Assembly: GCA_049966015.1 (NCBI GenBank)
Contig: JBMFVL010000001.1
Span: 6,000-69,999, forward strand
Direction of reading: 5' to 3'
DNA length: 64,000 nucleotides
Source of the DNA: Thermoplasmata archaeon
GTDB taxonomy: Archaea > Thermoplasmatota > Thermoplasmata > Lutacidiplasmatales > JAMCUS01
Shown: piece after piece, positions 1 to 64,000 of the stretch
How the letters are laid out: the number at the start of each line of letters is the position of its first letter
How positions within the stretch are numbered: position 1 is the first letter of the stretch
Program-made: the position numbers and the translations under genes
The notes under the pieces: generated by a model
Told to the model about the DNA's origin: nothing
Database searches by the model: none
What the model saw: the letters and a program-made list of their open reading frames with translations, nothing else

Positions 1-1
1 C

Positions 2-847
2 ATTGATCCGTTGGGGGAATTTACAGACATAGTAAATAAATTAGGGGGGGAAGTAGTGTATTTGAACACTGAAAAAGGCATAATTAATCCACTAGACCCT
101 AGAACTTCTTGGGGGGATATACATGAAAAAATAATACAAGTTAAAACTCTTTTAAAAACCATTTTTTCCTCACTCAATGATGAAGATTTAAGCAGTTTGG
201 ATAAAGTTTTATTTAATTTGTATAACAAATACAAAGAGCCTACTTTTTCTGATTTGCTTAGCATACTTAAAAATGAAGATATTAAATTGAAAAAAATTTT
301 ATCTACTTTCACTGAAGGATCTTTAGCTAAAAACAATTCACATACTTCAGTTTCTATAAACAAAAATCTAATTTCATTTTCACTTAAAAATATAAATCCT
401 GAGTTATTTTCTTTTTATATCACATTATCATTGAATTTTATATATGGTGTCATAAAAAAAACAAAAGGAAATAAAATTATTATAATTGATGAGGCACATT
501 ATATGCTAATAAATGATAGCACAAGCTGGTTTATGGAATATATGTCTAGGCATGTAAGGCATTATATGTGTGGCATTACCTTTGTTTCACAAAATGCAGA
601 AGATTTTCTATCTAATCATTATGGAAAAACAATTATTAACAATTCCTACATACAACTATTGTTTAGGCATGAGACTGTTAGCGAAAAAATGATTGACTTT
701 TATGGCCTTACATCAAACGACCAGAAATACATTTTGGAATCCAGAGGTGGAAAAAAGGATTCTTATTCAGAAGCTTTGATGAAAATAGGAACAGAGAGGA
801 TACCACTCCGGATTATTTCTACACCTATGGAACAGGAATTAGGTTAA
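2..847 (+). CDS. C-terminal part of an AAA-like ATPase of the VirB4/TrbE/HerA (DUF87) superfamily; the gene runs off the 5' window edge
   Basis: The reading frame is open from the window start. It contains a Walker B-like IIIIDEAHYML motif and a downstream ITFVSQNAEDF motif, typical of the C-terminal halves of conjugative or HerA-type ATPases. The start codon is not in the window. Confidence 0.4.
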   Translation: MDPLGEFTDIVNKLGGEVVYLNTEKGIINPLDPRTSWGDIHEKIIQVKTLLKTIFSSLNDEDLSSLDKVLFNLYNKYKEPTFSDLLSILKNEDIKLKKILSTFTEGSLAKNNSHTSVSINKNLISFSLKNINPELFSFYITLSLNFIYGVIKKTKGNKIIIIDEAHYMLINDSTSWFMEYMSRHVRHYMCGITFVSQNAEDFLSNHYGKTIINNSYIQLLFRHETVSEKMIDFYGLTSNDQKYILESRGGKKDSYSEALMKIGTERIPLRIISTPMEQELG

Positions 848-1743
848 ACATTCAACTCTATTTTAGTACCGCTTGTTGCATCAATTAATTTTTCACTCTT
901 ATCAGTTACAAATAACCACCTTGGAACCAGCAAACTCCCGATAAATTCAATATAAATATCTTCTTTCCTAACCTTTTCCTCATTTATTTTGTCTAGTATT
1001 AAATCGTATATACGATCCAACTTATATATTATTTTTAATATATTCAATACATCTATTTCTATATCTTCAATAATCGAGGAATCTTCGCTTGTTATAGGTG
1101 TTTTTGGGCTTTCTATAGTACCACTTCGTGCTTCTACTAAAAGTATCCCGCTTTTGTTTGGACCATTATAAGAAGGAGTATTGATCGTATACCTTAATTC
1201 TACATATTCATAGTAGGTTAGTTTAGATTCTACAACATTGCTTATACCATTATTCTTTTTTGCAGCTTCTTCATCAATCATTATTTTAACTTGGTATTGC
1301 TTTATTTTAATAGTGTGTGGATTTTCAGATTCGACTATAGGTACAAGTTTTAAAGAATATTTAGGATTGGTTGCCTTTTCTAAATCATCTACTTTGGATA
1401 CGGAACCTGTTAGTACATTACCTGTTTCAGTTTTGGCAGGTTGTACCTCTTTTGAATTGTCTTGGGATTGCTGTATGTGCAATTTTACTATATTATCTTT
1501 TTGTTTTTGAAGTAAACTGTTTGTGATAGTATTTAACAAAGAGATATCTCTTGAAACAATGCACAGTAGAGAATATTTATAAAATTTTTCATCATTTTTG
1601 ATAAAATCTAATAATTTTACACCTTCATATATATTTGTTATGTTGCATATGCCGTATTTTCCACCTTCAATGTATATATTATAAATTTCAGGAAATGGTT
1701 CATTGTTTTCTTTATTCGTTTGGTTATCCAATTCATCTGTCAT
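844..1743 (-). CDS. Hypothetical protein (299 aa), convergent with the ATPase fragment
   Basis: Long ORF with an acidic, Lys/Glu-rich sequence and no recognisable motifs. Confidence 0.35.
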   Translation of the reverse strand: MTDELDNQTNKENNEPFPEIYNIYIEGGKYGICNITNIYEGVKLLDFIKNDEKFYKYSLLCIVSRDISLLNTITNSLLQKQKDNIVKLHIQQSQDNSKEVQPAKTETGNVLTGSVSKVDDLEKATNPKYSLKLVPIVESENPHTIKIKQYQVKIMIDEEAAKKNNGISNVVESKLTYYEYVELRYTINTPSYNGPNKSGILLVEARSGTIESPKTPITSEDSSIIEDIEIDVLNILKIIYKLDRIYDLILDKINEEKVRKEDIYIEFIGSLLVPRWLFVTDKSEKLIDATSGTKIELNV

Positions 1744-1869
1744 ACATTATGCTTACATATTAAATTGTATTTAATTTTATCTATAGGTTTTTTCAATGTA
1801 TTTTTTCACAAATACATTTTCAGCAAACATATATATTGATAATTTCACATTCTTATAAATGTGATCTAA

Positions 1870-3147
1870 ATGAAGACAAGCAATATAAATAAATTTTATG
1901 AGCTATCTAGAGAAGATAGGATAAAAGCATTGCAAGAGTTTGCAGACCTTAACGGAGAGGACATTGCTTTGTTGAAAAATACAGGAGCCATAGATTTTAA
2001 TATAATAGATCATATGATTGAAAATGCTATTTCTGTTTTTCCTTTGCCCCTTGGTATTGCAACCAATTTTTTGATTAATGGAAAAGAAAAATTAATACCA
2101 ATGGCGATAGAAGAGACCTCTGTAGTGGCTGCTGCTTCACATGCAGCTAAAATAGCCAGGGAGATGGGTGGATTTAGAGCGGTATCAGGACCTCAACACA
2201 TGATAGGGCAGATTCAATTAACAAATGTTTTGAACCCTAATAATGCAAAAATAAAGATATACGAACATAAAGAGGAATTGATTAAAATAGCGGCTGAGAA
2301 GGACCAGCTTTTAAAGAAACTAGGAGGGGGTCCTGTTGATATTGATGTGAGGATTTTAGATAAAAATATGCTTGTGGTTCATATAATAGTCAATACCCTT
2401 GATGCAATGGGCGCAAATACAGTCAATACGATGGCAGAGGCCATTGCTCCAGTAATAAGTGATATTACAGGGGGAAAAATAAATCTGAAGATTATTTCAA
2501 ATTTAGCAGTATATCGGTTAGTACGTGCCTATGCAACGTTTAACAAGGACAAGTTGTCTAGAGGGGGTTATTCAGGAGAGGAAGTGGTTGATCGCATTAT
2601 AGATGCATATAGATTTGCCTATACGGACCCTTTCAGGTGCGCTACACATAACAAGGGCATTATGAATGGAATAAGTGCTGTTGTTATTGCAACCGGAAAT
2701 GATTTCAGGGCCATAGAAGCTGGTGCTCATGCGTATGCATCTTACACTGGATCATACAAGCCACTTACATCTTACGAGAAAGATGAGGATGGCAATTTAG
2801 TAGGTAGCATAGAACTCCCAATGGCTGTTGGCATTGTTGGTGGTGCTGTCTCTGTCCATCCTGTTGCTAAGTTATGTAAAAAAATACTTGATGTTAAGAC
2901 TGCAGCAGAACTTCAGGGAATTATTGCTTCAGTGGGATTGGCACAGAATTTTGCAGCACTTTATGCACTTACCACAGAAGGTATTCAGAAAGGCCATATG
3001 AGACTTCATGCTAGAAACATAGCCGTTTCAGTGGGTGCTGTAGGTGATGAGATAGACATCATAGCAAAGAAGATAACATCAGAAAATAATATTACCATGC
3101 CTAGAGCAAAAGAAATATTAGATGAATTGCATAAAAAAACAGATTGA
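1870..3147 (+). CDS. hmgA: 3-hydroxy-3-methylglutaryl-CoA reductase, class II (NAD(P)H)
   Basis: The 425-aa protein carries class II HMGR signatures (EETSVVAAASHAAK, DAMGAN, GTVGG-like VGIVGG) and has the Pseudomonas mevalonii/Thermoplasma-type length. Confidence 0.85.
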   Translation: MKTSNINKFYELSREDRIKALQEFADLNGEDIALLKNTGAIDFNIIDHMIENAISVFPLPLGIATNFLINGKEKLIPMAIEETSVVAAASHAAKIAREMGGFRAVSGPQHMIGQIQLTNVLNPNNAKIKIYEHKEELIKIAAEKDQLLKKLGGGPVDIDVRILDKNMLVVHIIVNTLDAMGANTVNTMAEAIAPVISDITGGKINLKIISNLAVYRLVRAYATFNKDKLSRGGYSGEEVVDRIIDAYRFAYTDPFRCATHNKGIMNGISAVVIATGNDFRAIEAGAHAYASYTGSYKPLTSYEKDEDGNLVGSIELPMAVGIVGGAVSVHPVAKLCKKILDVKTAAELQGIIASVGLAQNFAALYALTTEGIQKGHMRLHARNIAVSVGAVGDEIDIIAKKITSENNITMPRAKEILDELHKKTD

Positions 3148-3150
3148 AAA

Positions 3151-4056
3151 TCAATTATTAACCTTTTTTTTAAATACAAGCTTCATTCCACAATAGGGGC
3201 AATACTGGTAATTTTCATATACAATATTCCTGCAAGATGTGCATATATATGGTTCTAATTTATTTTCTGGCTTATTATTAATCTGTTTTGTTTCTTGGGA
3301 TATAGGCTTGTTGTTAGGGGAGATATTGCTAGGCAGTAGATTTGTCTGAACATTATTTGTATTTTGGTTTGATATTTGCTGTGTTGGCAAAGATTGCTGG
3401 GATTGTATTTTTTGTAATGGTTGTTGGGGTATTGATGTTTGTTGTATAGCTTGTTTAGTTGTATTTGGTATTTGCTGATTAGGGCTGTAAAAAGGCATGT
3501 TGTTATATTGATTATATTGAGTGCCTTGTTGCTGTAAAACATTTTGAGGAGGAACTTCTTGAGCAGGCTGTTTTATATTTTGTTGTATAGAATATTGTTG
3601 CTGTGGTTGTTGAGTGCTTGGTACATTATCTGTCAATTGGGAAAATATATCCTTGCTTGTGAGATTGCTTTTATTAATATTGTTGCTATCATGATATTCC
3701 AATTTCTTTTTTACCATATAGGCTAGTACACCAGGTAAAACAAGAGTAGAAAGAGTTGATAAAAGCAGGAAAGGAGTATTTATTAAAAACACCGCATTTT
3801 TGTAATCACTCGCTTTTATTAAATCAGATATCTGGCTTAGCAAATAGAAAGTGTAAGCTGCTGAAACAATGGGGAGGAACATTACGAATAGTATTAAATC
3901 ATATTGCAATGAAAAATTATTAAATAACAAAGAGGATCGAAAGAAAATATAAATGTATAAAAACATGGCAACTATTGAAACAACCATTGCAATATATATC
4001 GACATATTTTTTTGGGGTGAGATATTTTTTATATTTATGTTTTGTTCGTTCATCAT
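3151..4056 (-). CDS. Membrane protein with a long Gln/Asn/Pro-rich low-complexity region and a C-terminal CxxC...CxxC zinc ribbon
   Basis: Two or three hydrophobic helices at the N-terminus, then about 130 aa of Q/N-rich sequence (QQPQQQYSIQQN...), then CTSCRNIVYENYQYCPYCG at the C-terminus. Confidence 0.45.
   Translation of the reverse strand: MMNEQNINIKNISPQKNMSIYIAMVVSIVAMFLYIYIFFRSSLLFNNFSLQYDLILFVMFLPIVSAAYTFYLLSQISDLIKASDYKNAVFLINTPFLLLSTLSTLVLPGVLAYMVKKKLEYHDSNNINKSNLTSKDIFSQLTDNVPSTQQPQQQYSIQQNIKQPAQEVPPQNVLQQQGTQYNQYNNMPFYSPNQQIPNTTKQAIQQTSIPQQPLQKIQSQQSLPTQQISNQNTNNVQTNLLPSNISPNNKPISQETKQINNKPENKLEPYICTSCRNIVYENYQYCPYCGMKLVFKKKVNN
3164..3171. terminator. Oligo-T tract between convergent genes (hmgA + / Q-rich membrane protein -)
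   Basis: A T8 run lies 17 bp after the hmgA stop codon. Archaeal termination commonly occurs at oligo-T. Confidence 0.3.
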
Positions 4057-4183
4057 TAAATCCTATATGCAATAACAACTATTCTAATTTTTCTTTTTGG
4101 TTTTAGGTGCTATCACAAAATATTAATAAATATTTAATTAGATGTTGATAAAAATCACATGGAAAAACTTATTTGTTTTTATC

Positions 4184-4903
4184 TTATTTGTTTTTATCAA
4201 CCATTTTTTCAGCTCTTTTTATAATACCCAACAAAACTTCATTATCTTCTTCTGTGGGCCATGAAGATATCAATATTTTCCTGACATGCAAGAGCACTTT
4301 TTTTCTTCTGTTCACGGGATAATCTATTTTTTCCATCAAGTTTTCTATTTCCTGAACTAATATTCTATAGATCTTTCCATTCATTTTTTCATTTGGTACT
4401 GGAAGATCTTTTTTCATATAATTGGCCATGTACAGTTCATACAAAACTATTCCAACAGCATGTGATAGATTCATTACACCATAGGTAGGGTTGGTAGGAA
4501 TTGTTACTGTGAAATCGCACATGTTGAGCTCTTCATTTGTTAACCCGTTATCTTCAGTACCAAACAAGATAGCACCTGTTCCTTTTCTTAAAGAACTCAT
4601 ATATGCCAGTGTTCTTGGGGATATGGCACTCCTTAATATGTTCCTTTTGCTTTTGCTATTTACACCAGTTGTGCCTATTACAACATCTGAATTTGATATC
4701 GCTTCTTCTATACTATCTACGTATTTTGCTTTTTCTAATACTGGATATGCATGCATAGCACGTTTTCTAGCTTCTAAACCTATTTCTGTAAGAGGGGAGA
4801 CAATAACCATATTGGTAAAGCCAAAATTCATCATCACTCTTGCTATGGCTCCAATATTACCTTCGTATTTTGGCTTTACGATCACTACTTTGTATTTTAG
4901 CAT
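4184..4903 (-). CDS. SpoU/TrmH-family RNA 2'-O-methyltransferase (TrmJ-like)
   Basis: SPOUT N-terminus KYEGNIGAIARVMMNFG with a C-terminal trefoil-knot region; 239 aa. Confidence 0.65.
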   Translation of the reverse strand: MLKYKVVIVKPKYEGNIGAIARVMMNFGFTNMVIVSPLTEIGLEARKRAMHAYPVLEKAKYVDSIEEAISNSDVVIGTTGVNSKSKRNILRSAISPRTLAYMSSLRKGTGAILFGTEDNGLTNEELNMCDFTVTIPTNPTYGVMNLSHAVGIVLYELYMANYMKKDLPVPNEKMNGKIYRILVQEIENLMEKIDYPVNRRKKVLLHVRKILISSWPTEEDNEVLLGIIKRAEKMVDKNK

Positions 4904-4913
4904 GTTTATCCAC

Positions 4914-5876
4914 TTATGAAAATAAATGTTCTATTACCCAGTCAGCATTGTAGGGTATTAATTCTTCGTATTTTTGACCAGTTCCTAAAAAGTAAATTGG
5001 CTTCTGAAGGGCATATGCCACAGATAGTATTGATCCTCCTTTTATATCAACATCAACTTTTGTTAATATAGTACCTGATACCGGTACTGCTTCGTTAAAC
5101 TCTTTTACTTGATTGACTATATCATTCCCATTCAAGGAATCCCCTACCCATATGATAAGAGAAGGCTTTACAATTCTGTTGATTTTTTTCATTTCTTCCA
5201 TTAAATTAACATTTGTTTGCATTCTTCCAGCTGTGTCTATCAAAACAACCTCTTTTCCTTTTGATTTGGCATGCTCTACTGCATCATAAGCAACTGCAGA
5301 AGGGTCTGCTCCTGCACTGTGCTTTATAACCTTTATTCCTAATTTGTCAGCATGTATAGATATCTGCTCAATTGCACCGGCTCTGAATGTATCCCCTGCA
5401 GCAATGACACTCTGATAACCCTTATTTTTTAACATGTATGCAATTTTGGCTATAGTGGTTGTTTTTCCAGAACCGTTTATGCCTACAAACATAATAACAA
5501 CTGGTTTTGGATATTTTTCAATTTCTTTGAAAAAATCCATTTCACATTTTTTCAAAGAATTTCTTATGGATTCCTTAAATACTAACTCTACGACTTTTTC
5601 CCTATCCTTACCTATACCTATACGTTTGCCTTCTAAATCAGATTTTATATTGTTCTTAAAAGCTTCTACTGCATCCAATGCAACATCTGATTCTAAAAGT
5701 TCAACTTCAATATCTTCAAGAGCATTTTCAATAACTTTACCACTAATTTTAAAACCGATTTTGCTGGTATTAATGTCTACTGATTCTGACAAAGATTCTT
5801 TTTTTTCCTCTTCAGTCTCTTCTTTTATAATAATATCTTTTAATTTTTTCAACCCATTTTTTAATTTTTCAAACAT
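4914..5876 (-). CDS. ftsY: Signal recognition particle receptor FtsY
   Basis: SRP-GTPase motifs GINGSGKTTT, DTAGR and TKVD. Confidence 0.85.
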   Translation of the reverse strand: MFEKLKNGLKKLKDIIIKEETEEEKKESLSESVDINTSKIGFKISGKVIENALEDIEVELLESDVALDAVEAFKNNIKSDLEGKRIGIGKDREKVVELVFKESIRNSLKKCEMDFFKEIEKYPKPVVIMFVGINGSGKTTTIAKIAYMLKNKGYQSVIAAGDTFRAGAIEQISIHADKLGIKVIKHSAGADPSAVAYDAVEHAKSKGKEVVLIDTAGRMQTNVNLMEEMKKINRIVKPSLIIWVGDSLNGNDIVNQVKEFNEAVPVSGTILTKVDVDIKGGSILSVAYALQKPIYFLGTGQKYEELIPYNADWVIEHLFS

Positions 5877-6312
5877 TTGGTTTCCTCTGTGCCGATATCG
5901 TCCTCACAAGGGAATCTATTTCATTGTACCTTGCTTGCATTTCCTCATATCTTTTTTGTTCTGCCTCTTTTTTTGTTTTTAATTTAGATAATCTATCATC
6001 AATTAATTTATATGCCTTTTCAGGAGATGTTTCTACATAAATACCATTTCCTGTGCCCATTACTACTTTTGTAAGGTCTGTTACAGCAGTATGTACATAA
6101 ATGTCACCGCCTAATGGGAATAGAGACTCATCTAAGGGGTATTTTTCATTCATTTTTGATAGAAATTCTATCGCGTTCGTATTTTCCTCTATTAAATTAT
6201 CAAAAAGCTGAATTTCATCTTTCAATACTAACAATGCCTTACCCAGTTCATCAAGTTCTAGCAATAGTTTGTTCCACTCATTTTGGGTTATTTTAATTTC
6301 ATTTTGGTTCAT
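5869..6312 (-). CDS. pfdA: Prefoldin alpha subunit
   Basis: 147-aa coiled-coil protein with the characteristic central beta-hairpin region. It overlaps ftsY by 8 bp, the conserved archaeal pfdA-ftsY arrangement. Confidence 0.7.
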   Translation of the reverse strand: MNQNEIKITQNEWNKLLLELDELGKALLVLKDEIQLFDNLIEENTNAIEFLSKMNEKYPLDESLFPLGGDIYVHTAVTDLTKVVMGTGNGIYVETSPEKAYKLIDDRLSKLKTKKEAEQKRYEEMQARYNEIDSLVRTISAQRKPNV

Positions 6313-6501
6313 GTTATATCACATACTAACATACTATTACACATGAATATATATTTTTTCAGTTTTAAATGCTTATTGAGATTAAGTGGAAACCCATGAA
6401 AGATTTTATTATTTTTGTATGGTTTATAGAGATTGGTAATTACTAAAAACAATCATGCATTTTTGCTATAATAATAAATATTTATTAACATTCTAATAAA
6501 T

Positions 6502-7272
6502 ATGCTTTCACTTTGTTTTACTACGTACAATGTATCTCATATTGTAGGAGAATCCATGGAAAGTATCATTTCACCATTGATTAAATCTAGATATGAATTT
6601 GAGCTTTCTATAGTAGATAATTTGAGTACAGATAATACAGTACAGATCATTAAAAAAATACAGGAAAAATACAAAATAAAGGTTAACATTTATTCAAAAA
6701 AATGTATAAGAGGGGTTGGAAGGCAGGAAGCAGTTAATAGGGCTAATGGGGATTATGTAATCATAGGCATGGACCTAGACCAGATCTATTCAGATGATTG
6801 GATTGTTTACATTGATGAATTTTTCAAGGATCCTTTTTCCCCTTTATTTGCCATTCCAGATATGGCATGGGCCTCATATTTTGCAATAATGCCTAAAGAT
6901 TTGGCATTGAAAAATCCCATGCTTCCTGTCAATATAGCAGAAGATTTAGAATATAAAGAAAGGATTTATAAAAAAGCTAAATGCAGGGAAATGCATGGAA
7001 ATTTTGTTTTGAAGCATATACATGGAAAAATGCATAAACATTTACTCAATAGGTTGAGAAACCTTTTCTATGACTTGAGGGACCATATAGTTTTGGGATA
7101 TGGCCCGTTGACAATTATAGCAGATAGGCTTTTTATTGAAAAAAGGAACCCGTTATATATAGCATTGTACGTCTTTTTTATGCCATATGCAATGTTAAGT
7201 GCTTTAACTTTTTATAGATTGGATTATGAAAGGATATTTACTGGGGGATGGTATAGAAAAAAAAATAAATAG
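6502..7272 (+). CDS. Family 2 glycosyltransferase
   Basis: GT2 N-terminal pattern (TTYNVS ... ELSIVDNLSTDNT ... GDYVIIGMDLD). Confidence 0.55.
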   Translation: MLSLCFTTYNVSHIVGESMESIISPLIKSRYEFELSIVDNLSTDNTVQIIKKIQEKYKIKVNIYSKKCIRGVGRQEAVNRANGDYVIIGMDLDQIYSDDWIVYIDEFFKDPFSPLFAIPDMAWASYFAIMPKDLALKNPMLPVNIAEDLEYKERIYKKAKCREMHGNFVLKHIHGKMHKHLLNRLRNLFYDLRDHIVLGYGPLTIIADRLFIEKRNPLYIALYVFFMPYAMLSALTFYRLDYERIFTGGWYRKKNK

Positions 7273-7278
7273 AAAAAT

Positions 7279-8205
7279 TCATGCTTTTTGGGCTGCCATA
7301 TTGGCTGCCTTATTGATTTCCAGTAAGATTTTTGTTCTTTGCGTTTCTTCTTCGTGTATTTTTACCATTGCCTTTATTGATAAAACATAGCTAGCAGAGG
7401 TTATATCAGTTAAATTAACGGAAGGTTTTAAAATACCCTCCATTTCTGAAATCTTTTCTATGATCTTTTCCATTACATTTTCAATATTCATTTTTTTATC
7501 TACTTCATACCGTATTTTTATATAGCTGTGTTTTTCCTGGCTGTGATTAATAATTAAAGATTGTATGAATATGCTTGTTGGAATGAAAATTTGTTTGTTT
7601 TCTTCGTTTCTTAATACTACGTATATGTAGGATATATCCTCTATTGTCCCTGTATAACCAGGAGTAACGAAGTCTTGTGAATAAAATTTAGGGGAATAAG
7701 TAGGAGCAATTAAAGAATATTGCCATGTAACAAAGGTAATTTTATCACCAATTTTTAGATTTTTTACAAATAATATAATAAACCCTGCAAAAAGGTTAGA
7801 TAATACCGTTTGTGCTGCTAGCCCTATTACAATACCGGCAAATGCACCGCCTAGAACCAAACCAGATAAATCGATTTTTAACACGTAGAATATGATTATA
7901 AAAAGCAAGAAATATGCAATAACTTGAAAAACAAATTTAATTGACACAACCTCATGTTTCTTTAAAGAGCTCGATATCGTTTCCATTATTATTCCGATAA
8001 TATAGTTTATTACAAAATAACCTACCACAAAAATGATTATGGCAACTATGTATGTATTGATCTGGGAATATAATTTGCTAGTAACAGAAGATTTTTGTAA
8101 AATAAATACTGTCCCGAAAATTATGATAATACCAGCTATAAGAGCTAATAATCCGTACAATAACGTTGTTACGGTTCTTCTTGCTTTAACAATATTATTA
8201 CTCAT
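7279..8205 (-). CDS. Small-conductance mechanosensitive channel (MscS family)
   Basis: Three N-terminal TM helices followed by an MscS beta domain (IGDKITF ... GTIEDISYIYVVLRN). Confidence 0.7.
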   Translation of the reverse strand: MSNNIVKARRTVTTLLYGLLALIAGIIIIFGTVFILQKSSVTSKLYSQINTYIVAIIIFVVGYFVINYIIGIIMETISSSLKKHEVVSIKFVFQVIAYFLLFIIIFYVLKIDLSGLVLGGAFAGIVIGLAAQTVLSNLFAGFIILFVKNLKIGDKITFVTWQYSLIAPTYSPKFYSQDFVTPGYTGTIEDISYIYVVLRNEENKQIFIPTSIFIQSLIINHSQEKHSYIKIRYEVDKKMNIENVMEKIIEKISEMEGILKPSVNLTDITSASYVLSIKAMVKIHEEETQRTKILLEINKAANMAAQKA

Positions 8206-8226
8206 TTTTAATAAAAATTAAAAGGT

Positions 8227-9546
8227 TTATAGAATTCTTGAAATTTCTTTTTTCAATAATTCACCAGATTTGTCGTCCATTGCATACCTTACTCTCAATA
8301 TTGGTTTATTTACATGCACAATCTGGGATAGATTTATAGGCGTACCGGATATTACAACATCTGCATTTATCTTGTTTATGGTATCTTCTAGCTCTTGTAT
8401 TTGCTTTTTACTGTATCCCATAGCCGGCAATATTCCGCTTCCTATCAAGTGTGTATATTTTTTATAAACCTCTGCAATGCTTCCTACTGCGTATGGAACT
8501 GGATCAACAATACTCTTTACACCAAACTGTTTGGCAGCCAATGAAGCCGCGCCAAGTTTCATGCCACCATGGGTAACAGTGGGACCATCTTCCACTATTA
8601 TTGCATTTTTTCCTTTTGCCCCTTCTGAATTTTCCATGGTTATTAAAGACTGCGCTTCAATTACCTTTGCTTTAGGGTTAACTTCTTTCAGGTTGTTCTT
8701 AATAATATCTACGTCACTTTTGTTTGCTGTATTTACCTTATTTATTACTACAATATCTGCCATCCTGAAATTTGTTTCACCTGGATGATATTTTAGTTCG
8801 TGTCCGGCTCTGAACGGGTCTGCCACTACTATGTGCAAGTTTGGTTTGAAAAAGGGAATGTCATTGTTACCACCATCCCATAATATCACATCTGCTTCTT
8901 TTTCCGCTGCTCTTAGGATTTTTTCATAATCTACACCAGCATAAACAACTGTTTTATTTTCAAGATGGTGCTCATATTCTTCCCTTTCCTCTATTGTGCA
9001 CTTGAATTTATCCAAATCTTCAAACGTACTGAATCTTTCAACTGCTTGCTCTACCAGGTTTCCATATGGCATTGGATGCCTTACGACTACAACTTTTTTG
9101 TTCATTGCCCTTAACAGCTGTGCAATCATCCTTGTTGTCTGGCTTTTCCCACTCCCTGTCCTTACTGCACACACTGCTATGACAGGAACTTTAGAAGGCA
9201 GCATAACCTGGCTTGGTGAAAGCATCTTAAAAGACGCACCGTTTGCCAGGGCAATAGATGCACGGTTCATTACGTATTCGTGTGGAACATCGCTATATGA
9301 AAATACAACCTCATCTACCTTATATTTTTTTATCAGGTCAGGCAATTCGTTTTCTGGGTATATTTTAATGCCATTTGGATACATTGGACCGGCCAATTCT
9401 GGTGGATATACCCTGCCTTCTATGTTTGGTATCTGGGTTGCTGTAAATGCAACTACCTCATATTCGTTGTTATTTCTAAAAAAGGTATTAAAATCATGAA
9501 AATCTCTTCCTGCTGCACCCATTATTATTACTTTTTTCTTCACCAT
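8227..9546 (-). CDS. COG2403-family P-loop protein (cyclic 2,3-diphosphoglycerate synthetase-like)
   Basis: N-terminal Rossmann-like segment (KVIIMGAAGRD) and an internal P-loop (VRTGSGKSQTT). The roughly 440-aa size matches cDPGS-like proteins. The upstream Met at 9591 is an alternative start. Confidence 0.45.
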   Translation of the reverse strand: MVKKKVIIMGAAGRDFHDFNTFFRNNNEYEVVAFTATQIPNIEGRVYPPELAGPMYPNGIKIYPENELPDLIKKYKVDEVVFSYSDVPHEYVMNRASIALANGASFKMLSPSQVMLPSKVPVIAVCAVRTGSGKSQTTRMIAQLLRAMNKKVVVVRHPMPYGNLVEQAVERFSTFEDLDKFKCTIEEREEYEHHLENKTVVYAGVDYEKILRAAEKEADVILWDGGNNDIPFFKPNLHIVVADPFRAGHELKYHPGETNFRMADIVVINKVNTANKSDVDIIKNNLKEVNPKAKVIEAQSLITMENSEGAKGKNAIIVEDGPTVTHGGMKLGAASLAAKQFGVKSIVDPVPYAVGSIAEVYKKYTHLIGSGILPAMGYSKKQIQELEDTINKINADVVISGTPINLSQIVHVNKPILRVRYAMDDKSGELLKKEISRIL

Positions 9547-9697
9547 ATAAACACACCTACTCTTTTGCAGAGTATAAAGCGTAAAACTCAATTTAAATTT
9601 TTCCTATGATTTTAAGTATGTAATTTTTTTAAAACAATGTCCATTTTTAGTAAATTTATGCTTTTTATTGATTTTATATAATATACTTGAACAAATA

Positions 9698-10333
9698 TCA
9701 ATTACTAGTGAATAGATAATTACCTTTCATTTCAATGCACTTTTTTATTTTGCCTTTTATTTCTTTGGAGAGTTTATCAGTTTTTTTCAATATTGCAGGA
9801 TACCCTTTTTTAGATAGTTCTATAATATTTTCTAAATCCACTTTGTTTCCTATGCTATAAATATATTTACCATTTTCAACACCTATTATTTCATCTCCAT
9901 CATATAAATAGGAAATGCCTTTTTCTGCTCTTATATTTCCAATTAATTTTGATTTGGCTATTCCTATGGCAGGAGTATCAAGCAACACACCTATTACTGT
10001 TGCAATTCCAGCCCTTCTAGGATGTGCTATGCCCTGACCATCTACTAGTATAAAATCAGGCTTAAAAGGTCTTAAGGCTCTCAACATAGCAGGGGCTTCT
10101 CTTGCAAATAAATATCCAGGTATATATGGTAAGGGGTTGGAGGATAATGCTACGTTATACCTTGAAATTTTTTTTGATTTGTCTATGAATAATGCAATGC
10201 CTATAGCGTAGTTGTGCGTATAGGAAACATCAACGGCTGCAACTTTGCTTATTGCTTCAAGTTTTAAATTTGATATTACAATATTTTTAGAAATTAGCTC
10301 CTGTATTTTTTTATAAAAATACATATTATACAT
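9698..10333 (-). CDS. nfi: Endonuclease V (deoxyinosine 3' endonuclease)
   Basis: Conserved blocks AAVDVSY, PYIPGYLFAREAP and LVDGQGIAHPRRAGIA. Confidence 0.85.
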   Translation of the reverse strand: MYNMYFYKKIQELISKNIVISNLKLEAISKVAAVDVSYTHNYAIGIALFIDKSKKISRYNVALSSNPLPYIPGYLFAREAPAMLRALRPFKPDFILVDGQGIAHPRRAGIATVIGVLLDTPAIGIAKSKLIGNIRAEKGISYLYDGDEIIGVENGKYIYSIGNKVDLENIIELSKKGYPAILKKTDKLSKEIKGKIKKCIEMKGNYLFTSN

Positions 10334-11387
10334 TTTTTAACCCATATTTTTTTATGATTTCTACCAAACTGCTTTCGGTTTTTATTATCTGCATACCACT
10401 TGCTTTATTAATCCTGTTCATAATAGCCAATCCAATTCCACTATAGGGAAAGATTTGTATAAATCCTACTCTGGCGTTTTTATAGTCCAGTTTTCTTAAT
10501 GATTCAAATAAATTACGTGCTACTTCGTATAGGTTTTTTTCGCTCCCTAGTTTTATAACCTCGTTAACATTGTTTAATGCGTTTTCATCTGTGCACAGGA
10601 TGATGGCATTATTTAGCTTCTTTTTCTTTAACTTTTTTATAATATCATCGGTAACAATAAATAAAGGTGTACTAGGTGCATAATGCCTATACTTCATTCC
10701 TGGTGTAATGGCAATTTGGGCGTATTTTTCACCTTTGGAATATTCAGATATTGATATATTTCCAAATATTTTTTCTAATTCTTCAACGGTATATGCACCC
10801 GGTCTTAATATTTCAGGGGGGCTGGTTAAAAAGTTAAGTATAGTTGATTCTACACCAAAAAAAGCATCTCCGCCGTCTATAATTAAATCAACTTTACCAT
10901 ATAAGTCATCTATAACGCTTTCTACTTTGACCGGGCTTGGTTTTCCGGAAGAATTAGCGCTGGGGGCTGCTATAGGGCAACCGGAATATTTTATAAGGGA
11001 TAATGCAATAGGATGTGCAGGAACCCTAACTGCGATGCTTTCAAGGTTGGCAGATACTTCCATGGGTATTGCCTTTTTCTTTTTTAATACTATAGTTAAA
11101 GGTCCAGGCCATACTTTATTCAATTTATGCATTATTTTGTAAGGGGTATAAGCAACCTTTTTTAGGTTTTTTATACTATCTATATGGACAATAAGGGGAT
11201 TATCAGAGGGCCTACCTTTGGCCATGAATATTTTCTTTGCACTGTTACCATCATATGCATTTGCACCTATACCATAAACTGTTTCTGTTGGAAAAGCAAC
11301 GGTTCCACCTTTTTTTATTATATTACCTGCTATTTTCATTAATTCTTTTTCAGGTTTAACTGGATTTACTTTAATGATTTTAGTCAT
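10326..11387 (-). CDS. sua5: Threonylcarbamoyl-AMP synthase Sua5/TsaC with a C-terminal Sua5 domain
   Basis: YrdC fold at the N-terminus (GGTVAFPTETVYGIGANA); 353 aa including the Sua5 C-terminal domain. Confidence 0.8.
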   Translation of the reverse strand: MTKIIKVNPVKPEKELMKIAGNIIKKGGTVAFPTETVYGIGANAYDGNSAKKIFMAKGRPSDNPLIVHIDSIKNLKKVAYTPYKIMHKLNKVWPGPLTIVLKKKKAIPMEVSANLESIAVRVPAHPIALSLIKYSGCPIAAPSANSSGKPSPVKVESVIDDLYGKVDLIIDGGDAFFGVESTILNFLTSPPEILRPGAYTVEELEKIFGNISISEYSKGEKYAQIAITPGMKYRHYAPSTPLFIVTDDIIKKLKKKKLNNAIILCTDENALNNVNEVIKLGSEKNLYEVARNLFESLRKLDYKNARVGFIQIFPYSGIGLAIMNRINKASGMQIIKTESSLVEIIKKYGLKNV

Positions 11388-11393
11388 GGAACT

Positions 11394-12053
11394 TCAATAC
11401 CTTTTGCTTAATATAATGAACATTAACGCTAAAAACATTTCACTAATTGCAGAAGGTATTGCTAGGAGGTATATTTTTAAAAACAATGGCAACGATACCA
11501 ACATAAAAACAGATATTATGAATACTGGATAATAAATAGATTGCATCAATTTATAGGACTTTACTAATTTCCCAATCACATAACCAGATGTGGAAATAAT
11601 CATTGTAAATGATCCTGCGAACAATAAAGCTACAATGTACAGATAGCTGAATGTATAGGGCAAAATTATATAAAGCAGGCTACCTCCTTCTACAAAAGCA
11701 ATACCGGTAGAAAAGGAGATGCCATAATAAGGAATATACCTTTTCGGCTTGAAAATTCCTGCGTTTATTGCAACATAAATTAACAGTACATGCACCAATG
11801 AAATGAAAATAATAAGCATTATAGAAAATAACAAATCATAAGATGTTGCTATAGCAATTAAAGATGTAAGGGTAAAATAATACATGATAAAACCTGCAAA
11901 CACCCCCAAAACAAATAACACTGCATATAATTTTTGGGAATTTGAATGTAATCGTACCTTCTCATATGCTAGAAAATAATAGCTTATTGCTGCAAAGGCT
12001 AAAGAATATATATAATAGAAAAAGAGGGACACTTTACCCCACTTCAGCACCAT
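11394..12053 (-). CDS. Polytopic membrane protein, function unknown
   Basis: Six predicted TM helices. Overlaps the next ORF by 20 bp, suggesting an operon. Confidence 0.4.
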   Translation of the reverse strand: MVLKWGKVSLFFYYIYSLAFAAISYYFLAYEKVRLHSNSQKLYAVLFVLGVFAGFIMYYFTLTSLIAIATSYDLLFSIMLIIFISLVHVLLIYVAINAGIFKPKRYIPYYGISFSTGIAFVEGGSLLYIILPYTFSYLYIVALLFAGSFTMIISTSGYVIGKLVKSYKLMQSIYYPVFIISVFMLVSLPLFLKIYLLAIPSAISEMFLALMFIILSKRY

Positions 12054-12465
12054 AATTCTGTTTTTCTTGCAATTTGTTAGGTTTCGTGCTCATTTGAGGT
12101 ATGGGAATAGGAGGGGGGAGATGCAGATCCCTTGCTAGTATTACCACTTCTGTTAGGCAATTGGCTAATATAGTTCCATGGAGGTCTTGGACTATATCTG
12201 CAGGAATTTGTGATGTACTTTTCCATTCCTTTGTTATTTTTTTTGCATCACACTCAGCCATAATTAAATTGCCTTCAATGTTAATTACACCGAGATTGCC
12301 AAATGAAGACGTAAACCTAAAATCCACTGAAACTTCAGTTTCAGATATGTCGTTTAATAAAATTATTGAACTGCTATGATCTATTTTTATATTGACAACT
12401 TTTTCATTCCCTTTGGAAAATTTTTTACCTTCAATAGACTTGAATTCAATTATTTTTATAATCAT
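12034..12465 (-). CDS. Hypothetical protein (143 aa)
   Basis: ORF co-oriented and overlapping with the downstream membrane protein; no recognisable motif. Confidence 0.35.
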   Translation of the reverse strand: MIIKIIEFKSIEGKKFSKGNEKVVNIKIDHSSSIILLNDISETEVSVDFRFTSSFGNLGVINIEGNLIMAECDAKKITKEWKSTSQIPADIVQDLHGTILANCLTEVVILARDLHLPPPIPIPQMSTKPNKLQEKQNYGAEVG

Positions 12466-12510
12466 AATTTTACTTTATGCAATTGGTCCTATAAATAGCT
12501 GATGTATTAA

Positions 12511-13287
12511 CTACAACGTTGTTAATTTGCCTTCAAAAAATTTCTTTATTTTTTCTGGTACATTACCATGATAAGATACAAACTGTGCATTAGGAGTTTT
12601 GTTTATCATTTCTATGCCGATAGAATCTGTGAATTCTTGAAATCTGAATTGGGGCATTATGTGACCATAACATATATTTTTTTTAATAGCATGATCAGTG
12701 AACCTCGGCGCATAATGCCCTCCCCCTATGCCAATAGATACCTTGCATTCGTTGTCAGTATTATCTTTTTTAAGGTTTAAAATCGCACCTAAAATGATTT
12801 GGTGTGCATTTGTATCATTCCACTCTTTTTCTGTGCTTCCGGATTCTATGAAAAAGAGAGGAATGTTTATTGTTGGGCCATGATGTGTTGCTTCATAGCT
12901 TACGTTATAACCTTCTATTTTATGGCTATTCATATAAATAAGGGCTTTTCTCATTTGGAGAGGTGCTGCTATTGATAATTTATAGCTCATACCGCCGTAA
13001 GGATTGTTGGAAAAATTTCCTGTTGTATGAACTGTCAAACTTTTTATGTTTTTTTCACTTTTATGGATGGATGGAAAAACGAGGCATTCTACCTCTTCCT
13101 CTTTCAATATTTCTTCAACGAAATCTGCTTTGAGATGGTTGATAGATGAATGTATTATGCTGAATTCATTGCTTCTGTATAAGGTATACTCATCTTGCAT
13201 TTCTGTTGATAAATCAAGTTTGTTTTTTAGTTCTAAAAATATTTTTTTTGCTACATTGTCATTATCATCAATATAAATCCAAATCAT
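12511..13287 (-). CDS. dtdA: D-aminoacyl-tRNA deacylase, archaeal type
   Basis: Strong matches to the archaeal DtdA family: YEATHHGP, FFIESGSTEKEW and IGIGGGHYAP. Confidence 0.8.
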   Translation of the reverse strand: MIWIYIDDNDNVAKKIFLELKNKLDLSTEMQDEYTLYRSNEFSIIHSSINHLKADFVEEILKEEEVECLVFPSIHKSEKNIKSLTVHTTGNFSNNPYGGMSYKLSIAAPLQMRKALIYMNSHKIEGYNVSYEATHHGPTINIPLFFIESGSTEKEWNDTNAHQIILGAILNLKKDNTDNECKVSIGIGGGHYAPRFTDHAIKKNICYGHIMPQFRFQEFTDSIGIEMINKTPNAQFVSYHGNVPEKIKKFFEGKLTTL

Positions 13288-13452
13288 AGATACGTTTATT
13301 GCAATCGATATTATAGAGATTTCTTATTTTTTGCAAATTTGATGATTGAGTATACTTCATATATCTTGATTTGGAATACACCACTCATATTTTAGGGGAA
13401 AATTTATAAACGTTAAAGAAGTTTTGCATTTGGTTTTTGCTTGGTTAAATAT

Positions 13453-13524
13453 GCCGCTGTGGCTTAGTGGTATAGCGACTCCTTGGTAAGGAGTAGGTCG
13501 AGGGTTCAATTCCCTCCAGCGGCT
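13453..13524 (+). tRNA. tRNA-Thr (anticodon GGU)
   Basis: The sequence folds as a cloverleaf: acceptor GCCGCTG/CAGCGGC, anticodon stem ACTCC/GGAGT with loop TTGGTAA, T-arm GAGGG-TTCAATT-CCCTC. No intron. Confidence 0.8.
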
Positions 13525-13579
13525 TTTGTTGTTGCACTTTACATCAAAATATAAATACAGAAATCACTTAATAAAAAAT

Positions 13580-14890
13580 ATGCAAAGGAGTTATATTAAA
13601 GATATTACCAATGAATTGAATAACAAAGAGGTTAAAATTGCCGGTTTTTTGCAAGAAATAAGATCACTTAGCAAGCTTTCTTTTTTCATAGTGCGCGATA
13701 TAACAGGCACTGTCCAGTGCACATTAAAAAAAGCAAATATCGACGAAAACAGTTATAAAATATGGTCAAGTATCGAGAGGGAATCTGTAATTGAGGTTGT
13801 TGGTATTGTTAAGGTCGGTACTGAAGCCAAATCAGGAATAGAGATAGAAGTAAAAAACATTAATGTGGTTTCCCGTGCGCAGGTTCCTTTACCCTTGCCT
13901 GTTGTGGATAAGGTTAATGCTACATTAGATACAAGGTTGAACAATCGATTTCTAGATGTTAGAAAAGAAAGGATAGCCAAAATTTTTAAATTTAGGTCAG
14001 TGGTTATACAATACATAAGGGAATTTTTAATCTCAGAAGGTTTTATAGAAATTGAAACTCCCAAGATTGTTTCACAAGGTGCTGAAGGGGGAGCAACATT
14101 ATTCCCTATTGATTACTTCGGAAATAAAGCATACCTTGCGCAAAGCCCTCAACTTTATAAACAAATGGCAATGGCTTCAGGATTGGAAAGAGTTTTTGAA
14201 ATTTCACATGCTTTTAGGGCAGAACCCTCTGATACGATCAGGCATTTAACAGAATTCACATCATTGGATATTGAAATGTCATATATTGATAGTTCAGAAG
14301 ATGTCAGGAATATCTTGGAAAAAATGATTTTATATGTTGTGAATGCCATATCTGCAAAAAATATGGATATGGTTAATTCTTTAGGCATTGAAGTGCCTAA
14401 AATGATAACCCCATTCCCTAGAGTACAGTATGATGAATGCAAAAATATGTTATTACAAAAAGGTATTAATGTTTCAGATATTGGTTCAGAAGAAGAAAAA
14501 ATTTTGGGGCAGATAATATCAGAAAAATATGGTGCCGATTTTTACTTTATAACTGATTTTCCAGTAGAGGTTAAAAAAACAACTTTCTATGCAAAGAGGT
14601 TGGACAATAACCCTACTTTGACTGGCTATTTTGATTTGGAATTCAGGGGTATGGAAATAACTTCTGGTGGTCAAAGAGAACACCGTTACGATGTGCTTGT
14701 CTCCCAAATAAAAGAAGCGGGGTTATCTCCAGATTCTTTTGAAGGTTATTTAAAGGCCTTTAAGTATGGCATACCTACACATGGGGGTTTTGGATTCGGT
14801 GTAGATCGATTGATCCAGCAACTATTGAAAGAGACCAATATCAGAGAAGTTGTACTTTATCCTAGAGATAGATTTAGACTTGTACCGTAG
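13580..14890 (+). CDS. aspS: Aspartyl-tRNA synthetase (archaeal class IIb)
   Basis: Anticodon-binding OB fold at the N-terminus; class II motifs FRAE, QSPQLYKQ and GGFGFGVDRL. The annotated start was moved to the Met after the tRNA gene. Confidence 0.65.
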   Translation: MQRSYIKDITNELNNKEVKIAGFLQEIRSLSKLSFFIVRDITGTVQCTLKKANIDENSYKIWSSIERESVIEVVGIVKVGTEAKSGIEIEVKNINVVSRAQVPLPLPVVDKVNATLDTRLNNRFLDVRKERIAKIFKFRSVVIQYIREFLISEGFIEIETPKIVSQGAEGGATLFPIDYFGNKAYLAQSPQLYKQMAMASGLERVFEISHAFRAEPSDTIRHLTEFTSLDIEMSYIDSSEDVRNILEKMILYVVNAISAKNMDMVNSLGIEVPKMITPFPRVQYDECKNMLLQKGINVSDIGSEEEKILGQIISEKYGADFYFITDFPVEVKKTTFYAKRLDNNPTLTGYFDLEFRGMEITSGGQREHRYDVLVSQIKEAGLSPDSFEGYLKAFKYGIPTHGGFGFGVDRLIQQLLKETNIREVVLYPRDRFRLVP

Positions 14891-14980
14891 TTTTAGTTTA
14901 TAACTATATATTCATATATAGAATATGTAGATAAAAGATAAGGTAGCCCATAATGTAGTAAGGTTGCAGGTATATAGGAT

Positions 14981-16960
14981 ATGAATCAGGGGAATGATTT
15001 GATAGATTCTTTAAACAATGCAAAAATGTCTTCATTCCATTTTAAAACATGGTTTGTTTCAGGGATGGGTTTTTTCACAGATGCTTATGATCTTTTTATT
15101 ATTGGAATGGTTATTGCAATCCTCAAGGGCCCTTGGAACCTGACTACTTCTCAGATCGGTATATTGGGTAGCACTACCTTGTTATCCTCTGTTATCGGTG
15201 CACTTGTTTTCGGCCGATTGCTTGACAAATATGGGAGGAAGAGAATTTACGGTATAGAAGTCATGATACTAATCATAGGTGCTGTTTTTTCTGCATTCTC
15301 TCAAAATTTTGATCAGTTGTTGTTATGGAGGTTTGTTTTAGGTATAGGTATAGGAGGGGACTATTCAGCAAGCTCTATTATTATGAGTGAATATTCTAAC
15401 AGGCAAGACCGTGGGAAACTTGTTGGCATGGTTTTTTCAATGCAGAGCATAGGGCTGTTGGTAGGTCCTTTGATAACCATGCTCCTTTTAACATTGAATA
15501 CTCCTTTGGATTTGGCATGGAGATTGTTGCTAGCAATAGGTGCTATACCACCTTTGCTTGTAGTTTACTTTAGGAGGAATATAGATGAATCCCCTAGATA
15601 TCTTCTTAAAGTTAAAGGTGACATAGAAAATGCAAGATTAGCTACGTCCCATGTAACGAATGTTGATTCTTTGAATTCTAATGTTGTCAAAAAAGTTAAC
15701 GTTACACCAAAAATATTTGTTACCAATAAAAAATATTTCCTTCTTATATTGGCAACTTCTTTAACATGGTTTTTAATGGACTGGGCCTTTTACGGAAACT
15801 CTATTTCGTCATCAATAATATTCAAAGATATAAGCCCTACTATAACACTTTACCAAACTGCTTTATATACATTTATAATTTTTCTTGTTTTTGCATTCCC
15901 AGGATACTGGTTAGCTACTGCATACCTTGACAGGATTGGCAGATATCCTATACAGCTCGCTGGTTTTGCAGTTATGGGATTGGTTTACCTTTTAATAGGG
16001 TTATACCCTGTCATTATGGGTAATCTGTATTATTTTATATCTTTGTATGGTATAAGTTATTTTTTCATAGAGTTTGGTCCTAATGTAACGACGTTTGTAT
16101 ATCCTACTGAAGTATTTCCTGTTAGCGTTAGGGGCACAGGAGATGGGATTTCAGCTGCAGCTGGAAAGATGGGTGCCTTTACTGGAACCCTTGCTTTTCC
16201 GTTTTTGGTTTATTGGTATCATTTGAATGGTGTATTTGTTATATTGGGTATTATTTCTATAGTTGGATTGATTGTTTCAGCTTTGCTACTTCCTGAGCCA
16301 AAAAATAGGACTCTTGAAGATGTTTCTGGGGAAAACGAATTGGAAACGATAGTTACAAAATTTTCACCTGTGTTAATGAATCATATGGAATATGTTATAC
16401 AGGCAGATAATAAGCTGAAAGATTTGTTTAATAACCCATCATCAGATACTGTAGATCAAATAAAGAAACTTGAACATGAAGCAGATGTTGTTGTGCACAA
16501 TATCCACAACGATTTGATAAAAGCCAATATTTCGAGTACAACACGAACCGATATGGTATATTTAACTTCATCTATTGACGATATTATCGATGGAATAGAA
16601 TCGATTGCAGCTAGAATGAGAATATTCAATTATCCAAAAGTCAATCAAAATATATTTGACCTTATAGAGGTTATACATCAATCCAATTACCAGATCATGA
16701 ATGGCTTGAAGCATTTTGATGATTTACTGTTAGGGGATTCAAAAGATATTGAAAAAGTTTGCATAATAGTTAATACACTCGAAAATAAGGGTGATGATAT
16801 CCTGAGAAAAGCGTTGAAAGAACTATTCGATAATGAAAAAGACCCTGTAAAAATTATAGTTTATAAAGAGATTTACGAAAAGTTAGAAATGGTTACGGAT
16901 TCATGTGAAGATGTAACGGATGTCTTTATGGAAATGATAACAAGGTATAAAAAAAATTAG
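14981..16960 (+). CDS. Phosphate:H+ symporter (PHS/Pho84-type MFS) fused to a C-terminal PhoU-like/DUF47 helical domain
   Basis: The N-terminal roughly 450 aa have the MFS fold with the PHS signature GMGFFTDAYDLFIIGMV. The C-terminal roughly 200 aa are an all-helical, acidic domain with a PhoU/DUF47-like pattern (LEHEADVVVHNIHNDL ... DDIIDGIESIA). Confidence 0.6.
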   Translation: MNQGNDLIDSLNNAKMSSFHFKTWFVSGMGFFTDAYDLFIIGMVIAILKGPWNLTTSQIGILGSTTLLSSVIGALVFGRLLDKYGRKRIYGIEVMILIIGAVFSAFSQNFDQLLLWRFVLGIGIGGDYSASSIIMSEYSNRQDRGKLVGMVFSMQSIGLLVGPLITMLLLTLNTPLDLAWRLLLAIGAIPPLLVVYFRRNIDESPRYLLKVKGDIENARLATSHVTNVDSLNSNVVKKVNVTPKIFVTNKKYFLLILATSLTWFLMDWAFYGNSISSSIIFKDISPTITLYQTALYTFIIFLVFAFPGYWLATAYLDRIGRYPIQLAGFAVMGLVYLLIGLYPVIMGNLYYFISLYGISYFFIEFGPNVTTFVYPTEVFPVSVRGTGDGISAAAGKMGAFTGTLAFPFLVYWYHLNGVFVILGIISIVGLIVSALLLPEPKNRTLEDVSGENELETIVTKFSPVLMNHMEYVIQADNKLKDLFNNPSSDTVDQIKKLEHEADVVVHNIHNDLIKANISSTTRTDMVYLTSSIDDIIDGIESIAARMRIFNYPKVNQNIFDLIEVIHQSNYQIMNGLKHFDDLLLGDSKDIEKVCIIVNTLENKGDDILRKALKELFDNEKDPVKIIVYKEIYEKLEMVTDSCEDVTDVFMEMITRYKKN

Positions 16961-17739
16961 ATTTCCGCATCTTTTAATGCAGTATGACAAAGACAACTAT
17001 GATTTTTTGGTATGTTCGGAAGCATTTTTTCTAATATTTTCAATGTTTTGTCTACATTTTGTTTCATCGTTTCTGTTACTTCTTCTGCTGTAACATGGGA
17101 ATCCTTCCATGAATCATAATCCGTAACTGTAGCTATTGATAAATAGCATATTTCCATTTCCCTTGCCAATATAACTTCTGGAACCAGTGTCATTCCAATG
17201 ATATCTGCAAATGACCTGAACATATGGCTCTCTGCCCTTGTAGAGAACCGAGGGCCTTCGATACATACATAGTTTCCTTTGGGTTGGTACTTAATATTAA
17301 GTTCTTTGAGTGTATTTATTGCCAAACCCCTCAATTCTGGACAAAAAGGATCTGCCATTGAAATATGAATACTTTTACCACCGTTATAGAAAGAATAATC
17401 CCTTTTTTTTGTGAAATCTACAAATTGGTCAGGAATTACAATAGTGCCAGGTGAAAATTCTTCTTTAAGGGAACCAACTGTTTGTATGGATATTATCCTT
17501 TCCACACCTAAAGATTTGAAAGCGTATATATTGGCGCGGTAATTAACCATATGTGCTGGATATTCATGGTTAATGCCATGCCTTGCTATAAAATATATTT
17601 CATTATCATCTAATTTAAATTTATCAATAGAAGAAGAAGGCATTCCATAAGGAGTAGATATACTGATTGAATCTTTTTTTTCCATATTAGGAATGTTGTA
17701 AAAACCAGAACCACCAAAAATACCTATTTTTGTTGACAT
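16957..17739 (-). CDS. mtnP: 5'-methylthioadenosine/purine nucleoside phosphorylase
   Basis: PNP/MTAP family motifs IGIFGGSGF and the phosphate-binding region. Confidence 0.7.
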   Translation of the reverse strand: MSTKIGIFGGSGFYNIPNMEKKDSISISTPYGMPSSSIDKFKLDDNEIYFIARHGINHEYPAHMVNYRANIYAFKSLGVERIISIQTVGSLKEEFSPGTIVIPDQFVDFTKKRDYSFYNGGKSIHISMADPFCPELRGLAINTLKELNIKYQPKGNYVCIEGPRFSTRAESHMFRSFADIIGMTLVPEVILAREMEICYLSIATVTDYDSWKDSHVTAEEVTETMKQNVDKTLKILEKMLPNIPKNHSCLCHTALKDAEI

Positions 17740-17876
17740 GATTATAGCAAAGGATAACATTGATATAAATATTGCTTATCAAATAATATGATTAATTATG
17801 GATTTTAAATAGATAATATTGCCTCAACTTTCCTCACATAAGAAAAAAATATATTATAATAAAAGCTTTAAGGGTT

Positions 17877-18317
17877 GTGATTACTTTAAGGCAGTATTCA
17901 GATAGGTACATTAACGACATTATAGATATTGTAGCACGCAGTTTGAATGAGCATTACGATCCATCCATATATAAATCATTATCCCAATTCTGGCCAGATG
18001 GTTTTATAGTAGCTACATTGGATAACATTCAAGCGGTTGGCTTTTTATTGGGTGTAATTATCGATGGTGAAGAAACGCGTATACTAATGTTTGCAGTAAA
18101 AGAGGGGTATAGGAACCATGGTATAGGTAAAATGCTTATGAATACTTTTTTACAGTATAGCTCTAATATAGGGGCTAGACGGGTATCTTTAGAAGTCAGG
18201 GTTTCAAACGATGTGGCAATTAATTTTTATACTAAATTTGGTTTTACAAAAAAGAGTATTTTGCCCCATTATTATAGTGACGGGGAAGATGGATATCAAA
18301 TGGTAAAATATATGTGA
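17877..18317 (+). CDS. GNAT N-acetyltransferase (RimI/Ard1-like)
   Basis: 146-aa protein with acetyl-CoA-binding motif RNHGIGKMLM. Confidence 0.6.
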   Translation: MITLRQYSDRYINDIIDIVARSLNEHYDPSIYKSLSQFWPDGFIVATLDNIQAVGFLLGVIIDGEETRILMFAVKEGYRNHGIGKMLMNTFLQYSSNIGARRVSLEVRVSNDVAINFYTKFGFTKKSILPHYYSDGEDGYQMVKYM

Positions 18318-20008
18318 ATACAAGAGATATTGTGGTCATGCTAGAATATTTTGTTGATATATCCAATCCTAATACAAGGGTTGGGAAAGTTATACTTTCT
18401 GTTGATAAAAACCTAAATAAAGGGGAGAATATTACTGTATCTATACCTAACTGGACACCTGGATCCTATTTGATCAGGGATTTTGCTAGGAATATTGAAA
18501 AAATAAGTGTAGATAAGGGGATTATTGAGAAAATAGATAAGAATCATTGGATAATTTCCAAAACCAAAAATAAACAGATAAAAATTGAATATTTTGTTTA
18601 TATGGGAGAAAAGAGTGTTAGGACCTCTTACATGGACATATATCATGCTCAGATTATACCTCCATCTTCTTTTTTGTATATACCCGATCTTAGAAATGAA
18701 CCGTGCTTCATTAAGTTCATAATTCCATCTGGATGGACAATACATACTCCCCTAAAAAAAGATATGAACGGATTTTATGCAAATAATTATGATGAACTTG
18801 TAGATTCACCAATAGAGGCCGGTAAAAATATTGTTGTCAGAGATTTTAATATATATGGAAAAAAGCATAATGTAATATTTTGCAATGTTGGTGCGTATAC
18901 ATTGAGTAAATTGGTTAAAGATATTGATAAAATTACTAGAAAAATTTATAATATTTTTGGCGATTGGCCCAACAAAAGGGATTATTATTTTTTCATTCAT
19001 AATGGAGTAGGAGGGGGATTGGAGCATAACAACTCAAGCTCTATTACCATTCCTTTTGAATCCTCTTTTTCTCCTAAAGGGTATTATGGATTTATATCCA
19101 CAATTGCACATGAATATTTCCATATGTGGAATGTAAGGCATATGAGAACTGAAAAATTGATCAATTACGATTATGATCATGAAAATTATACAACCTTGCT
19201 TTGGTTCCATGAAGGCTTTACCAATTACTACGGGAATATAATACCAATAAAAGCAAATATCGTTGTAAAGGACCTATACCTTAACCATTTGGCAGATATC
19301 ATTACTTCATATTACAAATTTTATGGGAGGAATCTTCAAAGTTTGGCTTCCTCTAGTTTTGATGCATGGATAAAATTATACAGACCTAACGAAGAATCCC
19401 CGAATGCTACAATTTCATATTATACCATAGGGGAACTGGTTGCTTTTTTATTAAATGTTTATATGATCGATAATCATGGTTATGACCTTGATCATTTGAT
19501 GAATAACCTGTGGTTTAAATTCAAGGATAAAAGTATCCCGGAAAATGATTTTATAGATATAGTATCAGATATATTAAATGATAAGAAGGTCTCTAATTTG
19601 CTCTATGATTTTATATTTACTACCAATGAATTGCCTATAAAAGAATATTTTGGTAAAGCAGGGTTAGTTGTTAAAAAGTCATTAACCAAAGAGCCTTATA
19701 CAGGAATAGATTTTGCACCTAATAGCACGGTTGTAAAATATGTTCTTAGGGATTCTCCTGCTGAAAAAGCTGGTATCGTGCCATCAGATGAGCTTCTTTT
19801 TGTAGATGAATTAAGGGCAAAACCTGATAACATAAAGGATCTTTTTTACTCTACAGATAAAGATTATAATTTGGTTTTGTCTAGGGATGGCTTTTTAATT
19901 AAAACCACAATAAAAATAAACAGAAATATAGAAAAGTACGAACTAAAGGTTAATAAAAAGATGGATGGTAAAATATCTAAAACATATCATAAAATTTTTG
20001 ATTTATGA
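18314..20008 (+). CDS. M61-family zinc aminopeptidase with a C-terminal PDZ domain
   Basis: HExxH motif (HEYFHMWN) with a downstream Glu ligand region; C-terminal PDZ-like segment; 564 aa. Confidence 0.6.
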   Translation: MNTRDIVVMLEYFVDISNPNTRVGKVILSVDKNLNKGENITVSIPNWTPGSYLIRDFARNIEKISVDKGIIEKIDKNHWIISKTKNKQIKIEYFVYMGEKSVRTSYMDIYHAQIIPPSSFLYIPDLRNEPCFIKFIIPSGWTIHTPLKKDMNGFYANNYDELVDSPIEAGKNIVVRDFNIYGKKHNVIFCNVGAYTLSKLVKDIDKITRKIYNIFGDWPNKRDYYFFIHNGVGGGLEHNNSSSITIPFESSFSPKGYYGFISTIAHEYFHMWNVRHMRTEKLINYDYDHENYTTLLWFHEGFTNYYGNIIPIKANIVVKDLYLNHLADIITSYYKFYGRNLQSLASSSFDAWIKLYRPNEESPNATISYYTIGELVAFLLNVYMIDNHGYDLDHLMNNLWFKFKDKSIPENDFIDIVSDILNDKKVSNLLYDFIFTTNELPIKEYFGKAGLVVKKSLTKEPYTGIDFAPNSTVVKYVLRDSPAEKAGIVPSDELLFVDELRAKPDNIKDLFYSTDKDYNLVLSRDGFLIKTTIKINRNIEKYELKVNKKMDGKISKTYHKIFDL

Positions 20009-20022
20009 TAAAAAATTTGAAA

Positions 20023-20916
20023 TTAGCTTGAGGCTGTTTGGTTTGTATTAGATTGTATGGATACTACTGTTACATCAAAAGTTAAATCAACACCTACTAC
20101 TTGCTTATTGTAGTTAACTGTATATGTGGAATTGGAATAATTTATTCCGTATAGTATAAATGAATTGCCACTAAAATCTTTACCCATAATGTTTCCTATC
20201 ATTGAGGGGGTTACTAAGTTTTTAAGCATTATCGTAGTTCCAGAACTGTTAGATGTTATTCCTATTACTTCCATATTCCATGCATGGTAAGGATTTATTA
20301 TTTCGCCTATATATGGGGTAAACAATACAGAAATGTAACTTGAATTAACACTCATTATTGTATCGTTCCATCCCCAGTAAGGATCTTTAAACACAGCACC
20401 GATATCAGGGGGTTGGTTGGGATATAGCTTGGAATAGAAAGAGGTATTGTATGTTGCCATTGCAGATAGATTGCTTATAATAGGATAAGTTCTTATTAAA
20501 TTGGGGTTCATTTTTCCGTATCCTAGGGAGGGCGGAACCACAAATATTTTAGATTGATTAACAGACATTCCCAACAAGTTTTCCCAAAAGCCAGTTACTG
20601 TAATTATATATACATTGTTTCCACCACTGCTTCCTACATGTACTTTTAAAGGAGTATACTGATTGACACCCCTAAAAGTGAAGGAAACTGCTTTAGGATA
20701 AGACTGATTGTTTATTGCTACGCTGTACATAGAGGTATCAAATACCTGACCATTCGGCAAATATCCTATATAATTAACGCTTACATTGTCTCCTACTGCA
20801 ATTGTTATTGGAGGAGATACGGATGATGTTTGTTTAGGCATGTAGTAATATAGACCAGCTTCTACTGCAATACCTACTAAAATTACAACCACTATCGACA
20901 CATAATATTTGTTCAT
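20023..20916 (-). CDS. Membrane-anchored FKBP-type peptidyl-prolyl cis-trans isomerase with a C-terminal extension
   Basis: N-terminal TM anchor followed by FKBP motifs (GDNVSVNYIGYLPNGQVFDTS and VVPPSLGYG). Confidence 0.55.
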   Translation of the reverse strand: MNKYYVSIVVVILVGIAVEAGLYYYMPKQTSSVSPPITIAVGDNVSVNYIGYLPNGQVFDTSMYSVAINNQSYPKAVSFTFRGVNQYTPLKVHVGSSGGNNVYIITVTGFWENLLGMSVNQSKIFVVPPSLGYGKMNPNLIRTYPIISNLSAMATYNTSFYSKLYPNQPPDIGAVFKDPYWGWNDTIMSVNSSYISVLFTPYIGEIINPYHAWNMEVIGITSNSSGTTIMLKNLVTPSMIGNIMGKDFSGNSFILYGINYSNSTYTVNYNKQVVGVDLTFDVTVVSIQSNTNQTASS

Positions 20917-21025
20917 TGCCCAATCGTATCATTTTTTTGCATATAAATATTATGTTTATTAGATGTCAATACCGATGTAAACTATGCTTTATTGAATGGT
21001 GTGTTAATCAATAATCAACTACACT

Positions 21026-22012
21026 TTAATCTATACCCAATTTTATTTCTTTAAGGATTTTATTAACTTCACTAGGCAAGAGGTTATTTTTCATAGCATT
21101 TATAGACAAGTTAATACCCTTCAACACTCCTGAAAAAAAGGAGGAATTGTTTGAATCTTTTTTAATTGCGCTTTTTAATTTAAAATATTCAATTTGGGTC
21201 ATTTTTAATAAAAGTTTGCTTCTGTTTATTGGATAGACTCTGTTGAATATATAAGGGCTTAATCCTTCCTCTATTCCAGTATAGTAATAATTACCTCTGC
21301 TCAATGATTTTCTCTGTATATGTTTTACCATTGCACCTTTGAAATGTACACTTGAAAAATTTTTTTGATTTGCGTACAATGCTAACCTCTCTTCATATCT
21401 TAAACCGTTCAATGTAATTTCTTCAAGTAAAAAATTTTTTATAGCTTCTTTTTTTAGGCTCATATTTACACCTGCAATGGATATTGTTTGAATGATAACA
21501 CTTTCCTTTTTTTTATAGTAGGGATTTTTTACCACCATACCAGCAGAGGATATGTAGTCTTCATATTCAAGCATTATTGGGTTCAATGGAGGGTAATCAA
21601 CAAAGGTATCGATGAAAGATAAAATAGAACCATTTTTTCTTTTTACATTGTATGGAGGGGATACATCGCCGCTAGCTATTCCAACATTAGGATTATTTTG
21701 ATGTAAATTAACATGATCCTCAATAGCATTATCTGTAAGTATGGCATCTGCATCTGTATTTATGAGCAGATCCCCTTTAAAGTTCATTAATATAAGATTC
21801 ATTGCACGTTCAATATTCCCATAGTCTTGGTGAATAAGTTCTATATCCATTTTTTTGGAATATTCGTCTATTATTGGCAGTACATCCTCACTGGAATGCT
21901 TATAAACAATAAGTAATTTGAAATCTCTGTATCTTTGTTTAGCTAGGGATGATAAAGTGAGTCCTAATGTATCTTTGTCTTTGTAGACAGGAAGAGAAAC
22001 TGTTACATTCAT
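21026..22012 (-). CDS. Family 2 glycosyltransferase
   Basis: GT2-like N-terminus (VSLPVYKDKD ... D-rich motif INTDADAIL). Confidence 0.5.
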   Translation of the reverse strand: MNVTVSLPVYKDKDTLGLTLSSLAKQRYRDFKLLIVYKHSSEDVLPIIDEYSKKMDIELIHQDYGNIERAMNLILMNFKGDLLINTDADAILTDNAIEDHVNLHQNNPNVGIASGDVSPPYNVKRKNGSILSFIDTFVDYPPLNPIMLEYEDYISSAGMVVKNPYYKKKESVIIQTISIAGVNMSLKKEAIKNFLLEEITLNGLRYEERLALYANQKNFSSVHFKGAMVKHIQRKSLSRGNYYYTGIEEGLSPYIFNRVYPINRSKLLLKMTQIEYFKLKSAIKKDSNNSSFFSGVLKGINLSINAMKNNLLPSEVNKILKEIKLGID

Positions 22013-22032
22013 GATTAATCGATATTAAATGT

Positions 22033-22566
22033 TTAAATTTCAACGTTACCTTTAGATATTATCCAGTCACACCATAAGTCAGGTGGATGTTTGGATGGAG
22101 GGCATACAACCTCTTTAACAACTAAAGAAGGGTCTATCTCTTTAGCAAAGGATTGCAGATAACCTTTCCTTACAAAAACACACGGAAATTCACCTAAATT
22201 TTTCTTTATCCTTGTAGTTTGAATCCTACAGTTGTAGTTTTTTATTTCTACGTAATTGTCATTGTATATTATGTCTTTATTTTCCATGTATAAAAACCAA
22301 CCAGTCAGTTTCATGGCATTATAAAAATCTTTTAATGCATTGCCTGATGGCTCTATGTGTTTTTTTAGCCTTTTTCCTTCTAGTGCACCCATAATAGACC
22401 ATACTTCTTTGTCAATTTCAGTTGCGGATTCATTTCCGAATCTTTTTTCTATACCTAAAAAATATAACCCATCTACCCCCCATAAAGAAATCACATTTTC
22501 CAATAATATGGAAATTATTTTTTCCTTGGGCATGCTCATAAGGGTTTCTTTGTCTTTTTCATCCAT
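22033..22566 (-). CDS. Hypothetical protein (177 aa)
   Basis: Clean ORF with no recognisable motifs. Confidence 0.35.
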   Translation of the reverse strand: MDEKDKETLMSMPKEKIISILLENVISLWGVDGLYFLGIEKRFGNESATEIDKEVWSIMGALEGKRLKKHIEPSGNALKDFYNAMKLTGWFLYMENKDIIYNDNYVEIKNYNCRIQTTRIKKNLGEFPCVFVRKGYLQSFAKEIDPSLVVKEVVCPPSKHPPDLWCDWIISKGNVEI

Positions 22567-22650
22567 GTATTGAGTATTGCATTATAATATTTCTTTTTTT
22601 TTAATTGTTTATCGACAATTTTTATGTTTTTAAAGAACAAAAAAGATTTA

Positions 22651-22797
22651 TGGGAGCACTGGGAATTGAACCCAGGTCGGCGGGTAACTTCTTAGGGGAT
22701 CGATGCTCCAATTAATCATCATTTTTATTCAGATTACCCAAGTTTCTTCTTTTCCCCATAACTGGAGCCCGCTAGGATACCTCTACCCCATGCTCCC
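22651..22797 (-). tRNA. tRNA-Trp (anticodon CCA) with a 76-nt intron in the anticodon loop
   Basis: Minus-strand cloverleaf: acceptor GGGAGCA/TGCTCCC, anticodon stem GCGGG/CCCGC with loop CUCCAG[intron]A, T-arm CTGGG-TTCAATT-CCCAG. The intron (37/38 position) contains AUGAUGA and CUGA motifs. Confidence 0.75.
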
Positions 22798-22908
22798 ATG
22801 CACGTACATATTTTTGTATTGATATTTATAATTTTTTTATAAAATGGGCATAAACGAATCAAAACCAAAAAAATATATTGATATATTAGATATCATGTGT
22901 TGATTCTT

Positions 22909-23154
22909 ATGATGTTTGAAGTTACTATTAGTCTTAAAAAAGGTATATTTGATCCAGAAGGATATAACACTTTGAAAACCCTTAATATGCTTAACATAAA
23001 TGTAAAAAATGTATCTACTGCTAAGGTTTTTAGATTTGATGTTGACTCTAAAAATGAAAAAGATGGATATAATATAGTTAAATCAGCAGTTGATTCTTTG
23101 CTTGTAAACCCTGTTCTTCATGAGTATACCATAAAAAAGGTTGACGGACAATAG
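22909..23154 (+). CDS. purS: Phosphoribosylformylglycinamidine synthase subunit PurS
   Basis: About 80-aa PurS-like ferredoxin-fold protein (FEVTISLKKGIFDPEG ... VLHEY). Confidence 0.65.
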   Translation: MMFEVTISLKKGIFDPEGYNTLKTLNMLNINVKNVSTAKVFRFDVDSKNEKDGYNIVKSAVDSLLVNPVLHEYTIKKVDGQ

Positions 23155-23190
23155 ATAAATTTAAATTTAAAAGTTGCATAGTCCTAACTG

Positions 23191-23412
23191 ATGAAAAGTT
23201 ATTTGTTAATCAATTTCAATAGTGAAGGTGCTACTCCCTCCGAGATAATAAACAGATTGGTCACTTTGGGATTTAAGCCTATTACAGGTAATTACGATTT
23301 TGAGTATTCGTGGAAACGTGAGCCCTCTACAGATGAGGCAATAGAACTTGCAGACAAAGTTCATGAAATTTTGAAAGGGTATAATGTTATTTACAAAATG
23401 GAAACTATATAG
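23191..23412 (+). CDS. Small hypothetical protein (73 aa)
   Basis: ORF in operon position after purS; no motif. Confidence 0.3.
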   Translation: MKSYLLINFNSEGATPSEIINRLVTLGFKPITGNYDFEYSWKREPSTDEAIELADKVHEILKGYNVIYKMETI

Positions 23413-23515
23413 ATACTGTAGATTGTAATTAGCATTTTTGATTTTATACTTGTAGCTGTGTTTTAGATCGCTTTTTCTATTGGTTATTTATTTTTCGCTT
23501 TTAGACAAAAACACC

Positions 23516-23530
23516 TATTTTAAATAAAAT
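23516..23530 (+). promoter_or_regulatory. Putative BRE/TATA box for polB
   Basis: TATTTAAATAAAAT lies about 40 bp upstream of the polB ATG. Confidence 0.3.
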
Positions 23531-23567
23531 AGATATATCAAAAAAAACATAATAAAGTGGGATTAAA

Positions 23568-26165
23568 ATGAACGATGAAAAATATCGGGTTTGCCTTATT
23601 TCTGGAACATATAAAAGCAATAATGATGGCCCGGTAGTAGAATTATACGGTAGAACTGATACAGGCAAATCCATATTAATAAAATGCAGTAACTTCATTC
23701 CCTATTTTTATGTTGATTATGTCTTAGGTAAAGATTTTTTTGATAATCTTAAGCATGATAAAATAAGATATGTTGATCCAGAGTACATAGAATTAGGTAT
23801 CGAGGATAAAACAAGAAAATATGCACGCATAAATGCAAAAGAACCATATGACGTACCAGAATTAAGAAATTTTTTCATTAATGAAATTAAAAATAGGGGA
23901 TATTCTGTTGATAAATACACTATTTTAGCGGCGGATATACCTTTTTATCATCGCTTTATGTATGACCTTGATTTATCTCTGTTCGTTGAAGTAAAAGGCA
24001 AATTACTGGAAGATAAAAGCCATAATGTGGATATAGTTATCGGATTGGATGTTCCCAGTAGAATAGATAAAATAGAAACTTTAGATAACCTAAACATTAA
24101 AACATGTGAACCGTTTCCAGTTGATTTAACATATTTATCTTTTGATATAGAGAACAGCATTAAAACAGGGCATATATATGTTATTGGGCTGACAATATGG
24201 AGTAAAAAAAGTGGATTTAAAAAGGATAGTATAGCCATAAAAGATGTAGACTTTAATGACGGCAAACAATTAGACAATGCAGAAAAAGAACTTTTAAATG
24301 ATTTTGTAAGAAAAATTAAGGAAATAGACCCGGATATAATTACAGGGTATAACATAGGGGGATATGACATTCCATACCTCCAGCAAAGATGTGAAAAGCA
24401 TTCTATCCCATTGCTGATAGGCAGGGATAATTCAGCATTACGTTCTATAAAAAATTCAGAAAGAATGTGGTCTGTTTATGGCAGGGTATTTATAGATGCA
24501 TGGTGGGAAGCTAAAATTGAGTATAGGCCCAAGCAGGAAACATTGGACTATGTAGCTAAAAATTATCTGGGTGAAGGATTTAAAAAAATGGACGTGGCTA
24601 GACTAGAAATAGATAAGGAATGGTTGAAAGATAAGGCCAAAGTTATAGAATATTGTATTAATGATTCATATCTAGCACTTGAAATTTTGAAAAAAATTAG
24701 AGTAGTAGAAAAAGGAATAGATATGGGCATTGTATCTAAACTAGTGCTCGATGATGCTATTAATGGAAGAACTTCCTTGTTTATAGATTCTATACTTATA
24801 CGTGAAGCAGATAGAAATCATGTAGGAGTTCCCCTTAATACATATAATGTCCAGGATAGTGAGCAGATTATAGGGGGATATGTCCATGATATGGTACCCG
24901 GCTTATTCAAGTGGATTGTGGTTTTAGATTTTAAATCAATGTATCCAAGTATAATTATTTCTAAAAATATTTGCTTTACAACATTGAGTGCTAATGGGGA
25001 AATAGAAAGCCCCAATGGTATTAGATTTTTATCTAAAGATAAAAAGGTTGGACTTATACCTAAAATACTTACCCAGTTAATGACAGAAAGGGATTTTCAC
25101 AAAAGAATAGTGAGTGAATTGGATGACAAAATAAAAGTAGAAACAGATCCAGTAAAAATAGAGGCGTTAAGGGAGGACAAGGTATATCATGATGGTCTTC
25201 AAGGTGCTATAAAAATTTTAATGAATTCTTTTTATGGTGTATTTGCATCTTCTTTTTACAGGTTTACAGATAAAAAGATAGGTAATAGCATAACGGCTTT
25301 TGCAAGAGTACAGATAAAGAGTGTTATTGAACATATTCAAAGTGACGGATATGAAGTAATATATTCAGACACGGATAGTGTATTTATAAATACTGGAAAA
25401 AACAATTTAAATGATGCATTAGAAGTAGGCAAAAAATTTTCTTCTACATTTAGTAAGGAAGGAGTTCATTTAGACTTACAATACGTAATAGAAAGTTTTT
25501 TTAGCCATGGCAAAAAAAAGAGATATGTGGGTAGAGTAGTATGGAAAGATGGCAAAAGAATAAGGGATAAGAATGGTAAAGAATCCTATGAACTTATTGT
25601 AAGAGGATACGAAATGAGAAGATCTGATTCATTCGATTACCAAAGCTATGCATTGCAGGAAATTTTTAACGTTATTTTGAATGGTGAAACAAATCGTATA
25701 GTTGAAAAAGCAAGGCAACTTGTTAATGATGTGAGAGCAGGTAAAGTACCGGTAGAAAAATTGATTATATCAAAAGCAGTCAGGGAAGACCTAGATAGTT
25801 ATAAAGAAAAAGAAATGCCTTCATTAATAGTTTACAATAAATTAAAAGATATGGGTCATGTAGTAATACCTGGAATGAAAGTATCATGGATTGTTATAGA
25901 TGCTTCTAAAACACCCCAAAAAGTAGAACCCTACATTGATAATGTTCCTTTTGCATATAAGCCAGATTACGAATACTATGCCAAAAGAGTTGCGCAAACA
26001 ATTGCGAGGGCTACGGAGTATTTCAAATGTACAGAGGAAATCATTCTCAGAGGTACTAACCAATATACCTTCGATTTAGCCAATGATAAAAAGGATAAGG
26101 AGGAATCTCCGAGTAAAACACCAGAAAAGGTAAGAAAGACCAATAATTTGTATGATTATTTTTGA
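23568..26165 (+). CDS. polB: Family B DNA polymerase
   Basis: Exonuclease motifs (FDIE), polymerase motif A region, YSDTDS (motif C) and KKRY. 865 aa with no intein. Confidence 0.9.
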   Translation: MNDEKYRVCLISGTYKSNNDGPVVELYGRTDTGKSILIKCSNFIPYFYVDYVLGKDFFDNLKHDKIRYVDPEYIELGIEDKTRKYARINAKEPYDVPELRNFFINEIKNRGYSVDKYTILAADIPFYHRFMYDLDLSLFVEVKGKLLEDKSHNVDIVIGLDVPSRIDKIETLDNLNIKTCEPFPVDLTYLSFDIENSIKTGHIYVIGLTIWSKKSGFKKDSIAIKDVDFNDGKQLDNAEKELLNDFVRKIKEIDPDIITGYNIGGYDIPYLQQRCEKHSIPLLIGRDNSALRSIKNSERMWSVYGRVFIDAWWEAKIEYRPKQETLDYVAKNYLGEGFKKMDVARLEIDKEWLKDKAKVIEYCINDSYLALEILKKIRVVEKGIDMGIVSKLVLDDAINGRTSLFIDSILIREADRNHVGVPLNTYNVQDSEQIIGGYVHDMVPGLFKWIVVLDFKSMYPSIIISKNICFTTLSANGEIESPNGIRFLSKDKKVGLIPKILTQLMTERDFHKRIVSELDDKIKVETDPVKIEALREDKVYHDGLQGAIKILMNSFYGVFASSFYRFTDKKIGNSITAFARVQIKSVIEHIQSDGYEVIYSDTDSVFINTGKNNLNDALEVGKKFSSTFSKEGVHLDLQYVIESFFSHGKKKRYVGRVVWKDGKRIRDKNGKESYELIVRGYEMRRSDSFDYQSYALQEIFNVILNGETNRIVEKARQLVNDVRAGKVPVEKLIISKAVREDLDSYKEKEMPSLIVYNKLKDMGHVVIPGMKVSWIVIDASKTPQKVEPYIDNVPFAYKPDYEYYAKRVAQTIARATEYFKCTEEIILRGTNQYTFDLANDKKDKEESPSKTPEKVRKTNNLYDYF

Positions 26166-26209
26166 AATCATGCAAAGTTTTTAATAATGCAGTCAATTAA
26201 CAGATATTA

Positions 26210-27115
26210 ATGGTTTCGTTAAAAGCTAAAGTGGGCAATATTGAATTCAGAAATCCCTTTTTGTTAGCTTCTGGGGTATTGGACGAAACATATTATTCCA
26301 TGAAACGTGCATGGGATAATGAGGTAGGTGCAGTAGTAACAAAATCTATAAGCATAAATCCTTCGTATGGATATTCAGGGCCGAATATTTATGTTGGTAG
26401 AGGATTTGTATTAAATGCAATGGGGTTGCCTAATCCTGGAATTGAATTTTTCGAAACTGAATTGGAAAGATTGAAAAAAGAGAAGATACAGGTTATAGGG
26501 AGTATTTTTGGTTCTAAAGTAGAAGATTTTGTTTATTTAGCTAAAAAAGTGGCTAAACATTGTGATGCAGTTGAATTGAATTTAAGTTGCCCCCATGTAA
26601 AAGGTGTTGGTTCTGAAATAGGTTCAGATCCAGATATGGTTTATGAAATAGTTAAAGGTATTAAAAGTGAGGTTTCTATACCTGTTTGGGCTAAATTGAC
26701 TCCAAACATAGATAACATTGTAAAACTAGGAATGGCTGCCCAGGACGGTGGTGCTGATGGTGTAGTTGCTATAAACACTGTAAGGGCCATGCATATAGAC
26801 ATAAAAATGAAAAAACCAACACTTTTTAACAAGATCGGGGGTTTAAGTGGACCTGCTATTAAGCCTGTAGGCATTGCCTCTGTATACCTTCTGAAGAAAA
26901 ACCTACATATTCCAGTTGTAGGAGTTGGTGGAATTGAATCAATAGAGGATGTTTTAGAATATATTATGGCAGGAGCTTCAGCTGTACAGATTGGGTCAGC
27001 CATTGTTAACAAAGGGCTTGGGATTTTCCATTCACTGTCAGAGGATTTGTACATATATTTAGAAGATAACGGTTACAATGATATTTCATCACTTGTAGGT
27101 ATTGCACAGGATTGA
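26210..27115 (+). CDS. pyrD: Dihydroorotate dehydrogenase, catalytic subunit (class 1B)
   Basis: DHOD family TIM-barrel motifs (NAMGLPNPG, ELNLSCPH, GGIESIED). Confidence 0.85.
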   Translation: MVSLKAKVGNIEFRNPFLLASGVLDETYYSMKRAWDNEVGAVVTKSISINPSYGYSGPNIYVGRGFVLNAMGLPNPGIEFFETELERLKKEKIQVIGSIFGSKVEDFVYLAKKVAKHCDAVELNLSCPHVKGVGSEIGSDPDMVYEIVKGIKSEVSIPVWAKLTPNIDNIVKLGMAAQDGGADGVVAINTVRAMHIDIKMKKPTLFNKIGGLSGPAIKPVGIASVYLLKKNLHIPVVGVGGIESIEDVLEYIMAGASAVQIGSAIVNKGLGIFHSLSEDLYIYLEDNGYNDISSLVGIAQD

Positions 27116-27894
27116 TTTTTATGTATTACATAACTAAAGTTGAGGAGGTAATAAAAGAAGGGGAAGGGTTGACAACTATTAGATTTAGGTTACCTTTTAC
27201 CGCGTATCCCGGTCAATTTGTAATGGTATGGTTACCTGATGTGGATTCTGTACCGATGTCACTTTCTTATCTGGGGGATTTAAAAGGGATAACATCAAAA
27301 AGGATTGGAGAGGCAACGAGAAAAATAGAGAGCCTTAAGATAGGGGATATTATAGGAATAGATGGCCCCTTGGGCAATCATTTTAAATTAAGGGGTAAAA
27401 AAATATTGGTTATTGCCGGTGGAAGCGGTATTGCCTCTTTAATTACATTGGTTGAGTACGCCAAATCTTTGGGAAAAGAGGTTCATGTCATTTTTGGAAC
27501 TAAGACAAAAAGTGAGATCGTATTTGAAGAACGCATAAAAAACAATTCAGATGGGTATATTATTACTACAGATGACGGCAGTTACGGTAAGAAAGGAACT
27601 ACAATAGATGCATTATTTGAAATATTGGATCAGGGTTTCGATGAAATAATAACATGTGGACCAGAAGTGATGATGAAAAGGCTTTTTGAAATAAGCATAG
27701 AGAATAATATTTTATTCCAAGCAGCCGTTGAAAGGGTAATGAAATGTGGACATGGTATTTGTGATTCATGTAATTTTGGTGGTTTTCTTGTTTGCAAAGA
27801 TGGCCCTGTTTTTAATGAGAAGGATTTAATAAGCAATGAAGAATTTGGAAAATCCCGTTTGGATCGCTCTGGAAAGAGAATATTTTTAAGATGA
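27112..27894 (+). CDS. pyrK: Dihydroorotate dehydrogenase electron-transfer subunit
   Basis: FNR-like fold with a C-terminal 2Fe-2S cysteine cluster (CGHGICDSCNFGGFLVCKDG); overlaps pyrD by 4 bp. Confidence 0.8.
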   Translation: MIFMYYITKVEEVIKEGEGLTTIRFRLPFTAYPGQFVMVWLPDVDSVPMSLSYLGDLKGITSKRIGEATRKIESLKIGDIIGIDGPLGNHFKLRGKKILVIAGGSGIASLITLVEYAKSLGKEVHVIFGTKTKSEIVFEERIKNNSDGYIITTDDGSYGKKGTTIDALFEILDQGFDEIITCGPEVMMKRLFEISIENNILFQAAVERVMKCGHGICDSCNFGGFLVCKDGPVFNEKDLISNEEFGKSRLDRSGKRIFLR

Positions 27895-27973
27895 AACATA
27901 TAAAATATATACTAATACAAAAACAATAAATTTCAAAATTAATTTTAAATACTGGTTATATATTATTGATATT

Positions 27974-28699
27974 ATGCCAACAAAATACAATGTAAAATTG
28001 ATAGAAAAAATTCAAGCAGGGGACTCAATATATATATTGCGATTTGAAAGAGGTAATGGGTGGGATTTTGATTATCAACCAGGCCAGTTTGTGACTGCAT
28101 ATATTCCCAGAGAAGAAAAAGACAAACCTATGCTTATGAGGTCATATTCTATTGCCTCCTCTCCTTCCAACAAAAAGTTTTTTGAATTGTGCGTGAAGAA
28201 AGTGGAAGGGGGACCGGGTTCTACATATTTATGTACCAGGGAAGTGGGGGATATCGTTGAGTTTACTGCCCCTCTTGGAAAATTTACAATGAAAAATACA
28301 CCTAATAAGCATATGTTTATGGTAGCTACCGGAACAGGAATTGCTCCCTTCAAGTCAATGATAGAGTATATTTATGAGACCAATTCTATGCCTGGTAAAG
28401 AGATATGGTTGTTCTTCGGTGCTAGAACCCAGAAAGACCTTGTTTATAAGGAGTTATTTGAAAATTTAGCTTCTAAACATAAAAATTTCCATTACATTCC
28501 TTCATTGAGCAGGGAAGGTATGGATACTGGGTGGAAAGGAGAAAGAGGGCATATAGAAATTGCACTAGAAAAGCATTTAACTGAACCTAAAAATACAGAT
28601 ATATACATCTGTGGTCTGCCTTACATGGTAAATGAAACAATAGAACTTGGTGAAAAGAAAGGGGTACCTAAAGAGTTCATATTTACAGAAAGGTATTAA
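27974..28699 (+). CDS. FNR-family FAD/NAD(P)-binding oxidoreductase (standalone)
   Basis: Flavin-binding RSYSIAS motif and the GTGIAP NAD(P) motif. No Fe-S cysteine cluster. Confidence 0.6.
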   Translation: MPTKYNVKLIEKIQAGDSIYILRFERGNGWDFDYQPGQFVTAYIPREEKDKPMLMRSYSIASSPSNKKFFELCVKKVEGGPGSTYLCTREVGDIVEFTAPLGKFTMKNTPNKHMFMVATGTGIAPFKSMIEYIYETNSMPGKEIWLFFGARTQKDLVYKELFENLASKHKNFHYIPSLSREGMDTGWKGERGHIEIALEKHLTEPKNTDIYICGLPYMVNETIELGEKKGVPKEFIFTERY

Positions 28700-29034
28700 A
28701 TGCCTAGCATTCTCCTAGCTTCATCCGACATTTTATCGGGTGTCCATGGGGGATCCCAAACCAATTCTACTAAAACTTCTTTAACTCCTTTTATTTGCAT
28801 TAATTCGTTTTTGACTTCTTCAGATAACATATCTGCTAGAGGGCACCCTATTGCAGTTAATGTCATTTTAATTTCAACAACACCATCGTTGGAGATATTT
28901 AAATCGTATATTAACCCAAGATCAACGATATTAACTGGTATTTCTGGATCATAACATTTTTTAAGAGCGTTTATAATATCGTCTTTCTTTACAACAGTAT
29001 CTTTATTATCTTTGACATTATCATTACTTTTCAT
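28696..29034 (-). CDS. DUF59/MIP18-family Fe-S assembly protein
   Basis: 112-aa protein with the conserved TLTAIGCPLADML motif. Confidence 0.65.
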   Translation of the reverse strand: MKSNDNVKDNKDTVVKKDDIINALKKCYDPEIPVNIVDLGLIYDLNISNDGVVEIKMTLTAIGCPLADMLSEEVKNELMQIKGVKEVLVELVWDPPWTPDKMSDEARRMLGI

Positions 29035-29113
29035 TATTCATACACCTATAGATGTATTAGCAATAAGGATATATATTGTATTCTACAAAATTTCAAATTT
29101 CAATTATGTAAAT

Positions 29114-29121
29114 TTTATATA
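29114..29121 (+). promoter_or_regulatory. Putative TATA box for the riboswitch-thiamine transporter operon
   Basis: TTTATATA lies about 25 bp upstream of the first conserved riboswitch nucleotides. Confidence 0.3.
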
Positions 29122-29142
29122 CTTTTAAAATATGTTATGTTT

Positions 29143-29262
29143 AGGTTGGGGGAGCCTTCAAACAAGGCTGAGAGGATCGTGTGAATCGACCCCTATACAC
29201 CTGATCCAGGTAATGCTGGCGTAGGGAAACCCTTGTGTATGGTATACCCCTCCTGGGGATAA
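29143..29262 (+). promoter_or_regulatory. TPP (THI-box) riboswitch
   Basis: Conserved TPP aptamer elements in order: GGGGAGCC ... CTGAGAGG ... ACCCC ... ACCTGATCCAGGTAATGCTGGCGTAGGGAAACCC. The 3' segment CCCCTCCTGGGG lies just upstream of the ATG and could occlude the RBS. Confidence 0.8.
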
Positions 29263-29268
29263 TAAAAA

Positions 29269-30393
29269 ATGGATAAGATTGGTAAAAATTGGAAGTTTAA
29301 GATTTTAGTTGTTGTGGCTATTGTGGTATTAGCGACGGTATTTTATGAAGGATACGTGCTTTATGTACAAAATCAAAAGAGTTCTGAACCTACACTTGTG
29401 ATATACACATATGGATCGCTGTTCAAATACGGTGCCAATCCAAATGAAACAATGAATATCGTTTTCGGTACATTTGAAAAGAAATACCATGTAAATATAG
29501 AGATAGAATACCTGAATAACATTCTCCAGACTTTAGAATCCCAAAAATCGAATCCTCAGGCAGACCTTGTAATTGGTTTAAGTAATGTAGAGGCACCAAC
29601 AGCAATTGAGAATGGGTTATTGGATCCGTATAACTATACTAACGATATTCCTTCCTTTTTGATCAATGGCCTTAGCAGCACCCACTACCTTACACCATAT
29701 GAATATTCATATTTAGCAATTGACTATACCATGTCCTTTTATAACCAGACCAATGGAAATGTTAGCCATTCTAATTTTTTGAATTTCTTAAACAGTACAT
29801 GGGCAAAAAATTTAATTTTAGAATCTCCGTTGACAGATACAACAGGCACAAATTTTTTGATATGGCAGATCGCTTTCTATGAATATGTACTTCACGACAA
29901 TAATTGGATTAGCTGGTGGAAAAGCATAAAGAATTATGCACTGATTGAAAGTGACTGGAGTACTGCCTTTAACCTTTTTACCACAAGTAATAATCCCCAA
30001 CAGCTCGTAGCCAGTTATTCTACTGACCCAGCTTATGAAATATACAACAACGGTGCGATGAACGGTACATTTAGCTATAACAGCACATTGTCTTATTATA
30101 ACAATACATATTACGGTTGGGATACTATATTCGGTATAGGAATAGTGCATGGTTCCACCCATTTGCTTTTGGACCAGGAATTTATCAACTGGTTTTTAAG
30201 CGGAACTGTACAATCTCAAATTCCTTTAAATGAATGGGCATACCCTGCAAATAATACAGTTATGTTACCTCCTGCATATAAATATGCCGTGAATCCCTCT
30301 AATGTTGTTCCTTTAAACAATTACCTTACACAACAACAAATATATTCAAACATGACATCGTGGTTAGAACAATGGCAATTAGCAATGAGTTGA
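29269..30393 (+). CDS. ABC transporter substrate-binding protein (thiamine/TbpA-like), membrane-anchored
   Basis: N-terminal TM anchor plus periplasmic-binding fold. First gene after the TPP riboswitch, followed by a permease and an ATPase. Confidence 0.6.
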   Translation: MDKIGKNWKFKILVVVAIVVLATVFYEGYVLYVQNQKSSEPTLVIYTYGSLFKYGANPNETMNIVFGTFEKKYHVNIEIEYLNNILQTLESQKSNPQADLVIGLSNVEAPTAIENGLLDPYNYTNDIPSFLINGLSSTHYLTPYEYSYLAIDYTMSFYNQTNGNVSHSNFLNFLNSTWAKNLILESPLTDTTGTNFLIWQIAFYEYVLHDNNWISWWKSIKNYALIESDWSTAFNLFTTSNNPQQLVASYSTDPAYEIYNNGAMNGTFSYNSTLSYYNNTYYGWDTIFGIGIVHGSTHLLLDQEFINWFLSGTVQSQIPLNEWAYPANNTVMLPPAYKYAVNPSNVVPLNNYLTQQQIYSNMTSWLEQWQLAMS

Positions 30394-31964
30394 GATGGAA
30401 ACTGTTTAAATGGTTAGGCATTTTAGCAGTTTTATTGCCTTTTATTTTATTTTTGTTTGTGCCTTTAATCTATTCTATATATTATGTACATCCTTTTTAT
30501 ATATACACCTTTTTTAATACACCATACAAGATAAAAATTTTTGAATTTTCATTGGAAAATTCTATGATACAGGGATTTTTGAGTGCGTTATGCTCTTTTG
30601 CAATAGGATATCCTGTGGGAATTATAATAGGGTTGTATCAATTCAGGTTTAAGAAGATTGTTCTCACATTATCCTACATTGCTTTTTTTATGCCATCTAT
30701 TTTGATGGTTTTTGCGTTCATTGAATTTTTTTATTTATTTCACTTTTACAATTTTTTTGGATTGTACGGGATTATTTTGGTTAACACTACTTTTAATGCC
30801 CCATTGATAGCAATTTTCACATCGAGTTCTACAGATCATATACCTGTTTCTTTAATATACAGTGCCAGATTGCTTAAGGCAAATATCATTAAAATTTTTA
30901 GAAAAATTTATTTCCCCTACACATATGAATCTGCTTTAATAGGTTTTATATTGGCGTTTATTTATTCTTTCATGGGCTTTACAGCACCTCTTATGATAGG
31001 GGGAACTTCTAATTACACCATGGAAATATGGATATACATACTATACAAATCATTTTTTGATGTTAAAGGAGCGGTTACTGTTGCTTTATTGCAAATTCTA
31101 ATTTTAATTATACCTGTTGCCATATATTTTATTTTATCATCTAAATCAATGTATCTTTCAAATTTATCAAGGAAGAAAGATAACTTATATTCATCGGCTA
31201 ATTACAAAAAAAGCCTTGCTGCATATGTGTTAGTTTCTTTATATACACTGTTTATTTCAATTCCATTTTTTACTATATTATATTATACATTGTTAGGAAC
31301 AGGGAAATTATCAATTATACCATTTTTAACTTTATTCAGCAATATAACCACGTATAAGATAGGGGTGCCTTATGTTAATGTTATTATAAATTCCTTATTT
31401 TTTTCAAGTATTGCAATGTTTTTATCAATGGGAATATCATTGATAGTGCTTTATTTTGGTGAAGAACTTATATGGATTAAGATTTCTATTGTGCTTCCAT
31501 TGATCGTTTCACCCATAGTATTAGCATTGGTAAATTACATGTTTTATATCAACATTTTTATCAACGTTTGGCCTATAATTATTATAGCACAGACAATGGT
31601 GTCTTTACCTATCGTATCTAGACTCATTGATAACTCCATAAAAATGGTACCTAAAAATCTGGAGTATTCTGCTATGTTGCTACATACAAGCAAATCAGAC
31701 ATATTTTTTAAAATAAAATTACCTATAATTAAATACACATTGATATTATCATCAATGCTCTCTTTTGTTATGGCATTAGGGGAGTTTGGTGCAACTTTTT
31801 TTATATTTACACCATTATTCACAACTATTCCTGTAAGCATATATGAATTTCAAAGTTTGAGGAATTTCACTCTTGCTTACGCTTCAGCTTCTATATTGTT
31901 TGTTATTACTTTTGTAATTCTTTATACTGTTTTTAGCAAGGAGGCATATAAATGGCAAAACTAG
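30372..31964 (+). CDS. ABC transporter permease with duplicated 6-TM domains (ThiP/FbpB family)
   Basis: About 530 aa with two permease repeats, the same size class as ThiP. Confidence 0.6.
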   Translation: MAISNELRWKLFKWLGILAVLLPFILFLFVPLIYSIYYVHPFYIYTFFNTPYKIKIFEFSLENSMIQGFLSALCSFAIGYPVGIIIGLYQFRFKKIVLTLSYIAFFMPSILMVFAFIEFFYLFHFYNFFGLYGIILVNTTFNAPLIAIFTSSSTDHIPVSLIYSARLLKANIIKIFRKIYFPYTYESALIGFILAFIYSFMGFTAPLMIGGTSNYTMEIWIYILYKSFFDVKGAVTVALLQILILIIPVAIYFILSSKSMYLSNLSRKKDNLYSSANYKKSLAAYVLVSLYTLFISIPFFTILYYTLLGTGKLSIIPFLTLFSNITTYKIGVPYVNVIINSLFFSSIAMFLSMGISLIVLYFGEELIWIKISIVLPLIVSPIVLALVNYMFYINIFINVWPIIIIAQTMVSLPIVSRLIDNSIKMVPKNLEYSAMLLHTSKSDIFFKIKLPIIKYTLILSSMLSFVMALGEFGATFFIFTPLFTTIPVSIYEFQSLRNFTLAYASASILFVITFVILYTVFSKEAYKWQN

Positions 31965-32887
31965 AGCTTGTAGACATAAGCAAAAAATATGGAAATTGGA
32001 AACTAGGCCCGGTATCAGTTACATTAAATGACGACGAATCTTTGACTATTCTTGGCCCTACTGGTTCAGGAAAATCAACGTTGCTCAAAATTATTGCAGG
32101 CATAGAAATGCCTGATGATGGCAAGGTTTTGGTTGATGGAAAAGATATAACAAACTTGCCTATTTATGAAAGGGACATAGGTATGATTTTTCAGGATTAT
32201 TCTCTATTTCCGCATTTAACTGCAAAAGAAAATATTTATTTTGGCTTGGACAATATCCCGTTGAGTAACAATAAAAAGGAAAGTCTTTTTAATAACATTA
32301 TTAAAACTTTGCATATTGAAAAATTAATGAATAAGTATCCACATCAACTTTCAGGTGGAGAAAAACAAAGAATTGCAATTGCAAGATCAGTAGTAATGAA
32401 ACCTTCTTTTTTGCTTTGTGATGAACCTCTGTCTTCAGTTGATTCACGTACTAGGGAAGAACTTCGCAGTGAACTAAAATCTTTGCAATACACTGACCAT
32501 ATCCAGATGGTTTATGTTACACATGATCATCTTGAAGGGATGTTTATCGGTGACAAAATTATGATTATAAATGAAGGTAAAGTAGAACAAGTATCTTCTT
32601 CAACAGATATTTATATGCATCCGAAAACACCTTTTGTTGCGTGGTTTGTGGGATTGAATGTGTTAAATATTGATAATAAAAGAATTGCTGTTGACCCATT
32701 TGATATAGAAATATCAGATGACGGAATTATTGAAGGGCATGTAATATCAGGGAGATATATATACAATACATGGATAGGTTATGTGAAGGTAGGCAACCAG
32801 ATGATAAAATTGCAAAGTTATTCAGATCAATTAAAATACATTGGCAAGGATGTCAAAATAAAAATTAAAAGATACATAAATTTGTAA
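31952..32887 (+). CDS. ABC transporter ATP-binding protein with a C-terminal TOBE-like domain (ThiQ/PotA-like)
   Basis: Walker A GPTGSGKST, signature LSGGEKQR, Walker B LLCDEP; C-terminal extension. Confidence 0.8.
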   Translation: MAKLELVDISKKYGNWKLGPVSVTLNDDESLTILGPTGSGKSTLLKIIAGIEMPDDGKVLVDGKDITNLPIYERDIGMIFQDYSLFPHLTAKENIYFGLDNIPLSNNKKESLFNNIIKTLHIEKLMNKYPHQLSGGEKQRIAIARSVVMKPSFLLCDEPLSSVDSRTREELRSELKSLQYTDHIQMVYVTHDHLEGMFIGDKIMIINEGKVEQVSSSTDIYMHPKTPFVAWFVGLNVLNIDNKRIAVDPFDIEISDDGIIEGHVISGRYIYNTWIGYVKVGNQMIKLQSYSDQLKYIGKDVKIKIKRYINL

Positions 32888-33435
32888 GATTAAATAAAAT
32901 TACCATCTAACATCTTTATATTATATATTTGCCATTAAATTTGCCTTTTTTCGTAGTTGAATAAGCATGACAATAATAATAGAATTTATAAAAATATTAT
33001 AGCATATCTGAAATGTTTTACCAGTAACATTAAAAATCATATAACATGATTTATAAATTTTTCATTCATTTTTCTCGTTTTAATGGAAAATTGGTTTGAT
33101 ATATACCAAAAAAATAGGGATAGGTATAATTTCTCCACTTTATATAGGAAATTATTCAGAATACCACAAATTAACTCTATTTATATAATATAATGTATAC
33201 TTTTACTAGATCTTAAATATCATCTACAATTAGAATGTTAAGGCTTTACATCTATTTTTAATTTACAGCATAGTACGCGCCATTTAATCTTTAAAACTTA
33301 CTTATTATGTAACTATGATGACCAATGTAGCTAATATTTGCAACATATATGTGAAATAAAATAACAATGTTTGCGTAATAAAATTTAACACTTTATAAAA
33401 CTAAAAAAATTATAAAATTAAAAGGTTTTGTTGTT

Positions 33436-36400
33436 TTACATTGCCGGAGGCTGTTGCTGGTTCTGGTCTTGTACTGGAGGTGCCTGTTGCTCTGTGGGTT
33501 GTGCTTGCTCAGGTGCTGGGGGTGCTGTTGTGGGGGATTTGCCCTTTTTCTTCATCATCATGAATACTGCGACAACAATGATGACAATTATTACAATCAC
33601 TACTACTGCGTATATCAGATCATTGTTGCTGCTTGATGATGAGGTTGTAGTCTTGGTCGGTACTGTTGTGGTAACGGTTATTGTAACAGTGTTTGTTTTT
33701 ATTGTTGTACCTGCACTGTCTGTAACATTTACGTATGCTGTGTATGTTCCTGCCTTTGCATATTTATATGTGGTTGCGTTAGAAGAACTTGTCGTTGTGT
33801 TTCCATTTCCGAAGTAGTACTTGTATGTGTATGGAGCTACACCACCCTGGGCTGTAACATTGAAGTATACTGTTCCGTTTACAATTACGCTTGTTGGAGA
33901 TACCGTTAAAGTAGCTGTCAGCGGAGCAATCACTTTGGATATAACCAGTACATATTGTTGCTCCGTGGGTATGGGCATACCCTTGTAAGTGCTTGTTGCA
34001 TTGACCAATATACTTGTGTTGGCAGGAGTTGATGAACTAGTGCTTACAGTTACTTCAACAAAACCAGTTGCGTTGGTAGTTCCACTTGTAGCTGATAAGG
34101 ATATACCGTTTGCAGAGGGGGAAATGTAATAGCCACTCTGGTTAAGGGCAGCCAAGCTCAAAGATACAGGCATATTTGCCATCGGGCTACCTACCTGGTT
34201 AAGTATTTGGGCAGATATGTTAACGCTCTTTCCAATTACAACTACTCCACTTGAAGCATGTACATTTAGCATTGGCTGGTTATATGCCAGCGTTGTTCCT
34301 TGCTGCTCTATTGCAATTGAATTGAAACCGCTTATAGGACCGGCACCACCTGCAAATACCGTAGCTGTTAAGTAAAACTCTACGTTGGGTATTAGAGGTG
34401 TAAAGGCAGGCCATCCACCTGGTACCATGTTATACGTTTTCTTATTCTGTACGTATTTGTAGAAAACAGATCCGTTGAAGGTTATGTTGATGTACCCTGC
34501 AGATGTTGTATTTACAAATAGCTCATAGTTGCTGTCTACCACCTTTGTTCCTGTTATCGGGTTGGAAGAATCCTTTATTGCCTGGTACTGTACATTTGTT
34601 CCTGCTGTTACTGTTATGTTGCCCTGGTACCTGCCTGTGAGCTGTGTTAAGGTAAGCATGACAGGAGTGTTACTCACTGGCTTTCCTCCAGATGTAACAT
34701 GTATGCTTATCGGAATACTCTGATTCCAGTTTACGTTGTAAAAGTTGTTTGTGGGTGTAATCGTTGATGATACCACTACATTATCTGGTGTAGCACCACC
34801 TGCTGAAAATGGAATGTCTGTAAACTGGTTGCCTACATTGGGTAGGTAAGCTTCAAATCCACCTGCCAATGAAAGGTAAGCAGATGCCGCATGGAATCCC
34901 GATGGCTGTACAAACCCTTTGGAACCTACGAAATTGTAGTAGGACAACGTATTGTACCCGCTTGCAGCAGTTGCAAAGAACTCTAAAGGTACAGGGGATG
35001 TGCTTGTTACGCCTGCATAATTAACCCAGTTGACTTGCCTCATTATACCATATGCACCACCGGTAATCCACAAATAAAACACTTGCTGGTATGTGGGCAT
35101 GAAGGTATTCAATGCACTGCTTAGTGAATAACTTATATTGGCGTATCCAGCTGCATTGGTTGTTATTGAGTTTGTTTGTGTAGTCCCGTTCCAGAACATT
35201 GAACTATCGTAATACTGATAACCACTGGATAAAGCAGAGGGATTCACTATTCCTGGGAATCCATCTAGAACAGCAGGGCTTACTTGCTGGAAAGTAACTG
35301 GAATGTTTGGTTCACCTTTTCCAGTTGCTGTATTGACAGCCCTTACTACCACTGACAAATTTGAACTCAGACCTGCTGTCGGACTTAAGGATACAACTTG
35401 AAGTGTGTATGGAGGAACAGCACTGTTGCCAACCATGACCTCTGTGTTGTTTATAGCCATGTTCTCATATCCACCTTTGTAGGCTGTTGCAGTTATGTTA
35501 ACCAGTGTTCCTGGCATTGTGTTCTTTGCCGTGAACTCAAATTTGGCTATACCATTAGCATTTGTCAAACCACCTGGAACAGGGATCAATCCCTGGTCGG
35601 AGAACATACCAACCGTTGCTGCCACTACTGGCTTGCCATTAGAAGTTACCGATACGTTGAACGTATATGTTTGCCCTGGCCATACCGTATTGTTTGCTGG
35701 CAATCCGCTTATTGAAATATTCAGTTCTGGAAGATATCCAGGTATGAAAGACAATGGGGACACAACACCAGAAGCGTTTGTCAATGTCAAATATCCTGTA
35801 GAATTGGATATTGCATGAACTTGCTGCAATAATATCCCGCTTGTATCAAAATCCATGTAAGCAACCCCTGCTGGGAAATTACCTGCAGAAGGGTTTAGAT
35901 TCCATATAACTACAGAGGCATTTGCAACGCCTTTTCCACTGCTATCCACTACCCTGTAGGGAAGCACGTTGGTTGTGTTCATTGCCATTGTCGGCAATGT
36001 CCCGTGTGTTAATATCATCGTATTGCCTTCTACTGTCAGTGCAACGCTTGCATATGTAGGTACATACGTCACAGTGGATGTTGAATTTTCTGTTATCGAT
36101 GCCTGCAAAGTCACTTTATCAGTTGCAGCAGGTGGCAATTGCGAGAAGTTGAACTGGTCAGTACCATACGTGCCGTACACCTGCTGGACTATTCCATTAA
36201 CAATGGAGAAGTTCGTGGTGAACTGCCCTGCAATGTTGGTTGTACCTGTTTTGGAACCGAAGAACACCAATCCCAGTGGGTTGGCGCTCATTGACACTGT
36301 TGCACCCTGTATTGGCATACCATTGTCACCTGTAACGGTAACTGTTACATTTCCTGTGCTTCCACCTTTATATACATTCACGTTCTGGTCCAACTTAATG

Positions 36401-38370
36401 GTTGCATGCAAATGCACAGTAGTACTGCTTGCCACAGGGGCTTTGTAATTGCTCGGAACCAAGTTAGCAAAAGTCCACCCGTTGTTAACAGCAGGTGATG
36501 ATGAAGGACTTGCTACCCATCCACTCCAGTGCATAATACTGTAGGCATCTATATCATCAGATGAGTACAGCAATATGTATGGCAACTGCACTGCCAGTAT
36601 ACCTTCGGCCTCCTTTATTTCAGCTTGCCTTATAGAGGGATTCATTTGACTGTTGGATTCCGCAAGCAAATTATCAAAGGTTGCATTGAAGAACCCTTCG
36701 TAATTTGCCCCCACAGGAGGTTGCTGGCTTGATTGGAATAAGGAATATAACCAGGATGAGGGATCCCCTCCTGGTGCACTTAAAACCCATCCAAGGATGA
36801 ACATATCAAAGTTGTATGGGGGTGTGCTTATATCTGCAACGATTACGTTGAAATCCGTTGGTACTGCTTGCGCATCCAATCCAGCTTCTTGCATCCATTG
36901 CTGTATGTATTGCGCTGTGGTTGCCCTTATCGGATCGTATGATGCAGGTGGAACCAGTATGGGTATCTGCAAAACCGTGCCGTTGTACTCAAAGTAATTG
37001 TTTGGACCTGGTGTTTGCCCAGCATGCTGCAGAGTCATCCCAGGAACGGCCAACAGATCTTTATCTGCCTGGGTAATGTTGAATGTGTAAGGATACTGAG
37101 AATTTACAGATGCATTGTAATACGCCCCAGACATCGGTAATACTACATTTGTACCAGTTATACCGTATCCTTGAAGTATATTGGATAATATAAATTGCTT
37201 GTTTACCAAGTGTGCTACAGCTTGCCTGAATCCTATGTAATTAAATGGGGCTCTTCTCAAATTGAACGTCATGTAAAAGAACCCGAAAGAAGGTTCTAAA
37301 GATAATCCTATACCAGGAGTGGATTGCAATTGGCTTACGTATGAAGGAGGTATGGACCAGTCTACCAAATCGATTTCACCGCTCATCAATGCCAATACCG
37401 CTGAAGTAGTAGAACCGTATAATACATATTGGACTTCATTCATATGTGCCTGGAAAGAACCCATCCAGTAGTTGGGGTTGGCGTACATTATTGCACCTAC
37501 GTTAGGAGTCCATCCGCCTTGGTAAAACTGACCGCTTCCTATATCAGCTAAAGCGTACTTTGTACCACCTACACTAATATAACCACCATCCCAGGTGCTT
37601 ACAGCCCCATACATCTCACTGTTGTTATTAGACCACATGTGGTTCTGCCATATTTTTCCTGGTATCAGGTATTCAGTAAGGGTCATGTAATAAAACGGAG
37701 CATATGGTTGATTTAAATTGAAGACTACTACATTTCCAGTTGGACCTTTTGGCATCGTTACATTAGCTACAAATATACCTGCAGGTGTGCCTGTTGATAT
37801 TGTACCGTTTGTCAAGTATTTGATTGTGGATGCTGGAACAGGGCTACCAGATGGATTTACAGCTAATGGCAGCAGAGAGGGATTTGTGTTGGGTGAATTT
37901 ATGCCTACCTGGTATGAAACAAAAACATCCCATGCATCCAAATGTGTATTTGCAACTGATGATGCTGTTGCGTTGGTCATCATTGCCTGTGGAACGATCC
38001 ATGTAATGTTGGTTGCAAAGGTTACTGTGAATGATGTGAAGTTAGCATTTGGGGTTATGCTTGTGGCAGCCCAGTTCATGTAACCGTTGTTAGATATTGG
38101 AATGCTTGTTAACGAGTCGTAGAAGTAACCATAATAATTGGCATCCCATATACTGTTATCCAGTGGATTGAATGGATTCAATCCCGCAAAATCTTGTTGG
38201 TTACCAATAGTAAGAGTGCCGCTCGGTTTAATGTTGCTTTTAGGCTGTGCTGGATGTATAACCTGGTTTATTTTTGCAACATTAGGGGATGCAGCTGCAC
38301 TCAATGCGCTGCTCAACATTAAAAAAGTCGCTACGAAAGCTAGGCTCAACAATAAGTATCGTTTAATCAT
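33436..38370 (-). CDS. Giant cell-surface glycoprotein (1644 aa): signal peptide, OppA-like family-5 solute-binding domain, Ig/PKD-like repeats, Thr/Ser linker, C-terminal TM anchor and a Q/P-rich cytoplasmic tail
   Basis: Signal peptide MIKRYLLLSLAFVATFLMLSSALSAAAS. The first roughly 650 aa resemble SBP family 5 (GEIDLVDW ... FRQAVAHLVNKQ). A PKD-like repeat lies near the C-terminus (GTVYFNVTAQGGVAPYTYKYYFGNGNT). N-x-S/T sequons are very dense. The C-terminus reads TTTSSSSSNN - hydrophobic helix - KKKGK - QP-rich tail. Confidence 0.6.
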   Translation of the reverse strand: MIKRYLLLSLAFVATFLMLSSALSAAASPNVAKINQVIHPAQPKSNIKPSGTLTIGNQQDFAGLNPFNPLDNSIWDANYYGYFYDSLTSIPISNNGYMNWAATSITPNANFTSFTVTFATNITWIVPQAMMTNATASSVANTHLDAWDVFVSYQVGINSPNTNPSLLPLAVNPSGSPVPASTIKYLTNGTISTGTPAGIFVANVTMPKGPTGNVVVFNLNQPYAPFYYMTLTEYLIPGKIWQNHMWSNNNSEMYGAVSTWDGGYISVGGTKYALADIGSGQFYQGGWTPNVGAIMYANPNYWMGSFQAHMNEVQYVLYGSTTSAVLALMSGEIDLVDWSIPPSYVSQLQSTPGIGLSLEPSFGFFYMTFNLRRAPFNYIGFRQAVAHLVNKQFILSNILQGYGITGTNVVLPMSGAYYNASVNSQYPYTFNITQADKDLLAVPGMTLQHAGQTPGPNNYFEYNGTVLQIPILVPPASYDPIRATTAQYIQQWMQEAGLDAQAVPTDFNVIVADISTPPYNFDMFILGWVLSAPGGDPSSWLYSLFQSSQQPPVGANYEGFFNATFDNLLAESNSQMNPSIRQAEIKEAEGILAVQLPYILLYSSDDIDAYSIMHWSGWVASPSSSPAVNNGWTFANLVPSNYKAPVASSTTVHLHATIKLDQNVNVYKGGSTGNVTVTVTGDNGMPIQGATVSMSANPLGLVFFGSKTGTTNIAGQFTTNFSIVNGIVQQVYGTYGTDQFNFSQLPPAATDKVTLQASITENSTSTVTYVPTYASVALTVEGNTMILTHGTLPTMAMNTTNVLPYRVVDSSGKGVANASVVIWNLNPSAGNFPAGVAYMDFDTSGILLQQVHAISNSTGYLTLTNASGVVSPLSFIPGYLPELNISISGLPANNTVWPGQTYTFNVSVTSNGKPVVAATVGMFSDQGLIPVPGGLTNANGIAKFEFTAKNTMPGTLVNITATAYKGGYENMAINNTEVMVGNSAVPPYTLQVVSLSPTAGLSSNLSVVVRAVNTATGKGEPNIPVTFQQVSPAVLDGFPGIVNPSALSSGYQYYDSSMFWNGTTQTNSITTNAAGYANISYSLSSALNTFMPTYQQVFYLWITGGAYGIMRQVNWVNYAGVTSTSPVPLEFFATAASGYNTLSYYNFVGSKGFVQPSGFHAASAYLSLAGGFEAYLPNVGNQFTDIPFSAGGATPDNVVVSSTITPTNNFYNVNWNQSIPISIHVTSGGKPVSNTPVMLTLTQLTGRYQGNITVTAGTNVQYQAIKDSSNPITGTKVVDSNYELFVNTTSAGYINITFNGSVFYKYVQNKKTYNMVPGGWPAFTPLIPNVEFYLTATVFAGGAGPISGFNSIAIEQQGTTLAYNQPMLNVHASSGVVVIGKSVNISAQILNQVGSPMANMPVSLSLAALNQSGYYISPSANGISLSATSGTTNATGFVEVTVSTSSSTPANTSILVNATSTYKGMPIPTEQQYVLVISKVIAPLTATLTVSPTSVIVNGTVYFNVTAQGGVAPYTYKYYFGNGNTTTSSSNATTYKYAKAGTYTAYVNVTDSAGTTIKTNTVTITVTTTVPTKTTTSSSSSNNDLIYAVVVIVIIVIIVVAVFMMMKKKGKSPTTAPPAPEQAQPTEQQAPPVQDQNQQQPPAM

Positions 38371-38454
38371 ATTTCTTCCTCCAAAACTTAAGCGTTTTAT
38401 TCAATTATTGCTATATATAGTTTTCCATTTAATAACTTAAAATTAAATGAAAAG

Positions 38455-39348
38455 TTATAGATTTGAACCGTTTGAAGTCACATAAAGTTGGTTGTTATAC
38501 AAAACAAGCGTTTCCTCTGTTTGCGCCACCATACTTCCCTTCTTTTCTATTAAAATGGGATATGGCTTAATGTATGGCATTATTTTTTTTACAGCTTCAT
38601 TGCCATATTTTTTTTCTATCCATCTCATAGCAAAGGGCAACTTTCCGTACATTTCATACAGTTCTTTAACAATAGCATCACTTTTATTCGATATTTTTTT
38701 ATTGAACTGAAATATATTGCCGTTTATGCCGTTTTCTACATATCCGATACCATTGGTTGTAAAGGGCTCAATGGCATAGGCATGGTTGGAGTATAATTTT
38801 TCCAGTGTACTGGTTTTAATGTTCCAGATGGAAAGATTTGCGTGCAGTGAATAATTGTCTAACCCGTGCCCTGTTAAATTGGATATCGGTTTGTATCCCC
38901 ATTTCTTAATAGTATTTTCTATTTTTTCCCCGATGGAGGACAATCCTAGCACACCTTCATCAATAAGTTTTATTGCATTGTTTAAGGCTTCCTTTGATGC
39001 GTTTATTAAATCCTGGTATCTGTTTGTGCTTACCTCCACAGTTAGTGCTGTATCGGCAATGTATCCATCTATATGAACACCCAAATCTAGTTTTACTAAA
39101 TCACCTTTAGCAAAAGTTCTTTTGTCATTATAGGAGGGGGTATAGTGTGCTGCTTCTTCATTTATTGATAAGTTTACCGGAAATGCTATACCTCCAGAAT
39201 TATTCAATATGAACTCTTCAATTTTTTCTGCTACATTGTATGTTAGCTCCCCTTCTTTTATTAACTCTTTCCCATACATTTTTGCTTTAAAAGCAATTTT
39301 TCCTGCCTGTATATATTTCCCCAAAATAACATCGTTCATAGGTTCCAT
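38455..39348 (-). CDS. map: Methionine aminopeptidase, type 2 (archaeal)
   Basis: Pita-bread fold with metal ligand regions (DLVKLDLGVHIDGYIAD, HGLD, E-rich). Confidence 0.8.
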   Translation of the reverse strand: MEPMNDVILGKYIQAGKIAFKAKMYGKELIKEGELTYNVAEKIEEFILNNSGGIAFPVNLSINEEAAHYTPSYNDKRTFAKGDLVKLDLGVHIDGYIADTALTVEVSTNRYQDLINASKEALNNAIKLIDEGVLGLSSIGEKIENTIKKWGYKPISNLTGHGLDNYSLHANLSIWNIKTSTLEKLYSNHAYAIEPFTTNGIGYVENGINGNIFQFNKKISNKSDAIVKELYEMYGKLPFAMRWIEKKYGNEAVKKIMPYIKPYPILIEKKGSMVAQTEETLVLYNNQLYVTSNGSNL

Positions 39349-39437
39349 GTAGTATTGATTGATTATACTATATATAAGGATTCATTGCAATTCGATGCGT
39401 TAAATCTATAAATTTGAATTGCATGTTGTTTCTGTAT

Positions 39438-39539
39438 AGCCCCGTAGTGTAGTGGTCAATCATGCGGGACTCTGGAAGTTTATCTGGAGATATCCTGCGA
39501 CACAGGTTCGAATTGAAAAAGAAAATCCTGTCGGGGCTA
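39438..39539 (+). tRNA. tRNA-Gln (probable anticodon CUG) with apparent short insertions/introns
   Basis: Acceptor AGCCCCG/CGGGGCU (A1-U72 is typical of archaeal tRNA-Gln). T-stem ACAGG/CCTGT is perfect but encloses a 20-nt loop TTCGAATTGAAAAAGAAAAT. The anticodon region carries a duplicated CTCTGGA/ATCTGGAGA segment, consistent with a roughly 15-nt intron. Total length 102 nt. Confidence 0.6.
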
Positions 39540-39603
39540 TATTACTGAGCAAGTAAAGTAATAGTAATAAGTAATAAATACAATTATTATAATAAACAAT
39601 AAA

Positions 39604-40800
39604 ATGATAGAATGGTTAGCAAAGGAAGGAAAAATTCTTATGGTATCAAAAACCATAAGGGTTTTTGCATATGGTTTTTTTAGCATAGCACTGCCATTTT
39701 ATTTGAAATACCTGAATTATAGTGCTCTTTTTATAGGCGTTGTTATTACATTGGCTATTATTTTTAATGTACTTTATAATTTGGTAGTAAGTAAATATGC
39801 TGATAAATTGGGGAGAAGATTTTTTTTGCAAATTTTTTCTTTGTTTATGGTTGCGTCATCATTCCTTTTTTTGTTGCAAAATGTTTATTCAATCATTTTA
39901 GCTTCCATGCTAGGGATTATTAGCGTAACAGGTACAGAAACAGGGCCGTTCTTAAGCATAGAGCAATCTGCATTGACTAAATTTTCACCCTCTAATAAAA
40001 GAACACTTATGTTTAGCATTTATAATTTCTTGGGGTATGGGGCATCCAGTATAGGGTCACTTTTTGCTGGGATGCCTTTTTACTTTTTTACTACAAAATA
40101 TGCATTTTATTTTATTATTATTACCTATGGAATAGTTGGCTTTGTACTCTTTTTACTTTATTTCTTGGTGGGTAATAAATTAGAATTAGAAAACATTAAA
40201 AAGTCAGATTACCATATAGATGCAGAAACCAAAAAAATAATCTTAATGCTTTCATTGTTATTTTCTATTGATGCACTGGGAGGAGGGTTCATAGTGCAAT
40301 CAATTATAGCGCTGTGGTTAAATGCTAAATTTCATGTTGGCATTGGGCTTGTATCAATAATATTTTTTGTAGGTGGTATCATAACAGCCATCTCTTTTTT
40401 TGCTGCGGAATGGATAGCTAGGAAAATAGGACTTTTGAAAACGATGGTATTAACACATTTGATCTCAAATGTTTTCTTGATATTGGTGGCTTTTTCTAAT
40501 ATACTGGTTCTTGCAGTTGCCTTTTTATTTTTAAGGCAATCTGTATCTCAAATGGATGTGCCCACAAGGCAATCTTATATAATGGCTATTGTAAAACCAG
40601 AGGATAGGACTTCAACTTCATCCATTACAAACGTTTCTAGGGGATTGTCCCAGGGGATGAGCCCGTATTTATCTACATACGCTATTAGCATATCCGCCTT
40701 TTATGCCCCTTTTTTGTTATCAGGAGTTATAAAGATAGTATACGACGTATTAATATACTTAAAATTTAAAGATATAAAACCGCCTGAAGAAAAAACATAG
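39604..40800 (+). CDS. MFS transporter
   Basis: Twelve predicted TM helices with the MFS motif (GRR) between TM2 and TM3. Confidence 0.6.
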   Translation: MIEWLAKEGKILMVSKTIRVFAYGFFSIALPFYLKYLNYSALFIGVVITLAIIFNVLYNLVVSKYADKLGRRFFLQIFSLFMVASSFLFLLQNVYSIILASMLGIISVTGTETGPFLSIEQSALTKFSPSNKRTLMFSIYNFLGYGASSIGSLFAGMPFYFFTTKYAFYFIIITYGIVGFVLFLLYFLVGNKLELENIKKSDYHIDAETKKIILMLSLLFSIDALGGGFIVQSIIALWLNAKFHVGIGLVSIIFFVGGIITAISFFAAEWIARKIGLLKTMVLTHLISNVFLILVAFSNILVLAVAFLFLRQSVSQMDVPTRQSYIMAIVKPEDRTSTSSITNVSRGLSQGMSPYLSTYAISISAFYAPFLLSGVIKIVYDVLIYLKFKDIKPPEEKT

Positions 40801-40869
40801 TTTGTTAGCATTAATAATAATAGGTAATTATACAAAAAATTTTTAGATTAGTGAGCACTTTATATAAAT

Positions 40870-43722
40870 GTGAATAAAAACAAATTGTTAGATGACAGGA
40901 TTGTTTTGTACCTTTCTAATTTCGGAGGTAAAGGAAAGGTTGTAAAGCTTGAGCATTTAGCAGAGGTATTGGCTATACCTCTAATTGACTTAAAAGATTC
41001 TTTGTTTAGGTTGATGGAAAAAGATTTGATTGAAAAGGTTAATTTGAAGGATGTTGTTGCATTGAAGTTGACTAAAAATGGGGAGAAATATTCTAAAAAT
41101 TTAAATGAAGTTGATGTTGTAGAATGGATTTTTAATGCAGGCATTAAAGAGAATTTTGGAACAGAGCAAAAGGGGGAGGAAAAACTATATCTGATAGAAA
41201 ATGTGAATATTGAGAATATTTATAACTTATTTTATAAATTAGTTGATAGGGATGTTCAGGGATTGGTTATTTCCAGGCCAAGCAAGAAGGGATTGATAAA
41301 AAAAAGACCATATGTAAAATATTTCATGCTGACTACATCTCCAGGGGAATTCAACATTGACCCTACTAAGCTTATATCAATAATATCTACCATAACTACA
41401 GCCCTTCCTGAAAATGGTGTTCTTCTTTTTGATGGTATTGAATACCTTATAAGCCAGAATGGTGAAGAAAGCATCATTAAATTTATTCAACATACTATGG
41501 ATTACCTGATTTCCAAAAACATTACTTTGCTTTTGCCTGTGTTGCCCGATGCCATTTCTAAAAGGTCCCTTGCCTTGTTGGAAAGGGAAATGGAGATTAT
41601 AAAAAATGATGAGGATTTAACCTTAATTAAAAAACCAATTTTCAACAAAAAAAATGAGGATGTCCAGGATTTTGTAGATATGGTTTCATATCTGGAAACT
41701 ATTGAAAAGAATTTTAAAAATAAAGGTGAAGTTTTTTACATATGGGGTTTTTCAGGCGTTGGAAAAACTACACTGGTAAAAAAAGCAATATCTTCCTATA
41801 GGCATTTATTGATGTGGGTAGATGTTGGGGATGGTATATCAGAAAAGAGAATTCTGGAAGAATTGTCATACGATTTAACAGTAAATGGTTTTCCAATGCT
41901 AGAAAATTACCTTTCTACCGTTGATGTCGTTGACCCCTTGCATGTAACAGGTATACTTAAGGATATACTGGGTAGTTTAAAGAATGTTGTACTGGTGTTT
42001 GATAATATACATAATGCAGGAAAAGGTTTGATAGATATTGTTGATAATATTGCGAATATTTGCCATAACGATAAAATTGGCACATTATTTGTTATAAGCA
42101 GGGAGAGTAATAGTATGGATAAGCCTTTTTTTAACAAGATCTACTTAAATGGCTTTGACCTTAAAGGTGTTGAGGAGTTTCTATCTTCAAAAGGCATTAA
42201 TGATGTAGAAAGGGCAAAGAGATTATATGAAGCAACCTCTGGAAACCCTTTACTTATTAAATTAGTCTACAATCTAGAATCTATAGATAACGTAAAGATT
42301 ACCGTTTCAGATTATGTTAAGAAAATCATAGAAGAAACAGAGATAGAAAGTAAAGAAATTTTAGGTAGGTTGAGCGTTTATAGATATCCCGTTAGCATAA
42401 GAGCCATTGCATTTTCAGAAGAAGATAAAAGATTGGTTGACAAACTTGTAAAGGGGGGTTTTATACAAGAAAGCAAAAACGGATTGGTTGCCGTCCATGA
42501 TTTAATAAAAGATTATTTTATTAATTATAGTTCTAAAGAAAATTTGAACCGTTGGCATGATTTGGCAATTAAGCACTACCAGTACTTGATTTCGCAATCA
42601 GAGGATGAAAGGGGGTTCGTTTCCTATGAACTTGTATATCATACTCTGCATATAGGAGATTATTCAAATGCAAAAAAAACGATCGTTCAGAATTTTGTAG
42701 CCATTTTAGATGTTGGCCTAGGTAAGGATTTGATGAACCTTCTTAAAGATTTTGTTGATAAAAACAGGGAGGACTTGGAAATACAGCTATTGTATGCACA
42801 CCTTCTTGCAGAAAACCGTTCTTACGATGAATCTTTACAGTTGTACATAGATGTTTTGAATAAATTGCATAAATTACCTAAAACAATGGAGGTACTAATA
42901 AAAATTGGCAATATACATTCTAGAATTGCAGATATATTACTTTACAAAGAGAATATTGAAGATAGCATGAAAAATTATGAACACTGTTTGGATATCGGTT
43001 TTACCCTTTCTAATTATGACCTTCTAGCACATTCCTATATGGGATTGGGGAGTGTATATTTATATGAAAAAAAATATGAAATTTCTTACCAATATTATTC
43101 ACGCCTACTGGAACTTCTAGATAAATTGAAAGATCCTTATTTGGTAATAGATATATATAACAAAGTGGCCACTTTATTTTATCACTGGAATAGATACGAT
43201 GAAGCGATTGAATATTTGATGAAAGGTATAGAAGTTTGTGATAAATACTCGTTGAATTCCCATAAAGCGCAACTGTTTTTCATGCTGGGAAAGATTCAGG
43301 CATATATGAATAGATTGGATTATGCATTGTCTAATTTTTATAGCGCAAGGAAAGTACTTGTTAGGTATTCTAGAGAAAGGGATATTGCGAGGGTGGATTA
43401 TAACATTTCATTATTATTGTATTTGAAGGGAAAGATTATAGATTGTAACAAATTTTTGAATGAAGCAAAAAAAATAAAAAACATGGTTAAAGATGAGAAT
43501 TTTCAGCTTTATAGCTTGTGGATGGAAATGATAATATTAGGCATTAAAAAAGAGGAAAATATGTTGATCGAATACATAAAAAAATACAATAATAAAGAGA
43601 ATGCCTTGTTGATAAGTGCCTTTGAAAATAAAGATTATGGTAATGTTGAGGACAAACTTCACGACCCACTTCTAATGGAAATAAAGGATACTCTTAAATT
43701 TGTTAGTATGTTCCAAAAATAA
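40870..43722 (+). CDS. STAND-class P-loop NTPase: N-terminal wHTH, DUF835-like region, central NB-ARC/NACHT-like ATPase, C-terminal TPR repeats
   Basis: wHTH-like N-terminus. Walker A GFSGVGKTT, Walker B VVLVFDNIH, sensor-like TLFVISRE. More than 400 aa of TPR-like helical repeats at the C-terminus. 950 aa. Confidence 0.6.
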   Translation: MNKNKLLDDRIVLYLSNFGGKGKVVKLEHLAEVLAIPLIDLKDSLFRLMEKDLIEKVNLKDVVALKLTKNGEKYSKNLNEVDVVEWIFNAGIKENFGTEQKGEEKLYLIENVNIENIYNLFYKLVDRDVQGLVISRPSKKGLIKKRPYVKYFMLTTSPGEFNIDPTKLISIISTITTALPENGVLLFDGIEYLISQNGEESIIKFIQHTMDYLISKNITLLLPVLPDAISKRSLALLEREMEIIKNDEDLTLIKKPIFNKKNEDVQDFVDMVSYLETIEKNFKNKGEVFYIWGFSGVGKTTLVKKAISSYRHLLMWVDVGDGISEKRILEELSYDLTVNGFPMLENYLSTVDVVDPLHVTGILKDILGSLKNVVLVFDNIHNAGKGLIDIVDNIANICHNDKIGTLFVISRESNSMDKPFFNKIYLNGFDLKGVEEFLSSKGINDVERAKRLYEATSGNPLLIKLVYNLESIDNVKITVSDYVKKIIEETEIESKEILGRLSVYRYPVSIRAIAFSEEDKRLVDKLVKGGFIQESKNGLVAVHDLIKDYFINYSSKENLNRWHDLAIKHYQYLISQSEDERGFVSYELVYHTLHIGDYSNAKKTIVQNFVAILDVGLGKDLMNLLKDFVDKNREDLEIQLLYAHLLAENRSYDESLQLYIDVLNKLHKLPKTMEVLIKIGNIHSRIADILLYKENIEDSMKNYEHCLDIGFTLSNYDLLAHSYMGLGSVYLYEKKYEISYQYYSRLLELLDKLKDPYLVIDIYNKVATLFYHWNRYDEAIEYLMKGIEVCDKYSLNSHKAQLFFMLGKIQAYMNRLDYALSNFYSARKVLVRYSRERDIARVDYNISLLLYLKGKIIDCNKFLNEAKKIKNMVKDENFQLYSLWMEMIILGIKKEENMLIEYIKKYNNKENALLISAFENKDYGNVEDKLHDPLLMEIKDTLKFVSMFQK

Positions 43723-43749
43723 AAAATAATTCCTTGCCTATCTATAAAC

Positions 43750-44589
43750 ATGAAAAAAATTTTAGTTGTAGGATCAGGCATTATGGGGGCAGGCATTTCA
43801 GAGGTTTGTGCAATAAATGGATATGAAATATATATGTATGATATCCAACAAGCTTTTGTGGATAAAGGAATGGAAAATATAAAGCAAAGCTTAGAAAAAC
43901 TGCACAAAAAAGGGGTTGTTAATGAACAACCAGATGCGATTTTGAGCAGGATAACTCCTACAATTAATTTTAGCAATAACATTAACCCAGATATTATTAT
44001 TGAAGCCGCACCAGAAAACATTTCTATAAAAAAGAAAATTTTTTCAGAAGTATCAAAAACATATTCCAACGTAGAAATACTGGCTTCAACTACTTCTTCT
44101 TTATCTATAACTGAATTGGGATCTGTTACCCCTTTTCCAGACAGGGTAATAGGGCTTCATTTTTTCAATCCTGCTCCGATTATGAAGTTGGTAGAAATCA
44201 TTCCTGGATATATGACATCTAAAAACATTATAGAATCTTCAGAAAAATTCATTAAAACATTAAAGAAGGAGATAAGTTACTCTGCTGATCTTCCTGGTTT
44301 CGTTACATCTCGCATGATTGGGGTTATTGTCAATGAAGCGGCATGGATGTTATATGAATCGGTTTCATCCAAAGAGGAAATAGATAAAGGTATTGTACTT
44401 GGGCTCAACCATCCAATGGGTCCTTTGGCATTGGCAGATATGATAGGAATTGATACAGTATTGAAAATAATAGAGCGTTTATACACTGGCTTTGGAGACC
44501 CTAAATACAGGCCATGCCCTATTCTGTACAATATGGTCTATTCTAATAAGTTGGGCAAAAAAACAGGGGAAGGATTTTATAAATATTGA
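43750..44589 (+). CDS. hbd: 3-hydroxyacyl-CoA (3-hydroxybutyryl-CoA) dehydrogenase
   Basis: N-terminal NAD-binding motif ILVVGSGIMGAGI and 3HCDH C-terminal domain; 279 aa. Confidence 0.8.
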   Translation: MKKILVVGSGIMGAGISEVCAINGYEIYMYDIQQAFVDKGMENIKQSLEKLHKKGVVNEQPDAILSRITPTINFSNNINPDIIIEAAPENISIKKKIFSEVSKTYSNVEILASTTSSLSITELGSVTPFPDRVIGLHFFNPAPIMKLVEIIPGYMTSKNIIESSEKFIKTLKKEISYSADLPGFVTSRMIGVIVNEAAWMLYESVSSKEEIDKGIVLGLNHPMGPLALADMIGIDTVLKIIERLYTGFGDPKYRPCPILYNMVYSNKLGKKTGEGFYKY

Positions 44590-45098
44590 TTTTCTACTAC
44601 CATTTTACCTTTTTCTTTGGGTATGATTTTTAGTTTTCCATTATTATTTTCTTTAATAGCTTTTTCTGGGAATACATCGTGGAGAAATATTGCCAGGGCA
44701 GATATCTCTGAATGTGGTTGGTTGTATATAGCAACATTGTAGTTAGCTTTGAGGTATACTTCAATTGGCACTTTGGTTGCACCTATAACCACTAAAAGGT
44801 TATCCTCTTCTTTTTTAATTTGGTCCTTAACATCCCAGAGAGGTATACCGTACATGGTAAGATGTACAATAACACCTTTCCATGAATTTAATAATGTATG
44901 CCACTTATCCATGCCTTCCACTTGAAATGAACCGCCAAACCGTTCGTTTACACCTTTTATTGTTTTTTCAATACTTTTATCAGGTGGTGAGATGTATATC
45001 CCTCTGGCACCGAGAGCTCTTGCAACCAGTGCAGCATGTGTGGTGACACGCTTATCCCTGTCCATTCTATGACCTATCCTAAGAACATAAATATCCAA
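44577..45098 (-). CDS. tRNA (cytidine56-2'-O)-methyltransferase aTrm56
   Basis: About 170-aa SPOUT protein matching the aTrm56 family (RIGHRMDRDKRVTTHAALVARALGA ... VVIGATKVP). Confidence 0.7.
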   Translation of the reverse strand: MDIYVLRIGHRMDRDKRVTTHAALVARALGARGIYISPPDKSIEKTIKGVNERFGGSFQVEGMDKWHTLLNSWKGVIVHLTMYGIPLWDVKDQIKKEEDNLLVVIGATKVPIEVYLKANYNVAIYNQPHSEISALAIFLHDVFPEKAIKENNNGKLKIIPKEKGKMVVENQYL

Positions 45099-45113
45099 TT
45101 TATCACCGGTTAC

Positions 45114-45632
45114 TCACTTAAATTGTGAACCTTCAATACTTTCCCTTTTACCTATTTTATGTCCTTTAACTTCTAATTTGGTAGAACGCTTTGCAACCGC
45201 CTTTATTACCGAAGGGGATACCCCGACTTCTTTTGATATATCTGTATAAAATTTCCATTCGTTTCCTACTATTTTAAGTATTTTATTTTCTATTTCATTG
45301 AATTTAGAATTGCTTAGTGATGTTACATACATTATATCCACCATTTCAGATATGGGAGCCGTTATGTTTATTTGGAATGCACTATAATATGTCCTATATG
45401 CCTTCTCTGTTTGATTGTTTTGGTTTGTTTGCCATTTTACTTCAACTAGTTTTAATTTGTCTAGCAATGATACCGTAGATATTCCTTCTTCCCCGTATTT
45501 CTCTTTTATTATTGTTTCAGTTAGCCATTCATTGGATAACTCATTGAATAATCGCTTTTTGTTATTGCTATTTATTGTATGTATAATAAGAACCAGTTCA
45601 ACTGGGTCAGTTATAACTTTTATTCTATTCAT
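45114..45632 (-). CDS. Hypothetical protein (172 aa), possibly DNA-binding
   Basis: ORF with a basic C-terminal segment; no firm motif. Confidence 0.3.
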   Translation of the reverse strand: MNRIKVITDPVELVLIIHTINSNNKKRLFNELSNEWLTETIIKEKYGEEGISTVSLLDKLKLVEVKWQTNQNNQTEKAYRTYYSAFQINITAPISEMVDIMYVTSLSNSKFNEIENKILKIVGNEWKFYTDISKEVGVSPSVIKAVAKRSTKLEVKGHKIGKRESIEGSQFK

Positions 45633-45826
45633 TCATTACCGTATGGAGATATTAACTTAAAATTGTTTCTATATATTTTGACCATTCATTTTTAATAATG
45701 AGGTTGTTGAATTGGTTTCTATATGTAATGTATGGGATGTCATGTTGAATAATCAATTGCATATATTTTTGTGAACCTTTGTAAATAATAAACTTTTTAA
45801 GTTAAAACACGATTATGTCTTGGTGT

Positions 45827-45921
45827 GCGGGGGTTCTCGAGCTTGGCCAAAGGGGCAAGGCTTAGGACCTTGTTGCGTAGGCATTCGCCGGTTCAAAAAA
45901 TTGAAAATCCGGCCCCCCGCA
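45827..45921 (+). tRNA. tRNA-Leu (anticodon UAG) with an apparent roughly 10-nt insertion in the T-loop
   Basis: Type II tRNA: acceptor GCGGGGG/CCCCCGC, D-loop AGCTTGGCCAAAG, anticodon stem CAAGG/CCTTG with loop CTTAGGA, long variable arm. T-stem GCCGG/CCGGC encloses a 17-nt loop TTCAAAAAATTGAAAAT. Confidence 0.7.
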
Positions 45922-45986
45922 TTTCATAAAAAAGATTAAAATAAACATAACGGGATAAGCCATTGTATTTTGTAAGGTGTAAATAT

Positions 45987-48623
45987 ATGTCAGAAGATAG
46001 CACAGATTATTCTCCACAAAATGTGGAGCCAAAATGGCAACATTATTGGATTGATAATAAAATTTTTAAGTTTGATATCAGTTCGTCAAAACCTGTTTAT
46101 TCAATAGATAATCCACCTAGGTATACTTCAGGGCCATTGCATATGGGTCATGCTATAGGCTATTCTTTGATAGATATTGTAGCACGGTACAAACGTATGA
46201 GAGGTTATAATGTGTTCTTGCCTTTGTGCTTTGATGGCAATGGTATGCCTATAGAAGTAAAAGTTGAAAAAGAATTTTCAGTTAATAAAAACAATACAGA
46301 TAGGGATACATTGGTAAAGATGTGCTCGGATTATTCAAATTCAAATATAAAAGAGATGAAAGAGCAGTTCATAAAACTGGGAATAATGATGGATGAAAGT
46401 TTATATTACCAAACAGATAGCCCCGAATACAGAAAGTTTACTCAAATTACTTTTTTAAAGTTATATGAAAAAGGCCTAGTTTATAGGAAAGAACATCCTG
46501 TTATATGGTGCCCACATTGCGAAACTTCATTGTCAGCAGCCGATGTTGAGTACCATGATGAATCCAAAGAATTGTATTATGTTAAATTTCTAGGGGATGC
46601 TGAATTAGTTATAGCAACTACACGGCCTGAATTATTATCAACTTGCCAGCTTGTAGCAGTACATCCAGATGATGATAGATATAGAAACATCATTGGTAAA
46701 AAATTGAAAGTTCCTTTATTTGGTAGGGAGGTCCCAATAATAGCGGATGATAAAGTAGACCCTGATTTTGGCACAGGGGCTGTTATGATATGCACCTTCG
46801 GTGATAAAACAGATTTATACTGGGCTTATAAGTATAACTTAATTTTTATAAAAGGCATTGATGAAAAAGGCAAACTTACAGACGTTGCCGGAAAATATTC
46901 TGGATTGTACGTAAATGAAGGCAGAAAAGAAGTTGTCAATGATTTGAAAAAAGAAAATTACATTATTGACCAGAAAGTTATTAACCAAAGCGTAGGTACT
47001 TGTTGGAGGTGCCATACTCCTGTAGAATTTATAAACAAAACCAACTGGTTTTTGAAAACATTAGATTTTAAGCAATCCATAAAAGAGTTTAACGAAAAAA
47101 TAATCTGGCACCCAGACTATATGTCCAAAAGGCTTGAATCTTGGGTAGATTCTTTATTGTGGGATTGGTGTATTTCCAGGCAAAGATATTTTGCAACCCC
47201 TATACCTGTATGGATATGCAATAAATGCGATTTTGTATTGCCAGCCAAAGAAGAGGATTGTTATATAAATCCTTTGAAAAAAGAACCATATATTAAAAAA
47301 TGTCCGGTATGTGGAGGGGATATTGTTGGTTCTGATGAAGTATTTGATACATGGATGGATTCAAGCATAACACCCCTTTACAATACTTACTGGAAAAGGG
47401 ATTATGATCTTTTTAAAAAACTGTATCCAATGAGTCTGAGGCCCCAGAGTCATGATATTATAAGAACATGGGTGTTTTATACATTGCTTAGGAGTATCCA
47501 GATTACAAATGAGGCTCCCTGGAAAGAAATAATGATACACGGTTTTATAATGGCACCTGATGGATCGCCTATGCACGCTTCAGCAGGTAATGCAATAGAC
47601 CCTTTGCCAATAATAAGTGAATATGGTGCAGATGCATGGAGGTATTATACGTCTAAATGCAAATTGGGAGAAGATACTGCGTTTCAAATTAAAGATGTGC
47701 ACCATGGCAGAAAATTTGCTAACAAATATTTCAATATTATGAAATTTATATCACTTATGGTTAATTCTAATGGTTCATCGATTGATGTTGTAAATGAATA
47801 TATCATGCCACTTACAGATCGGTGGATTTTGTCTAGATACAGTGCTGTTTTGGAGGAAGTAACAGATTTCTATGATTCATACCAGTTTGACAAAGCAATA
47901 GCGTCAATAGAAAATTTCACCTGGCACGAGTTTGCTGATTTTTACATCGAAATGGTTAAAAAACGTGCTAAAGCAGGAGATAAAAATGCCCTTTATACGC
48001 TTTACAAAATAGGATTTGGAATAACACAAATGCTTGCACCCATAATGCCACATGTAACTGAAGATGTATTCCAGGAGATATTTAGAAAAGGTTATGCTTT
48101 TGATAGCATAGGGGTTACATTATGGAATGAATATTCATTTTTTGATAAAGAGGCCGTTAAAAAAGGAGAAATTGTTAAAAAGATTGTTTCCTCTGTGAGG
48201 GAGTTTAGTGGGGAAAAAAGAGTCCATAAGTTTAAGAAAATCATTTTGGTAGGGGAGATGGATCAAGAAATCAAGGAGGAAATTTTGGGGTTAAAGCATG
48301 TATTGTTATGTGATAATATAGAAATAAAAAATGCCGTGCAAACACATCAATTGCCTGTCAGTATAAAACTGAAAATGGATATTATAGGTAAGGAATATAG
48401 AAACAATACTATGAAAATTGTTTCATTGGTTTCTTCTAAATCCCTTGATGATTTATACAGTAACTTAAAGCAAAATGGGTATTTAGAACTCAAATTGGAG
48501 AATGATACAATAAGACTCCCTATTGATTATTTCAATATCCAGTTAATGAATTCAATCGACTCCGATAAGGTAGAAAAAGTAGATTCATCTCTTAACGACA
48601 TTTCAATTTATGCATCTTATTGA
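45987..48623 (+). CDS. leuS: Leucyl-tRNA synthetase-like class I aaRS (archaeal LeuRS architecture) with a degenerate KMSKS motif
   Basis: HIGH motif present (PLHMGHAIGY), and archaeal LeuRS-like N-terminus (KRMRGYNVFLPLCFDGNGMPIE). At the KMSKS position the sequence reads DGSPMHASAGNAIDP, followed by the conserved YGADAWRYY. The annotated start was moved downstream of the tRNA-Leu gene. Confidence 0.65.
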   Translation: MSEDSTDYSPQNVEPKWQHYWIDNKIFKFDISSSKPVYSIDNPPRYTSGPLHMGHAIGYSLIDIVARYKRMRGYNVFLPLCFDGNGMPIEVKVEKEFSVNKNNTDRDTLVKMCSDYSNSNIKEMKEQFIKLGIMMDESLYYQTDSPEYRKFTQITFLKLYEKGLVYRKEHPVIWCPHCETSLSAADVEYHDESKELYYVKFLGDAELVIATTRPELLSTCQLVAVHPDDDRYRNIIGKKLKVPLFGREVPIIADDKVDPDFGTGAVMICTFGDKTDLYWAYKYNLIFIKGIDEKGKLTDVAGKYSGLYVNEGRKEVVNDLKKENYIIDQKVINQSVGTCWRCHTPVEFINKTNWFLKTLDFKQSIKEFNEKIIWHPDYMSKRLESWVDSLLWDWCISRQRYFATPIPVWICNKCDFVLPAKEEDCYINPLKKEPYIKKCPVCGGDIVGSDEVFDTWMDSSITPLYNTYWKRDYDLFKKLYPMSLRPQSHDIIRTWVFYTLLRSIQITNEAPWKEIMIHGFIMAPDGSPMHASAGNAIDPLPIISEYGADAWRYYTSKCKLGEDTAFQIKDVHHGRKFANKYFNIMKFISLMVNSNGSSIDVVNEYIMPLTDRWILSRYSAVLEEVTDFYDSYQFDKAIASIENFTWHEFADFYIEMVKKRAKAGDKNALYTLYKIGFGITQMLAPIMPHVTEDVFQEIFRKGYAFDSIGVTLWNEYSFFDKEAVKKGEIVKKIVSSVREFSGEKRVHKFKKIILVGEMDQEIKEEILGLKHVLLCDNIEIKNAVQTHQLPVSIKLKMDIIGKEYRNNTMKIVSLVSSKSLDDLYSNLKQNGYLELKLENDTIRLPIDYFNIQLMNSIDSDKVEKVDSSLNDISIYASY

Positions 48624-48633
48624 GGCATGTAAC

Positions 48634-48822
48634 ATGGCAACTTTGGATGAGTTTGATTACAATAATACAAGGATTAACAAAAAAAATGATAATAACAAAA
48701 GCTATGATTCTATGGTTACAGAAAATATCTTGAGGTCAATTCAATGGGCAGAAAGGATTAACAAATTAGGTGTAATAAAGCAAAATGAGTCTATCAAAAA
48801 CCTGATAGAAAAAATGAAATAG
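48634..48822 (+). CDS. Small hypothetical protein (about 62 aa)
   Basis: Short ORF upstream of the pilin-like gene; weak. Confidence 0.2.
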   Translation: MATLDEFDYNNTRINKKNDNNKSYDSMVTENILRSIQWAERINKLGVIKQNESIKNLIEKMK

Positions 48823-48862
48823 AAAAGAATTAATAGAATGATTATAATAATTATATATATAG

Positions 48863-49762
48863 ATGATTAGGAATAGGAGGAAGAAGAAGGGGGTTGCTAG
48901 TGTTGTAGCTACCCTGTTTGCTATCATGCTAGGGGTTATTATAGTTAGCAATTATATTGCCACTGATTTGCCCCAATACGTTTACAATCAGGAGTATGAA
49001 CACAGTGTTTATGTGCAGAATCAGTTCATGAACATACAGGCTGCAATTATGCAGGAAATGCTTACCCACAATTCCCTTATAACCGTTTATACCCCTGTGA
49101 CGTTGGGCACTCCAGGTCTCCCTCCCTTTGCTTCTTCGAGTCCTGGTACGTTGACCATTGAAGGGTTGACTTACGGGCAGTCTAGTATAGATGTGAGTTA
49201 TTATCATCCAAACAATGGTGTAAAAGATAAAACTTTGCTTACTGAACCATTAGGTGATATTGTTCTGAACCAATTCAACAAATATTACCCTATGCAAATG
49301 TTTTATTACGAAGATGGCGCCATATTTGTTTCTCAGGGAAGTAATAATGTTGTTATGATAAGCGCTCCTGATATACAATTTAACCTTGTTCATGGCTCTG
49401 GTAACAGTTATGCTAATGTTTTAAACCTTAGCGTTATACAGATTATTTCCTCTGATCTTGCCCCATCTACAGGGAGTAACACGGTAGGAGTGGGTGTAAC
49501 AATGACAAACTTCGTTTCCAGTGTTAATCCTGGCAATCCTAATGGTGATGACGTATATGTTACAATTATCAGCCCTGTGGCTATTGCGTGGTACAATTAC
49601 TTCATGAGCGTTAAAGCACAACTTACAGGTGGAAATGGGAATTCCGCACAGAATGAACTTAAAGTTACCCTAAATTCTCCTACTAATGTTTTGATCAAGT
49701 TTAGGAATGTAGAAACACTTAATTTTTATGAAGCGTTTGTTACTGTAAAAATCCAGCAATGA
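48863..49762 (+). CDS. Archaeal type IV pilin-like protein (class III signal peptide)
   Basis: N-terminus RRKKKG|VASVVATLFAIMLGVIIV fits the prepilin peptidase (PibD/FlaK) cleavage pattern; the mature region is Gly/Asn/Thr-rich. Confidence 0.5.
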   Translation: MIRNRRKKKGVASVVATLFAIMLGVIIVSNYIATDLPQYVYNQEYEHSVYVQNQFMNIQAAIMQEMLTHNSLITVYTPVTLGTPGLPPFASSSPGTLTIEGLTYGQSSIDVSYYHPNNGVKDKTLLTEPLGDIVLNQFNKYYPMQMFYYEDGAIFVSQGSNNVVMISAPDIQFNLVHGSGNSYANVLNLSVIQIISSDLAPSTGSNTVGVGVTMTNFVSSVNPGNPNGDDVYVTIISPVAIAWYNYFMSVKAQLTGGNGNSAQNELKVTLNSPTNVLIKFRNVETLNFYEAFVTVKIQQ

Positions 49763-49772
49763 TTGTCATTAT

Positions 49773-51011
49773 TCAAAAATAATCTTCTAGTGCGTTAAAA
49801 AGGGTTTCCTCAATGCTTTTTTTGATGTCGTCTTCAAATTCTTTTACCAAATCAGGATATCTCTTTTTAACATGCATAACAATTTCTTCTATATTGAAAG
49901 ATGTAAGATTTTGCTGTGATAAATATTGTATGATGTCATCTATTGTATCATCTTTTATATCCGCTATTTTTTCTTTTGCTTTCCAGTTTCGGTACATCTT
50001 TTCTTCCATTTTTTTTCTCCATTCTTTCTCATATTTTTGCAGGAATTCTTTGCTGTAATCTTTGCTTTCTATTGATTCTGCTGCTACTTCTCCAGCTATT
50101 TTTCCGGATAAACATGCTGCATGTATACCACCCCCCGTTAATGGATCAATCATCCTTGCTGCATCTCCGACCAACATCAAGTTGTCCCTTACTACGCTAT
50201 CCAAAGGCTTGGATACGGATACTGCTCCGCCCACCATATCTATCTTCTTTCCTTTGCTCAATCCTGGCATTCTGCTTATGAATTCATCTAACATTCTCTT
50301 GGTATCCCCTTTATTTTTTAAAAACTTGAGCTCAATACCTATCCCCACATTGGCTACCCCTTCTCCCTTAGGAAATACCCAAACATAGCCTCCTGGTGCA
50401 AAAGACCCTATGTAGAAATCAGTATAGTTCGGATTGCATTCTATTCCAGCCATTCTATACTGCAAGCATGATACTTCATCATTGGTCTTTAAAAGAGTAT
50501 TTAATCCACCCCATCTTCCGACCTGGGACTCAAATCCATCTGCGCCTATAATCATTTTAGCATTTATCCTGAAGTTTTCACCCATGTGCTTTGCCTTTAC
50601 ACCGGTTATTTTGTTTCCTTCTTTTATTAGATCTATAGCTGCAGTTTTTACCAGATAACGTGCTCCTGCCTTTGCCGCTTCTATTGCTAGAGCTTTATCA
50701 AATTGATCTCTTTCGATTATAAGGCCACCTTCCCTATTAACCATGGTCGTATCCACTTCTACATGGTTTAGTTTGGGAGAAAATACCCTTATACCATTGA
50801 CTTCATTTGCAATCCATTTTTTATCTCTCTGTATACCTACTTCCTCTAGCCAGTATTTTGAAATTCCTTCTCCGCATCTTACAGGGGAACCTATTTCCTG
50901 CCTTTTCTCTACTACCACTACATCCTTACCTTTGGAAGCTGCACGTTTAGCGGCCATGCTCCCACCAGGGCCTGCACCTACCACCAAAACATCACAGGAT
51001 ATATCATTCAT
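49773..51011 (-). CDS. Geranylgeranyl reductase family flavoprotein (digeranylgeranylglycerophospholipid reductase)
   Basis: FAD motif VLVVGAGPGGSMAA, RCGEG motif and GGR-family length. Start chosen at the internal Met (MNDISCD); the ORF is open up to 51107. Confidence 0.75.
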   Translation of the reverse strand: MNDISCDVLVVGAGPGGSMAAKRAASKGKDVVVVEKRQEIGSPVRCGEGISKYWLEEVGIQRDKKWIANEVNGIRVFSPKLNHVEVDTTMVNREGGLIIERDQFDKALAIEAAKAGARYLVKTAAIDLIKEGNKITGVKAKHMGENFRINAKMIIGADGFESQVGRWGGLNTLLKTNDEVSCLQYRMAGIECNPNYTDFYIGSFAPGGYVWVFPKGEGVANVGIGIELKFLKNKGDTKRMLDEFISRMPGLSKGKKIDMVGGAVSVSKPLDSVVRDNLMLVGDAARMIDPLTGGGIHAACLSGKIAGEVAAESIESKDYSKEFLQKYEKEWRKKMEEKMYRNWKAKEKIADIKDDTIDDIIQYLSQQNLTSFNIEEIVMHVKKRYPDLVKEFEDDIKKSIEETLFNALEDYF

Positions 51012-51101
51012 TTTGATTTGCACCTTTATACATCTTTTCATTGTTTTTGTGTTAATTAATTTTGTCATAAATATTATGTAGTTAAAATAACTACATATTT
51101 T

Positions 51102-51860
51102 ATGCAAACGTTAGACAAATTGGCTTCTATACTTGGGCCAGATGTGTTAAGGGAATACAACGAAGCACTTGACCTTTTGCAAACTACGGGATTAACATTA
51201 TATGAAGCTAAAACATATTTGGCTCTCATTGTCAAAGGATATGGAGAAGTATCAGTTATTGCTGCAACTGCAAATATTCCCAGGACATCTGCATATAAAT
51301 CATTAGAATCTTTAAGGGATAAAGGATATATTTATTCTGAAAATGGAAGACCCGTAGTATACAAGCCATATTCCCCTCTGGATGTTTCTGAAAAAATAAT
51401 AGATAAAATAAAGAATGTATTCCAAAAATTGAATGACTTGAGAAATGTAGTGGAAGAGGTTGGAGATCTGGAAGTTGTTTATATGATAAAAGGTTTTGAT
51501 GAAGTTATAGAAAAAATAAAGGACATTCTAAACGCTTCTACTAGAAAATTTGTAATATCTTCCCCTAAATTTAATGTTATTCGTGACCAAATAGAGAAAG
51601 AGCTTGACAAGGCTTTAAAGAGGGGAGTTAATATAATAATTATACATCCACCTTTCCAAAGAGTTCCTCAAAATGTAGAATCTTATATAAAAGACGATCT
51701 GATAACTACAGACGTGTTAGGTGATTCAGAACAGGCACTTTTAGCTGGACCGGATCTTAGCATAGCTGGATATACCAACAATCCAATATTGGCAGAGCAT
51801 CTTGAAGCGTTTATATCCTCTTTGATAGATTTCGCAAAAATGAAGAAAAATAAAGAATAG
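51102..51860 (+). CDS. TrmB-family transcriptional regulator
   Basis: N-terminal wHTH LTLYEAKTYLALIVKGYGEVSVIAATANIPRTSAYKSLESLRDKGYI. Confidence 0.7.
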   Translation: MQTLDKLASILGPDVLREYNEALDLLQTTGLTLYEAKTYLALIVKGYGEVSVIAATANIPRTSAYKSLESLRDKGYIYSENGRPVVYKPYSPLDVSEKIIDKIKNVFQKLNDLRNVVEEVGDLEVVYMIKGFDEVIEKIKDILNASTRKFVISSPKFNVIRDQIEKELDKALKRGVNIIIIHPPFQRVPQNVESYIKDDLITTDVLGDSEQALLAGPDLSIAGYTNNPILAEHLEAFISSLIDFAKMKKNKE

Positions 51861-51914
51861 TTAGTCAATAGATAGCCTATTATATCCCTTAAGTTTTTTT
51901 ATTTTTGTTGGTGC

Positions 51915-52505
51915 TTGATGATAGGCATTTATGCAACCTCTCTTGATGACTCTTTTGAAACAATAAATATATTGCGTGAAAGGAAAATACCATTCAAATT
52001 GTTAGATGATTTCAATAACATTCCTGTAGATGTTACAATAGTTATAATGTTTCCTCAAGGGTGTATTGTTGGAAAAGAATTTAAAATAACAGTAGGGTTA
52101 AAAGCAGGCATCCTTGTTGACCTTGCTTTGGCTGTTATAAATGGAAAAAAAGCAGAAAAGATTATATTAGGAATAGACCCTGGCCCATATCCAGCCATGG
52201 CGACAATTATAAACAATGTTGTTATGGATGTAGAACAATTTTACAACATGAACAAGATGGTGGATAAGGTTAAATCATATAGGTATATTTCTAACAAAAT
52301 AATATTGAAAATTGGTAATGGTGATCCAGTTTATGGTCAAAGAATAATTAAAAAATTACATACAGTTGTGGATGAAACCATCATTGTAAATGAAAAAAAC
52401 ACTTCTAAAATTGCGAATAAATTTGATATTCCCTATTCTTCCAATGATGAAAAAAGGGTAAGACGCAATAAAGGTGCCGCTATTGCCATAGGGCTTGCAG
52501 ACTAA
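51915..52505 (+). CDS. Hypothetical protein (196 aa)
   Basis: ORF with a GIDPGPY segment reminiscent of RNase-H-fold nucleases; weak. Confidence 0.3.
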   Translation: MMIGIYATSLDDSFETINILRERKIPFKLLDDFNNIPVDVTIVIMFPQGCIVGKEFKITVGLKAGILVDLALAVINGKKAEKIILGIDPGPYPAMATIINNVVMDVEQFYNMNKMVDKVKSYRYISNKIILKIGNGDPVYGQRIIKKLHTVVDETIIVNEKNTSKIANKFDIPYSSNDEKRVRRNKGAAIAIGLAD

Positions 52506-52552
52506 ACCGATAGCAAATTAAAAATACCATTTTATCGATGTTGGTAGTATAT

Positions 52553-52637
52553 GCAGGGGTAGTCAAGCTTGGTCAAAGGCGCCAGACTAAGGATCTGGTC
52601 TTATAGAAGTCCGTGAGTTCAAATCTCACCCCCTGCA
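52553..52637 (+). tRNA. tRNA-Leu (type II); the anticodon loop reads CUAAGGA, so the apparent anticodon is AAG
   Basis: Acceptor GCAGGGG/CCCCTGC, D-loop AGCTTGGTCAAAG, anticodon stem CCAGA/TCTGG, long variable arm, T-arm GTGAG-TTCAAAT-CTCAC. Confidence 0.7.
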
Positions 52638-52755
52638 TCAATATTTTAAGAAAGATTTTTGAAATACTTTGTGTAATTAAAAACCAGGAGATTTTAATAA
52701 GTTTAAATCAGTATAATCAAAAATATTTTTGGTAAAATAAAAATTTAAAAAATGT

Positions 52756-53880
52756 TTAAAGTGGATTTCCACAGTTGGGACAAAATTTGCTTCCTGGTTG
52801 GTAGGGAGTATTGCACTTGGGGCATTTGGGCAGTTCTTGAGGCTGCTGAACAACAGGCTGCTCTAAAAGAGTTCCACAATTAGGACAAAATTTTGCAGTG
52901 GAAGATACTGCCGCACCACATTTAGGGCATGTTTTAGTCGGTGCTGGAGTCGCACCAGCACCTGGTGCAGGTGCACCCATTGCTTGAGGGCTAGCCATCT
53001 GTCCCATCATCATATATCCCATTCCAATACCAGCACCTAAACCTACACCAGTTGATGCTGCACCAGCAGTTGGATTTTTGGCTGCATCTACCATAGCTCT
53101 TCCTGCTTGGTATTGCATATAATTAACACCCAGCACACCCATTGAGGCACGCTCATCAACAGCTTTTTGCACTTCTTCTGGCAAAACAATGTTTAAACCA
53201 GATATTTTGTCAATTGCAATTCCGTATTGGTCAAAATTTTCTTTGGTTCTACCCAATACCATTTGTTCTATGGTTGTAAGAGAAGAAGGAATGTCTAATA
53301 CAGACATGCCATTCTCTTTCATTTTACCTAGTGCTTCATAAATTATAATTACTAACTGGTCTTTTAATCTATCCTCGACTTCCCCAGAGGTTTCTACGTT
53401 AAACGTTCCGACAAACTGGTTTATAAAATTTTCAGGATTGGAAACTTTATACCTGAATTCACCAAAAAGTTTGAGGTTTACAACTCCAAAAGTTGGATCC
53501 CTAAATGCATAGGGTTCCTTGCTTCCAAATTTCCCATCAATTATTCTTTTCTGGATATAATAAACTTCGGCTTGCTGCCTGACACCAGATAATTCATTCA
53601 CCAATTTTCCTAGTATGGGAGCATTAAGGGAGGTCAATGCATACCTGTTAGGCTGATCTAAATATCCTATTGCTTTTCCATCTCTAAAGAACACTGCTAT
53701 TTCATCTTCTCTGACAATTATGTTGTCATTCCATTGGATGTTCCTTGGGACCTTCCACATGATATTCCCTTGTTTATACTGGTTATCCCATGCAACAGTC
53801 ATGGAACCAGTAAACAACCCCTGCTTATTATTAGCTGTTGATACAGAATCTTTCCTTCCTCCAAATAACATTTTACTCAC
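52756..53880 (-). CDS. SPFH (band-7/stomatin-like) domain protein with a Gly/Met/Ala/Pro-rich linker and a C-terminal double zinc ribbon (COG4260-like)
   Basis: SPFH core of about 250 aa, then CPKCGAAVSSTAKFCPNCG and CPKCNTPYQPGSKFCPNCG. Confidence 0.6.
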   Translation of the reverse strand: MSKMLFGGRKDSVSTANNKQGLFTGSMTVAWDNQYKQGNIMWKVPRNIQWNDNIIVREDEIAVFFRDGKAIGYLDQPNRYALTSLNAPILGKLVNELSGVRQQAEVYYIQKRIIDGKFGSKEPYAFRDPTFGVVNLKLFGEFRYKVSNPENFINQFVGTFNVETSGEVEDRLKDQLVIIIYEALGKMKENGMSVLDIPSSLTTIEQMVLGRTKENFDQYGIAIDKISGLNIVLPEEVQKAVDERASMGVLGVNYMQYQAGRAMVDAAKNPTAGAASTGVGLGAGIGMGYMMMGQMASPQAMGAPAPGAGATPAPTKTCPKCGAAVSSTAKFCPNCGTLLEQPVVQQPQELPKCPKCNTPYQPGSKFCPNCGNPL

Positions 53881-53890
53881 CTTTTTATTT

Positions 53891-54415
53891 TTAATATGCC
53901 TTTATATTTTTCACTTCATTAAGCCTGTTAGAAAAAATCGTCTCTACATTTGACAGTTTGGTCATGATATCGTTGACAGAACTTATAAATTTGCTTTTTT
54001 CGTTGATAGACTTCAGTGTAGGTATAGTATCCAATATGCTTTTTACATTTGTTCCCAACTGGTAGTCGTATTCGTATAACCTTTCTTCTATTTCAGGTGT
54101 TACTTTGATGTCCCATGAAATACCGCTATACCCTAGAGTCATATGCCTTATTTTTCCTTCTATATCCTGGATTGTAAATATGAGTTTTCCGATCGAATGT
54201 AGCATATCATTATCAGGGTGATCAACGATTGAACTTCTTACTTCATCAAGCTGGCTCTTTCCACTTCTTAGCATATCTGCAATTTGGTTTCTAAGTATGT
54301 TGTCCGCGTTCCTGAGATCTTCACCTCTCCTATAACCAGAATATCCAGGTATGAGTAGCTGTATTTTTTTAATTGCACCTCTATCTTCTTCTATTTTATC
54401 TCTAATGTCTACCAT
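53891..54415 (-). CDS. Hypothetical helical protein (174 aa) immediately upstream of the SPFH gene
   Basis: 10-bp gap and same strand, so probably co-transcribed; predicted mostly alpha-helical. Confidence 0.4.
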   Translation of the reverse strand: MVDIRDKIEEDRGAIKKIQLLIPGYSGYRRGEDLRNADNILRNQIADMLRSGKSQLDEVRSSIVDHPDNDMLHSIGKLIFTIQDIEGKIRHMTLGYSGISWDIKVTPEIEERLYEYDYQLGTNVKSILDTIPTLKSINEKSKFISSVNDIMTKLSNVETIFSNRLNEVKNIKAY

Positions 54416-54518
54416 TAGATTACCTCATATTTACAATTTGATTATTACTATTTTAACTTATTGATTTACAAGAAATTATATATAGCAAAATATAAAATAT
54501 AAAAAGTTGGATAATATC

Positions 54519-55475
54519 TTAAATGCTAGTGTTTGCTTTTAGTATTTCCATTATTGGCCCATAATGATTTCTTATTGTTATCGGTGTAACATGTGCTATC
54601 TTTGCAATTTTATCTTGGCTCAGCTCTATCCCCAGTTGCAAGGCAGTTATATATGTTACCGTTGCTACGATCCCTTGTGGGAGAACACTTGATACCTGAT
54701 ACTTTTCCTTGACAATTTGCAAATATTTATTTATCATTTTTCTAGCTTCTACCGAAAGTTGTAATTCATCTGAAAATCTGGAAACAAAATCTTCAGGGCT
54801 AAGCAAGGGGATTTTCAACTTCAGCAATCTGTTGATTGTAGAGTATGCCCTTGTAATTTCAATCCTTGATGACTTGGAATACTCCGATATTTCTCTGATT
54901 GTTCTTGGGACATTTTTCATTCTAGAAGCTGCATATATGGAAGCTGCTACCAAAGAAGTTATTTTTTTGCCGTGTGTCATATTGGTTTTTGTAGCCCTTT
55001 TGTATATATCGAAAGCTTCTTCCTTGACTTCTTTAGATATGTTCATTACAGCACATATCCTGTTAAGTTCGTTGTAAGCAGTTGTAAGGTTCCTTTGCTG
55101 CCCCTTTGCATTTTTAATTCTTTGATTAAGAACCCTTAAGTTGGAGAACTTGGATATTGTGTGGTTGGACAATTTATTCCCATGTATATCCCTCTTGTCT
55201 TTACCTATTTCACTATCCAATGTAGAAAAAGGCACGCTCGAATTTGAAAAGTCACCGTATCCAATGCCTTCTGTATTTTGGTTAAAATCTATGAACTCTC
55301 CTTCGTCAATGAATAAATTTTCAGCAATAACCAATCCACAATTCTGGCATATAAGTTCGCTTGAGATTTTGTCCCTTACAACATTTTTGCTGTTGCATTC
55401 TGGGCATTGATGCATGTTAATATAATCTTTCTGATTATTTGTTTCCATATACTTTTCTTTAATCTTTCCGTTCAT
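54519..55475 (-). CDS. tfb: Transcription initiation factor IIB
   Basis: N-terminal zinc ribbon CPECNSKNVV...CQNCG, B-reader/linker and two cyclin-like repeats. The start is uncertain; the ORF is open to 55541. Confidence 0.8.
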   Translation of the reverse strand: MNGKIKEKYMETNNQKDYINMHQCPECNSKNVVRDKISSELICQNCGLVIAENLFIDEGEFIDFNQNTEGIGYGDFSNSSVPFSTLDSEIGKDKRDIHGNKLSNHTISKFSNLRVLNQRIKNAKGQQRNLTTAYNELNRICAVMNISKEVKEEAFDIYKRATKTNMTHGKKITSLVAASIYAASRMKNVPRTIREISEYSKSSRIEITRAYSTINRLLKLKIPLLSPEDFVSRFSDELQLSVEARKMINKYLQIVKEKYQVSSVLPQGIVATVTYITALQLGIELSQDKIAKIAHVTPITIRNHYGPIMEILKANTSI

Positions 55476-55544
55476 CTTACTCACCCTATTTCTTAATATA
55501 AAATATGAATAATTTATAGTTTGTTTGTACTTTTTGTACAAACA

Positions 55545-56291
55545 TCAAAAATTGGTAGAAATTACATCTTTGTTGGATAAGGCATTCAAAAGCCTATTTT
55601 TTACCTTGCCGTTTATAAGGCTTCCATGGATTCCAATTTCTGAGAGGTTTTGCATTACTTCTATTTTTTTAAGAATTCCCCCTGTTGCATCACTATCTTT
55701 TTTCCATGCTACTATCTCTTTGGGATTAACCTCGTTTAAATCAGGAATCAATTTTTTATTCTTACTAAATACTCCATCGATATCCGAAACAAATATAACT
55801 TTTTCTGGTTTGAGGTTTTTAGCTAGATGCAGGATTATGTCATCTCCAGAGATGATAGAAAAATTCCAATGGGTGTCTAGGGCAACATCTCCAAACAATA
55901 CAGGAGTAATTTGTTTTTCAACCAATGTTTTTATTATTTCTATGTCAAAACTTAAAATATTACCTTTTTCCATAATTACAATAGCCCTTGGTGGTATAGA
56001 AATTGCATTTAATTTAGCTTTCTTTGATGTGTTCAATATTTCATAATTGAGCTGTAAAACATCTAAGGATACTTGTGATACTGCATTATAATCGTATACT
56101 GCATTTTTTCCTATTCCCGCTTGCTTGGCTATGATGTGCCCATACGAACCTGCACCATGGACAAGGATTACCTGCTGTTTCGATTTAACTATTTCTTTTA
56201 TCAAGTCCCCTGCAATTTTTTTGTTGAATGTCTTATAGTCAGATTTATTTGTTATTACACTACCACCTAATTTTATAATGTACATATCCAT
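55545..56291 (-). CDS. ipk: Isopentenyl phosphate kinase (amino-acid-kinase fold)
   Basis: IIKLGGSVIT ... VILVHGAGSYGH; 248 aa, the same size as MJ0044/Ta0103-type IPK. Confidence 0.7.
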   Translation of the reverse strand: MDMYIIKLGGSVITNKSDYKTFNKKIAGDLIKEIVKSKQQVILVHGAGSYGHIIAKQAGIGKNAVYDYNAVSQVSLDVLQLNYEILNTSKKAKLNAISIPPRAIVIMEKGNILSFDIEIIKTLVEKQITPVLFGDVALDTHWNFSIISGDDIILHLAKNLKPEKVIFVSDIDGVFSKNKKLIPDLNEVNPKEIVAWKKDSDATGGILKKIEVMQNLSEIGIHGSLINGKVKNRLLNALSNKDVISTNF

Positions 56292-56294
56292 CCA

Positions 56295-57050
56295 TTAACT
56301 GTACATCGCTTTAGAATCGTTGGTTTGGGTTGTAGCATGCTTTTGAATCATCTTTATCTGGTTTTCTATTTTTTCAGCTTCTTCTATAAGTGGAACCGGA
56401 TCAACTTTAGTTTTCAACAAAACTGTATTAATAATGTCTATTACCTTAGCAGCAGCTCTTGCATCCGGATATTCTTTGTGCGCTTCTGCTAAAAAAGATA
56501 TAACATCGTAGTCAATCCTTTTTCCTTCGTTTAACAATACACCGGATACTCCACTTATCACTCCTTCTATCAAAGGAGTAACGTTGGGTTCTATATATAA
56601 CTCCCTAGCTCTTTTAGTAGAAGCTGCACCATATACCTTTGGAGTAATATTCTCCTCGTTTTCATTTACAAGACCACCGGGTGAAATTATCATTGAACAT
56701 TTTTGTTCTTTAGCCCAATCTAGCATGGAGTGAGCAATTGCCCTTATCATATGCTGTGGGGGTTGAAATTCAGATAAAAATACAACCAATTTATCAACGG
56801 AATGGTCGTTTTTCGCAGTTCTTGTACCAGCATATATTCTAACGGGATTCAAAGGTTCCCCTTCTTTAACCAATGAAACAGGAGGAAATGAATCAGATTC
56901 CATTACACCTATTTGCTCCATATCTATTATATTTATTATGTAATTAGCGACTATAGAGCTTACTAACCCTACCGTAGGAAAACCATCAATTATTATTGCA
57001 TTTGTATGATCTTGCCTTTTCATTTCAAATATTTCAATATCCTCTGCCAT
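56295..57050 (-). CDS. PAC2-family proteasome assembly chaperone (PbaA/B-like)
   Basis: Characteristic N-terminal IIDGFPTVGLVSSI motif; about 250 aa. Confidence 0.6.
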   Translation of the reverse strand: MAEDIEIFEMKRQDHTNAIIIDGFPTVGLVSSIVANYIINIIDMEQIGVMESDSFPPVSLVKEGEPLNPVRIYAGTRTAKNDHSVDKLVVFLSEFQPPQHMIRAIAHSMLDWAKEQKCSMIISPGGLVNENEENITPKVYGAASTKRARELYIEPNVTPLIEGVISGVSGVLLNEGKRIDYDVISFLAEAHKEYPDARAAAKVIDIINTVLLKTKVDPVPLIEEAEKIENQIKMIQKHATTQTNDSKAMYS

Positions 57051-57151
57051 TTTATTTACCCTCTTGCTAATGATTTATTGATTTTTATTTATCGATACAT
57101 ACTATAATATTTTTTTCACATATTTTTTGGTTTTTTGCATTAACATGCTTA

Positions 57152-58570
57152 TCATTCTACACAGCAACTCATTTTAGATATATCCCTGACAAAAGACTGC
57201 GCTGCCAACTTTATCCCTTCTGAAAAAGAGGGAAATATATGGCTGGTAGAGATTATGTCTTCGTAGGTAAATCCGTATTTTACAGCATATGCCCCTTCAG
57301 TTATTATGTCAGTGGCAGAAGGGGACATTATATGCATGCCTACAATTTTGTGTGTATTTTGGTCTGCAATGATCTTTATTAATCCATCTGTTTCATCCAC
57401 TATAGAAGCTTTGGTAAGGTTTTTTAATGAAAAGGTCCTCGTTAAACATGCCCCCTTTTTCTCATTGTATTCTTTTTCAGTGTATCCAACACCTGCTATC
57501 TGTGGCTTGGTAAACACTGCCCATACGGCAGAGTTGTAATCTATATGCTCTTCTACACCAAATATGTTCATAGCAGCAATAACACCTTCCCTTGCAGCTA
57601 GCGTTTCTAGATAAAGGTGTTTAGATGTGCAATCCCCAGCTGCATAAACATTTTCAGCAGAGGATTTCATTGTGCTATCAACTAGAATATACCCGTATTT
57701 ATTTTTATCAATACCAGCATTTTCCAATTGCAAAAAATCAGTGTTTGGAGACCTGTTAGTTGCAATGAGTAGTTCATCAGATTCTATTGTATCAATGCCA
57801 TTTGGCGTATCAATTTGCACCTTTTTCATACCTTCTTTTTCAGATAAATTCAAAATATTTGCGTTGAAATAAAATTTTATTCCCTCTTTCTCTAATTTTT
57901 GTTTTATTGCTTCTATAATTTCTGGTTCAGTATTTAAATGAATTCCGTGTCTGGCAATGATTGATACTTCAGACCCAAAGTGTAGAAAGGCCTGTCCTAT
58001 TTCAAGTGCTATTGCACCTGCACCTATTATTGTAATTCTCCTTGGAAGCTTATAAATATCCCATACAGTGTTGCTTGTCAGGTATTTTACATTTTCAATC
58101 CCTGGGATTGACGGAATTGAAGGTGTAGACCCTGTAGCTATTATTATGTTATATCCATATAGTTGAGTAATATCATTTCCGTTAACCACTTCTATAATAT
58201 TATTGCTTTTAAATTTTCCTTTGCCTTTGTATACATCTACATTTTTATAATTTTCAATTACTTTTTCGTATTTATCTATTCTTGAATTGTTAACAAATTG
58301 CCTTAACCCCTGCATAAGATTATCAAAATCAAATTTAACATTTGAAGCACCAATTCCTTTTATTGATGGATGGAGGGGTGTATAAACAGAATGGGATGCT
58401 TCTAAAAAATACTTGGATGGAACACAACCAACATTCACACAGGTTCCGCCTATGGGGCCAATACCGACCATTGCAATTTTTGCTTGACTTGAGGTTAATT
58501 CGCTTGCTTTTATCGTTGCAGAAAAGGCTGCTGCACCATTGCCGATAATTATCAGATCATATTCTCTCAT
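57152..58570 (-). CDS. merA: Mercuric reductase (pyridine nucleotide-disulfide oxidoreductase)
   Basis: Redox-active disulfide GGTCVNVGCVPSK, FAD and NAD(P) Rossmann motifs, and the C-terminal Cys pair (SCCVE) diagnostic of MerA. No fused HMA domain. Confidence 0.65.
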   Translation of the reverse strand: MREYDLIIIGNGAAAFSATIKASELTSSQAKIAMVGIGPIGGTCVNVGCVPSKYFLEASHSVYTPLHPSIKGIGASNVKFDFDNLMQGLRQFVNNSRIDKYEKVIENYKNVDVYKGKGKFKSNNIIEVVNGNDITQLYGYNIIIATGSTPSIPSIPGIENVKYLTSNTVWDIYKLPRRITIIGAGAIALEIGQAFLHFGSEVSIIARHGIHLNTEPEIIEAIKQKLEKEGIKFYFNANILNLSEKEGMKKVQIDTPNGIDTIESDELLIATNRSPNTDFLQLENAGIDKNKYGYILVDSTMKSSAENVYAAGDCTSKHLYLETLAAREGVIAAMNIFGVEEHIDYNSAVWAVFTKPQIAGVGYTEKEYNEKKGACLTRTFSLKNLTKASIVDETDGLIKIIADQNTHKIVGMHIMSPSATDIITEGAYAVKYGFTYEDIISTSHIFPSFSEGIKLAAQSFVRDISKMSCCVE

Positions 58571-58573
58571 CGG

Positions 58574-58807
58574 TCATTCTACCTTTCTAATCTGTGCTTT
58601 GTAAGGGGAATCTTTGCTGAAAACTGGCAATTTAACCAAATCATGTGGCGATAGTGTTTCACTTTCTATAAACAAAGTAGCAATACCATCGTCAAGGGAA
58701 ACATTAACCTCTTTCGCACCGGCTTTCTCTAGATTGCTTTTCACAGTGTAAACACAATCCTCGCATGTCATACCAAAAATTTTCAATGTTACTTTATGAA
58801 CATTCAT
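58574..58807 (-). CDS. Heavy-metal-associated (HMA) domain protein (MerP/NmerA-like metallochaperone)
   Basis: GMTCEDC metal-binding motif; 77 aa; 3 bp upstream of merA on the same strand. Confidence 0.65.
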   Translation of the reverse strand: MNVHKVTLKIFGMTCEDCVYTVKSNLEKAGAKEVNVSLDDGIATLFIESETLSPHDLVKLPVFSKDSPYKAQIRKVE

Positions 58808-58943
58808 AGAAAGTTTATTTTGAAATAATATATAAAGATTACGTATTTATATATACATTTAAATTAAAATATTCAACATAAAATTTTGCAGATATTTGCT
58901 ATCATTATAGAAATCATTTTAATTTAGAATCGCGATATAGCAA

Positions 58944-59996
58944 ATGGATTCAAATATAATAAAAACTCAAAAAGTTTGGTGTTATGATAAAAATCCATTT
59001 AAAAAAGGTGTAAAAATGTCTAAGAGATATAATAAGAAAAAAGGGGATTTGCCAGAAAAGATGGACATAAAAGATCTTCTTTATAAAAAATGGGCATCGG
59101 AAAAGGATTCTGCTGCAATTGAAAGATTTTTGGATGAAACATCACCTAAATCTGATAATGAGCTAAAAGAAATATTGGAAGGATTTTATACCAATAAAAG
59201 TAAATATGCTTTGAAAAGGGAACTTACTCCAGCAGAAAAAGCACAAAACCTTATGTATGATGCATGGGCTGAGCCAGACAAGAAAAAAAGAATTAAAATG
59301 GCAAAAAAAGCACTTGAAATATCCCAGGACTGCCCAGATGCATATTATCTTTTAGCAGAATATTCTGATGATGTTAAAGAGGCTGAGGCTTTTTTTGAAA
59401 AGGGGGTCAAGGCAGGGGAAAGATTACTAGGAGAAGATTTCATAAAAAGCAAGGAAGGCAATTTTTGGAAGATTGTCAGGACTAGACCATATATGCGTGC
59501 ACTTTTTGGATATGCAAATGCATTATCATTTCAAGGTAAAAGGGAGGAAGCAATTAAAGTATATCAACGTATGTTAACCCTTAACCCTTCCGATAATCAG
59601 GGTGCTAGGTATCAGCTGCTTATAGAGTTAATGAGAGCTGGAATGAAAGACAAAGTAGAGGAATTATTCAAGAAGTATGAAGATGAGGGGGCTCCTGATT
59701 GGTTGTACAATAAAGCTCTCTGGAACTATATCGTTAATGGGGATACCCCAGATTCTGAAAAACTTTTGGAAGATGCCTTGAATTCTAATCCTTATTTCAT
59801 TGTATACATGGCAGGGATTAAAAAATTACCTCGTACAATTCCTAAAAATATTAACAATGCTAAAGAAAGCGAAGCTGTTTCATATATCTATTCTACATAC
59901 GATATTTGGAACAATGCAAAAGGTGCATGGGAGTGGTTGCTTAAAACTTCTTCAAATATACTGAACGAAAAGTATGGAAAGGATGTAAAACATTAG
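58944..59996 (+). CDS. Hypothetical TPR-like helical protein
   Basis: Repeated helical-hairpin pattern (AYYLLAEYS ... EEAIKVYQRMLTLNPSDNQGARYQL). Confidence 0.35.
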   Translation: MDSNIIKTQKVWCYDKNPFKKGVKMSKRYNKKKGDLPEKMDIKDLLYKKWASEKDSAAIERFLDETSPKSDNELKEILEGFYTNKSKYALKRELTPAEKAQNLMYDAWAEPDKKKRIKMAKKALEISQDCPDAYYLLAEYSDDVKEAEAFFEKGVKAGERLLGEDFIKSKEGNFWKIVRTRPYMRALFGYANALSFQGKREEAIKVYQRMLTLNPSDNQGARYQLLIELMRAGMKDKVEELFKKYEDEGAPDWLYNKALWNYIVNGDTPDSEKLLEDALNSNPYFIVYMAGIKKLPRTIPKNINNAKESEAVSYIYSTYDIWNNAKGAWEWLLKTSSNILNEKYGKDVKH

Positions 59997-60003
59997 CCAT
60001 ATT

Positions 60004-61812
60004 TTATTTAAATTTATTGAAAAAAGATACAGTTTCATTGAACTGCCTTACTATATGCTCTTTTTCCCTGAACCCATGCTTTTCCCTTGGAAATACTATT
60101 AAGTGTACCTCTTTACCTTTTTCTTTGAGAAATCTGTAATATTCGTAGTACTGTCCTATAGGTACATAGGGATCGTTTATTCCGTGCATTAATAGTATTG
60201 GTGTTTTTATATCGTGTTTTATGTGTATAGGGGAATATTCTATATATTTATTAAAATTATAGGGGTCATCATCTAGATGTATTTTGTCCCATTCATATAA
60301 ATTGCTTGTTCCATGAAAACTCAGCCAATTTGATATACCGAATAGGGATACAGATGCCTTGAATATATCCGTTTTTACTATTGCAAGTGCAGATATGTAT
60401 CCACCGTAAGATCCACCGGTTATGTACAACCTATCAGTTTTTACTTTTCCAGATCTTTTTATATATTCAATCCCAGAGATTATATCCTCAAAGTCTTTTC
60501 CTCCCAGATCACCCCTGTTAGATTCTGCATATTTCCTTCCCTTACCTACACTACCCCTGTAATTAGGCATAAAAACAGAGAATCCTTTGCCCATATATAT
60601 TGAGGTCCTATCCAAAAAGGAGGAATAAGAAAAAGATGTGGGACCGCCATGCACGTATACAATCAATGGGTCATCTGGATTTTTTACTCTTAATATGCCA
60701 TAGCATTTAAGGCCGTCGATGCTCTGCCACTCAACTATTTCAGAGGGGTAAGATTCTAGTTCTTTGAGAGATTCATTGATGTTGGACCTTTTTTCTTTTT
60801 CAGAAATTATAAAAATTTCAGGGGGGAGAGCATCGCTGGAATAGGAAAATGCAATCGTATTCTGTTCTATTGAAAATGAAGGAGAATATACTGGATATAC
60901 TATCCCCTTCCCTTTCCATAAAATTTTTTTTGTGCTTAAATTTACAATAGAAAAAGTCGTTTTTTCATTTTTTAATGCAACAATGCTTTCCCCATCTATT
61001 GTTTTTGAAAACTCTACATGTGAAAAGCTTGCTTCTTCCCCTTCAGTTATGTTTTCTGGTTTGTCACCATTTAGAAGTATTATATCCCCCGAAACTACAT
61101 CCCTATCGCTCATTATAGATTCAATGAAGACAATTTGATTTTCTTTTGAAATCTTCACTTTCCCTATTTGCCTAAAACCTGGTTCATAAAGGATTTCATA
61201 TCTCCCATCCATTTCAATTCTAGCCAATTTAGTTTTATACCAATAACTTTCCTGGGGTTTTTCAGATATTACCGCAATTATGTTTTCACCATTTGTGTCA
61301 AATTCCCATATCTGTATTTTGTTTGTGATTTTTTTAATACCGCTTGAAAAATCAATGATATACAGATCATCGTATTCATCAGATTCCTCATAATAATATG
61401 CGTCATCCTCTTTTTCTTCTTTCTTTACATGCCCTGAAAAAAGGATTTTTTCATCGTGCCATTTTGCTGATTCGATTTCACCTGAAAATGTTATTGGCAA
61501 ATTGTTTTTTGTATTTACATTGAAAACATTTATTGTGCTTCCTTCCACATACAGCAATTTTCCATTATGGAATGAAAGGGAATGTATCCCATATCCTTCT
61601 ATTCTTTGTATTTCATTCAACGAAGAATCGTAAACAACAACATAGGTCTTTTCCTTGGTTTTTTTATATTCCCTATAATTATCGGAGAGTATAGCTGCAA
61701 CATATTTCCCAGAATTGCATAAAACTACTTCGTTTATGTTTTTTATGTTTAAATAATCAGTGATTGTTTGATCTTTCATGTTAATAGATTTAATTACCAG
61801 TATTAAAAACAT
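60004..61812 (-). CDS. S9-family serine peptidase (acylaminoacyl-peptidase/dipeptidyl peptidase-like) with an N-terminal beta-propeller
   Basis: C-terminal alpha/beta hydrolase with nucleophile elbow GGSYGGY, the catalytic Asp/His region (HGINDPYVP ... KHGF) and an N-terminal propeller-like region. Confidence 0.7.
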   Translation of the reverse strand: MFLILVIKSINMKDQTITDYLNIKNINEVVLCNSGKYVAAILSDNYREYKKTKEKTYVVVYDSSLNEIQRIEGYGIHSLSFHNGKLLYVEGSTINVFNVNTKNNLPITFSGEIESAKWHDEKILFSGHVKKEEKEDDAYYYEESDEYDDLYIIDFSSGIKKITNKIQIWEFDTNGENIIAVISEKPQESYWYKTKLARIEMDGRYEILYEPGFRQIGKVKISKENQIVFIESIMSDRDVVSGDIILLNGDKPENITEGEEASFSHVEFSKTIDGESIVALKNEKTTFSIVNLSTKKILWKGKGIVYPVYSPSFSIEQNTIAFSYSSDALPPEIFIISEKEKRSNINESLKELESYPSEIVEWQSIDGLKCYGILRVKNPDDPLIVYVHGGPTSFSYSSFLDRTSIYMGKGFSVFMPNYRGSVGKGRKYAESNRGDLGGKDFEDIISGIEYIKRSGKVKTDRLYITGGSYGGYISALAIVKTDIFKASVSLFGISNWLSFHGTSNLYEWDKIHLDDDPYNFNKYIEYSPIHIKHDIKTPILLMHGINDPYVPIGQYYEYYRFLKEKGKEVHLIVFPREKHGFREKEHIVRQFNETVSFFNKFK

Positions 61813-61844
61813 TCTGCAATAAAATTTTTATATTCACGTAGTTA

Positions 61845-62999
61845 TTATTTCATTTTTTTTCTAAATAATATATAATATAACAACGGGTCCAAGAGGTTTA
61901 TTGCGCCTCCTAACATGGGTGGTAAATCTATGCTATATGCCATCATATTGCCAGCAATGGGAGGAGAGAGTGCGGAAAAACCAGTCCTGGTAAAGGAAGT
62001 TGCACCCGAAGTTGTTGCACGTTCGCTTTCATCTACAATCCCCATGGAAAAGGATTGCCTAACAGGAACCGCACCCATTTGGAATCCATTCCTTAAAACG
62101 AACAAGAAAGCAGTAAGATACAGCAAGGGGCTTAAAGCTATTAAAATAAGGGAGATAGAGGATATTACCCTAGACCAAACAATCGTTTTAAGTTCATTCT
62201 CCTTTTTTATGATTATGGGAATAAGTAACATCATTATGGTTGTAAAAATATTTGCAACCCCAAATATTATTCCTATTTGCCCTGCATTTAAGCCAAATTT
62301 AATATAGAACCATAACGAAAAAATCGGACCTATCATTCCCGCACCTATACCTGCAGGTATTGTCGGGAGGGATAATTTTATTATGTTTTTCCACGACATT
62401 TTTGGCAGAATATGTTTGCTTCTGAGCATGGTATCTTTGATAAGCATTGTAATACCTGCACCTATAATACCTAATAAAGATGCCAAATAAAAAAGCAAAA
62501 ATACATTGATTTTTAAAAGGTCAAAAACACTTATAGTAAAAGCCCCAATAACACTGGATATCATTCCTATAGCGGAAGCCATGCCCAGCACGCGTGAAAA
62601 GTTTTCCCTTTTTGTGTATTCAGTAACCATAGCGCTTTGGATAGCCCCAAAGGGACCGCCTGAACCAATCGGGCCACCACCCGAACCGGTAAATCCACCA
62701 AATCCAGATAGTAGAGAAAGCATCAGGAGGTTATTTGTCTTCAGAAATAAAAAGGAGGATATTCCAAATAATATAAAAAGAATAAAAAGTACTTTTTTTC
62801 TACCGTAATGATCGGCAATCATGGAAAGAACCAGGGCAAGTGATGCATTAAGTATTATTGCAGCCCCAAGTATTATTCCTATAAATAGATAGGAATATCC
62901 TATTGATTTTAAATATATACTTAGCAATACGTTGAGAAAGCCGTAACTATAGCTCAGCAACGCTCTTGCGCCAATGATCTTTTTTACGTTGCCATCCAT
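61845..62999 (-). CDS. MFS transporter
   Basis: Twelve predicted TM helices with a Gly-rich central loop. Confidence 0.55.
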   Translation of the reverse strand: MDGNVKKIIGARALLSYSYGFLNVLLSIYLKSIGYSYLFIGIILGAAIILNASLALVLSMIADHYGRKKVLFILFILFGISSFLFLKTNNLLMLSLLSGFGGFTGSGGGPIGSGGPFGAIQSAMVTEYTKRENFSRVLGMASAIGMISSVIGAFTISVFDLLKINVFLLFYLASLLGIIGAGITMLIKDTMLRSKHILPKMSWKNIIKLSLPTIPAGIGAGMIGPIFSLWFYIKFGLNAGQIGIIFGVANIFTTIMMLLIPIIIKKENELKTIVWSRVISSISLILIALSPLLYLTAFLFVLRNGFQMGAVPVRQSFSMGIVDESERATTSGATSFTRTGFSALSPPIAGNMMAYSIDLPPMLGGAINLLDPLLYYILFRKKMK

Positions 63000-63088
63000 T
63001 TGATCAACTTATTTTGTTAAATATTATAATATAAGGATATTTCAAATCTTTTGATTTGTATAATTTGAACCCATTACTTTCAAAATCC

Positions 63089-63571
63089 TCAATTATGGTT
63101 TCTTTCTTTACGCGCATTGGTGGCCCCAAATAACCTTTTTTCGTTGAAATCCATTATAGCAAAATATTTTTTGGTTATATTGCCTATTGCCTTTATAACA
63201 GATTCCTTGCATCCTTGCCTTGATCCATGGTAAACATTGGACATAAATGTAAGGTCATAACCACCTTCAGAAAAATTGCATAAATTCGCCTTTTTTGTTA
63301 TGATTCCTAGCTTATTAAGTTCAGTGAAGTACGTTGGGTTTATGTCTATTGCGGTAAAAGATTTACCATATTTAAAAAATCCTTTTGAAAAGAACCCATC
63401 ACATCCTAAATCAACAATATCCCACTCTTTTTTAATTTCTAAAAACCCCATAATTTCTTTTATATCATATGCATTTGGACGCATTAAAGCCCCGTACCAG
63501 TGGTGCCTGTGCATTCCATTATGCTGTGCCTCGTTGTTTTCTTTCATACATGTCACCAATAAATATATCAT
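63089..63571 (-). CDS. Small class I SAM-dependent methyltransferase
   Basis: Motif I-like VDLGCDGF; 160 aa. Confidence 0.4.
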   Translation of the reverse strand: MIYLLVTCMKENNEAQHNGMHRHHWYGALMRPNAYDIKEIMGFLEIKKEWDIVDLGCDGFFSKGFFKYGKSFTAIDINPTYFTELNKLGIITKKANLCNFSEGGYDLTFMSNVYHGSRQGCKESVIKAIGNITKKYFAIMDFNEKRLFGATNARKERNHN

Positions 63572-63597
63572 CTATAAGTGACATATATATAAACTAT

Positions 63598-63936
63598 TTA
63601 AGAATTTAGGTTTTCAATATGAGGGATAATATCATCTATCAATTTTTTCATTATCTTGAGCTGATTTTTATGGTTGATCAGAAAATCCTTTCCTTTTTCT
63701 GTTATATAATAAATTTTAATTGCTCTTCCCGTCTCACTTTTTGAATCTTCATTCCTTATGCAACCTTTCCTTTCTAAAGATTTTAGGATTACATAAATCA
63801 TACCCGGAGGCATACGCCCCTCTAACTTTTCAGATATTTTTTTTTCTATTGCATATCCGTGTAAAGGACCATCTACTAACAGCTCCTTTGTAATTAAAAT
63901 AGATATAATGCCCTTTAACATTTTTTCTCTTGTCAT
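63598..63936 (-). CDS. PadR-family transcriptional regulator
   Basis: wHTH region with LHGYAIEKKI ... MIYVILKSLERKG typical of PadR. Confidence 0.7.
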   Translation of the reverse strand: MTREKMLKGIISILITKELLVDGPLHGYAIEKKISEKLEGRMPPGMIYVILKSLERKGCIRNEDSKSETGRAIKIYYITEKGKDFLINHKNQLKIMKKLIDDIIPHIENLNS

Positions 63937-64000
63937 GACTAAAATAATTTATGTTGTTCATGCTATAAATAACTTATCCATTATATGATATTAACATTTT

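Follow-up and report, generated by a model that had tools for sequence, protein, structure and literature searches.

A tRNA-Leu(UAG) gene with an enlarged T-loop and, just downstream of it, the valine--tRNA ligase gene valS lie in the 64,000-nt stretch of DNA analysed here (the window), which has a GC content of 33% and derives from an uncultured Thermoplasmatota archaeon. The proteins recognized by Pfam in the window include aTrm56, TFIIB, a family B polymerase (PolB), prefoldin and DUF835. All homologues of its ValRS and MAP belong to Thermoplasmata/Thermoplasmatota, and, outside its own clade, the best ValRS matches show about 50% identity and bear the names Methanomassiliicoccales or Thermoplasmata. 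A custom scan of the window that tolerates long T-loops recovers five tRNA genes: those for tRNA-Thr(GGU) and tRNA-Leu(AAG), which have no special feature; tRNA-Trp(CCA), which carries a 76-nt intron at position 37/38; tRNA-Gln(CUG), which has two inserts; and tRNA-Leu(UAG), with an insert in its T-loop (Table 1).

The tRNA-Leu(UAG) gene reads GCGGGGG TT CTCG AGCTTGGCCAAA GGGG CAAGG CTTAGGA CCTTG TTGCGTAGGCATTC GCCGG TTCAAAAAATTGAAAAT CCGGC CCCCCGC A, and CCA is absent from the gene. Its elements comprise a 7-bp acceptor stem (GCGGGGG/CCCCCGC), a D-arm with G18G19, the anticodon arm CAAGG-CUUAGGA-CCUUG and a long variable arm of 14 nt with a 3-bp stem. The T-loop, TTCAAAAAATTGAAAAT, spans 17 nt inside the 5-bp T-stem GCCGG/CCGGC. 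The first-pass annotation had noted that the removal of 10 nt from this loop restores TTCAAAT, and both the sequence and ARAGORN bear this out, the latter reporting tRNA-Leu(tag) after the in-silico loss of 10 T-loop nucleotides. The unspliced gene is missed by ARAGORN, also with introns allowed, and by the Rfam tRNA model; an Rfam search of the 191 nt around it gave no tRNA match at E<=10, whereas intron-less orthologues score 50-53 bits with the same model. No second copy of tRNA-Leu(UAG) was found in the window. The gene immediately downstream had been taken for a leuS-like gene but is actually valS: its product scores 917 bits with NCBIfam NF009687 (cutoff 738) and 759 with TIGR00422 (cutoff 612), the LeuRS models fall far under their cutoffs, and the names of the homologues agree.

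Table 1. Features of the tRNA-Leu(UAG) locus and of the tRNA-Gln(CUG) gene in the window
Feature	Position	Strand	Basis
tRNA-Gln(CUG) gene, two inserts	39438..39539	+	41.3 bits with the Rfam tRNA model, insertions of 19 and 14 nt
Canonical 37/38 intron of tRNA-Gln, 16 nt, 3-4-3 BHB possible	39476..39491	+	ARAGORN, fold
tRNA-Gln T-loop insert UUGAAAAAGAAAA, 13 nt	39513..39525	+	Relaxed hBH fold
TATA-like A/T-rich box TTTTTAAG, inferred promoter	45794..45801	+	Read from sequence; 26-33 nt upstream of tRNA 5' end
tRNA-Leu(UAG) gene, class II, pre-tRNA of 95 nt including discriminator A73	45827..45921	+	Sequence, ARAGORN, covariation
Exon 1, tRNA positions 1-59 (59/60 register)	45827..45897	+	Collinear with intron-less orthologues
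Anticodon TAG, loop CTTAGGA	45863..45865	+	ARAGORN, sequence
T-stem 5' strand GCCGG, outer helix h of the splice motif	45887..45891	+	Fold, covariation
U54-A58 TTCAA, 5' strand of central helix H, stacked directly on T-stem	45892..45896	+	MFE fold
Predicted 10-nt intron AAAUUGAAAA	45898..45907	+	Absent from 113/120 listed loci; 13 nt in L002/L038
TTGAA, 3' part of intron, 3' strand of helix H	45901..45905	+	MFE fold; identical in L002/L038
3-nt bulge AA|U60 with predicted 3' splice site	45906..45908	+	MFE fold; AAU bulge also in Gln and Ser inserts
Exon 2: U60, T-stem 3' strand, acceptor 3' strand, A73	45908..45921	+	Alignment
T-stem 3' strand CCGGC	45909..45913	+	Fold, covariation
valS (valine--tRNA ligase)	45987..48623	+	ATG 65 nt downstream of tRNA-Leu; context only

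Conservation of the gene and distribution of the insert

The closest relative, a JGI metagenome contig (L001, Ga0080003_1000106), is syntenic with the window, with a ValRS that is 90% identical and a nucleotide identity of about 88.5% overall. Its whole tRNA-Leu and its tRNA-Gln T-loop are identical to those of the window, as is the TATA-like box, and an identical ValRS is encoded in the NCBI MAGs GCA_049967995.1 and GCA_049966895.1. A sister lineage with a 58% identical ValRS is represented by a Logan assembly (L002) and by the GTDB MAG JAMCUS01 (L038, GCA_023379385.1). Here too tRNA-Leu(UAG) is situated just 5' of valS, a synteny that is not kept in more distant Thermoplasmata, and its T-loop of 20 nt, TTCAAAATAATATTGAAAAT, contains a 13-nt insert. 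Between the exons of the two lineages there is a compensatory change from G6-C67 to A6-U67. Within the insert UUGAA-AAU is kept, the sole difference being the hairpin loop, which is AAAA in the window and AAUAAUA in the relatives. The tRNA-Leu structure thus recurs in independent assemblies, namely two NCBI MAGs, a JGI metagenome, a Logan assembly and a GTDB MAG.

When the gene is aligned with 13 orthologues, 99.7% of the cloverleaf cells are paired, with compensatory changes at 10 pairs, and G18G19, U33, T54-C56 and A58 are conserved. By this comparative evidence the gene is under clear purifying selection. When GTDB genomes are scanned for this anticodon arm, at least 120 loci match, and the T-loop is 7 nt long, with the loop TTCAAAT, in 113 of 120 listed loci. 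The closest look-alikes in the variable arm (L084, L102 and L114) likewise have 7-nt T-loops and lack the insert, which among the matches listed was found only in the GTDB MAG of the sister lineage. Furthermore, a metagenome scan with the clade-specific tRNA-Leu pattern recovered no contig beyond that of the closest relative. Given that the nearest look-alikes are among the loci with 7-nt T-loops, the insert is best regarded as a derived, clade-specific trait, probably of a small and rarely sampled clade.

The T-arm fold and inserts in other tRNAs

The minimum free energy fold of the T-arm, ((((((((((....)))))...))))), has a predicted energy of -9.7 kcal/mol, as against -6.9 for the open loop. 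In this fold the T-stem (h) is followed by a helix of UUCA/UGAA (H, up to 5 bp) and then by the bulge AA|U. As modelled, the T-arm represents a relaxed hBH (bulge-helix-loop, BHL) variant of the archaeal bulge-helix-bulge (BHB) motif. It departs from the strict hBHBh' form in that the 5' site lies within a hairpin loop of 4-6 nt and an inner helix h' is impossible; the want of a second bulge and of h' places it in the relaxed hBH/BHL type, an accepted subclass that requires a broad-specificity enzyme. A search for BHB motifs at position 59/60 had been suggested in the first-pass annotation, and it is at this site that the relaxed motif is found, in exact register with the T-stem. On account of a run of A residues, the intron could be placed in any register from 56/57 to 59/60 (a leftward slide of up to 3 nt), all of which yield one mature product. 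When the Leu insert was shuffled, at least four in-register pairs arose in 1.6% of trials. Covariation is unobtainable for helix H, since the T-loop that supplies its 5' strand is invariant and there are just two distinct Leu sequences.

The tRNA-Gln(CUG) of the window has a T-loop of 20 nt, TTCGAATTGAAAAAGAAAAT, in addition to its anticodon-loop intron, and the T-loop insert must be deleted before ARAGORN reports Gln(ctg) and its 16-nt intron. Two positions of the anticodon intron are substituted in the closest relative: one lies in a bulge, and the other turns an A-U pair of the helix into G-U. The T-loop insert can fold with 3 bp of UUC/GAA, a G57.A mismatch and the bulge AA|U. A search for the tRNA-Gln orthologue of the sister lineage beside its methionine aminopeptidase gene did not find it, the synteny being broken, and it yielded a tRNA-Ser(UGA) gene instead (L134, 14598-14696, minus strand). 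Its T-loop measures 22 nt, TTCAAATTACAATAAGGAAAAT, and includes a 15-nt insert, UUACAAUAAGGAAAA, without which alone ARAGORN reports Ser(tga).

There are hence four distinct inserts: AAAUUGAAAA in the tRNA-Leu of the window, AUAAUAUUGAAAA in that of the sister lineage, UUGAAAAAGAAAA in tRNA-Gln and UUACAAUAAGGAAAA in tRNA-Ser. All four end in GAAAA|U60, and all four can pair in register with U54-C56/A57. The probability of such in-register pairing upon shuffling is 0.016 for Leu, 0.11 (10.6%) for Gln and 0.066 for Ser, or jointly about 1e-4. The central helix of Gln and Ser consists of just 3 bp and an R.R mismatch, with a stability no better than that of the open loop. The common end, together with much of the octamer ATTGAAAA discussed below, can be attributed to the need to pair with UUCR and to leave an AA bulge. 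The Gln(CUG) and sister-lineage Ser(UGA) inserts are probably further members of the same intron class.

Inserts at the same T-loop site also occur elsewhere in this part of the archaeal tree. Ca. Haladaptatiplasma (L106) has one of 29 nt with a perfect 3-4-3 hBHBh' and the end CGAAAA|U, and the tRNA-Gln(CUG) of Thermoplasmata YF1.bin117 (L120) has one of 33 nt with the end AGAAAC|U and a G57.A mismatch as in the Gln of the window. These two introns resemble those of the window in their site and in their YGAA/AGAA plus NN|U60 end, the latter example being moreover in the same isoacceptor as the window's Gln. They differ in their length of 29-33 nt and in having a full inner helix, hence a strict or near-strict hBHBh' that an EndA of narrow specificity could cut. 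Two further loci (L071 and L009) carry D-loop introns in tRNA-Leu(UAG). Thus, non-canonical introns are apparently present in several uncultured Thermoplasmata-type lineages, and by comparison the inserts of the window look like minimal versions of the longer T-loop introns.

Proposed splicing of the insert and competing explanations

We propose that the 10-nt AAAUUGAAAA is a spliced non-canonical hBH intron at position 59/60 of tRNA-Leu(UAG), a reading to which we assign a probability of roughly 0.8 from sequence and modelled structure. Within the pre-tRNA, UUGAA from the 3' part of the intron would pair with U54-A58, thereby lengthening the T-stem by a helix of 4-5 bp and leaving the 3-nt bulge AA|U60 on the 3' strand. 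One EndA cut would fall in this bulge, behind its AA, and the other in the small hairpin loop behind A59, at a distance of four base pairs. Joining of the exons by an RNA ligase would then give a normal UUCAAAU T-loop, able to form the elbow with the conserved G18G19, and the expected junction is UUCAAA|U, within ...GCCGGUUCAAAUCCGGC.... The canonical introns of tRNA-Gln (16 nt) and tRNA-Trp (76 nt) in the same genome mean that splicing machinery must exist there. In addition to cleavage and ligation, we infer that the endonuclease of this lineage has a broad specificity that extends to relaxed motifs. Pfam detected no EndA (PF01974) when every one of the window's 58 ORFs with 70 aa or more was scanned, and the gene tables of the clade loci list none in about 100 kb of clade sequence. 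Self-splicing as a group I or group II intron is ruled out, 10 nt being far too short.

It is conceivable that the insert is kept and that the mature tRNA has an expanded 17-nt T-loop, given that residues 59/60 bulge out and might tolerate extra nucleotides; we consider this quite unlikely. In its favor, and against splicing, the EndA expected in Thermoplasmata is of the alpha'2 type, which is poor on T-loop hBH substrates. The alpha'2 enzyme of Thermoplasma acidophilum has a narrow specificity (PMC6379350), that of A. fulgidus has hardly any activity on the ARMAN T-loop hBH intron (PMC3488258), and efficient cutting of relaxed motifs has been published only for (alpha-beta)2 and epsilon2 enzymes. 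Likewise, 10 nt falls under the range of 11-129 nt quoted for archaeal tRNA introns in a 2014 review (PMC4090602), and the Gln and Ser helices are marginal. However, a retained loop leaves unexplained why GAA stands in register with U54-C56 and is followed by exactly AA|U in four out of four inserts, and why the change between lineages is restricted to the hairpin loop. The pairing would also sequester U54-A58, which are needed for the elbow, yet G18G19 and TTCAAAT are conserved, and where other Thermoplasmata have longer inserts at this site, these are BHB introns of textbook form. There is a small chance of an unconventional fate in a wider sense, with T-loops of 17-22 nt kept in Leu, Gln and Ser or with an endonuclease that gained relaxed specificity independently. 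That the locus is a decaying pseudogene or an assembly artefact, as the silence of the standard tRNA finders could suggest, is very improbable: all stems are intact and almost fully paired, with compensatory changes that include one inside the clade; independent assemblies agree; and the window offers no other tRNA-Leu(UAG).

A further question is whether the Leu, Gln and Ser inserts all derive from a single small intron that was mobile or transposed, a possibility that is compatible with splicing but that we regard as unlikely. The first-pass annotation had pointed to ATTGAAAA in the T-loops of both tRNA-Leu and tRNA-Gln, as is indeed the case, and had offered two interpretations, namely a family of short T-loop introns or a recurrent small insertion element. 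What recommends the mobile intron is that the same site is occupied by inserts in three isoacceptors of one small clade, each with the end GAAAA, that AUUGAAAA is common to Leu and Gln, and that transposition has been inferred in Thermoproteales (PMC4090602). On the other hand, the window contains 32 occurrences of ATTGAAAA, where base composition would predict about 8, and two composition-matched simulated inserts share an 8-mer in 12-17% of simulations; the shared ATTGAAAA alone is weak evidence of relatedness. Its two copies are not positionally homologous, since it abuts the 3' splice site in Leu and the 5' splice site in Gln, and the Ser insert matches the others at its end only. The likeness is no greater than that which UUCR pairing and an A-rich composition yield: pairing with UUCRA plus the AA bulge would account for UGAAAA, and the same pairing plus A-richness seems to explain the shared ATTGAAAA well enough. 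Neither flanking repeats nor duplicated tRNA 3' ends surround the inserts in the window, and a scan of viral contigs for the T-arm-plus-insert pattern gave 5 matches, all in coding sequence and none in a tRNA. An integration scar can be ruled out, as the only tRNA segment of at least 12 nt that recurs in the window is an A-rich 12-mer. While the inserts are too short for a verdict on homology either way, a mobile element appears to be required by none of these observations and is unsupported. Of the two earlier interpretations, the recurrent insertion element is not supported, what is shared being only the pairing-required GAAAA|U end. The short T-loop introns are supported by the relaxed hBH motif at 59/60, by the retention of its helix and bulge in a relative and by the similar insert in tRNA-Ser(UGA).

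Comparison with known tRNA introns and implications

The hBH introns at position 59/60 of the T-loop are a known class, and what would be unusual here is the size of 10 nt, the host lineage and the enzyme specificity that it implies. The nearest counterpart is pre-tRNA-Cys(GCA) of ARMAN-2 (Ca. Micrarchaeum acidiphilum), with a 13-nt hBH intron at 59/60 that is cleaved in vitro by its cognate epsilon2 EndA (PMC3239211). It shares with the present inserts the site, the hBH form, the use of the T-stem as the outer helix and the small size (13 nt as compared with 10-15 nt here, the Leu intron being 3 nt shorter). It differs in that ARMAN-2 belongs to Micrarchaeota rather than Thermoplasmatota, that other isoacceptors are involved and that its epsilon2 enzyme has a specific lysine loop. 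Introns outside 37/38, including in the T-loop, and of relaxed hBH/HBh' type are also found in Thermoproteales/Crenarchaeota/Thaumarchaeota (PMC4090602, PMC6379350, PMC8450103), where, as here, a tRNA may have two introns (compare tRNA-Gln) and several tRNAs per genome are affected. Unlike the present clade, those lineages have a known heterotetrameric (alpha-beta)2 EndA of broad specificity, and the usual length of their introns is 12-25 nt or more. Furthermore, the similarity among their introns supports transposition, whereas here it is confined to the pairing-constrained end.

With respect to the canonical 37/38 BHB introns, such as those of tRNA-Gln and tRNA-Trp in the window, the T-loop insert likewise presents a helix and a 3-nt bulge adjoining a tRNA stem. 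The inferred chemistry would also be the same, with EndA cutting in the 3-nt bulges that flank a 4-bp helix, followed by ligation; the insert, however, lacks the 5' bulge and h' and resides in the T-loop instead of the anticodon loop. Euryarchaeota have been described as having single strict-BHB introns at 37/38 (PMC4090602), and reviews attribute narrow alpha4/alpha'2 endonucleases to Euryarchaeota-type lineages. In a limited search of the literature, no description of non-canonical introns in the tRNAs of Thermoplasmatota came up.

These genes also bear on genome annotation. ARAGORN and Rfam miss tRNA-Leu(UAG) wholly, and neither tRNA-Gln(CUG) nor the tRNA-Ser(UGA) of the relative is called by ARAGORN, so that MAGs of this clade will seem to be without essential decoders. 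Such a seeming loss can skew estimates of completeness or prompt false ideas of codon reassignment. Splicing of the 10-nt Leu intron, if it occurs, would push the known lower size limit of EndA substrates down slightly. Finally, given a tRNA with two introns and the relaxed T-loop introns, the clade should have an EndA of broadened specificity, a prediction that can be checked in GCA_049967995.1 and GCA_023379385.1.

Non-canonical inserts in tRNAs of the clade and of other MAGs

Interruption of the T-loop is also seen in the tRNA-Gln(CUG) of the window, which carries two inserts, namely a canonical BHB intron in the anticodon loop and a shorter T-loop insert (Table). The presence of two introns in one tRNA has been described as a crenarchaeal and thaumarchaeal, not a euryarchaeal, trait (PMC4090602). 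The clade has a T-loop insert in a third isoacceptor as well, the tRNA-Ser(UGA) of the sister lineage: 15 nt of its 22-nt T-loop constitute the insert UUACAAUAAGGAAAA, which had to be removed for the gene to be detected as Ser(tga). Further Thermoplasmata-type MAGs also contain tRNAs with non-canonical introns, located in the T-loop or the D-loop; one of these tRNAs, from Ca. Haladaptatiplasma, which has a D-loop insert besides its T-loop intron, we read as Lys-UUU from its anticodon loop CUUUUAA.

Table. Coordinates of tRNA genes and other features in the window and in related loci
Feature	Locus	Position	Strand	Details
Partial ORF	window	11-847	+	TraG P-loop/AAA_10 match
tRNA-Trp(CCA)	window	22650-22798	-	76-nt intron at 37/38
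TPP riboswitch	window	29138-29244	+	Rfam RF00059, 72 bits
374-aa ORF	window	29269-30393		no Pfam match
1644-aa protein	window	33436-38370	-	SBP_bac_5, Big_1, PKD
tRNA-Gln(CUG)	window	39438-39539	+	two inserts
insert 1	window	39476-39491	+	16 nt, BHB, at 37/38
insert 2	window	39513-39525	+	13 nt, T-loop
aTrm56	window	44577-45098	-	NCBIfam 209.6 bits (equivalog cutoff 223)
tRNA-Leu(AAG)	window	52553-52637	+	loop CUAAGGA
tRNA-Ser(UGA)	L134 = L130, sister lineage (ENA ERZ27233557 k141_74622)	14598-14696 = 8598-8696	-	T-loop insert
tRNA-Gln(CUG)	L120, Thermoplasmata YF1.bin117	1956-2060	-	33-nt T-loop intron
tRNA, CUUUUAA loop	L106, Ca. Haladaptatiplasma	3285-3415	+	D-loop insert; strict-BHB 29-nt T-loop intron
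tRNA-Leu(UAG)	L071, Thermoplasmata	around 240-460	+	D-loop intron
tRNA-Leu(UAG)	L009, Methanonatronarchaeales	around 6600-6760	-	D-loop intron

Two further tRNAs of the window

The tRNA-Trp(CCA) was called neither by ARAGORN without intron mode nor by Rfam. Its intron includes the motifs CUGA and UGAUGA, and a further stretch, UGGAGC, is complementary to the anticodon region of the same tRNA. Archaeal tRNA-Trp introns are known to harbor a nested box C/D guide RNA, and these sequence features fit a guide of that kind. The anticodon of the tRNA-Leu(AAG), with A34, is unusual among Archaea. A tRNA-Leu(AAG) has been reported from ARMAN-4/-5 by Fujishima et al. 2011 (PMC3239211).

Neighboring genes and mobile elements

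The enzyme aTrm56, a tRNA C56 2'-O-methyltransferase, targets the T-loop. Its gene, scoring just under the equivalog cutoff, is situated 730 nt upstream of the tRNA-Leu(UAG) whose T-loop is interrupted, a proximity that is probably coincidental. Elsewhere in the window, the 374-aa ORF and genes for an ABC permease and ATPase follow the TPP riboswitch on its 3' side, and together they probably constitute a thiamine-related uptake operon. The stretch encoding the 1644-aa protein has a GC content of 43-44%, as against 30-35% in the rest of the window. The partial ORF at the window start, by its domain match a conjugation-type ATPase, may mark the edge of an integrated element.

In the syntenic, 90%-identical relative L001 (JGI Ga0080003_1000106), about 1 kb (8789-9798) replaces about 100 nt of the window (45682-45784). 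This segment, which ends 42 nt upstream of the tRNA-Leu and contains a degraded TnpB-like ORF (Pfam Cas12f1-like_TNB), is an IS200/605-type remnant adjoining the tRNA rather than lying within it. The sister lineage (L132, L133 and L134, from about 11000 on) has an IS605 OrfB/TnpB gene immediately 3' of its methionine aminopeptidase gene. Past it the assemblies diverge, and the genes found there encode DNA ligase, eIF-2B and ArgRS, or a helicase and citrate synthase; thus, this IS605 element is a strain-level rearrangement breakpoint.

What the first reader, a model, noticed from the sequence alone, without database searches (positions are those of the whole stretch)
45987..48623. LeuRS-like synthetase with intact HIGH but degenerate KMSKS (PMHAS)
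At the universally conserved KMSKS position (just before the conserved YGADAxRYY block) the protein reads S-P-M-H-A-S, so both catalytic lysines are missing. The rest of the protein retains archaeal LeuRS architecture, including a CP1/editing-sized insertion and zinc-binding cysteines. This could be a non-aminoacylating LeuRS paralog, similar to the two LeuRS copies reported in Sulfolobus, one of which is dispensable. Alternatively it could be a lineage-specific variant of the catalytic loop. Its cognate-looking tRNA-Leu gene is immediately upstream.
Basis: partly seen in the sequence, partly recalled or inferred. Interest (0 to 1): 0.55.

Follow-up and report, generated by a model that had tools for sequence, protein, structure and literature searches.

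The report
Valyl-tRNA synthetase with lysine-free catalytic loop
The gene is the organism's ordinary valyl-tRNA synthetase (not a leucyl enzyme), and its odd lysine-free "PMHAS" catalytic loop is a conserved trademark of the whole Thermoplasmatota group, not a sign of a dead copy.

Summary
The ORF (45987-48623, +, 878 aa) and the motif are real. HIGH reads HMGH, and PMHAS (aa 528-532) aligns exactly on KMSKS of Thermus ValRS. But the protein is ValRS, not LeuRS. It passes NCBIfam valS equivalogs (917 bits, cutoff 738) and fails leuS_arch (185 vs 648). It is 100% identical to a GenBank "valine--tRNA ligase [Thermoplasmata archaeon]".

The loop is not degenerate. PMH[A/S/T]S is present in all 120 closest homologues and in 71 Thermoplasmatota species genomes. 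P, M, H and the final S are invariant, and dN/dS against a 90% relative is 0.086. More distant archaeal ValRS keep KMSKS, and TACK lineages have xMHKS. A single-copy check on a whole genome could not be run.

New point: loss of the second lysine co-occurs perfectly (182/182 against 0/82) with Pro-to-Arg at position 45, seven residues before HIGH. This suggests a relocated catalytic cation, as in KMSK-less ArgRS. That step is inferred and rests on one evolutionary event.

The upstream tRNA-Leu(UAG) is real but not cognate. It carries a 10-nt T-loop mini-intron that hides it from ARAGORN and Rfam.

The parts
45987..48623 (+). valS: valine--tRNA ligase, 878 aa, archaeal/type-2 ValRS
   Evidence: NF009687 scores 917 bits (cutoff 738) and TIGR00422 scores 759 (cutoff 612). 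The best PDB sequence hit is T. thermophilus ValRS 1GAX, E 1e-113. The protein is 100% identical to NCBI MGC8580767.1 'valine--tRNA ligase [Thermoplasmata archaeon]'. AF2 model pLDDT is 86.6 and matches 1GAX with TM 0.78.
46113..46124 (+). P43-P44-R45-Y46, the pre-HIGH loop. Arg45 replaces the Pro found in KMSKS-type ValRS and is the candidate relocated catalytic cation.
   Evidence: R45 is present in 97% of the clade sample. The KMSKS group has P at 94%, and all 6 xMHKS/AMSKS intermediates have P. Co-occurrence is perfect: 182/182 sequences without K/R at motif position 4 have Arg here, and 0/82 with K/R do. A catalytic role is inferred, not shown.
46140..46151 (+). HIGH signature (H52-M-G-H55), intact
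   Evidence: Translation. H52 and G54 are invariant and H55 is nearly invariant (90% or more) in the 23-sequence clade alignment.
46509..47312 (+). CP1 region. It holds the editing domain (T211-T-R-P-E215; D273 and D276, equivalent to Tth D276 and D279) and two Zn-type Cys clusters (C175/C178 + C339/C342; C411/C414 + C439/C442).
   Evidence: Alignment to 1GAX. Invariant columns in the clade alignment. PF13603 editing-domain hit. Coordinates.
47568..47582 (+). P528-M-H-A-S532, occupying the KMSKS position. Both lysines are absent. His530 is invariant in the clade.
   Evidence: Aligns exactly to KMSKS of 1GAX. Motif counts are PMHSS 54, PMHTS 44, PMHAS 23 among the query plus 120 homologues. All 71 Thermoplasmatota genome loci have PMH[AST]S, except one with PMHTH. 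AF2 pLDDT is below 50 for residues 531-535, as expected for a mobile loop.
47817..48230 (+). Anticodon-binding helical domain (aa 611-748)
   Evidence: PF08264 Anticodon_1, E 1e-32.
45827..45921 (+). Neighbouring tRNA-Leu(UAG) gene, not cognate to ValRS, with a 17-nt T-loop. The proposed 10-nt mini-intron lies at about 45898-45907 (position ~59/60) in a bulge-helix-loop arrangement.
   Evidence: Sequence. Missed by ARAGORN and Rfam. Called tRNA-Leu(tag) after deleting 8-12 nt of the T-loop. The MFE fold shows the T-stem, a 5-bp hairpin and a 3-nt AAU bulge. It is conserved in L001. In L002/L003 it carries compensatory acceptor-stem changes and a 13-nt insert.

Best explanation
This is the housekeeping valyl-tRNA synthetase of an AT-rich (33.7% GC) Thermoplasmata archaeon. 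It keeps every other part of a working ValRS:
- the HIGH motif;
- the valine pocket (P43, P44, D83, W456, I491, W495, equivalent to Thermus P41, P42, D81, W456, I491, W495);
- the CP1 editing site;
- two Zn-type Cys clusters;
- the anticodon-binding domain.

The mobile KMSKS loop was remodelled once, on the stem of the Thermoplasmatota ValRS clade, to P-M-H-[A/S/T]-S. That sequence has been held fixed by selection ever since, so it is a functional variant and not decay.

Likely path (inferred): KMSKS changed to xM(S/H)KS, with the first Lys lost and Ser3 becoming His, as still seen in TACK archaea. This then changed to PMHxS, with the second Lys lost.

Likely mechanism (inferred, about 40% confidence): transition-state stabilisation of the ATP phosphates is normally supplied by the second lysine. 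Here it is supplied by Arg45, which appeared in the pre-HIGH loop (PPP to PPR) on the same branch. Invariant His530 of the loop would assist. This parallels KMSK-less arginyl-tRNA synthetases, which use a lysine upstream of HIGH.

Shown: identity, distribution, conservation and co-occurrence. Inferred: catalytic competence, single-copy status, and the roles of R45 and H530.
For: - Family: valS equivalog scores are above curated cut-offs. 1GAX is the best PDB sequence hit, with a full-length alignment. The fold match to 1GAX has TM 0.78/0.79. GenBank already names the identical protein valine--tRNA ligase.
- Loop distribution: PMH[AST]S is in 120/120 nearest homologues at 46-90% identity. It is also in 71/71 Thermoplasmatota species-representative loci, counting one that reads PMHTH. 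Two Methanofastidiosia-like MAGs have SMHAS. Hadarchaeota, Hydrothermarchaeota and Methanobacterium have KMSKS.
- Wider library: in the 1.84-billion-protein representative library, ValRS at 43% identity or less are overwhelmingly K[MI]SKS. A few xMHKS/AMSKS representatives also occur; the six looked up include TACK lineages and two unnamed clusters.
- Phylogeny: the clade is monophyletic in an NJ tree, with KMSKS archaeal ValRS as sister.
- Constraint: D525, G526, P528, M529, H530, S532 and N535 are invariant in the clade alignment. dN/dS is 0.086 against the 90%-identical orthologue, with almost no replacements in the catalytic core.
- Compensation lead: R45 is clade-specific and co-occurs 182/182 against 0/82 with absence of K/R at motif position 4.
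- Position of R45: the residue just upstream of HIGH in class I enzymes contacts the adenylate through its backbone, the 'backbone bracket' (PMC5919687). R45 is at or next to that position.
Against: - No enzymatic data exist for any member of the clade.
- I could not scan a whole Thermoplasmatota genome for a second, canonical valS.
- The R45/loop co-occurrence is one phylogenetic event, so it is correlation without replication.
- R45 is at -7 from the first His of HIGH. The ArgRS compensating Lys is closer to HIGH (about -3, from memory), so the analogy is positional only in a loose sense.
- The structure tool returns no coordinates, so the distance from R45 or H530 to the phosphates was not measured.
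- Cultured Thermoplasma, Picrophilus and Ferroplasma sequences were not among the 80 loci returned, so they were not checked by name.
Confidence: 0.8

Rival explanations
1. Same functional housekeeping ValRS, but Arg45 is not the substitute. The missing second lysine would be replaced by protonated His530 of the loop itself, or by a bound monovalent cation. Potassium replaces the second lysine in human TyrRS, whose loop reads KMSSS (own knowledge: Austin & First 2002).
For: H530 is invariant in the clade and lies inside the mobile loop. It already appears in xMHKS lineages that still have Pro at position 45, so it predates R45 and is plausibly functional. No other conserved K/R lies within the loop.
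Against: His at motif position 3 coexists with the second Lys in TACK ValRS, so by itself it does not mark loss of that Lys. R45 does mark it. Methanomassiliicoccales are neutrophiles, where a His cation is less assured (own knowledge).
Confidence: 0.3
2. Uncompensated loss: the enzyme simply works more slowly without the lysines, and slow-growing archaea tolerate this. R45 and H530 would then be neutral or structural clade markers.
For: In other class I enzymes, mutation of the second lysine reduces but does not always abolish activity (own knowledge). No kinetic data argue otherwise.
Against: Invariance of P, M, H and S over a phylum-level clade, together with dN/dS 0.086, indicates that the new loop sequence is itself under strong selection. 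This is unexpected for a loop that has lost its role.
Confidence: 0.1
3. Non-aminoacylating ValRS paralogue, for example retained for editing or a regulatory role, with a canonical KMSKS ValRS encoded elsewhere in the genome.
For: Both canonical lysines are absent. The whole genome could not be inspected.
Against: - Every one of 71 Thermoplasmatota species loci and 120 nearest homologues carries the variant. No KMSKS ValRS attributable to the phylum appeared among named hits.
- The protein scores as the valS equivalog. That model serves as a single-copy archaeal marker (own knowledge).
- The valine pocket, HIGH motif and anticodon-binding domain are all conserved.
- No other class I synthetase was found among the ten large ORFs of the 64-kb window that were scanned.
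Confidence: 0.05
4. LeuRS-like paralogue paired with the upstream tRNA-Leu.
For: A tRNA-Leu(UAG) gene lies 65 nt upstream. Class Ia synthetases share architecture, and there is a weak PF13603 'LeuRS editing' hit at 25.8 bits.
Against: leuS_arch scores 185 bits against a cutoff of 648, and LeuRS models align only with aa 9-230. LeuRS structures match with TM about 0.5, against 0.78 for ValRS. The tRNA-Leu/valS adjacency is limited to the window, L001 and L002/L003. Other Thermoplasmatota have tRNA-Gly or nothing nearby.
Confidence: 0.01

Closest known systems
Archaeal/type-2 valine--tRNA ligase (NCBIfam NF009687 / PRK13208; TIGR00422 valS)
   Same: Full-length match above the curated cut-offs. 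Same domain order: Rossmann fold with HIGH, CP1 editing domain, Zn knuckles, anticodon-binding helical domain and an archaeal C-terminal domain.
   Different: The KMSKS loop reads PMH[AST]S with no lysine, and Pro is replaced by Arg at -7 from HIGH.
Thermus thermophilus ValRS (PDB 1GAX/1IVS/1IYW)
   Same: 30% identity, TM 0.78/0.79, rmsd 3.7. Valine-pocket and editing residues align: P41/P42/D81/W456/I491/W495 and D276/D279 correspond to P43/P44/D83/W456/I491/W495 and D273/D276.
   Different: Thermus has K528-M-S-K531-S and P43, where this protein has P528-M-H-A-S532 and R45. The bacterial coiled-coil C-terminus is replaced by an archaeal alpha/beta C-terminal domain that resembles IleRS2.
TACK-archaeal ValRS with xMHKS / AMSKS loops (Methanomethylicota MMHKS, Marsarchaeota EMHKS, Fervidicoccaceae AMHKS, Nitrososphaeria AMSKS)
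   Same: The first lysine is already lost, and in most of them Ser3 has become His. These are plausible evolutionary intermediates.
   Different: They retain the second, catalytically critical lysine and keep Pro at the position of R45.
KMSK-less arginyl-tRNA synthetases with a 'HIGH-loop lysine' (Sekine et al. 2001, J Biol Chem 276:3723; cited from memory, not retrieved)
   Same: A class I synthetase lacking the second lysine of the KMSKS loop, with a conserved basic residue just upstream of HIGH that co-varies with that loss.
   Different: A different family (class Ia editing enzyme against ArgRS). The residue is Arg, not Lys, and sits at -7 and not about -3. No mutagenesis evidence exists here.
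Class I synthetases with naturally altered signature motifs: IleRS2 with non-canonical HIGH (PMC10485003); human TyrRS KMSSS and TrpRS KMSAS (own knowledge)
   Same: They show that essential class I enzymes can carry altered signature motifs and stay active when the surrounding structure co-evolves.
   Different: Those cases alter HIGH, or keep the first lysine. Here both lysines are gone in a Val/Ile/Leu-type enzyme.

Membership tests
Valine--tRNA ligase (ValRS) | Score above the curated equivalog cut-off of the valS models | tested here: met
   NF009687 scores 917.2 (cutoff 738) and TIGR00422 scores 759.4 (cutoff 612.1).
Valine--tRNA ligase (ValRS) | Class I HIGH signature | tested here: met
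   H52-M-G-H55. H52 and G54 are invariant and H55 nearly invariant (90% or more) in the clade.
Valine--tRNA ligase (ValRS) | KMSKS signature with the catalytic second lysine | tested here: not met
   P-M-H-A-S sits at the aligned position, and this holds clade-wide. The signature is the only defining feature that fails. I still file the protein as ValRS because the curated whole-protein equivalog test is passed and the variant is orthologue-wide.
Valine--tRNA ligase (ValRS) | Valine-binding pocket and alpha-amino-binding Asp (Thermus P41, P42, D81, W456, I491, W495) | tested here: met
   P43, P44, D83, W456, I491 and W495 align and are invariant in the clade.
Valine--tRNA ligase (ValRS) | CP1 editing domain with the conserved Thr-rich/Arg motif and two Asp residues | tested here: met
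   T211-T-R-P-E215, D273 and D276 align to Thermus T214-V-R-P-E218, D276 and D279 and are invariant. Thermus K270 and T272 are not conserved here (M and C).
Valine--tRNA ligase (ValRS) | Class Ia anticodon-binding domain | tested here: met
   PF08264, E 1e-32, aa 611-748.
Valine--tRNA ligase (ValRS) | Valine activation and tRNA-Val charging | not testable with these tools
   Needs an enzyme assay. Indirect support comes from dN/dS 0.086 and an invariant active site.
Valine--tRNA ligase (ValRS) | Sole valS of the genome | not testable with these tools
   Only 64 kb of the genome is available. No second class I synthetase was found among ten large ORFs scanned.
Leucine--tRNA ligase (archaeal LeuRS) | Score above the leuS_arch / PRK12300 cut-off and a full-length match | tested here: not met
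   TIGR00395 scores 185.5 (cutoff 648.5) and NF008957 scores 245.8 (cutoff 677). The best stretch covers only aa 9-230. LeuRS structures match with TM about 0.5.
KMSK-less class I synthetase with a compensating basic residue upstream of HIGH (ArgRS paradigm) | A basic residue upstream of HIGH present if and only if the second lysine of the loop is absent | tested here: met
   Arg at -7 from HIGH in 182/182 sequences lacking K/R at motif position 4. The 82 sequences with K/R there have Pro (81) or Asp (1). This reflects a single clade, so one event.
KMSK-less class I synthetase with a compensating basic residue upstream of HIGH (ArgRS paradigm) | The basic residue contacts the ATP phosphates or transition state and is required for catalysis | not testable with these tools
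   The AF2 model gives no coordinates, and no mutagenesis exists. The only support is that the neighbouring position is a ligand-contacting 'backbone bracket' in class I enzymes.

The most novel reading that the evidence does not exclude
In Thermoplasmatota the essential ValRS moved its transition-state-stabilising cation out of the mobile KMSKS loop. Both lysines were lost, giving PMH[AST]S, and an arginine was gained in the pre-HIGH loop (PPP to PPR). His530 would act as a helper. This would be the first such rewiring in a Val/Ile/Leu-type editing synthetase. It would be a natural parallel to KMSK-less ArgRS, with TACK xMHKS enzymes as living intermediates.
Probability: 0.35. Interest if true: 0.6.

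Novelty: new variant of a known kind. Interest (0 to 1): 0.4.

Why it matters
The second lysine of KMSKS is treated as the key catalytic residue of class I synthetases, and Val/Ile/Leu/Met enzymes are regarded as its most faithful keepers. A whole archaeal phylum runs its only recognisable ValRS without either lysine. That phylum includes the human-gut methanogens Methanomassiliicoccales, which are used as a source of orthogonal translation parts.

This gives a clean natural experiment on how the class I transition state can be stabilised differently. It offers testable residues (R45, H530) and apparent evolutionary intermediates.

It also has a practical side.

For this window itself the result is deflationary. 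The gene is an ordinary, correctly annotated valS, not a LeuRS paralogue.

Tried and rejected
- **Literature:** searches for the motif strings PMHSS/PMHTS/PMHAS returned only unrelated acronyms. 'KMSKS' with Thermoplasma gave 0 papers. KMSKS/ValRS/Methanomassiliicoccales and KMSKS/valyl/archaea gave nothing describing this loop. 'Not described' therefore applies only to the searched library.
- **Upstream tRNA detection:** ARAGORN (with and without introns) and Rfam at both gathering and E-value thresholds did not detect it. It was recovered only by manually deleting part of the T-loop.
- **Metagenome scan:** a scan for the T-arm-plus-insert pattern found only the L001 contig again and one chance hit inside a high-GC coding region, L083.
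- **Second valS:** I wanted to test for one in a complete genome.
- **R45/H530 geometry:** I wanted distances to the phosphates, but structure prediction returns no coordinates.
- **Cultured Thermoplasmatales:** Thermoplasma, Picrophilus and Ferroplasma were not in the 80 loci kept out of at least 590, so they remain unchecked by name.
- **Artefact:** a frameshift or assembly artefact was considered and rejected. The motif is in frame, and is identical in a 90% relative and in the GenBank protein.
- **LeuRS:** considered and rejected.
Full report

Yes for the sequence, no for the label. The ORF runs from the ATG at 45987 to the TGA at 48623 on the + strand (878 aa). An in-frame TTG lies at 45963.

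- The HIGH signature reads H52-M-G-H55.
- The pentapeptide P528-M-H-A-S532 is followed by AGNAIDP...YGADAWRYY.
- In the phmmer alignment to T. thermophilus ValRS (1GAX, E 1e-113), PMHAS lies column for column on KMSKS. It is flanked by the conserved G-N-x-I-D-P and Y-G-A-D-A-x-R blocks, so the register is not in doubt.
- Four Cys pairs (175/178, 339/342, 411/414, 439/442) and a CP1/editing insertion are present.

**2. What is the protein?**

It is ValRS, not LeuRS.

- NCBIfam valS equivalogs are passed: NF009687 scores 917 bits against a cutoff of 738, and TIGR00422 scores 759 against 612.
- Archaeal leuS scores 185 against 648 and aligns only over the first ~230 residues.
- Pfam gives tRNA-synt_1 plus Anticodon_1.
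- An AF2 model (pLDDT 86.6, pTM 0.81) matches ValRS 1GAX with TM 0.78/0.79, rmsd 3.7 and 30% identity. It also matches IleRS structures, while LeuRS reaches only TM about 0.5.
- The protein is 100% identical to GenBank MGC8580767.1, 'MAG: valine--tRNA ligase [Thermoplasmata archaeon]'.
- The window is 33.7% GC. It also carries a Thermoplasmatales-type lipid reductase relative, a family B DNA polymerase, AspRS and MerA. No second class I synthetase was found among the ten large ORFs scanned.

**3. How widespread is the loop variant?**

- All 120 best homologues in the 5.8-billion-protein collection have PMH[S/T/A]S. They are 46-90% identical and, where named, come from Methanomassiliicoccales, Thermoplasmata or Thermoplasmatota. 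Counting the query as well, the motifs are PMHSS 54, PMHTS 44 and PMHAS 23.
- In one-genome-per-species contigs, 71 Thermoplasmatota loci all carry it; one of them reads PMHTH. These include Methanomassiliicoccus, Methanoplasma, Methanomethylophilaceae, Aciduliprofundum/DHVE2 and many Thermoplasmata MAGs.
- Two MAGs labelled Methanofastidiosia and Methanomicrobia have SMHAS.
- Hadarchaeota, Hydrothermarchaeota and Methanobacterium have KMSKS.
- In the exhaustive 1.84-billion representative search, the clade collapses to essentially one 50% cluster (P0087, plus a fragment). Every more distant ValRS (43% identity or less) has K[M/I]SKS or a near variant.
- A handful of representatives have lost only the first lysine: Methanomethylicota MMHKS, Marsarchaeota EMHKS, Fervidicoccaceae AMHKS, Nitrososphaeria AMSKS, and the unnamed clusters P0123 (PMHKS) and P0145 (AMSKS).
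- In an NJ tree the PMHxS sequences are monophyletic. Their sister group is KMSKS archaeal ValRS plus two of those intermediates.

**4. Degenerate or functional?**

The evidence points to functional.

- In a 23-sequence alignment spanning the clade (mean column identity 62%), D525, G526, P528, M529, H530, S532 and N535 are invariant.
- So are the Val pocket, the editing residues and seven of the eight Zn Cys residues. H52 and G54 of HIGH are also invariant, while H55 and C414 are nearly invariant (90% or more).
- Against the 90%-identical orthologue on JGI contig Ga0080003_1000106 (L001), dS is 0.57 and dN is 0.049, giving dN/dS 0.086. There are almost no replacements between residues 50-200 and 400-600.

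A loop that had lost its role would drift, and this one is frozen. The second half could not be tested here.

**5. How might it work without lysines?**

I compared 61 clade members with 52 KMSKS-type ValRS and 6 intermediates. The clade-specific fixed residues include P528, H530 and, near the active site, R45, N42 and C81.

R45 stands out. KMSKS-type enzymes and all six intermediates have Pro there (PPP-x-x-x-G-x-x-H-x-G-H), while the clade has PPR[Y/F].

Over 264 sequences the association is perfect:
- Arg at -7 from HIGH is present in 182/182 sequences lacking K/R at loop position 4.
- Pro (81) or Asp (1) is present in the 82 sequences that have it.

The residue just upstream of HIGH is a conserved ligand-contacting 'backbone bracket' in class I enzymes (PMC5919687). 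From memory, the backbone NH of the -7 residue (Asp38) contacts the alpha-phosphate in B. stearothermophilus TyrRS, and Thr40 contacts the gamma-phosphate in the transition state. An Arg side chain at this point could therefore plausibly reach the phosphates.

This resembles KMSK-less ArgRS, where a lysine upstream of HIGH replaces the second lysine (Sekine et al. 2001, from memory).

The inference has limits. All 182 sequences descend from one event, and no geometry or mutagenesis is available.

There are rivals within the 'functional' reading:
- His530 could be the cation.
- A monovalent cation could substitute, as in human TyrRS (from memory).
- The loss could be uncompensated and simply tolerated.

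**6. Comparison with what is known**

The protein is a member of the archaeal/type-2 ValRS family by the curated whole-protein test. It fails one classical signature, KMSKS.

I found no paper describing this loop in the searchable library. GenBank and JGI annotate these proteins routinely as valyl-tRNA synthetase.

Altered signature motifs in active class I enzymes have precedent, for example IleRS2 with a non-canonical HIGH (PMC10485003). A Val/Ile/Leu-type enzyme lacking both lysines across a phylum appears to be an undescribed variant. I rate it 'new variant of a known kind' with moderate interest.

**7. The upstream tRNA**

The adjacency exists only in this narrow lineage: the window, L001 and L002/L003.

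The gene is interesting in its own right.

- Its T-loop is 17 nt (TTCAAAAAATTGAAAAT), which hides it from ARAGORN and Rfam. Removing 8-12 nt restores a tRNA-Leu(UAG) call.
- The fold is T-stem, then a U54-A57:UGAA helix, then a 3-nt AAU bulge. This is the geometry of a relaxed bulge-helix-loop splice motif, and splicing would yield a normal UUCAAAU loop.
- In the 58% relative the insert is 13 nt. The helix and bulge are the same, the loop differs, and the acceptor stem carries compensatory changes.
- Relaxed motifs at T-loop positions are known. They are said to need broad-specificity (alpha-beta)2 or epsilon2 endonucleases, whereas Thermoplasma EndA is the narrow alpha'2 type (PMC6379350).
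- A metagenome scan found no further examples.

**8. Verdict**

The finding as written (a LeuRS paralogue with a dead loop and a cognate tRNA) is not supported. What is there is the normal valS of a Thermoplasmata archaeon. It carries a phylum-wide, selectively maintained, lysine-free catalytic loop and a co-occurring Arg next to HIGH.

Confidence:
- Housekeeping ValRS with a functional lineage-specific loop: about 0.8.
- R45 as the compensating residue: about 0.35-0.4.

Noticed in passing
window 45827-45921 (+); also L001 9841-9935, L002 ~4405-4502, L003 upstream of valS: The tRNA-Leu(UAG) gene has a 10-nt insert in its T-loop (13 nt in the 58% relative), at about position 59/60. The insert is arranged as T-stem, 4-5 bp helix and a 3-nt AAU bulge, which is a relaxed bulge-helix-loop splice motif. 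It would be an unusually short intron, in a phylum whose characterised splicing endonuclease (T. acidophilum alpha'2) has narrow specificity. ARAGORN and Rfam do not detect the gene.
   Followed up: partly
window 52552-52639 (+): A second tRNA-Leu has anticodon AAG (anticodon loop CTAAGGA). A34 tRNAs are generally absent from archaea (own knowledge). In 13 large ORFs of the window, CUU (138) far outnumbers CUC (24). Whether A34 is conserved in relatives or deaminated was not examined.
   Followed up: partly
window 22650-22798 (-): A tRNA-Trp(CCA) gene with a 76-nt intron at the canonical 37/38 position. It was found only when ARAGORN was run with introns allowed, and was missed by the default run and by Rfam.
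   Followed up: no
window 29138-29244 (+): A TPP riboswitch (Rfam RF00059, 72 bits) lies directly upstream of a run of + strand ORFs (29269-32887). One of them weakly resembles the ThiP thiamine ABC permease (ModB-type permeases score higher), so this may be a riboswitch-controlled thiamine uptake operon in an archaeon.
   Followed up: no
window 13453-14890 (+): tRNA-Thr(GGU) (13453-13524) is followed 2 nt later by the ORF of a non-discriminating-type aspartyl-tRNA synthetase (13526-14890; NF003483, 557 bits). This is a second tRNA gene abutting a non-cognate synthetase gene in the same window.
   Followed up: no
L065 and L074 (genome-contig loci): MAGs labelled Methanofastidiosia and 'Methanomicrobia' carry a ValRS of the Thermoplasmatota type (SMHAS loop, PPRY before HIGH, 45-47% identity). 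This suggests horizontal transfer of the variant valS, or mis-binning.
   Followed up: no
window 48863-49762 (+); L001 12867-13766: A conserved 299-aa ORF lies immediately downstream of valS. It has an N-terminal hydrophobic segment and no NCBIfam match. It is syntenic in the 90% relative.
   Followed up: no
window 57152-58570 (-): A mercuric reductase MerA (TIGR02053, 523 bits, above cutoff). This fits a metal-rich, probably acidic or geothermal habitat.
   Followed up: no
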